Source: Bacteriovoracia bacterium
GTDB lineage: Bacteria; Bdellovibrionota; UBA1018; JBFWNL01
Assembly: GCA_050251055.1 (NCBI GenBank)
Contig: JBFWNL010000004.1
Coordinates: forward strand, 13,863-45,862
DNA length: 32,000 nt
Direction: 5' to 3'
The notes beneath the pieces were generated by a model, which did no database searches, had not been told where the DNA came from, and was given only the letters and a program-made list of their open reading frames with translations. Shown piece after piece: positions 1-32,000 of this stretch (the stretch's first letter is position 1; every line of letters begins with the position of its first letter). Both the position numbers and the translations under genes were made by a program.

Positions 1-242
1 AGATCGGACCCAGCAAAGCCTCGGTGTCGAGCTCGACCACGCTCTCAATCCAGGGGACGCGCCTGACGGCGGCCGCGAACTTGCCGCGGGCGATGAAGTG
101 AATTTCGAGTTCGGGATAAAGCTGCTTGGCCGCGCGCAGAGCCATCAGGCTCTGTAACGTATCGCCCAGCCTAGCCAACTGAATGACCAGACAGCGAATC
201 GGTTTTTTACCCTCTACGGGCGTCTTGTTCGAGGCGATCAAG
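1..242 (-). CDS. Glycosyltransferase family 9 (heptosyltransferase-like), N-terminal fragment truncated by left window edge; probable TTG start at 240-242
   Basis: Manual translation of the minus strand gives ...KKPIRCLVIQLARLGDTLQSLMALRAAKQLYPELEIHFIARGKFAAAVRRVPWIESVVELDTEALLGPI, the typical GT9 N-terminus (LVIQLARLGD). Confidence 0.75.
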
Positions 243-345
243 CTCCGGCTCCCTTCCCTGGATCGGCGTTTGCTCCTCCATTAAAGCCCGCAGAAAGCCA
301 TAAAGCAACTGCTCGACCTGCATTTCCTCGTGCGAATCCTGCATT
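208..345 (-). CDS. Possible small protein (45 aa), MQDSHEEMQVEQLLYGFLRALMEEQTPIQGREPELDRLEQDARRG
   Basis: Fills the gap between the TPR gene and the GT9 fragment on the same strand; purine-rich GGAGGAC a few nt upstream of ATG. No homology recognised. Confidence 0.35.
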
Positions 346-374
346 TCCGTCCTCCATGACAGAAACCCGGGTGC

Positions 375-1553
375 TTACGTCAGCAATGATTGCAGCGCGC
401 GCGCTCCCTGGTGATCGGGCCTCATACCCAAAAGCTGTTGCACCGTAGCCGTGGCGTCATCCATGAGGCCTAAGTGGTACTGCATGCCGGCTAGGCTATA
501 GAGCAGGTTCGCGTTAACGGGCGAAACCTGGATGTAATCCCGCACCAATCGTTCGGCGGGCTGGTAAACCTTCAGTTCGTAAGCGCATTTCACGAGATAG
601 TAGATGGCCGTGGAGTTCCGAATGTCCGCCTCCAACGCCTTCACGAACGCGTCGAGCGCTTCGCGCTTTTTACCTTCGGTGATGAAGCAGCAGCCGACCC
701 CCACCCACGCACGGTCGTTGGCGGGATTAGCCGACGCCGCATCCTGGTAAGCACGCTTCGCGTTAAGCATATCGCCGCAATTTAAATAGAGCGTACCTAA
801 GTTGGACTGGATCTCATCGGCGGCGGGATTTACACCCAGGGCCGCCTTATAATGTTGTTCCGCCGGCTCGCGTTTACCCACCCGCACCCAGCAGTTGCCC
901 GCCAGCTTATGCAGCTCGAAGCGTGTCGGATCCGGCACCGACTTCATGCGTAGGGCCCGGTCGATGACCTCCGCCGCGTATTGGTCCTTCTCGCGCTTGA
1001 GCAGCACCTGCACCAATCGCTCGTAACATTCTAACGTCGGATGAAAGGCAATCGATTCCTCATAGAGCGACTCCGCCTGGGCGAGGTTGCCCTCCATTTC
1101 ATGGGTCTTGCCCAAGCCGTACAAGGCCTGTGCGGAATGCTCGCCCGACTGGTAAATGGATTGATAGACATTGCGAGCGAGCAGGTACTCGCCGGAATGC
1201 AAGAGCACGTCGGCGTTTTTCAACAAGTACTCGACGTTCAGCTGGCCGTCGGTTTTATAGATTTCCTGGTTTTGCCGGACTTCCGACTGGGAGGGAGCCA
1301 TGGTCTCAACCCAGGGACTCGGCTCGGTGTCCGACGCATCGACCCCTGCATTCACGCGCGGACGTACGCGCACGAGGTAACTCACCGTCTCCTGCGCGCT
1401 CGAAACATCGTCAAAAGAATTCAGGGCCTCTTCGAGGGTCCGAACCTGCACCATGCGGTTGCTGGTTCGCGGGACTTCGATCAGGTCTACCAGCTCGAAC
1501 CCGGCCGGAATGATGGTGCCGTTCAAGGCTTCACGGATGGTGACGTCTTTCAT
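375..1553 (-). CDS. TPR-repeat protein, downstream of fliD-fliS
   Basis: 392-aa ORF with repeated TPR motifs (AQALYGLGKTHEMEGNLAQAESLYEESIAFHP; DEIQSNLGTLYLNCGDMLNAKRAYQDAASANP); ATGA-type overlap with the upstream gene. Confidence 0.85.
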   Translation of the reverse strand: MKDVTIREALNGTIIPAGFELVDLIEVPRTSNRMVQVRTLEEALNSFDDVSSAQETVSYLVRVRPRVNAGVDASDTEPSPWVETMAPSQSEVRQNQEIYKTDGQLNVEYLLKNADVLLHSGEYLLARNVYQSIYQSGEHSAQALYGLGKTHEMEGNLAQAESLYEESIAFHPTLECYERLVQVLLKREKDQYAAEVIDRALRMKSVPDPTRFELHKLAGNCWVRVGKREPAEQHYKAALGVNPAADEIQSNLGTLYLNCGDMLNAKRAYQDAASANPANDRAWVGVGCCFITEGKKREALDAFVKALEADIRNSTAIYYLVKCAYELKVYQPAERLVRDYIQVSPVNANLLYSLAGMQYHLGLMDDATATVQQLLGMRPDHQGARALQSLLT

Positions 1554-1984
1554 AACTTCTCGTCCAGCTCCTCGCCACCCTCTTGGATCCAGCTGCTCTT
1601 GAACTTGGCAATCGATTCCTTGGCTTTTTGGTTCGCCGTTATTTCGGTGCGAATCTTCGCCTGCTCGGCTTCGATACGCTCGATGATCTTGGCGTCGGTT
1701 TCTAGGATCTGCAAAACCAAAATTTCCTTTTGGGCGAGCAGCATCTTCACGTTTTCAATCACGATCGGATCCTTGTCTTCCGGCGTTAGGCCGACGGCGA
1801 TCTCGCCGATTTTCCGATCATAGAGATCCAACGCCTTGAGGATCGCTTCGCGCTTCTCGTGGAACGCTTCCAGTCCGCTCAGGTCGCCCGCGTCGGCCTG
1901 CTTCAGGAAGTCGATCGACCAATCCAGGAACCGCATCAGGCAACGATTCTTCGTCCGCAGGATCGTAGTGACTTCCGATTTCAT
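1550..1984 (-). CDS. Small helical protein, candidate flagellar export chaperone (FliT/FlgN-like by position)
   Basis: 144-aa helical ORF overlapping fliS and the TPR gene; position directly after fliS. Sequence identity not diagnostic. Confidence 0.6.
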   Translation of the reverse strand: MKSEVTTILRTKNRCLMRFLDWSIDFLKQADAGDLSGLEAFHEKREAILKALDLYDRKIGEIAVGLTPEDKDPIVIENVKMLLAQKEILVLQILETDAKIIERIEAEQAKIRTEITANQKAKESIAKFKSSWIQEGGEELDEKL

Positions 1985-2367
1985 TTGCTGACTCCTTTAT
2001 TCACTTGCTCAACGGCGCCGCGCCACCCTTCGAGCAGGTTTTCCATGACCTTGATCACGGAAATCAACGGTTCCTTTTGATTTTCGACATTAGCCTTCAG
2101 GAGCTGTCCGATGCAGTAGTTGTAAAGGCCCTCGAGCTGCTTGGCGACCTCGCCACCGACCTCGAAGTTCAATGAGTTGTTAAGCTCGTTCAAGATGTCG
2201 TGGCTCTTCCCGATGGCGACGCCTTTTCCGTTCAGATCGTTCGCCTCGATGCACGCCACCGCGCGGCGCAGATGCCGAATCGCGGCCTCGTAGAGCATGA
2301 TCAGGATCTGCCCCGGAGTCGCGGTTTTAACGGCGGTACGCTTATATTGATTCGCTCCGTATGTCAT
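1981..2367 (-). CDS. fliS: Flagellar export chaperone FliS
   Basis: Typical FliS start: YKRTAVKTATPGQILIMLYEAAIRHLRRAVACIEANDLNGKGVAIGKSHDILNELNNSL; adjacent to fliD. Confidence 0.93.
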   Translation of the reverse strand: MTYGANQYKRTAVKTATPGQILIMLYEAAIRHLRRAVACIEANDLNGKGVAIGKSHDILNELNNSLNFEVGGEVAKQLEGLYNYCIGQLLKANVENQKEPLISVIKVMENLLEGWRGAVEQVNKGVSK

Positions 2368-2375
2368 AGCCTACA

Positions 2376-3776
2376 TCACCCACCCAATAGTTGTTGCACC
2401 ATACCACCCCCGCCGCCCGCGGCGCCCAGGGTCGCCTGCATGTAAGCCTGCTGCTGCTGCATGGCCCCCAAGGTCGCTTGCAAACGGGAAAACCGATCCA
2501 CTAGATTCTGCGTCTTACGCTCGATGAGGCGCTCCTTGTTCGCGATCTGCGTGTCGATCTGATCGATCCGGGTGCGCAGCCCTTTTTCGCGCAACGCGAG
2601 CAGGCCGTCGTTCGGGCGACCATACACGTTGAGCACCTCGGCGAACTGGTTCACGAAGCCCATCTCGCCCGACACCGCTTCGGCGACGCCGTTGAAATCC
2701 ACCTCGAGGGCCTTCGTGAATTTATCCTCGTTGAACTTCACGGTGCCTTCGCGGGTCATCTCGATGCCCATCTCGTTAAGATGCATGATGCGAAAATTAT
2801 CTTCGCCGGGAACGCCAACACCGAAGCCCTCGTGCATGAGGTTGCGAAACCGGTATTCCACGCCCTGCAGGCCCGTGTCGCCCGTGAAGTTTTGCGACGT
2901 ATCGGACTTTTCGTCGACCTTGTTTTGCGCGTTGATGAACCCCAAAACGTTGTTGATGTTGTCGACCATTCCTTTCACTTTTCCGGAAACCTTCTGGTTG
3001 TCGACGGAAATGGTCATGGTGAAGGGCCGACCGGGCTTGGCTTCCTTCAAATGAATGTTCACGCCTTGAAGGAAATCCGGCACGTCGTTGCTGCCGGCCT
3101 CGATCTCGTAGTCGTCGACCTTCAGCTGGGCGTTGCGGGAATCGCGCGTTTCATTGATATAGAAATCGTCGTCGCCACCCAGGAAGTAGAACTCCGGGAA
3201 GTCGACTTGATTATCGTAGCCGTCTTTCTTGGCCTTCACGATCAGCTTCCAGCCATTTTCTTCGTAGGCGTCGCGAATAACCGAGGCTTGCACAGGGGAG
3301 TCCTTTTGCGCATTGATCAGGTCGGCCACGCCGCGCAGGCTGGAGTGTTCCTCGTCAACGAAGATATCGAACTTTCCTTCGGGCCCGTAAGCGACGACGA
3401 ATCCCATGCCGAGCACTTTCTCGTCAGGGTCGGCGAAGCCATTGGAGATCATCGATGCGCGACCGGCGAGCTCGTTGATCTCTATCGTGTAGTTACCCGG
3501 CTTGGCTTTGTCTTTGTCGACGGTGACGCTCATTAAATTCTCGCCGTCACCCAGATCAACTTTCAATTCGGTCAACTTCTTGAAGGAAGAAATTTCATCG
3601 AGGGATTTTTTCAGGTCGGCAAACTTCGATTTGAATTCACCGAAGAGCTTGATGCGGTTTTGTTCCTTGGCTTTGCGCGCCTCAAGCGCCTTGACGGGCT
3701 GCTTCTCAGCCTCGATCATCTGATTAACCAATTGCTTGAATTGACCCCCGCCTATGGGATCGAAACGTAAGCCCAT
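2376..3776 (-). CDS. fliD: Flagellar filament capping protein FliD
   Basis: N-term GLRFDPIGGGQFKQLVNQMIEAEKQPVKALEARKAKEQNRIKLFGEFKSKFADLK and C-term IDQIDTQIANKERLIERKTQNLVDRFSRLQATLGAMQQQQAYM are FliD hallmarks. Confidence 0.92.
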   Translation of the reverse strand: MGLRFDPIGGGQFKQLVNQMIEAEKQPVKALEARKAKEQNRIKLFGEFKSKFADLKKSLDEISSFKKLTELKVDLGDGENLMSVTVDKDKAKPGNYTIEINELAGRASMISNGFADPDEKVLGMGFVVAYGPEGKFDIFVDEEHSSLRGVADLINAQKDSPVQASVIRDAYEENGWKLIVKAKKDGYDNQVDFPEFYFLGGDDDFYINETRDSRNAQLKVDDYEIEAGSNDVPDFLQGVNIHLKEAKPGRPFTMTISVDNQKVSGKVKGMVDNINNVLGFINAQNKVDEKSDTSQNFTGDTGLQGVEYRFRNLMHEGFGVGVPGEDNFRIMHLNEMGIEMTREGTVKFNEDKFTKALEVDFNGVAEAVSGEMGFVNQFAEVLNVYGRPNDGLLALREKGLRTRIDQIDTQIANKERLIERKTQNLVDRFSRLQATLGAMQQQQAYMQATLGAAGGGGGMVQQLLGG

Positions 3777-3891
3777 CGGATTAATTATGAATTTTATTTG
3801 GGGAACTCACAACCGGCAGAATCTTCCGGCCATCAAAATCGAACGAGTCCAAGCCGGATACGCCAAGGCTTTGACGAATTTACGGATGCGG

Positions 3892-4629
3892 CTAGAAAGC
3901 CGTTCGGCGAAACCGGGATTCACCGGCGTCGAGCCGGAGATAAGTACCGTGCACTTTAGGATAACCCATATTGATGTACTGACCGCCGGAGCTAGGATCG
4001 ATCCACTCGTCGGCATCGTGACAATGCCCGAGCACCACGCATTGGAATCCGTCGCGAAGCCTTCGCTCCGCGTAGGCCCGGTAGATTCCACGCAGCCGCG
4101 AAAGCGCATCGGGCGCCATGGTTTTGGCGGCGTCCGCGTGCGCGCGACGGCTGAGCGAGGAGAGGATACGGCCAATCCATTTCATCGCGACGCCAGGACT
4201 CAGACGAGCGAAAGCTCGGAATCCGTCTCCCCGGAAAAACGCCCGTAGTCGCAAATACCCGCGGTCGGATTCGTCCGCGAGATCGCCGTGCGCGACGAAG
4301 ATCCGCCGGCCATCAAAATCGAGCGCGACTTCGCTCGCGTGCACGCGCACCGCCGGGATCTCCGCGTACTCGCCGCGCAGATGAAAATCATGATTGCCTT
4401 CGATGTAGTGAACGACCACGCCGCGGCTCTCGAGCTCCCAGAGAACCATCATGAATTCCGCATATTCTCGGGCGAAGACCGGGTTGCCACCCACGAAGAC
4501 GTCGAAGATATCTCCGGCTAGCACGACGGAATCGCCAGCGGCGGTCGAACGCAACGCCTGCAATAGCCGCGCGTAGATCGGATCGATCGCGCTCTCGACG
4601 TGGAGATCGGAAAATACCAAGACACTCAT
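3892..4629 (-). CDS. Calcineurin-like metallophosphoesterase, UDP-2,3-diacylglucosamine hydrolase (LpxH)-like
   Basis: Motifs FSDLHVE, LAGDIFDVFVGG, EGNHDFHL, VAHGDLADE, VLGHCHDAD. Confidence 0.82.
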   Translation of the reverse strand: MSVLVFSDLHVESAIDPIYARLLQALRSTAAGDSVVLAGDIFDVFVGGNPVFAREYAEFMMVLWELESRGVVVHYIEGNHDFHLRGEYAEIPAVRVHASEVALDFDGRRIFVAHGDLADESDRGYLRLRAFFRGDGFRAFARLSPGVAMKWIGRILSSLSRRAHADAAKTMAPDALSRLRGIYRAYAERRLRDGFQCVVLGHCHDADEWIDPSSGGQYINMGYPKVHGTYLRLDAGESRFRRTAF

Positions 4630-4698
4630 GTAAATTTGGAAGTATCGGGGCTTAAGCGAGCCGTCAATTCTAGTTTTTTTCGGTCTAGATTTTTTGGT

Positions 4699-5082
4699 CT
4701 AGAGTTTTTGATCCAGTATCTTTCCGGCGCCCTTGCCGGACTTCGCGACGGATTCGCGTAACTTCAGGAACTCCTCGCCTGTCATCTGACGCACGACCTT
4801 GCCGCTACCGTCCTTCAGCGTGACCTGTAGACCAGGGCCGGTGCCCGATGCCGTTGCGGTCAATCCGTTGTGCCGAGTTTGATTGTCCTGGGTGAAAGCA
4901 TCCATGGCGGCCGTGACCTTTTCATCGTTCACGGCGATGGCTTCGTCGTCGTCGCGACGGCGCTCGTCGCCCGCTTGCTGCTGAGACTGTTGCTGAAAAG
5001 AGCCCGAATCGGCTTTTTCGTGCACCTGCTCGGCGATCTTCGGGAACGGCTGAAATGTCTGGCTCGTGGCTTTGACTCGCAA
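4699..5082 (-). CDS. FlaG-like flagellar protein (TTG start)
   Basis: 127 aa; C-terminal LQVTLKDGSGKVVRQMTGEEFLKLRESV resembles the FlaG C-terminal motif; proximity to fliD. Confidence 0.5.
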   Translation of the reverse strand: MRVKATSQTFQPFPKIAEQVHEKADSGSFQQQSQQQAGDERRRDDDEAIAVNDEKVTAAMDAFTQDNQTRHNGLTATASGTGPGLQVTLKDGSGKVVRQMTGEEFLKLRESVAKSGKGAGKILDQKL

Positions 5083-5139
5083 CGAATTTACCCCGCTTTC
5101 TCTCCTCTTACGGGTCGGCGGGAATGCCCCAAAACCTTA

Positions 5140-5153
5140 GGTCGGGCCCGACC
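5140..5153. promoter_or_regulatory. 14-bp perfect palindrome GGTCGGGCCCGACC in divergent intergenic region
   Basis: Seen directly; lies between the FlaG-like gene (minus) and the TetR-family gene (plus). Confidence 0.35.
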
Positions 5154-5268
5154 CAGGTATGCCAGTAATTTGACGCACAAAGTCTCACAGATGACACTTT
5201 TCCTAGGTTTTCGTCACCAGATGCGGTGGTGGAGTCTGGCGGAATCGAAGAATCATCCCTATTAGCTC

Positions 5269-5877
5269 ATGAAAACGCACGCGCAAGGCGCCCTCACCAA
5301 ATCCGAGAAGATGATCCACGTCGCCCAGTGCACTTTGAGCATCATCCAGGTGCACGGCACGGAGGGAGTGAACCACTCGCGACTGGCCCGTTCGGCGGGA
5401 GTCTCGCGCGCGTGGCTCTATAAATATTTCGGGTCGTCGAGGGAAGCCCTGATCGAATTCGCCATCGACTATTTTGGAAAGCTCTTCGCAGAGATGGAAC
5501 ATGAACGCGGCCTTCGGGGGGCACGCGAATGGGTAGCGGAAACCAAACAGGGGCTGGATCGAATGCTGAGGGACACCGCCCGCTATCCGTGGCTGATCCC
5601 GATCTATTTCCGATACAAGGGAACATCCAGTCCGATGGGTCGCTGCATCGCCCGACTGGAAAAACTCTACTTCGAAAAACACTCGCGCGAGCTCATGAGT
5701 GTATTCAAGTCCGATCGCGAAAAAGCGTATCTACTCTCGCAGGTCCTGACGTCTTTTCGTATGGGCCTCGCTCAAGCCTGGCAAACCGGCGGGTTCGGTA
5801 CGAAGAACGACCCCGAACAAATCCTGGAGTATGTTGGTCAGTGGATGAACGCGGTCGTGGACGCGCGGAAACTCTAA
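5269..5877 (+). CDS. TetR/AcrR family transcriptional regulator
   Basis: HTH region MIHVAQCTLSIIQVHGTEGVNHSRLARSAGVSRAWLYKYFGSSREALIEFA is the TetR N-terminal signature. Confidence 0.88.
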   Translation: MKTHAQGALTKSEKMIHVAQCTLSIIQVHGTEGVNHSRLARSAGVSRAWLYKYFGSSREALIEFAIDYFGKLFAEMEHERGLRGAREWVAETKQGLDRMLRDTARYPWLIPIYFRYKGTSSPMGRCIARLEKLYFEKHSRELMSVFKSDREKAYLLSQVLTSFRMGLAQAWQTGGFGTKNDPEQILEYVGQWMNAVVDARKL

Positions 5878-5887
5878 TCAGCTCCGC

Positions 5888-6826
5888 CTAACTCGTTCCC
5901 AATCGACGAATTAGATTCTCCCACTCCTCCCGCCGGATGGTGAGCCGACGCGAAGACCGCTCGGACGGAGAAAGCGCGTCGATGTCGCGGAAATAACGGT
6001 AGGCCCGGGGAAAGTCGATAAAAAATCCGCCTGGAATAGGAATTACTGGAGGCACCACCCGCGTAAAAAAATAATCAAACGCCCGCGTTAGCGTGGGGTC
6101 GATCTGAGAATCGCGCTGGAACATCAGGACATTTTTAAAGTGCACGAATGCGTCGGCGCGAACCGGCGGCACCGTCCCGGCCGGATGCAAGAAAAAATCG
6201 AAATTCAAAACTACCGGCATCGTCTCTCCCTCGAGACCGCTTGAAAACTCCGCGGGGGCGGCCCACGCGTGCTCCGGCAGGGGTGAGCGGAGCGCATGAA
6301 TAGTCGATGCCAGCACAAACGCGTTCAACATCGGTTCGGCCCCGTCGACTCGATAAATCTCACCCGTAAACTCGCCCCGGCGATTCACGCCGATTTGCAA
6401 CTTCACGTTCCCCCGAATGCGTAAATTAATGAAGTCATCCGGATAAGTCATCACCCCATTCACGCGCTGCCAGAGCTTCTCAAAGAATGGATAAAGGCGG
6501 CCTTCCCGCACGAGACTCATGCTTTCAGCCACGCCGTAACCATCGCGCGAAGGGCCGTCGCCCAGGCCAGCCCCGCGATCGGAAGTAAACGGGCCGAAAT
6601 CCAGCCCAAGCCCACGCAACGGAGCCGCCGACCCGCGGCCCATCCGACGCGCGGACGACACCTTCGTTTTGGCTGATTTGCCTACGGAGTGGGGCTGGCC
6701 GATTTCAACAAGCAAAGTTTTAGGGGAGGAGGCAGGGGAAGGAGCGGACGGCGGAGTCCGCTTGAAAAAGCTTGCGCCCAGAAGCGCGAAGTGAAGGGCG
6801 AGGGAGTAAAGCAGGAACCGGGGCAT
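5888..6826 (-). CDS. TonB-like energy-transducer / TonB C-terminal domain-like protein
   Basis: N-terminal hydrophobic segment, proline-rich stretch, then GNVKLQIGVNRRGEFTGEIYRVDGAEPMLNAFVLASTIHA similar to a TonB C-terminal region. Confidence 0.55.
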   Translation of the reverse strand: MPRFLLYSLALHFALLGASFFKRTPPSAPSPASSPKTLLVEIGQPHSVGKSAKTKVSSARRMGRGSAAPLRGLGLDFGPFTSDRGAGLGDGPSRDGYGVAESMSLVREGRLYPFFEKLWQRVNGVMTYPDDFINLRIRGNVKLQIGVNRRGEFTGEIYRVDGAEPMLNAFVLASTIHALRSPLPEHAWAAPAEFSSGLEGETMPVVLNFDFFLHPAGTVPPVRADAFVHFKNVLMFQRDSQIDPTLTRAFDYFFTRVVPPVIPIPGGFFIDFPRAYRYFRDIDALSPSERSSRRLTIRREEWENLIRRLGTS

Positions 6827-6903
6827 GAAGGCTGAGTATACCCGGTTCGGTGAAACCGCTACCGGGATTATTGCTTGCGCCCCGCCTTAACGCCGTTTGA
6901 TAT

Positions 6904-6934
6904 ACCCCCAGAGCCCTCGGCAAGCTCTGGGGGT
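6904..6934. terminator. Strong stem-loop (11-bp stem, 9-nt loop) downstream of flagellin gene 1
   Basis: ACCCCCAGAGC-CCTCGGCAA-GCTCTGGGGGT; no T-tract on the flagellin strand, so terminator function is uncertain. Confidence 0.4.
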
Positions 6935-6988
6935 GGGCTTAAGGCACCCGGTCTACACAATTGCAAACCGGGTATTGGGCGCAAACAA

Positions 6989-7822
6989 TTAGACTAACTT
7001 GAGAGCTTGAGTCGGAGCGTTGTTGGCTTGGGCCAAGATCGAAACGCCCGCGGTCTGGAGAATGTTCTCGCGGACCAGTTCGGAAGTTTCCTCGGCGAGC
7101 TCCGTATCCGTCACGCGCGACCGGGCTTGCGCCAGGTTTTCACGAGTCACGCCCAGGTTATTCACCGTGGCTTGGAGCTTGTTCTGCATCGCGCCCATGC
7201 GAGCGCGAGCTCCGTTCACGCGAGCCAAGGCCTCGTCGATGGAGTTGAGGCCGCCGCGGGCGTCTTCGATGCTCGCGGTGCTCAAACCTTCGATGCCCAG
7301 GCTGCTGGCCCGAACGTCGGCTTCGGTCGTGTCGAAGGTAATACGGTCCGCTTCGTCGCTACGCGTACCGACTTGGAACTCAAGCGAGGATTTCTCGGCT
7401 TGGGCGTTCAACAGCGGGGTGCCGTTGAAGTTGGTCACGTTCGCGATGCGGTCCACTTCCTTGGTCAAGCTTTGGAATTCTTGGTCGATGAAGCCGCGCT
7501 CGCGATCACCGATGGTGTCGGAAGCCGCTTGGATCGACAATTCGCGCAGACGGATGAGGATGTTGGAGATTTCCGACATCCCGCCTTCCGCGACCTGGAC
7601 GAAGGAAATGCCGTCGTTCGCATTCCGTTCCGCCTGGCGCATCGAGCGAATCTGCCCGCGCAGGTTTTCCGCAATCGAGAGACCTGCGGCGTCGTCGGCC
7701 GCGGTCGCGATACGGTTACCAGACGCAATACGCGTATAGTGTCTGGCCTGTTGTTGGCTGGTATTATTGAGTACGCGTTGCGCCGAAATCGACGCAACGT
7801 TCGTTGCTATTCTTAAGCCCAT
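6989..7822 (-). CDS. fliC: Flagellin (copy 1)
   Basis: MGLRIATNVASISAQRVLNNTSQQQARHYTRIASGNRITAADDAAGLSIAENLRGQIRSMRQAERNANDGISFVQVAEGGM; C-terminal ARSRVTDTELAEETSELVRENILQTAGVSILAQANNAPTQALKLV. Confidence 0.96.
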   Translation of the reverse strand: MGLRIATNVASISAQRVLNNTSQQQARHYTRIASGNRIATAADDAAGLSIAENLRGQIRSMRQAERNANDGISFVQVAEGGMSEISNILIRLRELSIQAASDTIGDRERGFIDQEFQSLTKEVDRIANVTNFNGTPLLNAQAEKSSLEFQVGTRSDEADRITFDTTEADVRASSLGIEGLSTASIEDARGGLNSIDEALARVNGARARMGAMQNKLQATVNNLGVTRENLAQARSRVTDTELAEETSELVRENILQTAGVSILAQANNAPTQALKLV

Positions 7823-8087
7823 GATGAAACTCCCTCAGATGGAGATCTCCGACCCCCGCCCTTCGGGCATGCTTTCGCCTGCGCGAACGAGGTAAGTTCG
7901 TGCAGAGCCCGCGCCGTAAGCGAGTCCGGAAATTTATGTTGTGACGTCTGAGTTGGGAGAGGCTACCGCAGGGAAGAGGAATCCCACCCCCTCCAACAGC
8001 GGGGCAGATTCCAAGAGAGAACTTCAGATACAACAGTCGCCAGACGTATTCGTCATCAGAAGGCCCATCCTTCCGCTGACACTATAC

Positions 8088-8114
8088 CTATCGACGACCG
8101 TCAAAAATACTTGA
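8088..8114 (-). promoter_or_regulatory. Sigma-28 (FliA)-type promoter for flagellin copy 1
   Basis: Minus strand TCAAGTAT-N11-GTCGATAG against TAAAGTTT-N11-GCCGATAA: 6/8 and 6/8 with exact 11-nt spacer. Confidence 0.65.
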
Positions 8115-8311
8115 GTACAAAATACAACTATTCGTACTTTTTTTCCACACTGTTAAGACCCACCCAGGTTTCACCCCAGAGGGGACTCAGTCAAACGATC
8201 CCAGTTCAGCGATGGGCGGGGTTAGGGGGGACCGCCCCCAAGCGGTGTCTCTGCCGCCAGGAAACGATCCCCCGATAACTCACCCTCAGCAATCGGGAAG
8301 TTCTCTAAAAA

Positions 8312-9142
8312 TTAGAGAAGCTTCAGAGCCGATTCGCTGTTGTGGTTCGCTTGACTGAGGACTGCGACACCTGCCGTGGACAGGATGTTGGACTTGGTCA
8401 ACTCGCTGACTTCCGTCGCCATATCCACGTCGTAGATCTGGCTGCGCGCCGCCGAGAGATTCTCGTCGTAGATGCGCAAGTTGTTGACCGTCGCTTGCAG
8501 TCGGTTCTGAAGCGCACCCATTTCGGCGCGATTCTCAGTCAGGACCTTGATGCCCATGTCGATCTTCTCGAGGTTGTTCTGGGCGGATTCTTTCGAAGCC
8601 ACCGTCATACCTTGGACCCCAAGGCGATCGGACGTGGTGTTGATTTTGGCCGTGTCGTAGACGAAGCGGTCTTCGCCCGGAATGTTGTTCAGACCCACTT
8701 GGACTTCCAACGGGGAACCTTCCCCAGTCAAGAGCTTGCGCCCGTTGAATTCCGTGGACCGAGAGATCCGGTCGATTTCACCGGTCATCGCTTGCACTTC
8801 TTTGTCGATGAAGCCGCGCTCCGTATCACCGATGGTGTCGGAAGCCGCTTGAATCGACAATTCGCGCAGGCGAATCATGATGTTCCCGATTTCATTCATG
8901 CCGCCTTCGGCCGTCTGAATGAGCGAGATACCGTCGTTAGCGTTGCGAACGTCCTGCCGCATGGAGCGGATTTGCGCGCGCATGCCTTCGGAGATCGCCA
9001 AGCCCGCGGCGTCATCGGCCGCGCGGGTAATGCGAGAACCCGAAGCCAACTTTTCCTGCGAGCGCTTTACAGAGTCATTCGATTGATTCAAATGACGTTG
9101 AGCACCTAACGATTGAACGTTAGTAGATACACGTAGACCCAT
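8312..9142 (-). CDS. Flagellin (copy 2); start reassigned to the internal ATG at 9142 instead of track start 9205
   Basis: MGLRVSTNVQSLGAQRHLNQSNDSVKRSQEKLASGSRITRAADDAAGLAISEGMRAQIRSMRQDVRNANDGISLIQTAEGGM; the upstream extension is not flagellin-like. Confidence 0.96.
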   Translation of the reverse strand: MGLRVSTNVQSLGAQRHLNQSNDSVKRSQEKLASGSRITRAADDAAGLAISEGMRAQIRSMRQDVRNANDGISLIQTAEGGMNEIGNIMIRLRELSIQAASDTIGDTERGFIDKEVQAMTGEIDRISRSTEFNGRKLLTGEGSPLEVQVGLNNIPGEDRFVYDTAKINTTSDRLGVQGMTVASKESAQNNLEKIDMGIKVLTENRAEMGALQNRLQATVNNLRIYDENLSAARSQIYDVDMATEVSELTKSNILSTAGVAVLSQANHNSESALKLL

Positions 9143-9346
9143 ACATACACCCCCATCATGAGCCCGACGGTCAGCGCACGAACGAGCCGCGCCCTCTGCG
9201 GTCATCCGCGGAAAGCGTACAGTTTCGCCCGAGCGCCTAGGCCGCGCCCCGATAGTTACTATTCAGTTGTGACGGGATTTGCTGTACCCCGTCGGAAGTT
9301 TGACGAAGCGAGACCCATTCTCACTCCTGCACCCTTCCTACTGACT

Positions 9347-9373
9347 AGATCGGTCGGATATTGATTTACTTTA
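9347..9373 (-). promoter_or_regulatory. Sigma-28 (FliA)-type promoter for flagellin copy 2
   Basis: Minus strand TAAAGTAA-N11-ACCGATCT: contains TAAAGT and CCGAT with exact 11-nt spacer. Confidence 0.65.
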
Positions 9374-9428
9374 GACTTTTTTACTCAGGTATTACGGCCT
9401 ATCTACCACAAATGGGCACATATCTAAT

Positions 9429-10484
9429 TCATTGTTTTATCTTAGATATTTTATTGGCCGCCTCATAGGGGTCGATCTTTCGCTGGACAAGCCGAGTCAC
9501 CAGCTTTTTACCCGGCGCACCAGCAAATGTGTTTTCGACCTTTTTTTGAAGTTTTTCAGTCAGGATATCTAGGGTCTCATTTTTTAGGAACTCTTCGAGC
9601 CGGCGGGTTCGTAGCCCGCTCCGGGTAAGGTAGGCCTGGTGCTGGTCGACAGCCCCGAGGAGGTCATCTATCCCCTCGTTTTCGACCGCCTTGGTCTTTT
9701 GAACCGGAATCTCCCAATGGGAGGACTGGCGGCCCGCCCCTTCCGTGTCCACCCCGGCATCCGTCGGGGCGTCTGCTAGGGTGTCTGCCATAGAGTCCGT
9801 TAGAGCGACCATGTTCTTGAGCTCTTTCACGAGCTTCTCGGCCTCAGGTCGGTCACTTTTATTCACGACGAAGACATCGGCGATCTCCATCAAACCCGCC
9901 TTCATCACCTGGATCGAGTCACCGCTCTCGGGCACGAGCGTGACGATCACCGTCTGCGCGAGCCTCAAAATATCGAGCTCGGTCTGCCCCACGCCCGCGG
10001 TTTCCACGAGCACGACATCGAAGCCAGCCGCATCCAATAAAAGCACCACTTCCTTCGTCGCATGGGAAAGCCCGCCATGTTTGCCGCGCGTGCCGAGCGA
10101 GCGAATATACACGCCCCTATCGCCGTAGTGCTGCTGCATGCGGATGCGGTCACCTAAAATGGCGCCGCCCGAAAATGGGCTCGAGGGATCCACGGCGACG
10201 ATCGCGACGCGCTTACCTTGCTTGCGCAGACGCACGGTCAGCTTATCGACCAAGGTGGACTTACCCGCGCCCGGCGGCCCCGTGATTCCCCAGACCTGCG
10301 CGCGGCCGGTTTTGGAAAACAGCATGCGAATGATTTCCGGCAGATCCTGGTCGCGGTTCTCGATCTTGGAAATGAGACGCGCTAGCGAAAGCCGATGACC
10401 GTCCATCATCTTCGAAACCAGCTCCGAGACGGCCGGCTTCTTCCGAATTTTCTGGGTTTTACCTGGACGAGCCATTACCCCCAA
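9429..10484 (-). CDS. meaB: MeaB/ArgK-type G3E GTPase (methylmalonyl-CoA mutase-associated)
   Basis: WGITGPPGAGKSTLVDKL Walker A; VAVDPSSPFSGGAILGDRIRM; FDVVLVETAGVGQTE; VFVVNKSD. Confidence 0.93.
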   Translation of the reverse strand: MGVMARPGKTQKIRKKPAVSELVSKMMDGHRLSLARLISKIENRDQDLPEIIRMLFSKTGRAQVWGITGPPGAGKSTLVDKLTVRLRKQGKRVAIVAVDPSSPFSGGAILGDRIRMQQHYGDRGVYIRSLGTRGKHGGLSHATKEVVLLLDAAGFDVVLVETAGVGQTELDILRLAQTVIVTLVPESGDSIQVMKAGLMEIADVFVVNKSDRPEAEKLVKELKNMVALTDSMADTLADAPTDAGVDTEGAGRQSSHWEIPVQKTKAVENEGIDDLLGAVDQHQAYLTRSGLRTRRLEEFLKNETLDILTEKLQKKVENTFAGAPGKKLVTRLVQRKIDPYEAANKISKIKQ

Positions 10485-10564
10485 TTTCTAGGGTGTTTCG
10501 GCCGAAAAGGCAAACTTATGGATAACCGCGCGCACTTTCAGGCAGCTAACTCCATCTCACAAAA

Positions 10565-11584
10565 CTAAAAAACCTGCTGAAACGTCGGCTCGGCGGGAGC
10601 CGCCTCTTTATTTGATTTTACTGGGGGTTTCGCGCCGGCCGGAGCGCGCGACGGGGCCGGGGGCACGATGGCGGCGGCCTTTTCACCCACGCCTAGGCTT
10701 TTCTCCGCCTCGCCACCCGGGGGCGGGGGGAGCGCGGGGGCGGCTGGGGTCTCGGCCGTGTTCATGGCGGCGTTAGCCGGACCAGACGTGGGAACGCCCG
10801 GGGCGGGAGTCGATTCGGGCGGCGCCGGCGCATCGAAATCCATCGCGAACGCTTTTTCCTTCTCTTCCTTCGCCTTGGCTTCCGCTTCTTTTTTCTTGGC
10901 GAGCTCAATTTCCGCCAGGCGCTTCGGTTCCATGATCGCGTACTTATCCAAAACGGAACCTTGCTCCTCGTCCCGGCGCGCGAGCGAGAACGGATTCTGA
11001 ACCTCTTCGACCAGCTCCTTGGACATGGCCGGGCCGACGAGCACGCGGCGGTAGAAAACATACTCGCTGATCATGCGATACTGCTTGATCGCCCAGCGTA
11101 GGTAGCGGGGGTCTTTGTATTCCGCGCGAAAAGCGCGGGAAATCGGCGTGAGGAAATCGAACGTCTCGAGCACGGCTTTCTGGCGCTCTTCGACATAAAA
11201 TGATTGTGAAAGACGCTCCTGCAGCTTGCGAATTTTATGGAAGAAGCACCAGTGATACTTCACCGCATCCTGCTGCACGAGCTCGCGCGCGCCCTTGAAA
11301 ACTTCTTCCTTGCTGTTCGTCGCCGTCTGCAGCTTCTTAAAATTTTCGTCGCAGTTCTCGAGATCCTTGGCCACCGGCGCTTCCTTCCGAATGAAGAGCG
11401 CGTTCAAATCACCGATGTCGTAGGTCTCGGGATAGGGGACCTGCACAAAGCCGGGAACTTCCGGTAGCGGCTCCATCGGGCGCACTTCCTGCGTGCCGCA
11501 ACCCGCGGTCAAACCGAGCGCGACGGCGCCGAGGCCAATGAGCCCGAGCCGAAGGTGGGTGGAAGTTTGACGCTTCATAGACAC
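10565..11584 (-). CDS. Predicted lipoprotein with Ala/Pro/Lys/Glu-rich C-terminal region
   Basis: Signal peptide plus lipobox (LRLGLIGLGAVALGLTAGC); charged linker KKKEAEAKAKEEKEK and Pro/Ala-rich tail. Confidence 0.7.
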   Translation of the reverse strand: MSMKRQTSTHLRLGLIGLGAVALGLTAGCGTQEVRPMEPLPEVPGFVQVPYPETYDIGDLNALFIRKEAPVAKDLENCDENFKKLQTATNSKEEVFKGARELVQQDAVKYHWCFFHKIRKLQERLSQSFYVEERQKAVLETFDFLTPISRAFRAEYKDPRYLRWAIKQYRMISEYVFYRRVLVGPAMSKELVEEVQNPFSLARRDEEQGSVLDKYAIMEPKRLAEIELAKKKEAEAKAKEEKEKAFAMDFDAPAPPESTPAPGVPTSGPANAAMNTAETPAAPALPPPPGGEAEKSLGVGEKAAAIVPPAPSRAPAGAKPPVKSNKEAAPAEPTFQQVF

Positions 11585-11790
11585 TGTCTCCAGTAGTCCT
11601 ATCGGAAACCTGACTAGGCGAGTAAACTACCTTAATAATTTTTTGACGCTATAAAAGCTCTATTAAGTCCACGCATTAGCCGCTCGACGGCGAAAATCGC
11701 CAGTTCTACACCAGCGTCAAAGCTCGGCAATCATTCAGGAATCAAGAAGATCAGCGGGCTTACCGAAAAAGAAAATGAGGAATGGTGCCC

Positions 11791-13017
11791 ATGAAGGCCT
11801 GGTTCGTACTACTCACGATCATTAATACAGGTTCCGCGTTCGCGGCGGATCCTCCTACGTCAGCCGCGCCCGCGCCTTCCGCCTCTTCGCCGGCCGCCGC
11901 GACCACGCCGCCCCCGGCTTCCGGCACTACCCAAGCGACGACGGCGAATCCCACGGGAAATCCGAATCAAGGCAAGCCGACGCAATCGACGTTCGCGCCG
12001 GCCGCCGACAAAGATCAAAAGACGCGCAACTTCTATCAGGTGCTCGAAGACGTGATGGGCGATTTCGAATACGACCTAAAAAATGGACAGGTACGCGGCG
12101 TAAAAGATGTTTCCATCCGCGCTATCGCCACGAGCGAGAACGTGCCGCCTTCATTCAAACGCCAGCTCGAGATCTTGCTCACCGAGCGCGTGATCAAGAA
12201 TACGCAAAGCCGCGTGATCCAGTGCCTGCCTTGCCAATCGAAAAAAGCCACCTTGAGCGGCGACAACGTCGTGATCTCTTCCAACGAGCACAACGCGGTC
12301 GAGCTCGCGCGCCTGGCGAAAATCCACGGCATCGCTAGCTATATGGACGTGGCGTTCTCGTACCAGCCCACGGGGCTGTTGCTCTCGATCGCCATCATGG
12401 ACGCCGAGAATAGCGCCATCCTGTGGTCGCGCAGCTACAATTCGGAAACCTCACGCGCCGAGGCCTTCCGCCGTGGCGTGGACTACACGCAGGTCGACGA
12501 GGCCCGCCGCAAGGAAAGTTACGAGCCCACCACGCAATACCGCCCGACTTTGTATTATCTCTTCGAGAAGGACATCAGCTCTTACAGCGGGATGCTCGGG
12601 CTCGGTTTCCGCATGGTGGAGCGCTATGACAATCGGAAAAAAGAAGTCGGCTTCGAAATCAACTACCTGCTCAGTACGTCGACGCTCACCGGCGGCTCCG
12701 CCACTGCCACCACTACCCCGAGCGTGTACGGGGGGTTTAATGTCACGATGCTCTTCGTGCACGCATGGAACTTCATCGGGGATCTGGAAAACTACAACAA
12801 ACCGCGCGGAAGCATCTCGGTCGGCCTGGGCGGCACTTATTCGTCGGGTTTTTTGGGAGCGCTGCTTCGCACGGGTTACGAGTGGCGTTTGGGCAAGCAT
12901 TGGGCGGTTACGGCGATCCTAGGTTACCGACCGCCGTCCACCGCGTTTATTTCAGGAAGTGAAGCTGGCTCCGTTTCGGGGCTGGAGTTTGGAGTGGGGA
13001 TTAGTGCGTTACTTTAA
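11791..13017 (+). CDS. Secreted/outer-membrane protein: CsgG/FlgO-like N-terminal region and beta-barrel-like C-terminus (track start 11782; ATG at 11791 fits the upstream GAGGAA better)
   Basis: Signal peptide (MKAWFVLLTIINTGSAFAADP), Pro/Ala/Thr linker, DVSIRAIATSENVPPSFKRQLEILLTERVI...ELARLAKIHGIASYMDVAFSYQPTGLLLSIAIMDAENSAILWSRSYNSE (CsgG/FlgO-like pattern by eye), then alternating amphipathic Gly/aromatic strands to a hydrophobic C-terminus. Confidence 0.6.
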   Translation: MKAWFVLLTIINTGSAFAADPPTSAAPAPSASSPAAATTPPPASGTTQATTANPTGNPNQGKPTQSTFAPAADKDQKTRNFYQVLEDVMGDFEYDLKNGQVRGVKDVSIRAIATSENVPPSFKRQLEILLTERVIKNTQSRVIQCLPCQSKKATLSGDNVVISSNEHNAVELARLAKIHGIASYMDVAFSYQPTGLLLSIAIMDAENSAILWSRSYNSETSRAEAFRRGVDYTQVDEARRKESYEPTTQYRPTLYYLFEKDISSYSGMLGLGFRMVERYDNRKKEVGFEINYLLSTSTLTGGSATATTTPSVYGGFNVTMLFVHAWNFIGDLENYNKPRGSISVGLGGTYSSGFLGALLRTGYEWRLGKHWAVTAILGYRPPSTAFISGSEAGSVSGLEFGVGISALL

Positions 13018-13813
13018 GGAAGCGATACACACCACCCGGGCAAGCCGGGCCGTACGAGGCGCAGCGCTCACGCTGCTGGCCGTCGTGTGTGCCGCGTTTC
13101 CCCAAGGCTGCGCCTCCATGAAGAACGCTCTAGGCTTAAACAACAATCAGCAGGAACCTTCGAAACCCATCGAAGACCCGTTTGGAAACTTCTACGAAGC
13201 GGCCAAGCACCGCAACGAAAATGTGATTTTACGCACGAAAAAAGGTGACCGCTCCATTGAGGTGGAGATGCCTTCGCGCGGTGAAGAGCAGCTCGCCGAT
13301 CTGGTGGTCCCGATGTCGCCCCAGTTCGCCGACACCGGCTCCGGCCGCGGCCCCGCCTCAACGGGGGACGGCTACGGCCTGGACGCGAAGTACCAGGAGC
13401 AACGGCCTGGCCTTACGGACCGCGAAATCGCCCAGAGCATGCCCCAAGGCAGCCCGGAAATGGCCGGGAAACGCAGCGAAATCGAAGAGGGTTTGGGCCT
13501 GGTGGGCGCCGACGATTCCGCCCCCGAAAACGATAAGAGTTATCTGGCCGCGATCGACTACATTAAGCAGCTCTATAAGAGCCGGCGTTACGAGGCGGCG
13601 CTCATCGAGATCGATCGCATGCTCCCTCGCTATCCGACGGACGCGAAGCTCTATGAGATGCGCGGGACCCTGCTCGCGAAGCTGGGCTACGAAGATCTAG
13701 CGATGAAGTCGTGGGAGCAAGCCCTGTCCCTGAACCCGCGTAACAAGTCGTTAGCCAAGTTTCTGCAAGCCCGGAAGGATCCATTGAGAAGGGGGACGGC
13801 GTCATCGCCCTAA
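13004..13813 (+). CDS. TPR-containing lipoprotein (track start 12959; GTG at 13004 favoured)
   Basis: Hydrophobic signal then ...VVCAAFPQGC; TPR-like YKSRRYEAALIEIDRMLPRYPTDAKLYEMRGTLLAKLGYEDLAMKSWEQALSLNPRN; GGAGTGGGG before GTG; short overlap with upstream ORF. Confidence 0.7.
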   Translation: MRYFKEAIHTTRASRAVRGAALTLLAVVCAAFPQGCASMKNALGLNNNQQEPSKPIEDPFGNFYEAAKHRNENVILRTKKGDRSIEVEMPSRGEEQLADLVVPMSPQFADTGSGRGPASTGDGYGLDAKYQEQRPGLTDREIAQSMPQGSPEMAGKRSEIEEGLGLVGADDSAPENDKSYLAAIDYIKQLYKSRRYEAALIEIDRMLPRYPTDAKLYEMRGTLLAKLGYEDLAMKSWEQALSLNPRNKSLAKFLQARKDPLRRGTASSP

Positions 13814-16236
13814 TGAATATGGTGAAGCATTCCTTCAACTACCGCCAAATCATTCTCTGGGGGCTGACCCTTTATCTCACGCTCGCCACGCCGTTCGCCT
13901 TCGGCAGCAGCTATCAGGACTACGAGCGCGTGAAACGCGCTTCCGAAACCCAAGTGCGCAACATCGTGCAGCCGCTCGTTTCTAAATACTGCCAAGACCA
14001 ATGCGAGCTCTTGAACGTCGAGGCGGAAGTAAAGACGGATGATCCGGCGGCGATCGCCCCGGGGTTCGAGGACACGGACACCGCTGGCGGCTTACGCCTG
14101 GTGCCGGCGGTCGTGCGGGTGAAGCTCTTGATCGACGAGATGGTCGGCCCCAACCTGCGCCGTAACCTCATTGACCTCATCCATAAGCACCTCAACGCGA
14201 TGGAATATCCGGTGGCGATCGACACTACGCTCACGCGCTTCCCGCAACCCTTGAACTCCGCACGCAAGGTCGCTGAGCTGCGGGACAAGGTCACGAAACA
14301 ATTCAAAGAAACGCTGGGCCAGCTTTTCAACCAATTCTGTCCTGAGCAATGCCTCCTGGCCGACTATGACATTAAGGTCGAACCGGTTAACTTAGAGGAA
14401 ACGCAGTACGGTTCCTCGGGCGAATACGTGCAGGACGGCGACACCGCGATCCGCGTGAAGAAAGTGACCGGCACGGTGCTCCTCGACACGACGCTCACGC
14501 CCGACGAGCAAAACAACATCATTGAAATGACGAAGCTCAAGACGAGCTACCTCAAGAACGTCGAGCTCATGGCCCAAACCATGACGTTTCCGCATCCACT
14601 ACCGTTCGAAGGCGACGGAAAGCTGGGCGTGGGTCGCGGAGGGCTGGCGGGCCGCGGGGGCAAGAGCCTCTCGGAATCGCGCTCGCTCGCCTCCAACAGC
14701 GACTCCAAGTCGACCTTAAGCAAGCTCGATAAGCAAAATTCCACCAGCAACAGCACGAATAGCAACAACAGCACCAACAGCAGCTCGAACAACGTCAACA
14801 GCAAGGACGCGATCGAGAAAAATGAAAACGCCACGAAGAACGAAAAGTTCGAGCGCTACGAGAAGATCGAGCGCGTGGAAGACGGCGATGCCGTTCAAGA
14901 ACAGCTCAAACGATACGGCCTAATCGCCCTGGTTTTCGGCTGTTCCGTGGTGGCGCTCATGGTGCTCATGTGGATCGCGCTGGCGCGTCGCAACGACCGC
15001 GGTCGCGCGGGCGGACTGCCGCGCTTTATCCAGGGGATCACCCCCGAGTTCCTGCAGCCCAAGGCGCCCGCCGCCGGCGATGGCGGCGTCGGATCCGGTC
15101 GTGGCGAGCTCATCGCCAAGCGGTACGAGATCGAGCAGCTTTGCGAAGAGCTTACCAAGGTGTTTGCCGAGCAGCCCAAGGTGGCCAAACACGTCTTTAC
15201 CCGCATCCTGACCGAAGAGGGCGTCGAAATCACCGCCGACTACCTCGCGATCTTTGGCGAAACGATCGTCATGGACATGTTGCGCGATCCGAACCTACAG
15301 CGTGACTTGACCGAACTGATGGAGTTCTTCGCGAAGAATCAGATTGAGCTCAACGACGACGAGAAACTCGATCGCTTAAAACGGTTGCACAACCGCACGG
15401 TCGCTTCGAAGCTGATCGTGATGGGCAAACGTACGTCCAACTCGTTCGAGTTCCTGTTCGACATGGACAGCCTGCAGGTGTTGGAGCTGATCAAGAACGA
15501 ATCCGTCACCGTGAAGGCGATCGTCATCACGCAATGCGACCCGCAGAAGCGCACGGCTATCTTCAACCATCTGGACGAGCCGACGCGCATGAAGCTCCTG
15601 AACGAACTCTCGCGTATCGACTACCTGCCGCGCGACTACATCTTCAACGTGGCCAACGCTCTCAAGCGCAAGCGTCAGGACAACCCGAAGCTCAACACGG
15701 AAGCCCTGCCGGGATCCGACGTGCTGGTCGGATTGCTCGAACGCACGCCCTTCGATATTCAACGCAATGTCGTGCAACAGCTCGAAGCCACCAACCCCGA
15801 CAACGCCCGGGCGGTCAAGAGCAAGCTCGTCAGCATCGACACGCTCACGTATCTACGCGATGCCCAGCTGCTCGAGATGGTCATGGGCCTGAAGCATGAC
15901 GAGCTCCTGCAGTTCCTGAAAGGCGCGCCGAAGCATATCTGCGACACGATCTACCGCAAGGCTCCGAAGGAGCTCGTCGAAGAACTCAACGAAGAGTTGG
16001 GATCGGTGTCCGAAGTGGGACGCGATGCCTACCAGACCATCGAGCGTAAGCTCATCAATCGCATCAAAGTCATGGCCAACGAGGGCCACATCAACCTCGT
16101 GGAAACCAACGAGCGGATGTTCACCGATCGGCAAAGCAACGTCGAGGCGATCACCCGCGGCGGCCAGGGCGGCGACGGCAACACCGGTGGCATGACGGGC
16201 ACGGGCGGGCAGTTCAAGAAAGTGGCGGGTTGGTGA
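13813..16236 (+). CDS. Membrane-anchored FliG-like protein: signal peptide, two duplicated extracytoplasmic CxxxC modules (FliF/ring-building-motif-like by eye), Ser/Asn linker, TM helix, FliG-like cytoplasmic region
   Basis: 807 aa. TAATG overlap with upstream gene. TM approx residues 370-391 (LIALVFGCSVVALMVLMWIALA). FliG-M/C-like: FEFLFDMDSLQVLELIKNESVTVKAIVITQCDPQKRTAIFNHLDEPTRMKLLNELSRID and LRDAQLLEMVMGLKHDELLQFLKGAPKHICDTIYRKAPKELVEELNEELG. Confidence 0.8.
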   Translation: MNMVKHSFNYRQIILWGLTLYLTLATPFAFGSSYQDYERVKRASETQVRNIVQPLVSKYCQDQCELLNVEAEVKTDDPAAIAPGFEDTDTAGGLRLVPAVVRVKLLIDEMVGPNLRRNLIDLIHKHLNAMEYPVAIDTTLTRFPQPLNSARKVAELRDKVTKQFKETLGQLFNQFCPEQCLLADYDIKVEPVNLEETQYGSSGEYVQDGDTAIRVKKVTGTVLLDTTLTPDEQNNIIEMTKLKTSYLKNVELMAQTMTFPHPLPFEGDGKLGVGRGGLAGRGGKSLSESRSLASNSDSKSTLSKLDKQNSTSNSTNSNNSTNSSSNNVNSKDAIEKNENATKNEKFERYEKIERVEDGDAVQEQLKRYGLIALVFGCSVVALMVLMWIALARRNDRGRAGGLPRFIQGITPEFLQPKAPAAGDGGVGSGRGELIAKRYEIEQLCEELTKVFAEQPKVAKHVFTRILTEEGVEITADYLAIFGETIVMDMLRDPNLQRDLTELMEFFAKNQIELNDDEKLDRLKRLHNRTVASKLIVMGKRTSNSFEFLFDMDSLQVLELIKNESVTVKAIVITQCDPQKRTAIFNHLDEPTRMKLLNELSRIDYLPRDYIFNVANALKRKRQDNPKLNTEALPGSDVLVGLLERTPFDIQRNVVQQLEATNPDNARAVKSKLVSIDTLTYLRDAQLLEMVMGLKHDELLQFLKGAPKHICDTIYRKAPKELVEELNEELGSVSEVGRDAYQTIERKLINRIKVMANEGHINLVETNERMFTDRQSNVEAITRGGQGGDGNTGGMTGTGGQFKKVAGW

Positions 16237-16751
16237 TGATCGAAATAACGCCTACCGTCGAGTTATTGAAAGAGATCAATCTGTTCGCCTCGTTCAATGA
16301 GCACGAGCTGAACGAGATCTTGCGTACCGGTGAATCAAAGGTATTCGAGGCCTATAGCAACGTGGTCATCGAAGGCGAGCTGAGCTGGGGGCTTTACATT
16401 ATTTTGGAAGGCACGGTCGGCATCTTCAAGAATAGCGCGACCGCGAAGGATATTACCTACGATATCGGCCAGCTAAAGAAAGGCAGCTTCTTCGGGGAGA
16501 TGTCGCTCGTCGACGAGAATCCGCGCTCGGCCACCGTTCGCGCGCTTACCGAATGTCAGCTTTTTTTCATCTCCAAGGAAAGCTTCTCCGCCTTCCTGGA
16601 CCGGTCCGGCGACGGAAAAAACCGGTTTTACGAACGATGCGTGAAAATCCTGGTTGGCCGTTTGCGCGAGCTGAACGACAACTACGTCATCAGCCAGTAC
16701 CAGCTGTGGAAGACCGCGCTGGAGAAAGATAAAGAAGAGGAAGTAGCCTAA
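16236..16751 (+). CDS. Single-domain cyclic-nucleotide-binding (CRP/CAP-type cNMP) protein without HTH (track start TTG 16230; ATG 16236 gives ATGA overlap)
   Basis: INLFASFNEHELNEILRTGESKVFEAYSNVVIEGELSWGLYIILEGTVGIF and phosphate-binding cassette FFGEMSLVDENPRSATVRA. Confidence 0.9.
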   Translation: MIEITPTVELLKEINLFASFNEHELNEILRTGESKVFEAYSNVVIEGELSWGLYIILEGTVGIFKNSATAKDITYDIGQLKKGSFFGEMSLVDENPRSATVRALTECQLFFISKESFSAFLDRSGDGKNRFYERCVKILVGRLRELNDNYVISQYQLWKTALEKDKEEEVA

Positions 16752-17536
16752 TGAATATCTCATCTTTATTCGGCGTATTGTTGGGTATCGGGGTCGTCTA
16801 CTCATCGCTCCACGAGAGCGGCATGGACATGATCTTCTTCCTGAACTTTCACGGGGTGGTCATCGTTTGCGGCGGCACCCTTGCCGCTGCCAGCATCAGC
16901 TTTCCCATGACGAAGATCGTCTCGCTATTGAAAGTATTTTTCCTGCGCGTGCTGGGCCGCAACCGGATTGACTACCAAGGCACGATCGAACAGATCTTGG
17001 ATTTGAATAAAAAAGTTAGCATCGGTAGTGCCGCGTTGAAGGACGTAATTCAGACCATCAAGCACCCTTTCTTAAAGGAAGCCGTGGGCCTGGTCGCCAC
17101 CGGCGTGCTCACCGAGCGCGAAATTCGCACCGTGCTCGAGCAGCGCATTAAAACGATGGAATCGCGCTACTTGCACGAAGCCAACATGTTCAAGGCCATC
17201 GGCAAGTTTCCGCCGGCCTTCGGGCTGCTCGCCACCACGCTCGGCATGATCGCGCTTTTGCAGCAGATGGGAAAACCGGGCAGCGAAAAGCTCATCGGAC
17301 CGGCCATGTCCATCGGGTTGATCGGCACCCTATACGGGATCGCGCTCACGAACCTAGTCTTTCTCCCGATCGCGGAAAACCTCACCGAACGCACCGAGGA
17401 AGAAATGGTGCTGCGCCGGATGATCGTCGAAGGGGCCGTGCTGCTCAAAGCCCAAACCAATCCGTTGGCCCTGCGCGAAAACCTCAACTCGTTCCTGGCT
17501 CCAAAGGACCGGGTTACCCGCAAGTCAGCGGCCTAA
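16751..17536 (+). CDS. motA: MotA/PomA-family flagellar-type stator protein
   Basis: GVVIVCGGTLAAASISFP, AIGKFPPAFGLLATTLGMIALLQQMG, IGPAMSIGLIGTLYGIALTNLVFLPIAENL; TAATG coupling with the upstream gene. Confidence 0.93.
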   Translation: MNISSLFGVLLGIGVVYSSLHESGMDMIFFLNFHGVVIVCGGTLAAASISFPMTKIVSLLKVFFLRVLGRNRIDYQGTIEQILDLNKKVSIGSAALKDVIQTIKHPFLKEAVGLVATGVLTEREIRTVLEQRIKTMESRYLHEANMFKAIGKFPPAFGLLATTLGMIALLQQMGKPGSEKLIGPAMSIGLIGTLYGIALTNLVFLPIAENLTERTEEEMVLRRMIVEGAVLLKAQTNPLALRENLNSFLAPKDRVTRKSAA

Positions 17537-17554
17537 GGGGCATAAGGAGCAGCG

Positions 17555-18370
17555 ATGGCCGTTAACGATTTCCTGAAAGCCGCCAAGCAGATTCAGGAAG
17601 AAGAAAAAAAGAAACAAGATCCGCCCAAAAAAGGGGGCCACGACGACGAGTCGAACTGGCTGATTTCCTACGCGGACATGATGACCTTGCTTTGCGGATT
17701 CTTCATCATGCTTTTCAGCATGTCTAGCCTAAGCAAACCGAAATACGAGGCCGCCGCGAAGGAGATTTCGGAGCACTTCGGCGCGGTGAAGCAGGACGAA
17801 GTGCCGAATCCAGAGCTCGTGAACGAGATGAAAAAAGTCATCCACGAATCCCATCTAGACAAGGAGGTGAAAGTCACCTCCACCCAAGAGGGGGTCACGA
17901 TCGTATTCGCTTCTACCGTGCTCTTTAACTCGATGAGCTCTTACATCCGCGAGGACGGGCGCACGGTGCTGAATCAGCTCATCGGCACGATCAAAGGGCA
18001 GCAAGAAAAGGGCGATGAACGTTTTAAGATCGTAGTGGAAGGCCATACCGACGCGCAACCCATCTTGAGCGGAATCTATCCGTCTAACTGGGAGCTTTCT
18101 AGCGCACGCGCCACGAAGGTGGTCCGCATGTTTCATGACGAAGGCTTCGATCCCGCTCGCCTCATGGCGATCGGCTACGCCGACTCGCGTCCCGAAGCTA
18201 AGAACCGCACGCTGGCGGGCGCCTGGGACGAAGAAGCTCTGAAAAAAAACCGCCGCGTCGTCATCCACGTTTTCGATCCCAGCGTCGACTCCATTCCTTG
18301 GCGCGAAAAAACCGCCGCCCCGCCGCCGCGCGCCGCTGCATCTTCTGGCCCGGCAGAATCTGCCCATTGA
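17555..18370 (+). CDS. motB: MotB-family stator protein with OmpA-like peptidoglycan-binding domain
   Basis: NWLISYADMMTLLCGFFIMLFSMSS with the ion-channel Asp (residue 41); OmpA-like VVEGHTDAQPILSGIYPSNWELSSARATKVVRMFHDEGFDPARLMAIGYADSRP. Confidence 0.94.
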   Translation: MAVNDFLKAAKQIQEEEKKKQDPPKKGGHDDESNWLISYADMMTLLCGFFIMLFSMSSLSKPKYEAAAKEISEHFGAVKQDEVPNPELVNEMKKVIHESHLDKEVKVTSTQEGVTIVFASTVLFNSMSSYIREDGRTVLNQLIGTIKGQQEKGDERFKIVVEGHTDAQPILSGIYPSNWELSSARATKVVRMFHDEGFDPARLMAIGYADSRPEAKNRTLAGAWDEEALKKNRRVVIHVFDPSVDSIPWREKTAAPPPRAAASSGPAESAH

Positions 18371-18417
18371 ACTAACCCAGTCCCCCTGGAAATCTAGACA
18401 GTGGGAGACTGAAAAAT

Positions 18418-19452
18418 ATGCGTTGGAATTGCCCTCACTGTGGAACCACGTTGACCGTATCGGACGATAAGGTAGGCGAGAACTGGTCGTTTTCACGTTG
18501 CTACTCTTGCCAAGGCTTCGCGCTGGTGAGGAAATCGCAGGTCAGCATCATTAAAGTTCATCAACCTCCCTCCGGCGAGCAGTACATCGTCACCACTCAT
18601 CAGCAGGAGCAGGCTTCCGCGACCCACTCCCAAACGCATCACGACGCACGCCCCGCCGCCCGCCCCGTCGTGCGACCCGTGGTTCGCCAACCGGCGGCCC
18701 TGCCCCCGCCGATCGAAGTCGCGCCCGTCATGCACCAGGCTCCTTCTATGCATATGGCCGTTCCCCTGGCGGCCCCGACTGCTCCCAGCCCTACGAAAAC
18801 GCAGATGTTCACCATATCCGATGGCACGGGCGCCGAGACGATCACCGTCGCCGCGACTACCTCTAGTCCACGCCGAAAAATGCCGGCCGCGCTCGTACCC
18901 ATTGGTATCGGGCTTGCGGGCGCTATCGCCATATCGTCGGGAGTTTATCTCTATCAGCAAGGCCAGGCCTTGTTTCAACTGGCGCAAAAACCGATCGCAG
19001 CGGAATCCCCCACGGAAATGCAGGTGGCGCGATTGCAAGCCCCCCCCTCGCTCGATCGCATCCCGCAAAGCGCGATGGCGCCCGAGCGCGTGACCGAAAT
19101 CCGCAGCCTGCCTAAAATCGAGCGCATCGATCCTCCCGAAGTCCGTCCGGCGGCCCCGATCGCGATCACCAAGCGCGTAGAAGAAAAGCGAGAGGAGTCG
19201 GACGACACCCCGGCCATCGAGCCGCGCCCCACCGCGGTGCAGGTCAAAAACAGTTACGCGAATCTCCGCGCCGGCCCTAGCCTCGAGCATCCCATCGTGG
19301 GCGTGGCCGAACCCGGCACGATCTACCTGATCAAGACCTGGGAGGGGCGCTGGTTCAACATCGTGCCCGAAGATCCCGCGCAGGCGGCGCTTCAAAAGAA
19401 ATCGATGTGGGTGCGTAATGACCTGGTGGAGACCCTCGTCTCCACGAATTAA
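18418..19452 (+). CDS. Zinc-ribbon / TM / SH3-like domain protein
   Basis: N-term MRWNCPHCGTTLTVSDDKVGENWSFSRCYSCQGFALV (two CxxC, zinc-ribbon_5/MJ0042-like); TM ALVPIGIGLAGAIAISSGVYLY; C-term VKNSYANLRAGPSLEHPIVGVAEPGTIYLIKTWEGRWFNI (SH3b-like). Confidence 0.8.
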   Translation: MRWNCPHCGTTLTVSDDKVGENWSFSRCYSCQGFALVRKSQVSIIKVHQPPSGEQYIVTTHQQEQASATHSQTHHDARPAARPVVRPVVRQPAALPPPIEVAPVMHQAPSMHMAVPLAAPTAPSPTKTQMFTISDGTGAETITVAATTSSPRRKMPAALVPIGIGLAGAIAISSGVYLYQQGQALFQLAQKPIAAESPTEMQVARLQAPPSLDRIPQSAMAPERVTEIRSLPKIERIDPPEVRPAAPIAITKRVEEKREESDDTPAIEPRPTAVQVKNSYANLRAGPSLEHPIVGVAEPGTIYLIKTWEGRWFNIVPEDPAQAALQKKSMWVRNDLVETLVSTN

Positions 19453-19457
19453 GTCGC

Positions 19458-20936
19458 CTAGCGATCCAACCCGATGGGTTCGCAACGCCAAAGGGTCAGC
19501 GTTTTCGCCGGAAAGTTTAAACGCCGAAACTCACGCGCCAGCCGCGGCTGGCAATTTGCCTCGAGAAACCGGGGCGGCTCCGCGTAACGATTGTCCGCCA
19601 CATAATAAACCGGCTTCAATAGCTTCGGCCATTCGGGGCCCCATCCGCTCACGGCTTCCGTTTCCGGCCACTCGTCACGCTCGCGAGCGGGGCGCGGAAC
19701 GCGGGCGACGCCTTCCACGCGCTTGAGCGCGAAGGCCGCTTGGGCGGCCGTTTGGTACCGGCTCGCTAAGACCACCGGCTCCGTTTCGTCCGGCGCGGCT
19801 TCCGCCAGCATCTCGCCAAAGCCCGCCCAACCGACGAGATCGTTACTGACGTCCCATTTCGGTTCCAGCTCCTTGCCACTGAAAGTGCGCGAACTCCAAG
19901 CCATGAGTGGCAGCTGACAGGAAAGCAAGATAACGACGACCCAGCCCAAACCGTAAGCGGCCTGCAGCCGCGGCCACAGGCCATCGACTTCTGACTTTTC
20001 AGTCATGCGGCCAATGGCTTCCAAGGCGAGCGGCAGCCACGCCGCAAAGATCCAATGCGGTTTAAAATCCGAAAAAAGCGGCTGAATCGCGTAGGCGAGC
20101 AGGGGCGGCAAGGCCCAAGCCCACGCGAAGCGCGAGACGCGCTCACCCGCGCGTGCGCGGCGCAGGCCGCGCAAAAAAAACCAGACCAACGCCGGTCCGA
20201 GCAGCACGAGCTGCAGGATCCAAAAACGCCCGAAGCGCGCCCAGGAAAGCCCCGTCCCACCATGTCGCTCTTTCATTTGATAAGCGAGCGCGGCCCAGTC
20301 GTGGGCGGAATTCCAAAGCACCGTGGGCAAAAGGCCGATCGCCGTAGCCACGAGCATTACTCCCAGCCCTGGCGCGCGGGAGCCGGGACGGGAAAAAATC
20401 AGGGCGCAAAGCACCGCCGACGCGGCCACCGCCCCCCCGGAAAGCTTCGCCCACATCGCGATCACGATCCCCGTCGCCAGCCACCCAAAATGCCACCGAG
20501 ACGACGATCCCGCGGCGATTTCCCAAGCTCCGTTCATCGCCAGCAGGACGCCCGCGAAGAGCGGCAGATCCGGCACCGCCATCCAGGCAAATCCGTAGAG
20601 AAAAGTCGTCCCCAGCCACGCGGCCACCAGCCAGCCCGGCGACACCGGCACGAACGCGCGCAAAATCCAACGCAACCCCAGGAAGAAAATCAGCGCCGCG
20701 TAGACCGCCGACACCAGCCGCACGGAGATTTCGGCCGAAACCAACCGCTCCGCCAACCAAATCGACCAGACGATGGCGGGCGGGTGGTAGGCGAACCCCC
20801 AGTCGGGCCGCTGCGCGAGCACCCAGTAATAAGCTTCGTCGTCTGAGAGCCCGAACGAATTCCCGAAGATGAGGTAGAAACCAAAGACCCCAAGCGTGGA
20901 CCAGGCCAGCCAACGCGGCAGAGGGGCGATGCGCAT
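19458..20936 (-). CDS. PMT/ArnT-like polytopic glycosyltransferase
   Basis: NSFGLSDDEAYYWVLAQRPDWGFAYHPPAIVWSIWLAERLV typical of the GT39/GT83 N-terminal loop; many hydrophobic segments. Confidence 0.82.
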   Translation of the reverse strand: MRIAPLPRWLAWSTLGVFGFYLIFGNSFGLSDDEAYYWVLAQRPDWGFAYHPPAIVWSIWLAERLVSAEISVRLVSAVYAALIFFLGLRWILRAFVPVSPGWLVAAWLGTTFLYGFAWMAVPDLPLFAGVLLAMNGAWEIAAGSSSRWHFGWLATGIVIAMWAKLSGGAVAASAVLCALIFSRPGSRAPGLGVMLVATAIGLLPTVLWNSAHDWAALAYQMKERHGGTGLSWARFGRFWILQLVLLGPALVWFFLRGLRRARAGERVSRFAWAWALPPLLAYAIQPLFSDFKPHWIFAAWLPLALEAIGRMTEKSEVDGLWPRLQAAYGLGWVVVILLSCQLPLMAWSSRTFSGKELEPKWDVSNDLVGWAGFGEMLAEAAPDETEPVVLASRYQTAAQAAFALKRVEGVARVPRPARERDEWPETEAVSGWGPEWPKLLKPVYYVADNRYAEPPRFLEANCQPRLAREFRRLNFPAKTLTLWRCEPIGLDR

Positions 20937-21860
20937 TTAACTTCTACCGGCCACCGGATCCGGCGTCTTCACTTGCGGATCCGGAACGCGGAACTGAATA
21001 ACGGTCTCGATGCCGGAGAGGAAGTGATTCCAGTACTCTTCGGCCCGCTGCGGATTGGTCGACGGGAGCTCCAGGGTAAGCGTGGGAATGCCGCGCTCTT
21101 GGCCGGTGTAATTTCCGAGCGAACCTGGATAAAAACCGCCCGAGTGGGCGTTCACGTGCTGCCGCAGCTGCAGGCACTTCGTTACGTACTCGGAAGGGAA
21201 CTTCGCGAGCGCAAGCACGTCGGGGCCGTCATAGTCCATGAAATTCAGTGGCGAATGCACGGAGATGATCTTATTGGGCTTGTACTCGGAAATCAGCTTC
21301 GCCTGGAACTGCGTTTCCGGCTCTGACTCGGCTTGCTTGCCGGGAAAATAACGGGGATCCGCGCGATACTTCTTCTTCCACATCCTGGTCGCATCCTTCG
21401 CCCAGTCCGCGGTATTGAAATTACGGTTCACATCCACTTTGTTCGCATTCGTGCGCGTCCGCGGGTGGCGATAAAAGCCGTCCGGATTCACCAGCGGGGC
21501 GATCACGATGCGCGTTCCCGGGTATTTGGAAGTGTTCGCCTCCAGCCAATCCATCAGGCGCAGACCCAGGAAGAGCGGAGTGGTTTCGTCGCCGTGGACC
21601 ATCGAAAATACGAGCGTGGTGTTCTTCGCGTTCGGATCGCCGAACTCACGGAAAACCAACGGGCGCCCCTTCACCGAACGCCCTCCCACGCGCATGTCCT
21701 TAAATTGGCAGGCGTCGAGCTTCCACTTGAATTTCTTGAGCTCCGGGTTCAGCTCCTGGCACCACTTCTTCAGATCCTCGTCGGCCCCGATCATCGCGGA
21801 ACCCGTGAGGGAAACCAGCATGGCCACGGCCAGCGCGGCGCCCGGCAGTCGCCGCTTCAT
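20937..21860 (-). CDS. M14-family zinc carboxypeptidase with signal peptide (start reassigned to internal ATG at 21860)
   Basis: FSMVHGDETTPLFLGLRL (H..E), VIAPLVNPDGFYRHPRTRTNANKVDVNRNFN, ISVHSPLNF, TLELP. Confidence 0.85.
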   Translation of the reverse strand: MKRRLPGAALAVAMLVSLTGSAMIGADEDLKKWCQELNPELKKFKWKLDACQFKDMRVGGRSVKGRPLVFREFGDPNAKNTTLVFSMVHGDETTPLFLGLRLMDWLEANTSKYPGTRIVIAPLVNPDGFYRHPRTRTNANKVDVNRNFNTADWAKDATRMWKKKYRADPRYFPGKQAESEPETQFQAKLISEYKPNKIISVHSPLNFMDYDGPDVLALAKFPSEYVTKCLQLRQHVNAHSGGFYPGSLGNYTGQERGIPTLTLELPSTNPQRAEEYWNHFLSGIETVIQFRVPDPQVKTPDPVAGRS

Positions 21861-22486
21861 GGCTTCACCACCCGTTGGCTGCGGGAATTGAGGTACCATT
21901 TCAAGGTGAGGATCAACGCCACCGAGATGATCACGAAGATGATCCCGTGCTCGACCCGGCGGATCACTTTAATAATGTGATCGACTTCGTCGCCAAAATA
22001 ATAAACGGAGTAGACGATGGCGGGCACGCTGATCAGCGAAGCCAAACCATCGTAGAAGAAAAAGATCCGGAACGGCAGGTGCAGGGTGCCGGCGGAGAAA
22101 AAGATCGGCATGCGCAACCCCGGCATGAAACGCGCGGCGAAGATCACCTTGTTGCCCTGGTTGTGGAGTTTCTTCTGGACCATGTCCAAGCGCTCCGGAG
22201 GCAGCAGCTTCCGGAAGAGCCAAAACCGGTTCACCAGCTTGCGGCCGTGTTTGTGCCCTAGGTAAAAAATCGCGCTATCGCCCAGCAGCACACCCACCAA
22301 AGAGATGAGAACCATTACAAAAACATTCGACTCTTCCGGGAACAAATGGGCGTAGTAACCCGCGCCGAACAACACGATGTCCTCGGGAACGGGCAAGCCA
22401 AAACCGCAAGCCAGGAGCGTCCCGAATAGAAGCAGGTACGCGTTCGTCCCGGAGATGTTGAACATGAAGTCGACTAGCTTATCCAT
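21857..22486 (-). CDS. DedA/SNARE-associated family membrane protein
   Basis: CGFGLPVPEDIVLFGAGYYA, GVLLGDSAIFYLGHKHGRK, VIFAARFMPGLRMPIFFSAGTLHLPFRIFFFYD. Confidence 0.9.
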   Translation of the reverse strand: MDKLVDFMFNISGTNAYLLLFGTLLACGFGLPVPEDIVLFGAGYYAHLFPEESNVFVMVLISLVGVLLGDSAIFYLGHKHGRKLVNRFWLFRKLLPPERLDMVQKKLHNQGNKVIFAARFMPGLRMPIFFSAGTLHLPFRIFFFYDGLASLISVPAIVYSVYYFGDEVDHIIKVIRRVEHGIIFVIISVALILTLKWYLNSRSQRVVKP

Positions 22487-22577
22487 ATAGAAAACGTCCG
22501 CAAAAGACGGCGGAAATCAGTATTCCACTAGGCGCGAAAATCGGGGAGGAAAAAAGCGAACGAATCAATATACTCGG

Positions 22578-23441
22578 TCATTTTACGCGCGCTCTTTGGT
22601 TGAGCGGGTGGGACTTCATATACTCGTCCGTGAGCGTCCCCAGATCCAGGTGCGTGTATTTCTGCGTGGTGGAAAGACGCGCGTGCCCCAGCAGCTCTTG
22701 AATGCTTCTTAAATCGGCGCCGGCCACCAAGAGATGGGTGGCAAAACTATGACGTAAGACGTGCGGTGAAGCCTCCGTGTGCGAAAGCGCGCGGATCAGG
22801 TGCCGTGACAATATTCTCGCTACGCTTCTCGCCGACAAGCGCGTGCCCCGGAAATTCACGAACAGCGGACCGCGGGCGAGACCCCGAGCCCGCAAGGCCT
22901 CGACATAGATCGTGAGCGCCTCCCGGGCCGGACGCCCGAAGGGCACGCTCCGTTGCTTGTTTCCCTTGCCCAAAACCCGTAGCCATTCCCGGGAAAGATC
23001 GACATCTGCTAGGTCCAACCCCACCGCTTCGCTCACGCGCAGCCCACAGCCGTAAAGCACTTCCAAAAGCGCGCGGTCACGCTGGCCCAGAAAACCCGAA
23101 TCATCCGGCTGCTTCATGGAATCCAGCAGCTGCGCTAAGTCCTCGAGCTTCAGGAACTTTGGCAGGGGCTTTTCCCCCTTAGGGCTGGGGATCAACGCCC
23201 CGACATCGCGCTCGATCTCCCCCCGTTGACGCAAGAAGCGCAGGAAGGCTCGAATGGCGGCGAGCTTGCGGTTGATGGAAGATCTCTCATGCGTTTCAAA
23301 CAGGGCCGCGAGATAGGACCTAAGGTGCTTCGCGTTATATCTTTTGGAGAAATCCGCTAAACTCCGAATATTATTTAACTTAAGGCTCTCAAACCACTGC
23401 CTAAGGTCGGCCTCGTAGGCGCGCCGGGTGTGGACGCTCAT
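22578..23441 (-). CDS. xerC: Tyrosine recombinase, XerC-like
   Basis: Catalytic motifs: YGCGLRVSEAVGL, LGKGNKQRSVPF, SPHVLRHSFATHLLVAGADLRSIQELLGHARLSTTQKYTHL. Frame stays open upstream to a TAG at 23511-23513. Confidence 0.9.
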   Translation of the reverse strand: MSVHTRRAYEADLRQWFESLKLNNIRSLADFSKRYNAKHLRSYLAALFETHERSSINRKLAAIRAFLRFLRQRGEIERDVGALIPSPKGEKPLPKFLKLEDLAQLLDSMKQPDDSGFLGQRDRALLEVLYGCGLRVSEAVGLDLADVDLSREWLRVLGKGNKQRSVPFGRPAREALTIYVEALRARGLARGPLFVNFRGTRLSARSVARILSRHLIRALSHTEASPHVLRHSFATHLLVAGADLRSIQELLGHARLSTTQKYTHLDLGTLTDEYMKSHPLNQRARVK

Positions 23442-23517
23442 CCCGCGCTGCTCGCAGCTTTCGATATACCGTTGGATGTACCGCTGAATCCAGTCTTCGA
23501 TTGAGTCAGTCTATGGT

Positions 23518-24912
23518 ATGCCGCAGGGCATGTCAAAACTGGGTCCGGTCCATATTATCGGCGCGGGGCTCGCCGGCTCCGAAGCGGCCTATTTCCTGGC
23601 CCGCCACGGGGTGAAGGTCCACCTTCACGAGATGCGCCCCGTGCGCATGACCGAAGCCCATAAGACCGAAAAATTCGCCGAACTGGTTTGCAGCAATTCA
23701 TTGAAATCACTCTCCCACGAGTCCGCGCCCGGCATGCTGAAGGCCGAAATGCGCGCGCTGGGCTCGCTCGTGCTCCAAGCGGGCGAGAAGGCTGCCGTGC
23801 CCGCGGGCGAAGCGCTGGGAGTCGACCGCGAGGTTTTCTCCGAGCTCATCACGGCCGTATTGAGCTCACATCCGAACATCACGATCGAACGCGGCGAGAT
23901 GTCCGAACCCCCCGCGGGCGGGCCCACGCTCATCGCGACGGGACCGCTGACCTCGCCAGCGCTGGGCAAGTGGCTCGCCACCGCGACCGGCGCCGACGAC
24001 CTTTATTTTTACGACGCCATCGCACCCATTATCGACGCCACGAGCGTCGACATGAACCACGCTTTTCTGGCGAATCGCTACGACAAGGGCGAAGAACAGG
24101 CGTATTTGAATTGCCCACTCACCGAGCCGGAATACGAAAAATTCATCGACGCTTTGCTCGCCGCGGAAAAGGTCCCGCCGAAATCCTTTGAAAAAGAAAT
24201 CCTCTTCCAAGGCTGCCAGCCGATCGAGTCGATTGCGGCCGGCGGGCGCGAAAGCCTGCGCTTTGGTCCCATGAAGCCGGTGGGCCTCACCGATCCCCGC
24301 ACCGGACGCCGACCGTACGCCGTCGTGCAGCTTCGACCGGAAAATCGTTCGCGCACGGCCTACAATCTGGTGGGCTTTCAAACGAAGCTGAAGTACGGCG
24401 AGCAAAAGCGCGTTTTCGCGCATATCCCGGCATTAGCCAACGCCGAGTTCTTGCGTCTGGGCTCCATCCACCGCAACACGTACGTGTGCGGCCCGAAGGT
24501 TCTGCGCACTGACCTTTCGCTGAAAGGCCATCCGCTGGTATATCTTGCCGGACAGGTGACGGGCGTCGAAGGCTACGTCGAGTCGTCCGCTTGCGGGCTG
24601 CTGGCGGGACTTTTCATGCTTCAGCGCCTGGAAGGCCGGCCCCACGCGACCCCGCCGATCAACACGGCGCTGGGGGCGCTGCTGAAGCACGTCACTCAAT
24701 CCGATCCGGCGAACTACCAACCGGGCAACATCCACTTCGGGCTCTTCGATCCTATTTTCTTCGAAAATCTCGTCGACAAGCGCCGCGACGATGTCCGCAA
24801 GGGCATGGCCGCGCAGGCGATCGTGAACTTCGACCGCTGGCTGGCTTCTATGCCGGGAATCCAGAAATCAAAGGGCCCGGAAGAATCATTCCCCCGGGCC
24901 CACACGAGTTAA
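23518..24912 (+). CDS. trmFO: FADH2/folate-dependent tRNA (uracil-54-C5)-methyltransferase TrmFO
   Basis: VHIIGAGLAGSEAAYFLARHGVKVHLHEMRP; AELVCSNSLKSLSHESAPGMLKAEMRALGSLV; YLAGQVTGVEGYVESSACGLLAG. Confidence 0.96.
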   Translation: MPQGMSKLGPVHIIGAGLAGSEAAYFLARHGVKVHLHEMRPVRMTEAHKTEKFAELVCSNSLKSLSHESAPGMLKAEMRALGSLVLQAGEKAAVPAGEALGVDREVFSELITAVLSSHPNITIERGEMSEPPAGGPTLIATGPLTSPALGKWLATATGADDLYFYDAIAPIIDATSVDMNHAFLANRYDKGEEQAYLNCPLTEPEYEKFIDALLAAEKVPPKSFEKEILFQGCQPIESIAAGGRESLRFGPMKPVGLTDPRTGRRPYAVVQLRPENRSRTAYNLVGFQTKLKYGEQKRVFAHIPALANAEFLRLGSIHRNTYVCGPKVLRTDLSLKGHPLVYLAGQVTGVEGYVESSACGLLAGLFMLQRLEGRPHATPPINTALGALLKHVTQSDPANYQPGNIHFGLFDPIFFENLVDKRRDDVRKGMAAQAIVNFDRWLASMPGIQKSKGPEESFPRAHTS

Positions 24913-24942
24913 GACAGTAACGATTACAAGAACGACTAGAGA

Positions 24943-25734
24943 CTAGTTCACCGTCAAGCGCGCGCGCTTGCGGTTCAAGTCATACATATGCTTTTGGAAC
25001 TTGGCGTATGCCTTCTTGTCGGTCGGCATCACGTCGGTCCAGGCGATCGAAGCCGACTGCACCGAGCGTACGCGAGCGCCGGCCAGGGCTGGACCCATCG
25101 CCGGGTTGAGCGCTTGGCTTGCGTCCACGAAGAACGCAATCCCGCTCGTGCCCGGAGCGACGCCGGTATAGATGCCGGCCACGCCCTGAACGCCGTTGCC
25201 AAAGTTAAAGCTCGGGAAGAAGTTGATCGGCACGCCGATGCCCGTGTTGAGCTGATCGATTCCGATCGCGACCCCGGCGACCGCCACTCCTTGGCCCAAG
25301 GCCAGGTAGACGCGGCTATTCGTGCTACCGCCCAGCGGGAAGACGAACACGGGGTTATTGCCGAGGCTGACTGGCAGCATCGTGCCGTTCGGTAAGAGCG
25401 CGTCGCCGACCTGAGCACCCGAAGCTTCGGTCACGTTGATCGAAGCGACGAGCTCGGTTCCGCCCCCGCCACCAAGGACGGGACGAAGCGCGACGCTTCC
25501 ATAAACGTGGTTCGGGTCATTGCGGTCCAAGATCGGAATTTCGATCGTGGGAAGCATCAAGGCTCCCGTGCCCATCGTAGCCACGAACGAAACATAGGTA
25601 TCGCCGTTCATCTGCGAGGTGTTCAGCTGGACATTGCGGATGAATCCGCCACCCTGGCCGCCTCCACCGCAGCCCATGAGCGCGACGCTCAAGGCAAACA
25701 CCGATCCCACTAAGGACTTTTGAATCCCTCTCAT
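24943..25734 (-). CDS. Predicted secreted lipoprotein of unknown function
   Basis: MRGIQKSLVGSVFALSVALMGCGGGGQGGG signal/lipobox; remainder unrecognised. Confidence 0.65.
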   Translation of the reverse strand: MRGIQKSLVGSVFALSVALMGCGGGGQGGGFIRNVQLNTSQMNGDTYVSFVATMGTGALMLPTIEIPILDRNDPNHVYGSVALRPVLGGGGGTELVASINVTEASGAQVGDALLPNGTMLPVSLGNNPVFVFPLGGSTNSRVYLALGQGVAVAGVAIGIDQLNTGIGVPINFFPSFNFGNGVQGVAGIYTGVAPGTSGIAFFVDASQALNPAMGPALAGARVRSVQSASIAWTDVMPTDKKAYAKFQKHMYDLNRKRARLTVN

Positions 25735-25877
25735 ATACCACCCTCCTGTTGTAGATATTGTTAAATTAGATTAACAATAATTGGATAATTTAACTGAACC
25801 GATTTTATCAGTCAATTAAAATGTATAGATCCTTCGGGATGGCTATTGAAATACTTTACTCAAATATTCTTGATGAA

Positions 25878-26381
25878 CTAAACTAGTTGAGATGAAGAGG
25901 CTTTTTCTTTTTTTCGGATATAGACCGTATTCGCGACCTCAGCCACGACACGGCCGCGCTTATCTTTAAACGAGTAGAAAAACGTATGAGTGGAAGACCC
26001 CTTCGACTGGAGTGCAGTTTTGATCTGACTCACGTCATCCTCAGAGATCGTCACAATCAGGTCCAGCCTTCCTTTACCGGGCTTCAGGAACTCGACCTTC
26101 TGTGATTTCGTCCAAACCTGCGTCCCAGGGATAATCCGCGCCAATAGAAGCACCGGCAAAGGGTCCGACACGGCGCAGATAAAACCCCCAAAAATCGTCC
26201 CGTGCATATTGCCGCTGTACCAGCGCTGGGGGAGCTGCAGGTGGAGCTTACGGTAATCCTTCGCCACGCTCTTCACGGTCACCCCCATGAAAAAGAAAGG
26301 CGGGTAGAGTTCGAGCAGCTTTTTTTCCGGGAGAAGTTTCAGCCCGCTGAGGAAGTTCACGAAGTTCATGGCTGCCCTCAT
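25878..26381 (-). CDS. DUF4442/PaaI-like hotdog-fold protein (start reassigned from 26591 to 26381 to avoid overlap with prs)
   Basis: MRAAMNFVNFLSGLKLL...YSGNMHGTIFGGFICAVSDPLPVLLLARII; the N-terminal 70 aa of the track ORF run antisense into prs. Confidence 0.65.
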   Translation of the reverse strand: MRAAMNFVNFLSGLKLLPEKKLLELYPPFFFMGVTVKSVAKDYRKLHLQLPQRWYSGNMHGTIFGGFICAVSDPLPVLLLARIIPGTQVWTKSQKVEFLKPGKGRLDLIVTISEDDVSQIKTALQSKGSSTHTFFYSFKDKRGRVVAEVANTVYIRKKEKASSSQLV

Positions 26382-26418
26382 TATTGCACGATTCCGGTAG
26401 ATGGGATAGCAATCCCAA

Positions 26419-27369
26419 ATGCGAAAAAGAGACTGGATCGTGCTGTCTGGCAACTCCAACCCGGGACTTGCCCAAGCCGTCTGCCAAACGCTCGACAAGC
26501 CGCTCGCGAAGGCCGAAGTGAAGCGCTTCAGTGACGGCGAAGTCTTCATCGAGATCGGCGAAAACGTACGCGGCCGGGATGCGTACATCATTCAGAGCAC
26601 GTGCCCACCCACGAACGATAACCTGATGGAACTCCTGATCATGATCGACGCGCTCAAGCGCGCCAGCGCGAAGGAGATCACCGCGATCCTCCCATACTTC
26701 GGTTATGCGCGCCAAGACCGCAAGGTCGCGCCGCGCACGCCGATCACGGCGCGTCTCGTGGCCGATCTGATCGCCAAAGCCGGCGCCACCCGCGTGGTCG
26801 CCGTCGACCTGCACGCGGGACAGATCCAAGGCTTCTTCGACATTCCTTCCGACAACCTGTTCGCGATGCCCGTGCTGCTCGACTACATCAAGAACGAGCT
26901 CACGAAGCATGCTCCGCTCGTGATGGTCAGCCCCGACGCCGGAGGCGTGGAGCGCGCGCGCGCCTACGCCAAACGCATCGATGCCACTGTCGCCATGATC
27001 GATAAGCGCCGCCTGCGCGCCAACGAAGCCAAGGCCATGAACGTGGTCGGTGACGTAAAGGACATGACGGCCGTGCTGATCGACGACATGATCGACACCG
27101 CCGGCACCCTCACCGAGGCCGCCCACGCCGTGATGAAAAACGGGGCTAAAGCCGTTTACGCGGTGGCCACCCACGGCGTGCTCTCGGGCCCCGCCGTGAA
27201 GCGCATCCAGGAATCCATCATCCAACAGGTGATCGTCACCGATACGATCCCGCTCAGCCCGGAAGCCGCGGCCTGCGGAAAGATCAAGCAGATCTCCATG
27301 GCGAAGGTACTGGCCCAGGCGATCGAGCGCATCCGCAACTACGACAGCTTGAGCAACCTGTTCGTCTAA
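26419..27369 (+). CDS. prs: Ribose-phosphate pyrophosphokinase
   Basis: LSGNSNPGLAQAVCQTLDKPLAKAEVKRFSDGEVFIEI; YFGYARQDRKVAPRTPITARLVADLI; PDAGGVERARAYAKR; IDDMIDTAGTL. Confidence 0.97.
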   Translation: MRKRDWIVLSGNSNPGLAQAVCQTLDKPLAKAEVKRFSDGEVFIEIGENVRGRDAYIIQSTCPPTNDNLMELLIMIDALKRASAKEITAILPYFGYARQDRKVAPRTPITARLVADLIAKAGATRVVAVDLHAGQIQGFFDIPSDNLFAMPVLLDYIKNELTKHAPLVMVSPDAGGVERARAYAKRIDATVAMIDKRRLRANEAKAMNVVGDVKDMTAVLIDDMIDTAGTLTEAAHAVMKNGAKAVYAVATHGVLSGPAVKRIQESIIQQVIVTDTIPLSPEAAACGKIKQISMAKVLAQAIERIRNYDSLSNLFV

Positions 27370-27379
27370 AGGTGAGCGC

Positions 27380-27964
27380 GTGAAGTTGGTAGTCGGCCTT
27401 GGCAATCCCGGTCCCCGTTATGAAACCACCCGTCACAATGCGGGTTTTTTGGCCGTGGATTCGCTCGTCGACCGTTGGCGGGCGCAAGGCCCCGTCACCA
27501 AATTCCAAGGCGAGGTCTACCAGGCTGAGCACAAAGGCGAAAAAGTGATCATTGCTAAGCCGCAAACGTTTATGAATGTTTCGGGCGCTTGCGTGGCCGA
27601 GCTTTTTAATTTCTATAAGTGCCGGCCGGAAGACCTCATCGTGATTTACGACGAGCTCGACCTGCCGCCGCTCACCCTGCGCCTGAAAACCGGGGGGGGC
27701 GCCGGCGGGCATAATGGCATCAAATCCATCGATTCCCGCCTAGGCGATGCGAACAATAAATACCATCGCGTGCGCATCGGCATCGGCAAGCCCACACGCC
27801 CTTCGCAGGGCGACGGCGCTGACTACGTGCTCGCACCCTTCACGGACGACGAATTGGTAAAACTGAACGAGATCCTGGATCCCATCGGGGCGGCCGTCGA
27901 GCTGCTGATCGAGGGAAAGGCGGCGGAAGCCATGAACCGTTACAACCGGAAAGAGGAAGCATAA
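27380..27964 (+). CDS. pth: Peptidyl-tRNA hydrolase
   Basis: [25 protein letters not shown]; [13 protein letters not shown]; [13 protein letters not shown]. Confidence 0.96.
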
Positions 27965-29064
27965 TGGGTTTTCAATGCGGCATCGTAGGTCTGCCTAACG
28001 TGGGAAAATCCACGATCTTCAACGCGCTTACATCGGCTAAGGCCGAAGCGGCGAACTTTCCCTTCTGTACGATCGACCCGAACACGGGCATCGTGAAGGT
28101 TCCGGATCCCCGGCTCGATAACATCTCCCAGTACATCAAACCGAAGTCGCTCGTGCCTACCTCCATGACGTTCGTCGACATCGCGGGCCTGGTAAAGGGC
28201 GCATCCAAGGGGGAGGGTCTGGGCAACCAGTTCCTGGCCCACATCCGTGAGACCCAGGCTACCGCCCACGTCGTGCGCTGCTTCGCCGACCCGAACGTGA
28301 TCCATGTCGAGGGCTCCGTGAACCCGCTGCGCGACATCGAAGTGATCGACACCGAGCTCATGCTCGCCGACCTCGAAACCGTCAGCAAGAAATTCGAAGC
28401 CACGAAAAAAGCCGCGCGCACCGGCAACAAGGACGCCGCCGCTATCTTCGGCGTCCTGGAGCCGGTGAAGAACGCGCTGGAGGCCGGCAAGCCCGTGCGC
28501 TCGCTGAAGCTGTCTCCGGAAGAACTCGCGCGCATCGCCGATTTCCATCTCATCACGGCGAAGAAAGTCATGTACGTCGCCAACGTCGACGATTCCGACC
28601 TTGAAAACCCCGACGCCAATCCGCACGTGAAAACGCTGCAGGAATACGCGAAGAAAGAAGGCTCCCCCGTGGTCGTGATCTGCGGGAAAATCGAGTCGGA
28701 AATATCCGAGCTTGGCGCCGAAGAGAAGAAGCAGTTCTTGCAAGAGCTCGGGCTGAAGGAGCCGGGACTCAACCGCGTTATCCGCGCGGGGTATGAGCTA
28801 CTGGGGCTGAAAACCTATTTTACCGCCGGAGAAAAGGAAGTCCGCGCCTGGACCTTCCCCGAAGGCTTCAAGGCGCCCCAATGCGCGGGCGTGATCCACT
28901 CGGATTTCGAGCGCGGATTCATCAAGGCCGAGGTCTACCATTACGAGGATCTGATGAAGCACAAGAGCGAAGCGGCGATCCGCGACGCGGGCGCCCTACG
29001 CCTCGAAGGCAAAGAATACGTCGTGAAAGACGGCGACGTCATGCACTTCCGTTTCGCGGTCTAG
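27964..29064 (+). CDS. ychF: Ribosome-binding ATPase YchF
   Basis: [18 protein letters not shown]; [28 protein letters not shown]; C-terminal TGS domain [37 protein letters not shown]. Confidence 0.97.
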
Positions 29065-29076
29065 GGCCCAGCGAGC

Positions 29077-29604
29077 TTAATTGTTCTCGAATTGGTCGAG
29101 GGCGGCGTTCAGCGCCTGATCGACGAAGGGCTGACTGCAGCTGCCGCCACCGGCAGAAATCAGGACCGTTCCTGGGGAAACGCTCACGCGCTCGTCCACC
29201 GCATAGACTTCCACCCCGTTCGCGCTTTGATAAACCGAACCGCGCGCGTCCACGCAAAGCGTGGGCGAATCCAGCTTAACGCTGTCCCGCAAGCCGATCG
29301 TATCGACTAGGCAGAAGTCGTTCGCTTGAACGACGTCCTCCCGGTATACCCCGATCACTCCCAGACTGATCCCTTGGTTACTGGATTCAACGCTCGTACC
29401 GGCGAATGATTTGCATCGCCCATCCTGGTCGGACGAGCCCGTGGGGTTCGGACGCGGATTTTGCACGGCTTGGCGGTACACGCCCAGGTCGCTGCGCATA
29501 AGCAAATCCGAACAACCATTAAAAAGAAAGAGCGCGGGAATAACCGCTAGGCGCGCAATTTGCGCGATCGGGAGAACGTGCGAAGAAACGCGTTGTTTTT
29601 CCAT
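29077..29604 (-). CDS. Predicted lipoprotein, unknown function
   Basis: Hydrophobic segment ending in lipobox-like LFLFNGC near the N-terminus. Confidence 0.6.
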   Translation of the reverse strand: MEKQRVSSHVLPIAQIARLAVIPALFLFNGCSDLLMRSDLGVYRQAVQNPRPNPTGSSDQDGRCKSFAGTSVESSNQGISLGVIGVYREDVVQANDFCLVDTIGLRDSVKLDSPTLCVDARGSVYQSANGVEVYAVDERVSVSPGTVLISAGGGSCSQPFVDQALNAALDQFENN

Positions 29605-29691
29605 AACCCTTGAATCCTCATCCTTGCCCCCAATAACTCCTCTATTTTATCGCACCGACGGATAAAGAAAAGTAGGTCATCCGGGACACGC

Positions 29692-32000
29692 CTAAAGATA
29701 GGACGTATCGGTCTTAGGGAGGTCATTCGAGGTCGGGAACGGTCCGCTCATGCCCCAAAAGTAATCCAGGGACTCGAGCCGTACTCCGTTCAGGCGGTAG
29801 CTGTACCAGAAATAATTTCGGATGATCGACGCGACGTATTCGCGCGTTTCCGTGAAAGGGATGGACTCCACGAACTCGAGCAGTCCCCATTTCGGCTTCG
29901 CGGCCTGCAACCACTTCTTCGCCCGGTGTGGGCCAGCATTATAGCCGGCCAGCGAGAGCGCGATGTTGCCTTTGAACTGACTCAACAGGGAAGCGAAGTA
30001 TTTGCAGCCAACCCGCACGTTGACCTCTGGCTGCACGACTTCCGTCTGAAAAACCGTATCGTCGGTTTCGACGGCCGTGAATGGCATGAGCTGCATGAGT
30101 CCCAGCGCGCCCGACGACGAAATCGCATCGGCTTCAAACGCCGACTCTTGCTTGATGAGGCTCAGGACCAGCAAGGGATCCAAGCGCGCGTCCAGCGCCT
30201 GCTTCTGGATAACGTCTCGGTAGGCGAGCGGAAAGATCGAACGAAGGCCATAAGTGGAAACCAGCTCGCGGGATCCGCGCTGCAACAGCTCGCCGATGAT
30301 TCGGAACGACTGCAGGTAATTCATCTGCGCGTCGTTCTGGGCCACGAGATACATCAGGTAAGGCGCCGGCAAGGCGGAGCGCGCGGACAGCTGCTGCATC
30401 TCGGTGGACGCGGCCTCGTGGGCATTCTCGGCGAAAAACATCTCCGCCCGATCCAGGGCTTGCAGCTCCTTGGCCTCCAGGAAAGGCGCGCGCGGCTGCA
30501 CCTTGGGCAGCGAGGCGTCGATGTAAGACTCCAAACGAATGCCCGAGGCATAAGACGCCAGAATTCCGTAATAACTCAAGGGCGAGCCTTCGATCACGCT
30601 TTGGTAAGCCTTCTTGGCGTCTTCCCCCCGGCCTTTTCCCTCGAAGATCTTCCCCACCCAGAACAGGGCACGGAACTTCATCTGCGACTGCGGGAAGTCC
30701 GCCAGGAACTGTTGGAACTTATCGAGTGCGTCCGAAGCATCGCCTTCCAGATAGGCGCCCATCGCCTCGTCGAACGCCAGGCGGTCCTTGTCGCCGGACT
30801 TGTAATCAACGAACTTCCTCCCGTAGTAAGGCGCCTTCGGCAGCTGCGTAATCTCGGGGGATAGCTTCGCCAGCTCCTTGAACTCCCGCGAAGCGTGCGG
30901 ATAGATCTGCGCGATCTTCGGCACCCAGGCCGAGCAGAGGCTCGCTTCCTTCTTTTTGCAGACTTGAAAATAAGCAAGCACCGCCGGAAACGGCACCTTT
31001 ACCATGAACCGCTTGGTCGGAATCCGGGAAAAGGCGCTTTCGAACTGGCGCAGGGATCCATTCCAGTCCTTTGCCCCAACCGCGGCCTGTGCCAACACGA
31101 GCTCCGCTCCCGCCACGAGCTCCGGCACGCGATCCAAAAGCGGTGAGGTCGCGTTCGCCAGCGCGATGCGCGAGGCCGACTCCATCGCGGCGCGGGCCAA
31201 ACCCGAGGGTGACTTCGCCTCCGTCTTCCCTTTCTTACCGCGCGAAGCCAACGCCGCCTGGGCTTCCCCCAGGTGGATGCTCGCTTCCAGGAAATGGGCG
31301 TAATCCGCGAACCACGGATCCGCGGTCAGGTCTTGAACTTGCTCTCGCACGGTGCCGTATTTTTTTTTGGCCAACGCCTTAAACGCCGCGGCCAGCCGTC
31401 GCGCTGATTTATGACGCCGGTTCTTACCGATGGCATCGAGCACCTGATCGACAAACTGAGGCGTGGACAAATCGAGCTCGACGCTTAACTTCGTCGGCGC
31501 CACGGTCTCCGCCCCCTTGGCGGGCTTCGAAGCCGCTTTGCGGTTGGAAGGGGAGGCGTGGGCTTCGAGATATCCGCCCGCCAACATCAAACTCCCGGCC
31601 AATCCCACCACCGCCGTCCAAGATTTCAAGCTCGTCACGGAAAATTCCTTCTTCACGTTCGTTAAAGCCGTTTTGCAATAACCCAGTTTCTTCCAGCCGC
31701 AAGGCGCGCATACCCGCTCATGGGCCTCGAAAGTCATTCGCTCCGCCAACCGCCGCTTCGCCTCGCGCCAGGTGTAAGTCTCGCCCGGACGCACGCCCAG
31801 GACCTCCGCATGTCCCCGATCCAACGTCTGGATCTTCTCCTCGGTTTCACATAAGCGTCCGCGGCGGTTGGGACAGGGCTCACAAATCGAATCGGTCGCC
31901 GCCTCGACCTCGATCTCGATGGCGTCACCTTGCGGCCGCTCACGCAACCGATCCACAATATCCTGGAAATTTCGGGTGAATACTTCCGAGTAACCCTTGC
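29692..32000 (-). CDS. DUF1284-like cysteine-rich region continuous in frame with an Slt-family lytic murein transglycosylase; open through the right window edge
   Basis: SLT: LDPLLVLSLIKQESAFEADAISSSGALGLMQLMPFTAVETD...NIALSLAGYNAGPHRAKKWL. N-term: KGYSEVFTRNFQDIVDRLRERPQGD...CEPCPNRRGRLC...VCAPCGWKKLGYC. No in-frame stop from 32000 to the SLT stop. Confidence 0.8.
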   Translation of the reverse strand, partial: KGYSEVFTRNFQDIVDRLRERPQGDAIEIEVEAATDSICEPCPNRRGRLCETEEKIQTLDRGHAEVLGVRPGETYTWREAKRRLAERMTFEAHERVCAPCGWKKLGYCKTALTNVKKEFSVTSLKSWTAVVGLAGSLMLAGGYLEAHASPSNRKAASKPAKGAETVAPTKLSVELDLSTPQFVDQVLDAIGKNRRHKSARRLAAAFKALAKKKYGTVREQVQDLTADPWFADYAHFLEASIHLGEAQAALASRGKKGKTEAKSPSGLARAAMESASRIALANATSPLLDRVPELVAGAELVLAQAAVGAKDWNGSLRQFESAFSRIPTKRFMVKVPFPAVLAYFQVCKKKEASLCSAWVPKIAQIYPHASREFKELAKLSPEITQLPKAPYYGRKFVDYKSGDKDRLAFDEAMGAYLEGDASDALDKFQQFLADFPQSQMKFRALFWVGKIFEGKGRGEDAKKAYQSVIEGSPLSYYGILASYASGIRLESYIDASLPKVQPRAPFLEAKELQALDRAEMFFAENAHEAASTEMQQLSARSALPAPYLMYLVAQNDAQMNYLQSFRIIGELLQRGSRELVSTYGLRSIFPLAYRDVIQKQALDARLDPLLVLSLIKQESAFEADAISSSGALGLMQLMPFTAVETDDTVFQTEVVQPEVNVRVGCKYFASLLSQFKGNIALSLAGYNAGPHRAKKWLQAAKPKWGLLEFVESIPFTETREYVASIIRNYFWYSYRLNGVRLESLDYFWGMSGPFPTSNDLPKTDTSYL

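What the first reader, a model, noticed from the sequence alone, without database searches (positions are those of the whole stretch)
11782..19452. Compact operon for a candidate non-canonical stator-driven, envelope-spanning machine
Seven co-directional genes, several start/stop-overlapping (13004 overlap, TAATG at 13811-13815, ATGA at 16236, TAATG at 16749-16753). They encode an OM-like protein, a TPR lipoprotein, a membrane-anchored FliG-like protein, a cNMP-binding protein, MotA, MotB and a zinc-ribbon/TM/SH3-like protein. No canonical flagellar basal body, FliM, FliN or export gene is in the operon. The parts could supply a proton/ion-driven stator, a cytoplasmic torque-receiving module, transmembrane coupling, an OM component and a nucleotide-sensing switch. 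Possible roles are a dedicated gliding or predation motor, an envelope-remodelling machine, or an accessory flagellar module. The domain content and coupling are seen; the function is inference. I cannot tell whether it has been described in relatives, which may carry several MotAB pairs.
Basis: partly seen in the sequence, partly recalled or inferred. Interest (0 to 1): 0.92.

Follow-up and report, generated by a model that had tools for sequence, protein, structure and literature searches.

The report
Membrane-anchored FliG paralogue with private stator
A conserved operon in an uncultured group of Bdellovibrio-like bacteria pairs a flagellar-type ion-driven stator (MotAB) with a second FliG, the protein the stator normally pushes on, which here is fused to a membrane anchor and a new periplasmic domain and sits next to outer-membrane partners; this looks like an undescribed offshoot of the flagellar motor whose job is still unknown.

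Summary
The seven co-directional, partly overlapping genes are real and their domain calls hold. The core is five genes: g1, an outer-membrane-barrel-like protein; g2, a TPR lipoprotein; g3, an 807-aa single-pass protein; MotA; and MotB. g3 has a signal peptide, a duplicated novel periplasmic domain, one TM helix and a complete but divergent FliG (N-M-C). MotA and MotB are flagellar-type.

These five genes are kept together in about 70 species-level genomes of Bdellovibrionota (g1 67/67, MotA 68/69). Distant relatives (Silvanigrellales and a short-g3 type) keep them in a different order, g1-g2-MotA-MotB-g3, which argues for functional coupling rather than inherited synteny. The cNMP-binding gene is clade-specific (61/74). 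It also lies next to an orphan g3 in cultured Pseudobacteriovorax.

One carrier, the magnetotactic FG-1, has a separate canonical fliF-fliG-fliM-fliN cluster and at least five motA genes, so in that carrier this is not the main rotor/stator locus; the window's own genome could not be checked.

g3 has lost the FliM-binding EHPQR motif but keeps an acidic torque helix. A sigma-28-like promoter motif is shared with flagellin genes.

No Pfam, NCBIfam, PDB or literature entry describes the module. Its function is unresolved: a second rotor, a stator dock, or an autonomous machine. I rate it a new variant of a known kind, interest 0.78.

The parts
11742..11769 (+). Sigma-28-like promoter motif TCAAGAAGATCAGCGGGCTTACCGAAAA, just upstream of g1
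   Evidence: The exact pattern T[CA]AAG-N15-17-CCGA[ATG]A[AC] has 27 hits in 2.26 Mb of related loci: 13 directly upstream of g1 and 6 upstream of flagellin genes. The window copy was found. The flagellin promoters in the window carry the related TAAAG-N16-CCGATC.
11782..13017 (+). g1: secreted protein with a conserved N-terminal periplasmic domain (invariant CxxC) and a C-terminal beta-rich, barrel-like half ending in Phe. Likely real start is ATG 11791.
   Evidence: Present in 67/67 loci with enough flank. Homologues sit in the rearranged modules L084, L088 and L090.
13004..13813 (+). g2: lipoprotein (invariant lipobox Cys) with C-terminal TPR repeats
   Evidence: Present in 69/71 loci. Homologues in L084, L088 and L090.
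13813..16236 (+). g3: 807-aa bitopic FliG paralogue (signal peptide, two periplasmic repeats, Ser/Asn-rich linker, invariant ERVExGD juxtamembrane motif, one TM helix, cytoplasmic FliG N-M-C)
13918..14598 (+). Duplicated periplasmic domain of g3 (repeat 1 = residues 36-148, repeat 2 = residues 149-262). Each repeat has an invariant CxxxC and an apparent alpha-beta-beta-alpha-beta order.
   Evidence: hhalign of repeat 1 against repeat 2: probability 97.9%, E 4.6e-13. No Pfam or PDB sequence relatives. An exhaustive HMM search found the domain in only 159 clusters; those examined were g3-like proteins, and the many short hits were not examined.
14920..14988 (+). Single transmembrane helix of g3 (residues ~370-392), followed by a basic stretch (cytoplasmic side)
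   Evidence: Hydropathy peak of 2.72. Conserved in alignment A1.
15121..16122 (+). Cytoplasmic FliG-like region of g3 (residues ~437-770). The torque-helix equivalent is at about 15958-16032.
   Evidence: Pfam FliG_M and FliG_C. PDB profile hits to FliG 3ajc/3hjl/1lkv. 22% identity (E 8e-17) and hhalign probability 97% to the canonical FliG of carrier FG-1. EHPQR is lost, K264 and the D288/D289 equivalents are kept, and the R281 equivalent is acidic.
16236..16751 (+). g4: stand-alone cyclic-nucleotide-binding protein with an intact phosphate-binding cassette (FGEMSL..NPRSATV) and no DNA-binding domain
   Evidence: Present in 61/74 loci. A homologue (E 3e-46) lies convergent to the orphan g3 in Pseudobacteriovorax antillogorgiicola.
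16751..17536 (+). g5: flagellar-type MotA/PomA-like stator A subunit
   Evidence: PDB best hits are MotA1, C. sporogenes MotA and PomA, E 1e-26 to 3e-32. Cytoplasmic loop consensus ELNKKAS[LI]G..AL[NKS][ED]. Present in 68/69 loci.
17555..18370 (+). g6: MotB with plug, conserved channel Asp (NWLxSYADMMTLL) and an OmpA-type peptidoglycan-binding domain
   Evidence: Present in 67/68 loci.
18418..19452 (+). g7: accessory protein with an MJ0042-type zinc ribbon, Pro-rich linker, one TM helix and a weak C-terminal SH3_3 match
   Evidence: Present in 44/60 loci, relocated in L042/L073, reduced to 113 aa in L002 and absent from the rearranged modules.
10565..11584 (-). hyp339: divergently transcribed helical lipoprotein. 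It is a conserved neighbour and possibly associated.
   Evidence: Present in 55/63 loci. A sigma-28-like motif lies on its side of the intergenic region in 27/54 loci, but none was found in the window. Absent from L084, L088 and L090.

Best explanation
The locus encodes a private rotor-stator pair derived from the flagellar motor, wired to the envelope instead of to a C-ring and rod.

Shown:
- MotA and MotB are bona fide flagellar-type stator subunits: four-TM MotA, MotB plug, channel Asp, and an OmpA-type peptidoglycan anchor.
- g3 contains a complete but divergent FliG (N, M and C domains). It is tethered by one TM helix to a duplicated periplasmic domain that has no known relatives.
- g1 (barrel-like secreted protein) and g2 (TPR lipoprotein) always travel with them.
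- At least one carrier genome has a separate canonical fliFGMN cluster and several other motA genes.

Inferred mechanism:
- Ion flow through the peptidoglycan-anchored MotA5B2 unit turns the MotA pentamer.
- The cytoplasmic loop of MotA pushes on the acidic torque helix of the g3 FliG_C domain.
- g3 lacks the FliM-binding EHPQR motif and is itself membrane-embedded. Movement is therefore passed through its TM helix to the periplasmic tandem domains, and from there to g2/g1 at the outer membrane. It does not go to FliM/FliN or to a rod.
- I commit to g3 being the moving partner, either a ring or a track assembled through its periplasmic repeats.
- The operon appears to be transcribed from a sigma-28-like promoter together with flagellins. 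The device would then work in the swimming (attack-phase) cell, most likely at or near the pole bearing the single polar flagellum (thick, Bdellovibrio-like in the imaged carrier FG-1).
- The stand-alone cNMP-binding protein g4 is taken to gate the g3-stator engagement in response to cAMP or cGMP.
For: Domain identities.

Operon coupling: overlapping stops and starts.

Conservation in window-type loci: g1 67/67, g2 69/71, MotA 68/69, MotB 67/68.

Independent rearranged linkage, g1-g2-MotA-MotB-g3, in distant versions:
- L084, 986-aa g3
- a Silvanigrellales MAG (identified there only by gene sizes and Pfam calls, since no DNA was held)
- L088 and L090, ~570-610-aa g3 with one periplasmic repeat

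The periplasmic domain occurs only in this protein family as far as examined: 159 of 1.84 billion representatives matched, and the ~12 checked were g3-like.

A separate canonical rotor and extra stators exist in carrier FG-1: FliF/FliG/FliM/FliN at OOOAGBFP_00031-44, and K02556 MotA at 02087, 02662, 02687, 02691 and 02696.

EHPQR is present in the FG-1 canonical FliG but replaced in g3 (NESxTVK).

Both sides of the classical E98(MotA)-R281(FliG) pair are altered. The g3 position is always acidic. The MotA position is N/K/S, and K in the window. The acidic 288/289 pair and a basic pair in MotA are kept.

The sigma-28-like motif is shared with flagellin genes.

g3-g4 adjacency is kept in Oligoflexales. 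The cNMP cassette is intact.
Against: - No structure could be predicted, so ring-building ability of the periplasmic repeats is unproven. They show no sequence similarity to FliF/SctJ.
- No direct evidence shows that this MotAB touches g3 rather than the canonical FliG.
- In Oligoflexales g3 is an orphan without an adjacent MotAB, so g3 can work with stators encoded elsewhere, or without any.
- Broad synteny in the window clade also covers unrelated housekeeping genes (xerC, trmFO/gidA), which weakens synteny as evidence within that clade.
- Which of the FG-1 motA genes belongs to the module was not resolved, and the canonical fliFGMN cluster and extra motA genes were seen only in FG-1, not in the window's own genome.
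- The sigma-28 assignment is a motif match, not a mapped promoter.
Confidence: 0.45

Rival explanations
1. Static dock or regulator of flagellar stators. g3 would be a membrane-fixed FliG decoy that, with g1/g2 as a periplasmic and outer-membrane scaffold (in the manner of PflA/PflB, MotX/MotY/FlgT or FlgX), recruits, parks or sequesters this particular MotAB set around the polar flagellar motor. The cNMP protein would switch stators between the dock and the real C-ring, acting as a clutch or stator-exchange device.
For: - Flagellar-type stator.
- Sigma-28-like motif shared with flagellins.
- Flagellin and FliD genes next to the module in the window clade, and a flagellin next to a short-type module.
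- The carriers for which phenotype or gene-content reports were found are flagellated: FG-1 has a single thick polar flagellum, and Silvanigrellales are motile with flagellar genes.
- The phylum commonly has 1-4 motAB pairs serving one flagellum.
- The orphan g3+g4 pair in Oligoflexales fits a regulator that acts on stators encoded elsewhere.
- There is a precedent for accessory proteins that bind the cytoplasmic face of stators: FlgX, from the abstract of PMC11725899.
Against: - A fixed partner on the torque interface of a rotating MotA pentamer would stall it rather than stabilise it.
- The 11-gene short-type operons hold two further barrel proteins and large unknown proteins but no flagellar gene.
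- Known stator scaffolds contain no FliG-like domain.
- MotA diverges strongly between module types (hmmsearch E 1e-15 to 1e-32 against the window-type profile). This fits co-evolution with g3 better than constraint by the conserved canonical FliG.
Confidence: 0.3
2. Autonomous non-flagellar envelope machine. A MotAB-powered device unrelated to the flagellum would move or energise outer-membrane components, for example for gliding, prey contact or outer-membrane homeostasis. It would be functionally analogous to Tol-Pal, Ton, Agl-Glt or GldLM, but would use flagellar-type cytoplasmic coupling.
For: - It has its own FliG paralogue, without the FliM-binding motif.
- It has its own barrel protein and TPR lipoprotein.
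- Short-type operons contain extra OMP_b-brl proteins and no flagellar genes.
- A canonical rotor and other stators exist elsewhere in FG-1.
- No flagellar rotor or export gene lies within 1.29 Mb of flanks.
Against: - The sigma-28-like promoter is shared with flagellins.
- The module sits next to flagellins repeatedly.
- No carrier known to lack flagella was found.
- Nothing links it to gliding (Glt/Agl) or predation genes; the GltJ hit of g7 is a generic zinc-ribbon match (E 0.01 against a cut-off of 450 bits).
Confidence: 0.17
3. Ordinary flagellar motAB operon whose neighbours are unrelated genes kept together only by inherited synteny. g3 would be a decaying or moonlighting FliG duplicate.
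For: Wide synteny in this clade also includes unrelated genes. MotAB is flagellar-type.
Against: - Translational coupling.
- The five-gene set is preserved after rearrangement in distant lineages.
- g3 is under strong purifying selection over its whole length: 57% mean column identity, with about 110 invariant columns across 20 sequences sharing 43-58% identity with the window protein.
- The periplasmic domain is found only in this family as far as examined.
Confidence: 0.05

Closest known systems
Flagellar rotor-stator pair (FliG with MotAB/PomAB; 'FIT', TGI4-type stators of PMC12505986)
   Same: MotA aligns end to end with solved MotA/PomA structures. MotB has the plug, the channel Asp and the OmpA-like domain. 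The cytoplasmic part of g3 aligns with FliG N-M-C and keeps the K264 and D288/D289 equivalents on the torque helix.
   Different: g3 is a single-pass membrane protein with a ~340-residue periplasmic part. It lacks EHPQR, so FliM docking is unlikely (inference), and its R281 equivalent is acidic. The MotA loop has lost R88/K89 (a basic pair sits 3 residues earlier) and E96. No FliF, FliM, FliN, rod or export genes are in the unit. All NCBIfam equivalog cut-offs are missed.
Natural FliF-FliG fusion of Chlamydiaceae (Bergeron 2016, PMC4768692) and engineered Salmonella FliF-FliG fusions (PDB 8z4d)
   Same: One polypeptide with small periplasmic alpha/beta domains, a TM helix and a cytoplasmic FliG-like region. 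The topology resembles SctJ/FliF plus FliG.
   Different: The g3 periplasmic repeats show no detectable sequence similarity to FliF/SctJ. g3 carries a whole FliG, not only the M domain. The paper lists only FliF, FliL and FlhA as Chlamydia's flagellar genes, with no stator among them, whereas g3 is encoded with MotAB. g3 has a cleavable signal peptide and one TM helix, where FliF has two.
Periplasmic and outer-membrane stator scaffolds of high-torque polar motors (PflA/PflB, MotX/MotY/FlgT, FlgP disk, spirochaete collar; FlgX)
   Same: TPR and outer-membrane-associated proteins are encoded with or act on stators, in bacteria with fast polar flagella. FlgX contacts the cytoplasmic side of stators (abstract of PMC11725899). 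The rest of this comparison is from my own knowledge.
   Different: None of those proteins has a FliG-like domain, and none is homologous to g1 or g2 by Pfam/NCBIfam.
Tol-Pal, Ton and Agl-Glt envelope-spanning systems driven by 5:2 motors
   Same: An ion-driven 5:2-type motor, an inner-membrane-anchored transducer reaching into the periplasm, a TPR protein (like CpoB) and outer-membrane partners all sit in one operon. This comparison is from my own knowledge of those systems.
   Different: Those motors are TolQR/ExbBD-type ('GIT') and couple through the transducer's TM helix. Here the motor is flagellar-type, and the only recognisable coupling surface is the cytoplasmic FliG domain. ExbB/TolQ models score far below MotA models.

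Membership tests
Flagellar stator MotA/MotB (PomAB/MotPS-like) | MotA_ExbB channel domain with full-length similarity to solved flagellar MotA/PomA | tested here: met
   Pfam 8.5e-19. PDB hits 1e-26 to 3e-32 over residues 1-255.
Flagellar stator MotA/MotB (PomAB/MotPS-like) | MotB plug helix, channel Asp and OmpA-type peptidoglycan-binding domain | tested here: met
   MotB_plug 1.3e-18 and OmpA 3.6e-13. SYADMMTLL is conserved at >=90%.
Flagellar stator MotA/MotB (PomAB/MotPS-like) | Score above NCBIfam equivalog cut-offs (MotA, MotP, PomA, MotB, MotD, MotS) | tested here: not met
   Best rows were 149 bits against a 394 cut-off (MotP) and 168 bits against 283 (MotD).
Flagellar stator MotA/MotB (PomAB/MotPS-like) | Canonical charged residues of the MotA cytoplasmic loop (PomA R88/K89, E96/E97; E. 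coli R90, E98) | tested here: inconclusive
   R88/K89 are replaced by S/L with a KK pair three residues earlier. E96 is N/K/S. E97 is kept as E/D.
Flagellar stator MotA/MotB (PomAB/MotPS-like) | Drives rotation of the flagellum through C-ring FliG | not testable with these tools
   Needs genetics or imaging.
FliG (flagellar rotor/switch protein) | FliG_M and FliG_C domains | tested here: met
   35.0 and 44.5 bits, both above the Pfam gathering scores. hhalign probability 97% to a canonical FliG over residues 38-327.
FliG (flagellar rotor/switch protein) | Equivalog-level similarity (TIGR00207) | tested here: not met
   50.7 bits against a 226.7 cut-off. 22% identity to the FG-1 FliG.
FliG (flagellar rotor/switch protein) | EHPQR motif that binds FliM | tested here: not met
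   The family has NES(L)TVK and E in place of R160. The canonical FliG of carrier FG-1 has NEHPQT...LRI.
FliG (flagellar rotor/switch protein) | Soluble ~330-aa protein attached to the MS ring via FliG_N and the FliF C-terminus | tested here: not met
   g3 is 807 aa with a signal peptide, a periplasmic region and a TM helix.
FliG (flagellar rotor/switch protein) | Charged torque helix (K264, R281, D288, D289, R297) | tested here: inconclusive
   K264 and D288/D289 equivalents are kept. R281 is E/D with K/R one residue earlier. R297 is shifted by one.
FliF/SctJ ring-building (RBM) proteins | Sequence membership (Pfam YscJ_FliF) or profile similarity to FliF RBM1-2 | tested here: not met
   No Pfam hit at E<=1. 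The PDB profile search was empty.
FliF/SctJ ring-building (RBM) proteins | alpha-beta-beta-alpha-beta fold and ring assembly | not testable with these tools
   Structure prediction was unreachable in 17 attempts. The alpha-beta-beta-alpha-beta order is only my reading of the alignment.
Tol-Pal / Ton (TolQR, ExbBD) systems | TolQ/ExbB-type A subunit and TolR/ExbD-type B subunit | tested here: not met
   The ExbB model scores E 0.032 against 1e-44 for the MotP model. The B subunit has MotB plug and OmpA domains.
CRP/FNR transcription factors (for g4) | cNMP-binding domain followed by a C-terminal HTH | tested here: not met
   Only the cNMP domain is present in 171 aa, with no HTH. The phosphate-binding cassette is intact.

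The most novel reading that the evidence does not exclude
The module is a second, self-contained rotary motor that evolved from the flagellar rotor-stator pair. g3 would assemble through its duplicated periplasmic domains into a membrane ring, a natural MS-ring/FliG fusion without FliM/FliN, rod or export gate. Its own MotAB units would spin that ring, and its rotation would be delivered to an outer-membrane complex (g1/g2). One example would be turning or bearing the outer-membrane sheath at the base of the thick polar flagellum, as an epicyclic outer ring counter-rotating to the C-ring. Another would be moving surface components.
Probability: 0.25. Interest if true: 0.95.

Novelty: new variant of a known kind. 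Interest (0 to 1): 0.78.

Why it matters
As far as I know, FliG is the only known partner of flagellar-type MotAB stators, and it has only been seen as a soluble C-ring subunit. A widely conserved membrane-embedded FliG paralogue, encoded with its own MotAB and with outer-membrane partners, would show that the flagellar torque interface has been re-used for another output.

It would also give a natural, minimal rotor-stator pair (no FliM/FliN, no export apparatus) for studying torque generation and the origin of the MS-ring/C-ring connection. It may explain part of why Bdellovibrio-like bacteria keep several stator sets.

Cultured or culturable relatives make it testable. Pseudobacteriovorax antillogorgiicola carries g3+g4. 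The module was seen in a Silvanigrellales MAG, and a short-type g3 in a 7.5-Mb genome-sized contig of unidentified origin.

Tried and rejected

2. Sequence tests for FliF/SctJ homology of the periplasmic repeats were negative.

3. An apparent g1-g2 fusion protein in L090 would have been Rosetta-stone evidence. I rejected it. The middle of the 757-aa frame is Arg-rich out-of-frame text, and g2 has its own lipoprotein signal, so this is a frameshift or a stop-free frame.

4. A clean compensatory charge swap between MotA E98 and FliG R281 holds in the window (K paired with E). Family-wide, however, the MotA position is N/K/S, so I report only that both sides of the pair are altered.

5. Searches for canonical FliG, FliF and FliN in 1.29 Mb of flanks found none. 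The answer came instead from the FG-1 annotation tables.

6. Rfam and tRNA scans of the window were empty.

7. The generic sigma-70 and terminator scan was no better than shuffles.

8. Pfam on the extra genes of the short-type operons gave only OMP_b-brl and a weak TonB_C hit.

9. Literature searches for FliG-like, FliG paralogue or membrane-anchored FliG with MotAB returned only the Chlamydia fusion and spirochaete FliG1/FliG2.

Full report
**Observation.** The seven + strand ORFs are present at 11782-13017, 12959/13004-13813, 13813-16236, 16236-16751, 16751-17536, 17555-18370 and 18418-19452.
- g1's TAA (13015-13017) overlaps a GTG start of g2 at 13004.
- TAATG joins g2 and g3 (13811-13815).
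- TGATG joins g3 and g4 (ATG at 16236).
- TAATG joins g4 and MotA (16749-16753).
- MotB follows after 18 nt with an AGGAG, and g7 after 47 nt.

Pfam and NCBIfam confirm the domain content:
- FliG_M and FliG_C above gathering score in the 807-aa protein.
- cNMP_binding (9.5e-20).
- MotA_ExbB, with best rows MotP/MotA/PomA.
- MotB_plug plus OmpA.
- An MJ0042 zinc ribbon in g7.

The TPR calls for g2 and the SH3 calls for g7 are below cut-off. 'OM-like' for g1 rests on a weak Autotransporter hit, weak DUF3575 hits in 8 of 21 homologues and a C-terminal beta pattern ending in Phe. Hydropathy gives g3 a signal peptide and a single strong TM helix at ~370-392, followed by basic residues.

**Anatomy of the key protein.** An alignment of 20 homologues shows conservation along the whole length, at 43-58% identity to the window protein. 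The parts, in order, are:
- a signal peptide;
- two ~113-residue periplasmic repeats, each with an invariant CxxxC;
- a Ser/Asn-rich linker;
- an invariant ERVExGD motif just outside the membrane;
- the TM helix;
- a ~335-residue cytoplasmic region.

The two repeats are homologous to each other (hhalign 97.9%, E 4.6e-13). By inspection they read as alpha-beta-beta-alpha-beta. They have no relatives in Pfam or the PDB and no detectable similarity to FliF.

The cytoplasmic region is a full FliG. It gives profile hits to FliG crystal structures. It also shares 22% identity (E 8e-17) and hhalign probability 97% over residues 38-327 with the canonical FliG of a genome that carries the module.

Two differences from canonical FliG stand out. 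First, the FliM-binding EHPQR motif is gone: the family has NES(L)TVK, and Glu replaces R160. The canonical FliG of the same clade keeps NEHPQT...LRI. Second, the torque helix keeps the K264 and D288/D289 equivalents but has Glu/Asp where R281 sits.

**The stator.** MotA aligns over its full length with solved flagellar MotA/PomA structures (3e-32 to 1e-26). MotB has the plug, the channel Asp and the OmpA domain, and all are conserved across the family. In the scheme of PMC12505986 this fits a flagellar-type ('FIT') stator better than a TolQR/ExbBD-type motor; this is my reading, since I built no tree. The cytoplasmic loop departs from the PomA pattern AARKGGFLALEE. The family consensus is NKKAS[LI]G..AL[NKS][ED], so R88/K89 are lost, a KK pair sits three residues earlier, E96 is no longer acidic (Lys in the window) and E97 is kept. 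Both sides of the classical MotA-E98/FliG-R281 contact are therefore changed. This is what a private interface would look like, but it rests on alignments and is an inference.

**Conservation.** The g3 family has over 150 clusters at 90% identity, all from Bdellovibrionota-type MAGs. A scan of GTDB species representatives returned 88 loci, of which 80 were kept. tblastn with the window proteins found the following in loci with enough flank:

| Gene | Loci with the gene |
|---|---|
| g1 | 67/67 |
| g2 | 69/71 |
| g4 (cNMP) | 61/74 |
| MotA | 68/69 |
| MotB | 67/68 |
| g7 | 44/60 |
| hyp339 (divergent lipoprotein) | 55/63 |

Unrelated neighbours (M14 peptidase, DedA, XerC, TrmFO) are also syntenic in this clade, so this alone could be inheritance.

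The decisive evidence came from an exhaustive HMM search with the periplasmic domain alone. It found 159 hits in 1.84 billion representatives. The hits examined fall into three groups, the window type, a ~910-990-aa type and a ~540-620-aa type with a single repeat; the roughly dozen checked by Pfam, gene context or the g3 profile all have a FliG-like C-terminus or match g3, and the many short, probably fragmentary, hits were not examined. In these distant versions the same five genes are adjacent but in a different order, g1-g2-MotA-MotB-g3:
- L084;
- a Silvanigrellales MAG (identified there only by gene sizes and Pfam calls, since no DNA was held);
- L088 and L090, where they sit inside ~11-gene operons with two further barrel proteins and no flagellar gene.

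In Oligoflexales, including cultured Pseudobacteriovorax antillogorgiicola, g3 is separated from any MotAB. There it sits tail to tail with a clear homologue of the cNMP protein (E 3e-46). So g1-g2-MotA-MotB-g3 is a functional module, and g3-g4 is a second conserved pair.

**Is it simply the flagellar rotor/stator locus?** No. FG-1 and FG-2 carry the module (L067/L068 and L039). They are the magnetotactic 'Bdellonasia' described in PMC13200544: vibrioid cells with a single thick polar flagellum. The paper's KEGG table for FG-1 lists a canonical FlgC-FliE-FliF-FliG-FliH-FliI...FliL-FliM-FliN cluster. It also lists at least five K02556 MotA genes, plus MotB genes elsewhere. Cultured Bdellovibrio-like genomes have 1-4 motAB pairs that stand alone as pairs (PMC11323537). 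No canonical rotor gene lies in the 1.29 Mb of flanks I hold.

**Link to the flagellum.** The motif T[CA]AAG-N15-17-CCGA[ATG]A[AC] resembles a sigma-28 promoter. It has 27 exact matches in 2.26 Mb of the window-type loci. Of these, 13 lie immediately upstream of g1 and 6 upstream of flagellin genes. The window copy is at 11742-11769, just before the probable true start of g1 at 11791. With a looser consensus, 28/54 g1-side and 27/54 hyp339-side intergenic regions match, against about 5% for control genes. Flagellin genes are adjacent in the window clade and beside one short-type module. The carriers for which phenotype or gene-content reports were found are flagellated: FG-1 is, and Silvanigrellales are motile with flagellar genes. 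This is a motif match, and in Bdellovibrio sigma-28 is thought to control a broad attack-phase regulon (my own knowledge). It therefore argues for expression in the swimming cell, not for physical membership of the motor.

**Explanation.** The best-supported reading is a private rotor-stator pair. A peptidoglycan-anchored MotA5B2 unit acts on the FliG domain of g3. Because g3 is membrane-embedded and probably cannot bind FliM, having lost the EHPQR motif, the output goes through its TM helix and periplasmic repeats to g2/g1 at the outer membrane. g4 adds a cAMP/cGMP input; its phosphate-binding cassette is intact.

I commit, at 0.45, to g3 being the moving partner (ring or track) in a device co-expressed with the flagellum. 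The rivals are:
- a static dock or regulator for flagellar stators (0.30);
- a fully autonomous machine (0.17);
- an ordinary motAB operon with unrelated neighbours (0.05), largely refuted by the rearranged loci.

**Known relatives and novelty.** The closest precedents are:
- the flagellar FliG-MotAB pair itself;
- the natural FliF-FliG fusion of Chlamydiaceae (PMC4768692) and the engineered Salmonella fusions (8z4d);
- stator scaffolds such as PflAB/MotXY/FlgX;
- Tol-Pal-type envelope machines, functionally.

g3 fails equivalog-level FliG membership (50.7 against 226.7 bits), lacks EHPQR and is not soluble. Its periplasmic part is not FliF by sequence. The stator misses all NCBIfam equivalog cut-offs. 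Searches of the paper library found no description of a membrane-anchored FliG with MotAB. I file it as a new variant of a known kind.

**Limits.**
The PDB alignments and the FG-1 FliG from the paper's supplement support the same residue assignments.
- An apparent g1-g2 fusion in L090 was rejected as a frameshift artefact.
- The canonical fliFGMN cluster and the extra motA genes were documented only for FG-1, not for the window's own genome.

Noticed in passing
window 2376-3776 (-), 6989-7822 (-), 8312-9205 (-): FliD and two flagellin genes lie upstream of the operon on the other strand. The flagellin upstream regions carry sigma-28-like motifs (TAAAG-N16-CCGATC and TCAAG-N14-GTCGATA). The flagellin, flagellin, MeaB arrangement is conserved next to the module in many relatives.
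   Followed up: partly
window 10565-11584 (-): A 339-aa helical lipoprotein with an Ala/Pro-rich tail and no family match is transcribed divergently from g1 and is conserved in 55/63 related loci. In about half of them its side of the intergenic region has a TTTGCCGA(G/T)AA-type sigma-28-like motif, but none was found in the window.
   Followed up: partly
window 19458-20936 (-): A 492-aa multi-TM protein with an N-terminal 'SDDEAYYW' motif is reminiscent of GT-C (ArnT/PMT-like) glycosyltransferases. It has no Pfam hit and is a conserved convergent neighbour of g7 in most relatives.
   Followed up: no
L067:8001-9749 and L068:8001-9743 (Bdellovibrionota FG-1): The FG-1 assembly has two loci with g1-g2-g3. 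The g3 genes are 93% identical in protein (90% in DNA), while g1/g2 show no nucleotide similarity. Both contigs end at the same g3 residue (~597). This means either two paralogous modules in one genome or co-assembled strains.
   Followed up: partly
L088:1126-13205 and L090:1120-13365: The short-type g3 (567-611 aa, one periplasmic repeat) sits in ~11-gene co-directional operons. These hold two OMP_b-brl proteins, several 500-725-aa proteins with no family match, g1, g2, MotA, MotB and g3, followed by ~320-aa and ~180-aa proteins; the last has a weak TonB_C hit (E 0.008). L090 comes from a 7.5-Mb contig.
   Followed up: partly
L089:6198-9156 (Pseudobacteriovorax antillogorgiicola, GCA_004346105.1): An orphan g3 homologue lies tail to tail with a g4 (cNMP-binding) homologue, immediately upstream of a pilM-N-O-P-Q type IV pilus cluster. 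No MotAB lies within 10 kb.
   Followed up: partly
window 14680-14830 (g3 residues ~290-340): There is a Ser/Asn/Thr-rich low-complexity linker between the periplasmic repeats and the juxtamembrane motif. Its length and sequence are highly variable among homologues.
   Followed up: no
window 29692-31956 (-): A 754-aa protein combines DUF1284, TPR and a soluble lytic transglycosylase (SLT) domain, which is an unusual fusion.
   Followed up: no
L020, L047, L048, L050, L052, L053, L055, L060, L061, L064, L070, L076, L080: A sub-clade of window-type loci lacks the cNMP gene, so g3 is followed directly by MotA. In L020, g3 is followed by a g7-like fragment without a detectable g4 or MotA.
   Followed up: no

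What the first reader, a model, noticed from the sequence alone, without database searches (positions are those of the whole stretch)
13813..16236. FliG-like region fused behind a transmembrane helix and a secreted N-terminal half (FliF-FliG-like architecture)
FliG is normally a soluble C-ring protein docked on the cytoplasmic tail of FliF. Here residues ~1-32 look like a signal peptide, ~40-262 are extracytoplasmic, 370-391 are a single TM helix, and ~437-770 match FliG N/M/C-type helical repeats. The segment VTGTVLLDTTLTPDEQNNIIEMTKLKTSYLKNVELMAQTMTFPHP resembles the ring-building/FliF periplasmic pattern before the TM. Artificial and mutational FliF-FliG fusions are known to be tolerated in enteric flagella, so a natural single-chain anchor plus torque subunit is mechanistically plausible. 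It is probably much smaller than real FliF.
Basis: partly seen in the sequence, partly recalled or inferred. Interest (0 to 1): 0.88.

Follow-up and report, generated by a model that had tools for sequence, protein, structure and literature searches.

The report
Membrane-anchored FliG rotor with own stator
A predatory-type bacterium that already has a flagellum encodes one protein joining a ring-type periplasmic half to a complete flagellar torque protein (FliG), always beside its own MotA/MotB stator and two outer-envelope proteins. It looks like an undescribed, stripped-down motor built from flagellar parts.

Summary
ORF 13813-16236 (+, 807 aa) has a cleavable signal peptide, two alpha-beta-beta-alpha-beta (ring-building-motif-like) periplasmic domains, an S/N-rich linker, one TM helix and a complete FliG (N, M, C).

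- **C-terminal half:** FliG_M and FliG_C pass Pfam cut-offs. All top 13 solved-structure fold hits are FliG.
- **N-terminal half:** the best solved-structure fold hits are FliF MS-rings. No sequence-level link to FliF or SctJ was found.
- **Not the flagellar rotor:** it lacks RBM3, a second TM and the FliM-binding EHPQR motif.
- **Operon:** OM-barrel-like protein, TPR lipoprotein, fusion, cNMP-binding protein, MotA, MotB. The order is conserved in 79 Bdellovibrionota loci.
- **Distant relatives:** one to two RBM domains; one member is named as a Persicimonas MAG. In three of four loci whose DNA could be read they keep the same five modules in a different gene order, with no flagellar genes within 10 kb.
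- **Host:** flagellated (FliD, FliS and two flagellins in the window).

Best reading: a ring-forming, membrane-anchored FliG rotor driven by a dedicated flagellar-type stator, with no switch complex, export gate or rod. Its output is unknown.

The closest precedent is the ~330-aa chlamydial FliF-FliG fusion. No description of this system turned up in the searchable literature. Ring formation, rotation and independence from the flagellum are inferred, not shown.

The parts
11782..13017 (+). A411: signal peptide, low-complexity spacer, novel conserved periplasmic domain (res ~82-240, invariant CxxC 148/151), then a C-terminal region that looks like a small OM beta-barrel (family ends in ...GISALF)
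   Evidence: No Pfam or NCBIfam hit. Alignment A5. Weak beta-barrel hints only: Autotransporter E=0.016, DUF3575 in 11 of 22 members. Present in 67 of 79 loci. Homologues sit next to distant relatives of the fusion in L082, L084 and L086.
13004..13813 (+). B284: lipoprotein (invariant lipobox Cys, ...QGC|AS), conserved N-domain (ILRTKKGDRSVEVE), C-terminal TPR. The start is uncertain (GTG 12959 or GTG 13004) and overlaps the end of A411.
   Evidence: TPR_2 and related Pfam hits, below cut-offs. Alignment A6 with invariant Cys. N-termini of homologues. Present in 71 of 79 loci. In L082 the A411 N-domain and B284 lie in one ORF. Junction sequence.
13813..13908 (+). Fusion protein C807: signal peptide (res 1-32)
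   Evidence: Sequence and alignment A1: hydrophobic core plus AxA/AxG-type sites in all 25 members. The distant tiers also start with signal peptides.
13909..14241 (+). C807 RBM-like domain 1 (res 33-143): alpha 31-63, beta 64-75, PGF loop, beta 96-108, alpha 113-127, beta 134-141; invariant C60/C64
   Evidence: AF2 pLDDT 93. Foldseek top hits are FliF rings. Invariant residues. This is the only domain shared with the 540-620-aa tier.
14251..14598 (+). C807 RBM-like domain 2 (res 147-262): alpha 147-175, beta 180-192, insert, beta 211-225, alpha 230-243, beta 250-257; invariant C176/C180
14599..14841 (+). C807 S/N-rich low-complexity periplasmic linker (res 263-343), variable in length and sequence
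   Evidence: Alignment A1
14842..14985 (+). C807 conserved juxtamembrane motif (E344...ERVExGD 353-359) and single TM helix (res 370-391)
   Evidence: Invariant columns in A1. The hydrophobic stretch is followed by RRNDRGR.
15121..16122 (+). C807 cytoplasmic FliG-like module: N-like (437-535), M (536-650), C (656-770)
   Evidence: Pfam, TIGR00207 partial match, PDB phmmer, AF2, Foldseek, hhalign against E. coli FliG
15958..16023 (+). Torque-helix equivalent (res 716-737, KAPKELVEELNEELGSVSEVGR). E727/E728 sit at the E. coli D288/D289 positions, E720 at R281, R737 next to R297. K703 (at K264) lies upstream.
   Evidence: Residue-by-residue hhalign against E. coli FliG. Conservation across the three tiers.
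16216..16233 (+). C-terminal tail motif KKVAGW after a disordered Gly-rich tail
   Evidence: Alignment A1. The [KR][KR]V[AS]GW form occurs only in loci that also have the cNMP gene, but many loci with that gene lack it.
16236..16751 (+). D173: stand-alone cyclic-nucleotide-binding protein (cNMP domain plus C-terminal helix, no DNA-binding domain). The ATG overlaps the fusion's TGA (TGATG).
   Evidence: PF00027 70.8 bits. NCBIfam partial matches to CRP-type cNMP domains. Junction. Present in 67 of 79 loci; absent in about 10 where MotA directly follows the fusion.
16751..17536 (+). MotA: flagellar-type (PomA/MotP-like, four-helix interface) stator A subunit
   Evidence: PF01618. PDB MotA E=3e-32, PomA E=1e-26. 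Best NCBIfam hits are MotP, MotA and PomA, all below equivalog cut-offs. Interface residues.
17555..18370 (+). MotB: plug domain, TM with the conserved Asp (YADMMTLL), OmpA-like peptidoglycan-binding domain
   Evidence: PF13677 66.7 bits, PF00691 50.1 bits. Best NCBIfam hits are MotD, MotS and MotB. Sequence.
18418..19452 (+). G344: possible accessory with an MJ0042-type Zn ribbon, Pro-rich linker, one TM and a C-terminal SH3-like domain
   Evidence: Follows MotB in 51 of 79 loci. Not found next to the distant relatives.

Best explanation
The 807-aa protein is the rotor subunit of a compact, flagellum-derived rotor-stator machine encoded by one operon (A411, B284, fusion, cNMP protein, MotA, MotB).

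Shown:
- After signal-peptide cleavage the protein is a single-pass membrane protein. Two RBM-like domains face the periplasm and a complete FliG (N, M, C) faces the cytoplasm.
- The adjacent MotA/MotB are flagellar-type stator proteins with a plug, the channel Asp and an OmpA-like anchor.
- The five modules travel together across deep divergence and in different gene orders.

Inferred:
- The RBM-like domains oligomerise into an inner-membrane ring, as in FliF and SctJ. Each subunit then carries its own torque domain at 1:1.
- Peptidoglycan-anchored MotA5B2-type units dock around the ring. Ion flow turns MotA against the conserved torque helix (the acidic pair at the D288/D289 positions is kept in all tiers), and the ring turns in the membrane.
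- There is no switch: the FliM-binding EHPQR and MFXF motifs are not kept, and no fliM or fliN is in the cluster. The motor would therefore be unidirectional and regulated by the cNMP-binding protein, analogous to YcgR with c-di-GMP.
- On the periplasmic side the ring is coupled to the A411 periplasmic domain and the TPR lipoprotein B284, which tie it to the outer membrane.

What is finally moved is unknown. I consider it more likely than not (about 55:45) that the machine works apart from the flagellum.
For: - Domain architecture.
- Operon packing: TAATG and TGATG overlaps at the B284/fusion and fusion/cNMP junctions; the cNMP and MotA ORFs share base 16751; there is an 18-nt gap before MotB.
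- No predicted terminator on the + strand between 13,000 and 18,400.
- Synteny in 79 loci: MotA 74, B284 71, MotB 70, A411 67, cNMP 67.
- The periplasmic-domain profile finds only 156 clusters among 1.84 billion representatives. All ten scanned had FliG_C and/or MgtE_N hits, FliG_C above the cut-off in eight.
- Distant relatives sit beside MotA-MotB: 40-44% identity within the tier-3 family, E of 1e-9 or weaker against the window's profile. HMMs of A411 and B284 hit the genes just upstream in L082, L084 and L086, giving the order A-B-MotA-MotB-fusion. In L082 the A411 N-domain and B284 are fused.
- Stator type and functional residues.
- Torque-helix conservation.
- Interface divergence consistent with a private pairing. 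MotA has Ala at the R90 position and Asn/Lys/Gln at the E98 position. The FliG-like helix has Glu/Asp at the R281 position. The canonical pairs are stated in PMC12505986.
- No flagellar genes within 10 kb in L082, L084 or L086.
Against: - Ring formation and rotation are not shown: no oligomer prediction, no imaging.
- RBM similarity is fold-level with low TM-scores (0.28-0.53), and other small alpha/beta folds (OsmC, KH-like) also appear in the hit list.
- The canonical MotA R90 and E98 are not kept, so the interface could be non-functional or could work differently.
- In the window's own family the cluster lies 3-5 kb from flagellin genes (the window and 22 related loci), and all identifiable hosts are flagellated. 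A flagellar role is therefore not excluded.
- One distant relative (P0145, L085) has no adjacent MotAB.
- No candidate load or output component is identified.
Confidence: 0.6

Rival explanations
1. Flagellar accessory. The fusion, A411 and B284 form extra rings or a scaffold around the sheathed flagellar motor of this clade, comparable in role to PflA/PflB/FlgP or MotX/MotY/FlgT. They would recruit or position a particular MotAB set. The FliG-like ring would be a second, outer track or a holder for stators.
For: - Filament genes lie 3-11 kb upstream in the window (FliD, FliS, two flagellins), and flagellins lie within 8 kb in 22 related loci.
- B284 is a TPR lipoprotein and A411 is OM-associated, like known periplasmic motor scaffolds (my knowledge of Campylobacter and Vibrio motors).
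- MotA and MotB are of the flagellar clade.
- Cultured BALOs carry 1-4 motAB pairs, all assigned to the flagellum (PMC11323537).
Against: - Distant relatives keep the five-module set with no flagellar genes within 10 kb.
- Known scaffolds bind MotB or the P/L rings in the periplasm. None carries a cytoplasmic FliG with a conserved torque helix.
- The flagellin adjacency is loose: MeaB and a divergent lipoprotein gene intervene.
- The family was not seen in cultured, flagellated B. bacteriovorus among the listed hits. The pattern-based scan could have missed it.
Confidence: 0.25
2. Regulatory stator dock (clutch or sink) without rotation. The membrane-anchored FliG-like array binds this MotAB, or competes for flagellar stators, under control of the cNMP-binding protein. 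It would tune motility or use stator engagement as a mechanosensor.
For: - A cNMP-binding protein is translationally coupled between the fusion and MotA.
- A conserved C-terminal tail motif could be a docking peptide.
- The ring may be immobilised if A411 and B284 tie it to the outer membrane.
Against: - The cNMP gene is absent in about 10 loci that keep everything else, and in all distant relatives examined.
- A mere dock would not need two conserved periplasmic RBM-like domains and two outer-envelope partners.
- The MotB plug and channel Asp are kept, suggesting active ion flow.
Confidence: 0.1
3. It is simply this organism's flagellar FliF and FliG in one gene, replacing the canonical pair.
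For: - Engineered FliF-FliG fusions assemble and function in Salmonella and Vibrio (PMC4768692, PMC11481574).
- I could not check for separate fliF/fliG in this genome.
Against: - There is no RBM3 or beta-collar region, which in FliF forms the S-ring that houses the export gate and rod (PMC11739650 abstract).
- There is no second TM.
- Only one of the five EHPQR residues is kept.
- TIGR00207 scores 50.7 bits against a cut-off of 226.7.
- The gene is not in a fliE-fliF-fliG-fliH type cluster.
- Relatives such as HD100 have a full canonical flagellar set (PMC11323537).
Confidence: 0.03
4. Anti-phage or other defence system of the Zorya type (MotAB-like motor plus effectors).
For: MotB matches PADLOC ZorB models (E=2.5e-21) and the cNMP protein matches cNMP domains of Pycsar effectors.
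Against: - Those hits are generic OmpA/MotB and cNMP-domain similarity.
- MotA has no ZorA hit, and the fusion, A411 and B284 have no PADLOC hit.
- MotA is far closer to flagellar MotA/PomA.
- No nuclease or other effector gene is in the cluster.
- The synteny is stable and core-genome-like.
Confidence: 0.02

Closest known systems
Chlamydiaceae FliF-FliG natural fusion (about 330 aa; Bergeron 2016, PeerJ, PMC4768692)
   Same: One polypeptide with a signal/TM segment, two periplasmic RBM-type domains (no RBM3), a TM helix and a cytoplasmic FliG-related domain. It occurs outside a complete flagellar gene set.
   Different: - The chlamydial protein has two TMs, and its cytosolic part matches only the FliG middle domain.
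- It has no FliG_C torque domain and no MotAB partner.
- It is proposed to work with the injectisome.
- The protein here has FliG N, M and C with a conserved torque helix, a dedicated MotAB, two outer-envelope partners and a flagellated host.
- No sequence comparison with the chlamydial protein was possible here.
Canonical flagellar rotor: FliF MS-ring plus FliG (and engineered FliF-FliG fusions of Salmonella and Vibrio, e.g. PDB 8z4d)
   Same: - RBM-type periplasmic domains (best fold hits).
- The FliG fold over all three domains.
- The acidic pair of the torque helix.
- A stator of the flagellar clade.
- The Vibrio fusion 8z4d is hit by sequence in its FliG part only.
   Different: - No RBM3 or collar, and one TM instead of two.
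- A cleaved signal peptide.
- No FliM-binding EHPQR motif and no MFXF hinge.
- No export gate, rod, hook or C-ring genes in the operon.
- No sequence-level similarity of the periplasmic half to FliF.
SctJ (PrgK/EscJ) inner-membrane ring of injectisomes
   Same: Sec-exported, two tandem RBM domains, then a C-terminal TM helix with the tail in the cytoplasm.
   Different: - SctJ is a lipoprotein with a short cytoplasmic tail and needs SctD.
- Here the N-terminus has a type-I signal peptide, the tail is a 415-aa FliG module, and there are no T3SS genes nearby.
- There is no sequence similarity.
Non-flagellar 5:2 ion-driven motors (ExbBD-TonB, TolQRA, AglRQS-Glt, GldLM, ZorAB)
   Same: An A5B2-type ion motor serving a machine other than, or additional to, the flagellum, linked to outer-envelope components.
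   Different: - Those motors pass force through the B-type or TonB-like subunit in the periplasm (ZorAB through a cytoplasmic ZorA tail), and they belong to the generic clade (PMC12505986).
- Here the stator is of the flagellar clade with a large cytoplasmic interface.
- Its presumed partner is a FliG torque domain.

Membership tests
FliG (flagellar rotor/switch protein) | FliG_M and FliG_C domains by profile | tested here: met
   PF14841 35.0 bits (cut-off 25); PF01706 44.5 bits (cut-off 23.3)
FliG (flagellar rotor/switch protein) | Full-length equivalog score (TIGR00207) | tested here: not met
   50.7 bits against a cut-off of 226.7
FliG (flagellar rotor/switch protein) | Three-domain armadillo-like fold (N, M, C) | tested here: met
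   AF2 pLDDT 86. The top 13 PDB fold hits are all FliG, with 3hjl aligned over 318 columns.
FliG (flagellar rotor/switch protein) | EHPQR motif (FliM binding) and MFXF hinge | tested here: not met
   EHPQ...R aligns to E563-S-V-T...E598, and MFLF aligns to LVSI. The family consensus is NESLTVK / KLVSxD.
FliG (flagellar rotor/switch protein) | Charged torque-helix residues (E. coli K264, R281, D288, D289, R297) | tested here: inconclusive
   K703 = K264. E727/E728 = D288/D289 and are kept in all three tiers. The R281 position is Glu/Asp with Lys/Arg one residue before. R737 is one residue after the R297 position.
FliG (flagellar rotor/switch protein) | Soluble protein docked non-covalently on the FliF C-terminal tail | tested here: not met
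   It is covalently preceded by a TM helix and a periplasmic half.
FliF / YscJ_FliF family (MS-ring) | Sequence match to PF01514, FliF or SctJ | tested here: not met
   No Pfam hit at E up to 1. A profile of 21 sequences against PDB sequences finds nothing relevant. hhalign against E. coli FliF gives probability 0.5%.
FliF / YscJ_FliF family (MS-ring) | Ring-building-motif fold (alpha-beta-beta-alpha-beta) | tested here: met
   Two such units at pLDDT 93. FliF rings are the best solved-structure hits, although TM-scores are low (0.28-0.53) and unrelated small alpha/beta folds also score.
FliF / YscJ_FliF family (MS-ring) | RBM3 with beta-collar; two TM helices | tested here: not met
   Only two RBM-like units, followed by a disordered S/N-rich linker. 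There is one TM plus a cleavable signal peptide.
FliF / YscJ_FliF family (MS-ring) | Assembles into a homo-oligomeric ring | not testable with these tools
Flagellar-type stator MotA/MotB (FIT clade of PMC12505986) | MotA_ExbB domain with closest relatives among flagellar MotA, PomA and MotP; large cytoplasmic interface | tested here: met
   PDB MotA E=3e-32 and PomA E=1e-26 over the full length. The best NCBIfam hits are MotP, MotA and PomA; ExbB scores only E=0.03.
Flagellar-type stator MotA/MotB (FIT clade of PMC12505986) | NCBIfam equivalog cut-offs | tested here: not met
   MotA 149 bits against 394. MotB 168 bits against 283.
Flagellar-type stator MotA/MotB (FIT clade of PMC12505986) | MotB plug, channel Asp, OmpA-like anchor; MotA channel prolines | tested here: met
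   PF13677 66.7 bits and PF00691 50.1 bits. YADMMTLL, PPAFG and FLPIA are read in the sequence.
Flagellar-type stator MotA/MotB (FIT clade of PMC12505986) | Conserved MotA R90 / E98 equivalents | tested here: not met
   In 70 family MotAs the R90 position (G-3) is Ala in 48, with Lys-Lys at G-5/G-4. The E98 position (G+5) is Asn/Lys/Gln/Ser, and G+6 is acidic in 68 of 70.
Zorya-type defence motor | ZorA plus ZorB with ZorC/D/E-type partners | tested here: not met
   MotB gives only generic ZorB hits. There is no ZorA and no partner hit.
Chlamydial FliF-FliG fusion | Sequence relatedness to CT719-type proteins | not tested
The comparison rests on the description in PMC4768692.

The most novel reading that the evidence does not exclude
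An autonomous, non-flagellar, envelope-spanning rotary machine. A ring of RBM-TM-FliG subunits would be turned by its own flagellar-type MotAB stators, without export apparatus, rod, hook or switch complex. It would be coupled to an outer-membrane barrel protein and a TPR lipoprotein, and in most members gated by a cyclic nucleotide. This would be the first use of the FliG-MotA torque interface outside the flagellum. It would be found in Bdellovibrionota and in a second lineage whose one named member is a Persicimonas (Bradymonadales) MAG. It could be either a minimal derivative of the flagellar motor core or a model for an early stage of it.
Probability: 0.38. Interest if true: 0.95.

Novelty: new variant of a known kind. 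Interest (0 to 1): 0.8.

Why it matters
All parts of the flagellar torque generator are normally studied inside a machine of about 30 proteins. This operon offers rotor and stator in three genes: one rotor polypeptide plus MotA and MotB. The rotor-to-membrane-ring stoichiometry is fixed at 1:1 and there is no switch.

- **If it rotates:** it is a natural minimal system for structural and single-molecule work on the MotA-FliG interface. It would also be a test case for how private stator-rotor pairings are insulated in cells that also run a flagellum.
- **Evolution:** it bears on how the motor was assembled from a ring-building module, a FliG/MgtE-type domain and an ion-driven 5:2 motor.
- **Biology:** it points to an unknown envelope function. 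The hosts identified so far are Bdellovibrionota and one Persicimonas MAG, both groups known as bacterial predators.

Tried and rejected
- **Sequence link of the periplasmic half to FliF, SctJ or SpoIIIAG:** Pfam at E up to 1, a 21-sequence profile against PDB sequences, and hhalign against E. coli FliF all found nothing.
- **Identity of A411:** Pfam, NCBIfam and a profile against PDB gave no real hit, only weak beta-barrel hints.
- **Charge-swap idea:** MotA E98 to Lys paired with FliG R281 to Glu holds for the window. At family level it weakens to acidic-to-neutral/basic against basic-to-acidic, and it does not carry over cleanly to the most distant tier. I keep it only as suggestive.
- **Tail motif and the cNMP protein:** the GW-ending form occurs only with the cNMP gene, but many loci with that gene lack it. 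There is no strict rule.
- **Taxon of the 7.5-Mb contig (L082):** cluster look-ups gave no names. One relative is labelled as a Persicimonas sp. MAG.
- **Canonical fliF/fliG in the same genome:** extending the window leftwards gave only FliS and housekeeping genes. The right-end protein is not on record.
- **Orthology to a B. bacteriovorus HD100 stator:** the 120 best MotA hits are all uncultured relatives at 67-77% identity.
- **Literature:** eight searches found the chlamydial precedent but no description of this family or operon.
- **Defence-system reading:** rejected.

Full report
**1. The observation**

Its C-terminal half is FliG.
- Pfam FliG_M (res 555-624) and FliG_C (656-762) both exceed their gathering scores.
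- phmmer against PDB sequences finds only FliG proteins. The best is full-length Aquifex FliG at E=6e-9 over query 488-762.
- An AlphaFold2 model of res 395-807, built on 92 homologues, has mean pLDDT 86. It is disordered only in the 40 residues after the TM and in the last 30.
- All 13 best solved-structure matches for that model are FliG, with 3hjl aligned over 318 columns. The N, M and C domains are therefore all present.

The N-terminal half gave a very confident model (res 30-266, pLDDT 93).
- It consists of two successive alpha-beta-beta-alpha-beta units, the order of elements that defines a ring-building motif.
- Its best matches among solved structures are FliF MS-rings (7bk0_B E=7e-7, 6scn_A E=1.5e-5). 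More FliF entries and YscD appear further down.
- TM-scores are low (0.28-0.53) because the two units are oriented differently from those in FliF. Other small alpha/beta folds also score.
- I therefore read this as 'RBM-like fold', not as proven homology.

Sequence methods see no relation to FliF or SctJ.

The signal peptide (AxA/AxG-type sites throughout the family) and the TM helix (22 hydrophobic residues followed by RRNDRGR) are read from the sequence and a 25-sequence alignment.

**2. It is a conserved protein family**

More than 150 full-length relatives (740-840 aa, 44-57% identity) exist. All carry Bdellovibrionota-type names where named; the window's own protein is listed as 'MAG: Bacteriovoracia bacterium'. 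A scan of one genome per species found it in 77 species-level genomes. Nearly all are Bdellovibrionota MAGs.

Family-wide invariants:
- two CxxxC pairs (C60/C64, C176/C180), one at the helix-to-strand junction of each RBM-like unit
- a PGF loop
- an ERVExGD motif just outside the membrane
- many FliG-core residues
- a basic C-terminal tail that ends in KKVAGW in about half of the members

**3. The context is the main finding**

The gene sits in a tightly packed operon:

| Gene | Coordinates | Description |
|---|---|---|
| A411 | 11782-13017 | Secreted; novel periplasmic domain, then a likely small OM barrel whose family ends in ...ALF |
| B284 | to 13813 | Lipoprotein with invariant lipobox Cys and C-terminal TPR |
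| Fusion | 13813-16236 | The 807-aa protein |
| D173 | 16236-16751 | 171-aa cNMP-binding protein without a DNA-binding domain |
| MotA | 16751-17536 | Stator A subunit |
| MotB | 17555-18370 | Stator B subunit |

- Stop and start codons overlap as TAATG and TGATG at the B284/fusion and fusion/cNMP junctions. The cNMP and MotA ORFs share base 16751.
- tblastn of these proteins against 79 related loci gives MotA in 74, B284 in 71, MotB in 70, A411 in 67 and cNMP in 67, in the same order. About ten loci lack only the cNMP gene.
- MotA is a full-length relative of solved flagellar MotA/PomA (E=3e-32 and 1e-26). Its best NCBIfam matches are MotP, MotA and PomA.
- MotB has the plug, the channel Asp (YADMMTLL) and an OmpA-like domain.

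**4. Distant relatives keep the same set**

A profile of the two periplasmic domains was run against 1.84 billion representative proteins. It found only 156 clusters, in three tiers:

| Tier | Length | Match to the profile |
|---|---|---|
| 1: the close family | 720-830 aa | E of 1e-42 or stronger |
| 2: divergent | 717-986 aa | Both RBM-like units, E about 1e-33 to 1e-12 |
| 3 | 540-620 aa | First unit only |

- All ten proteins sampled from tiers 2 and 3 showed FliG_C and/or MgtE_N hits. FliG_C was above the Pfam cut-off in eight. All start with signal peptides and keep the CxxxC and PGF motifs.
- Four of the five loci I could inspect have MotA-MotB immediately upstream of the fusion.
- HMMs built from the window's A411 and B284 families hit the genes just before MotA in L082, L084 and L086 (E=1e-15 to 1e-43).
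- In L082 the A411 periplasmic domain and B284 lie in a single 689-aa ORF.
- The order there is A-B-MotA-MotB-fusion, against A-B-fusion-(cNMP)-MotA-MotB in the window. No flagellar gene lies within 10 kb.
- The only named member of the third tier is a Persicimonas sp. MAG (Bradymonadales).
- One tier-2 protein (P0145) has no adjacent stator.

Five modules that stay together through this much divergence and a change of gene order are a functional unit.

**5. Relation to the flagellum**

The host is flagellated. The window carries FliD, FliS and two flagellins on the opposite strand 3-11 kb upstream. Flagellins lie within 8 kb in 22 related loci.

The fusion cannot plausibly be the flagellar FliF/FliG.
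- It has no RBM3 or collar region and only one TM.
- It scores 50.7 bits against TIGR00207's cut-off of 226.7.
- It keeps only the first residue of the FliM-binding EHPQR motif, and it has LVSI in place of the MFXF hinge.

I could not check for canonical fliF/fliG in the same genome.

**6. The torque interface**

Residue-by-residue alignment with E. coli FliG gives:

| E. coli FliG | This protein |
|---|---|
| K264 | K703 |
| R281 | E720 (K719 precedes it) |
| D288/D289 | E727/E728 |
| R297 | G736 (R737 follows it) |

- The acidic pair is conserved in all three tiers. The R281 position is Glu/Asp in tiers 1 and 2.
- In 70 family MotAs the canonical R90 position is Ala, with a conserved Lys-Lys one turn earlier. 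The E98 position is Asn/Lys/Gln and the next residue is acidic.
- The canonical pairs R90-D288/D289 and E98-R281 are described as highly conserved across bacteria (PMC12505986; 10.1101/2024.07.22.604496).
- The pattern here fits a working but re-tuned interface that might keep this stator off the flagellar rotor and the reverse. That is inference, and it does not carry over cleanly to tier 3.

**7. Mechanism proposed**

Shown: the topology and domain content, the stator type, and the conserved five-module linkage.

Inferred:
- The RBM-like domains build an inner-membrane ring.
- Each subunit presents a FliG torque domain.
- PG-anchored MotAB units turn the ring.
- There is no switch complex, so rotation is unidirectional.
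- The cNMP-binding protein gates or brakes the motor, by analogy with YcgR.
- A411 and B284 connect the ring to the outer membrane.

The load is unknown.

The main rival is a flagellar accessory ring or scaffold (about 0.25). Minor rivals are a non-rotating stator dock, a replacement of FliF/FliG, and a Zorya-like defence system. The last is contradicted by the absence of ZorA or any effector hit.

**8. Comparison with what is known**

- The nearest precedent is the chlamydial FliF, about 330 aa. It has two RBMs, lacks RBM3 and has a cytosolic FliG-M-like domain, and it is described as a natural FliF-FliG fusion (PMC4768692). It has no FliG_C and no stator.
- Engineered FliF-FliG fusions work in Salmonella and Vibrio (PMC4768692, PMC11481574).
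- SctJ shares the export route, the two RBMs and the C-terminal TM.
- Other non-flagellar 5:2 motors do not use a FliG-type partner.
- Eight full-text searches found no description of this family or operon. The library is incomplete, so prior description cannot be excluded.

**9. Verdict**

Taken with its operon, it is more interesting than the fusion alone.

I file it as a new variant of a known kind: a flagellar-type rotor-stator pair in a new, minimal, membrane-fused configuration. There is a substantial chance (about 0.4) that it is an autonomous non-flagellar machine.

Noticed in passing
window 375-9205 (- strand): Flagellar filament gene group: TPR protein (375-1553), a 144-aa gene and FliS (between 1553 and 2376, seen as called genes on identical Logan contigs), FliD (2376-3776) and two flagellins (6989-7822, 8312-9205). 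A TetR-family gene and a metallophosphatase lie in between.
   Followed up: partly
window 10565-11584 (-): A 339-aa lipoprotein (LTAGC lipobox) with a helical body and a Pro/Ala-rich tail, transcribed divergently from the cluster. tblastn finds it in 57 of 79 related loci. It has no Pfam or NCBIfam hit and is not found beside the distant relatives.
   Followed up: partly
window 18418-19452 (+): A 344-aa protein after MotB with an MJ0042-type zinc ribbon (TIGR02098 above its cut-off), a weak match to the N-terminus of gliding protein GltJ (E=0.01), a Pro-rich linker, one TM and a C-terminal SH3-like domain. It follows MotB in 51 of 79 loci.
   Followed up: partly
window 13990-14004 and 14338-14352 (C60/C64, C176/C180 of the fusion): Two invariant CxxxC pairs, one at the same place in each RBM-like unit, kept even in the most distant tier (e.g. 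LCPGRC in P0218). They could be disulfides, inter-subunit links or a metal site. This is unexplained.
   Followed up: no
L082 6226-8295: In a 7.5-Mb contig of a distant carrier, the A411 periplasmic domain and the B284 lipoprotein are encoded in one 689-aa ORF. An internal hydrophobic segment plus GGC lipobox-like site lies between them. It is either a true fusion or two genes without an intervening stop.
   Followed up: partly
window 19458-21899 (-) and L085: A 492-aa protein without any family hit and an M14 carboxypeptidase-like gene lie downstream in the window and in about half of the related loci. The same M14 gene is the neighbour of the stator-less distant relative P0145.
   Followed up: no
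window 9429-10484 (-): A MeaB/ArgK-type GTPase sits between the flagellin genes and the cluster. It is conserved at that place in 24 related loci.
   Followed up: no
window 22578-23441 (-), 23518-24912 (+): A XerC/D-type tyrosine recombinase and a GidA-family (TrmFO/MnmG-like) gene lie in the same order as in L001. This is core-genome synteny, not a mobile element.
   Followed up: no
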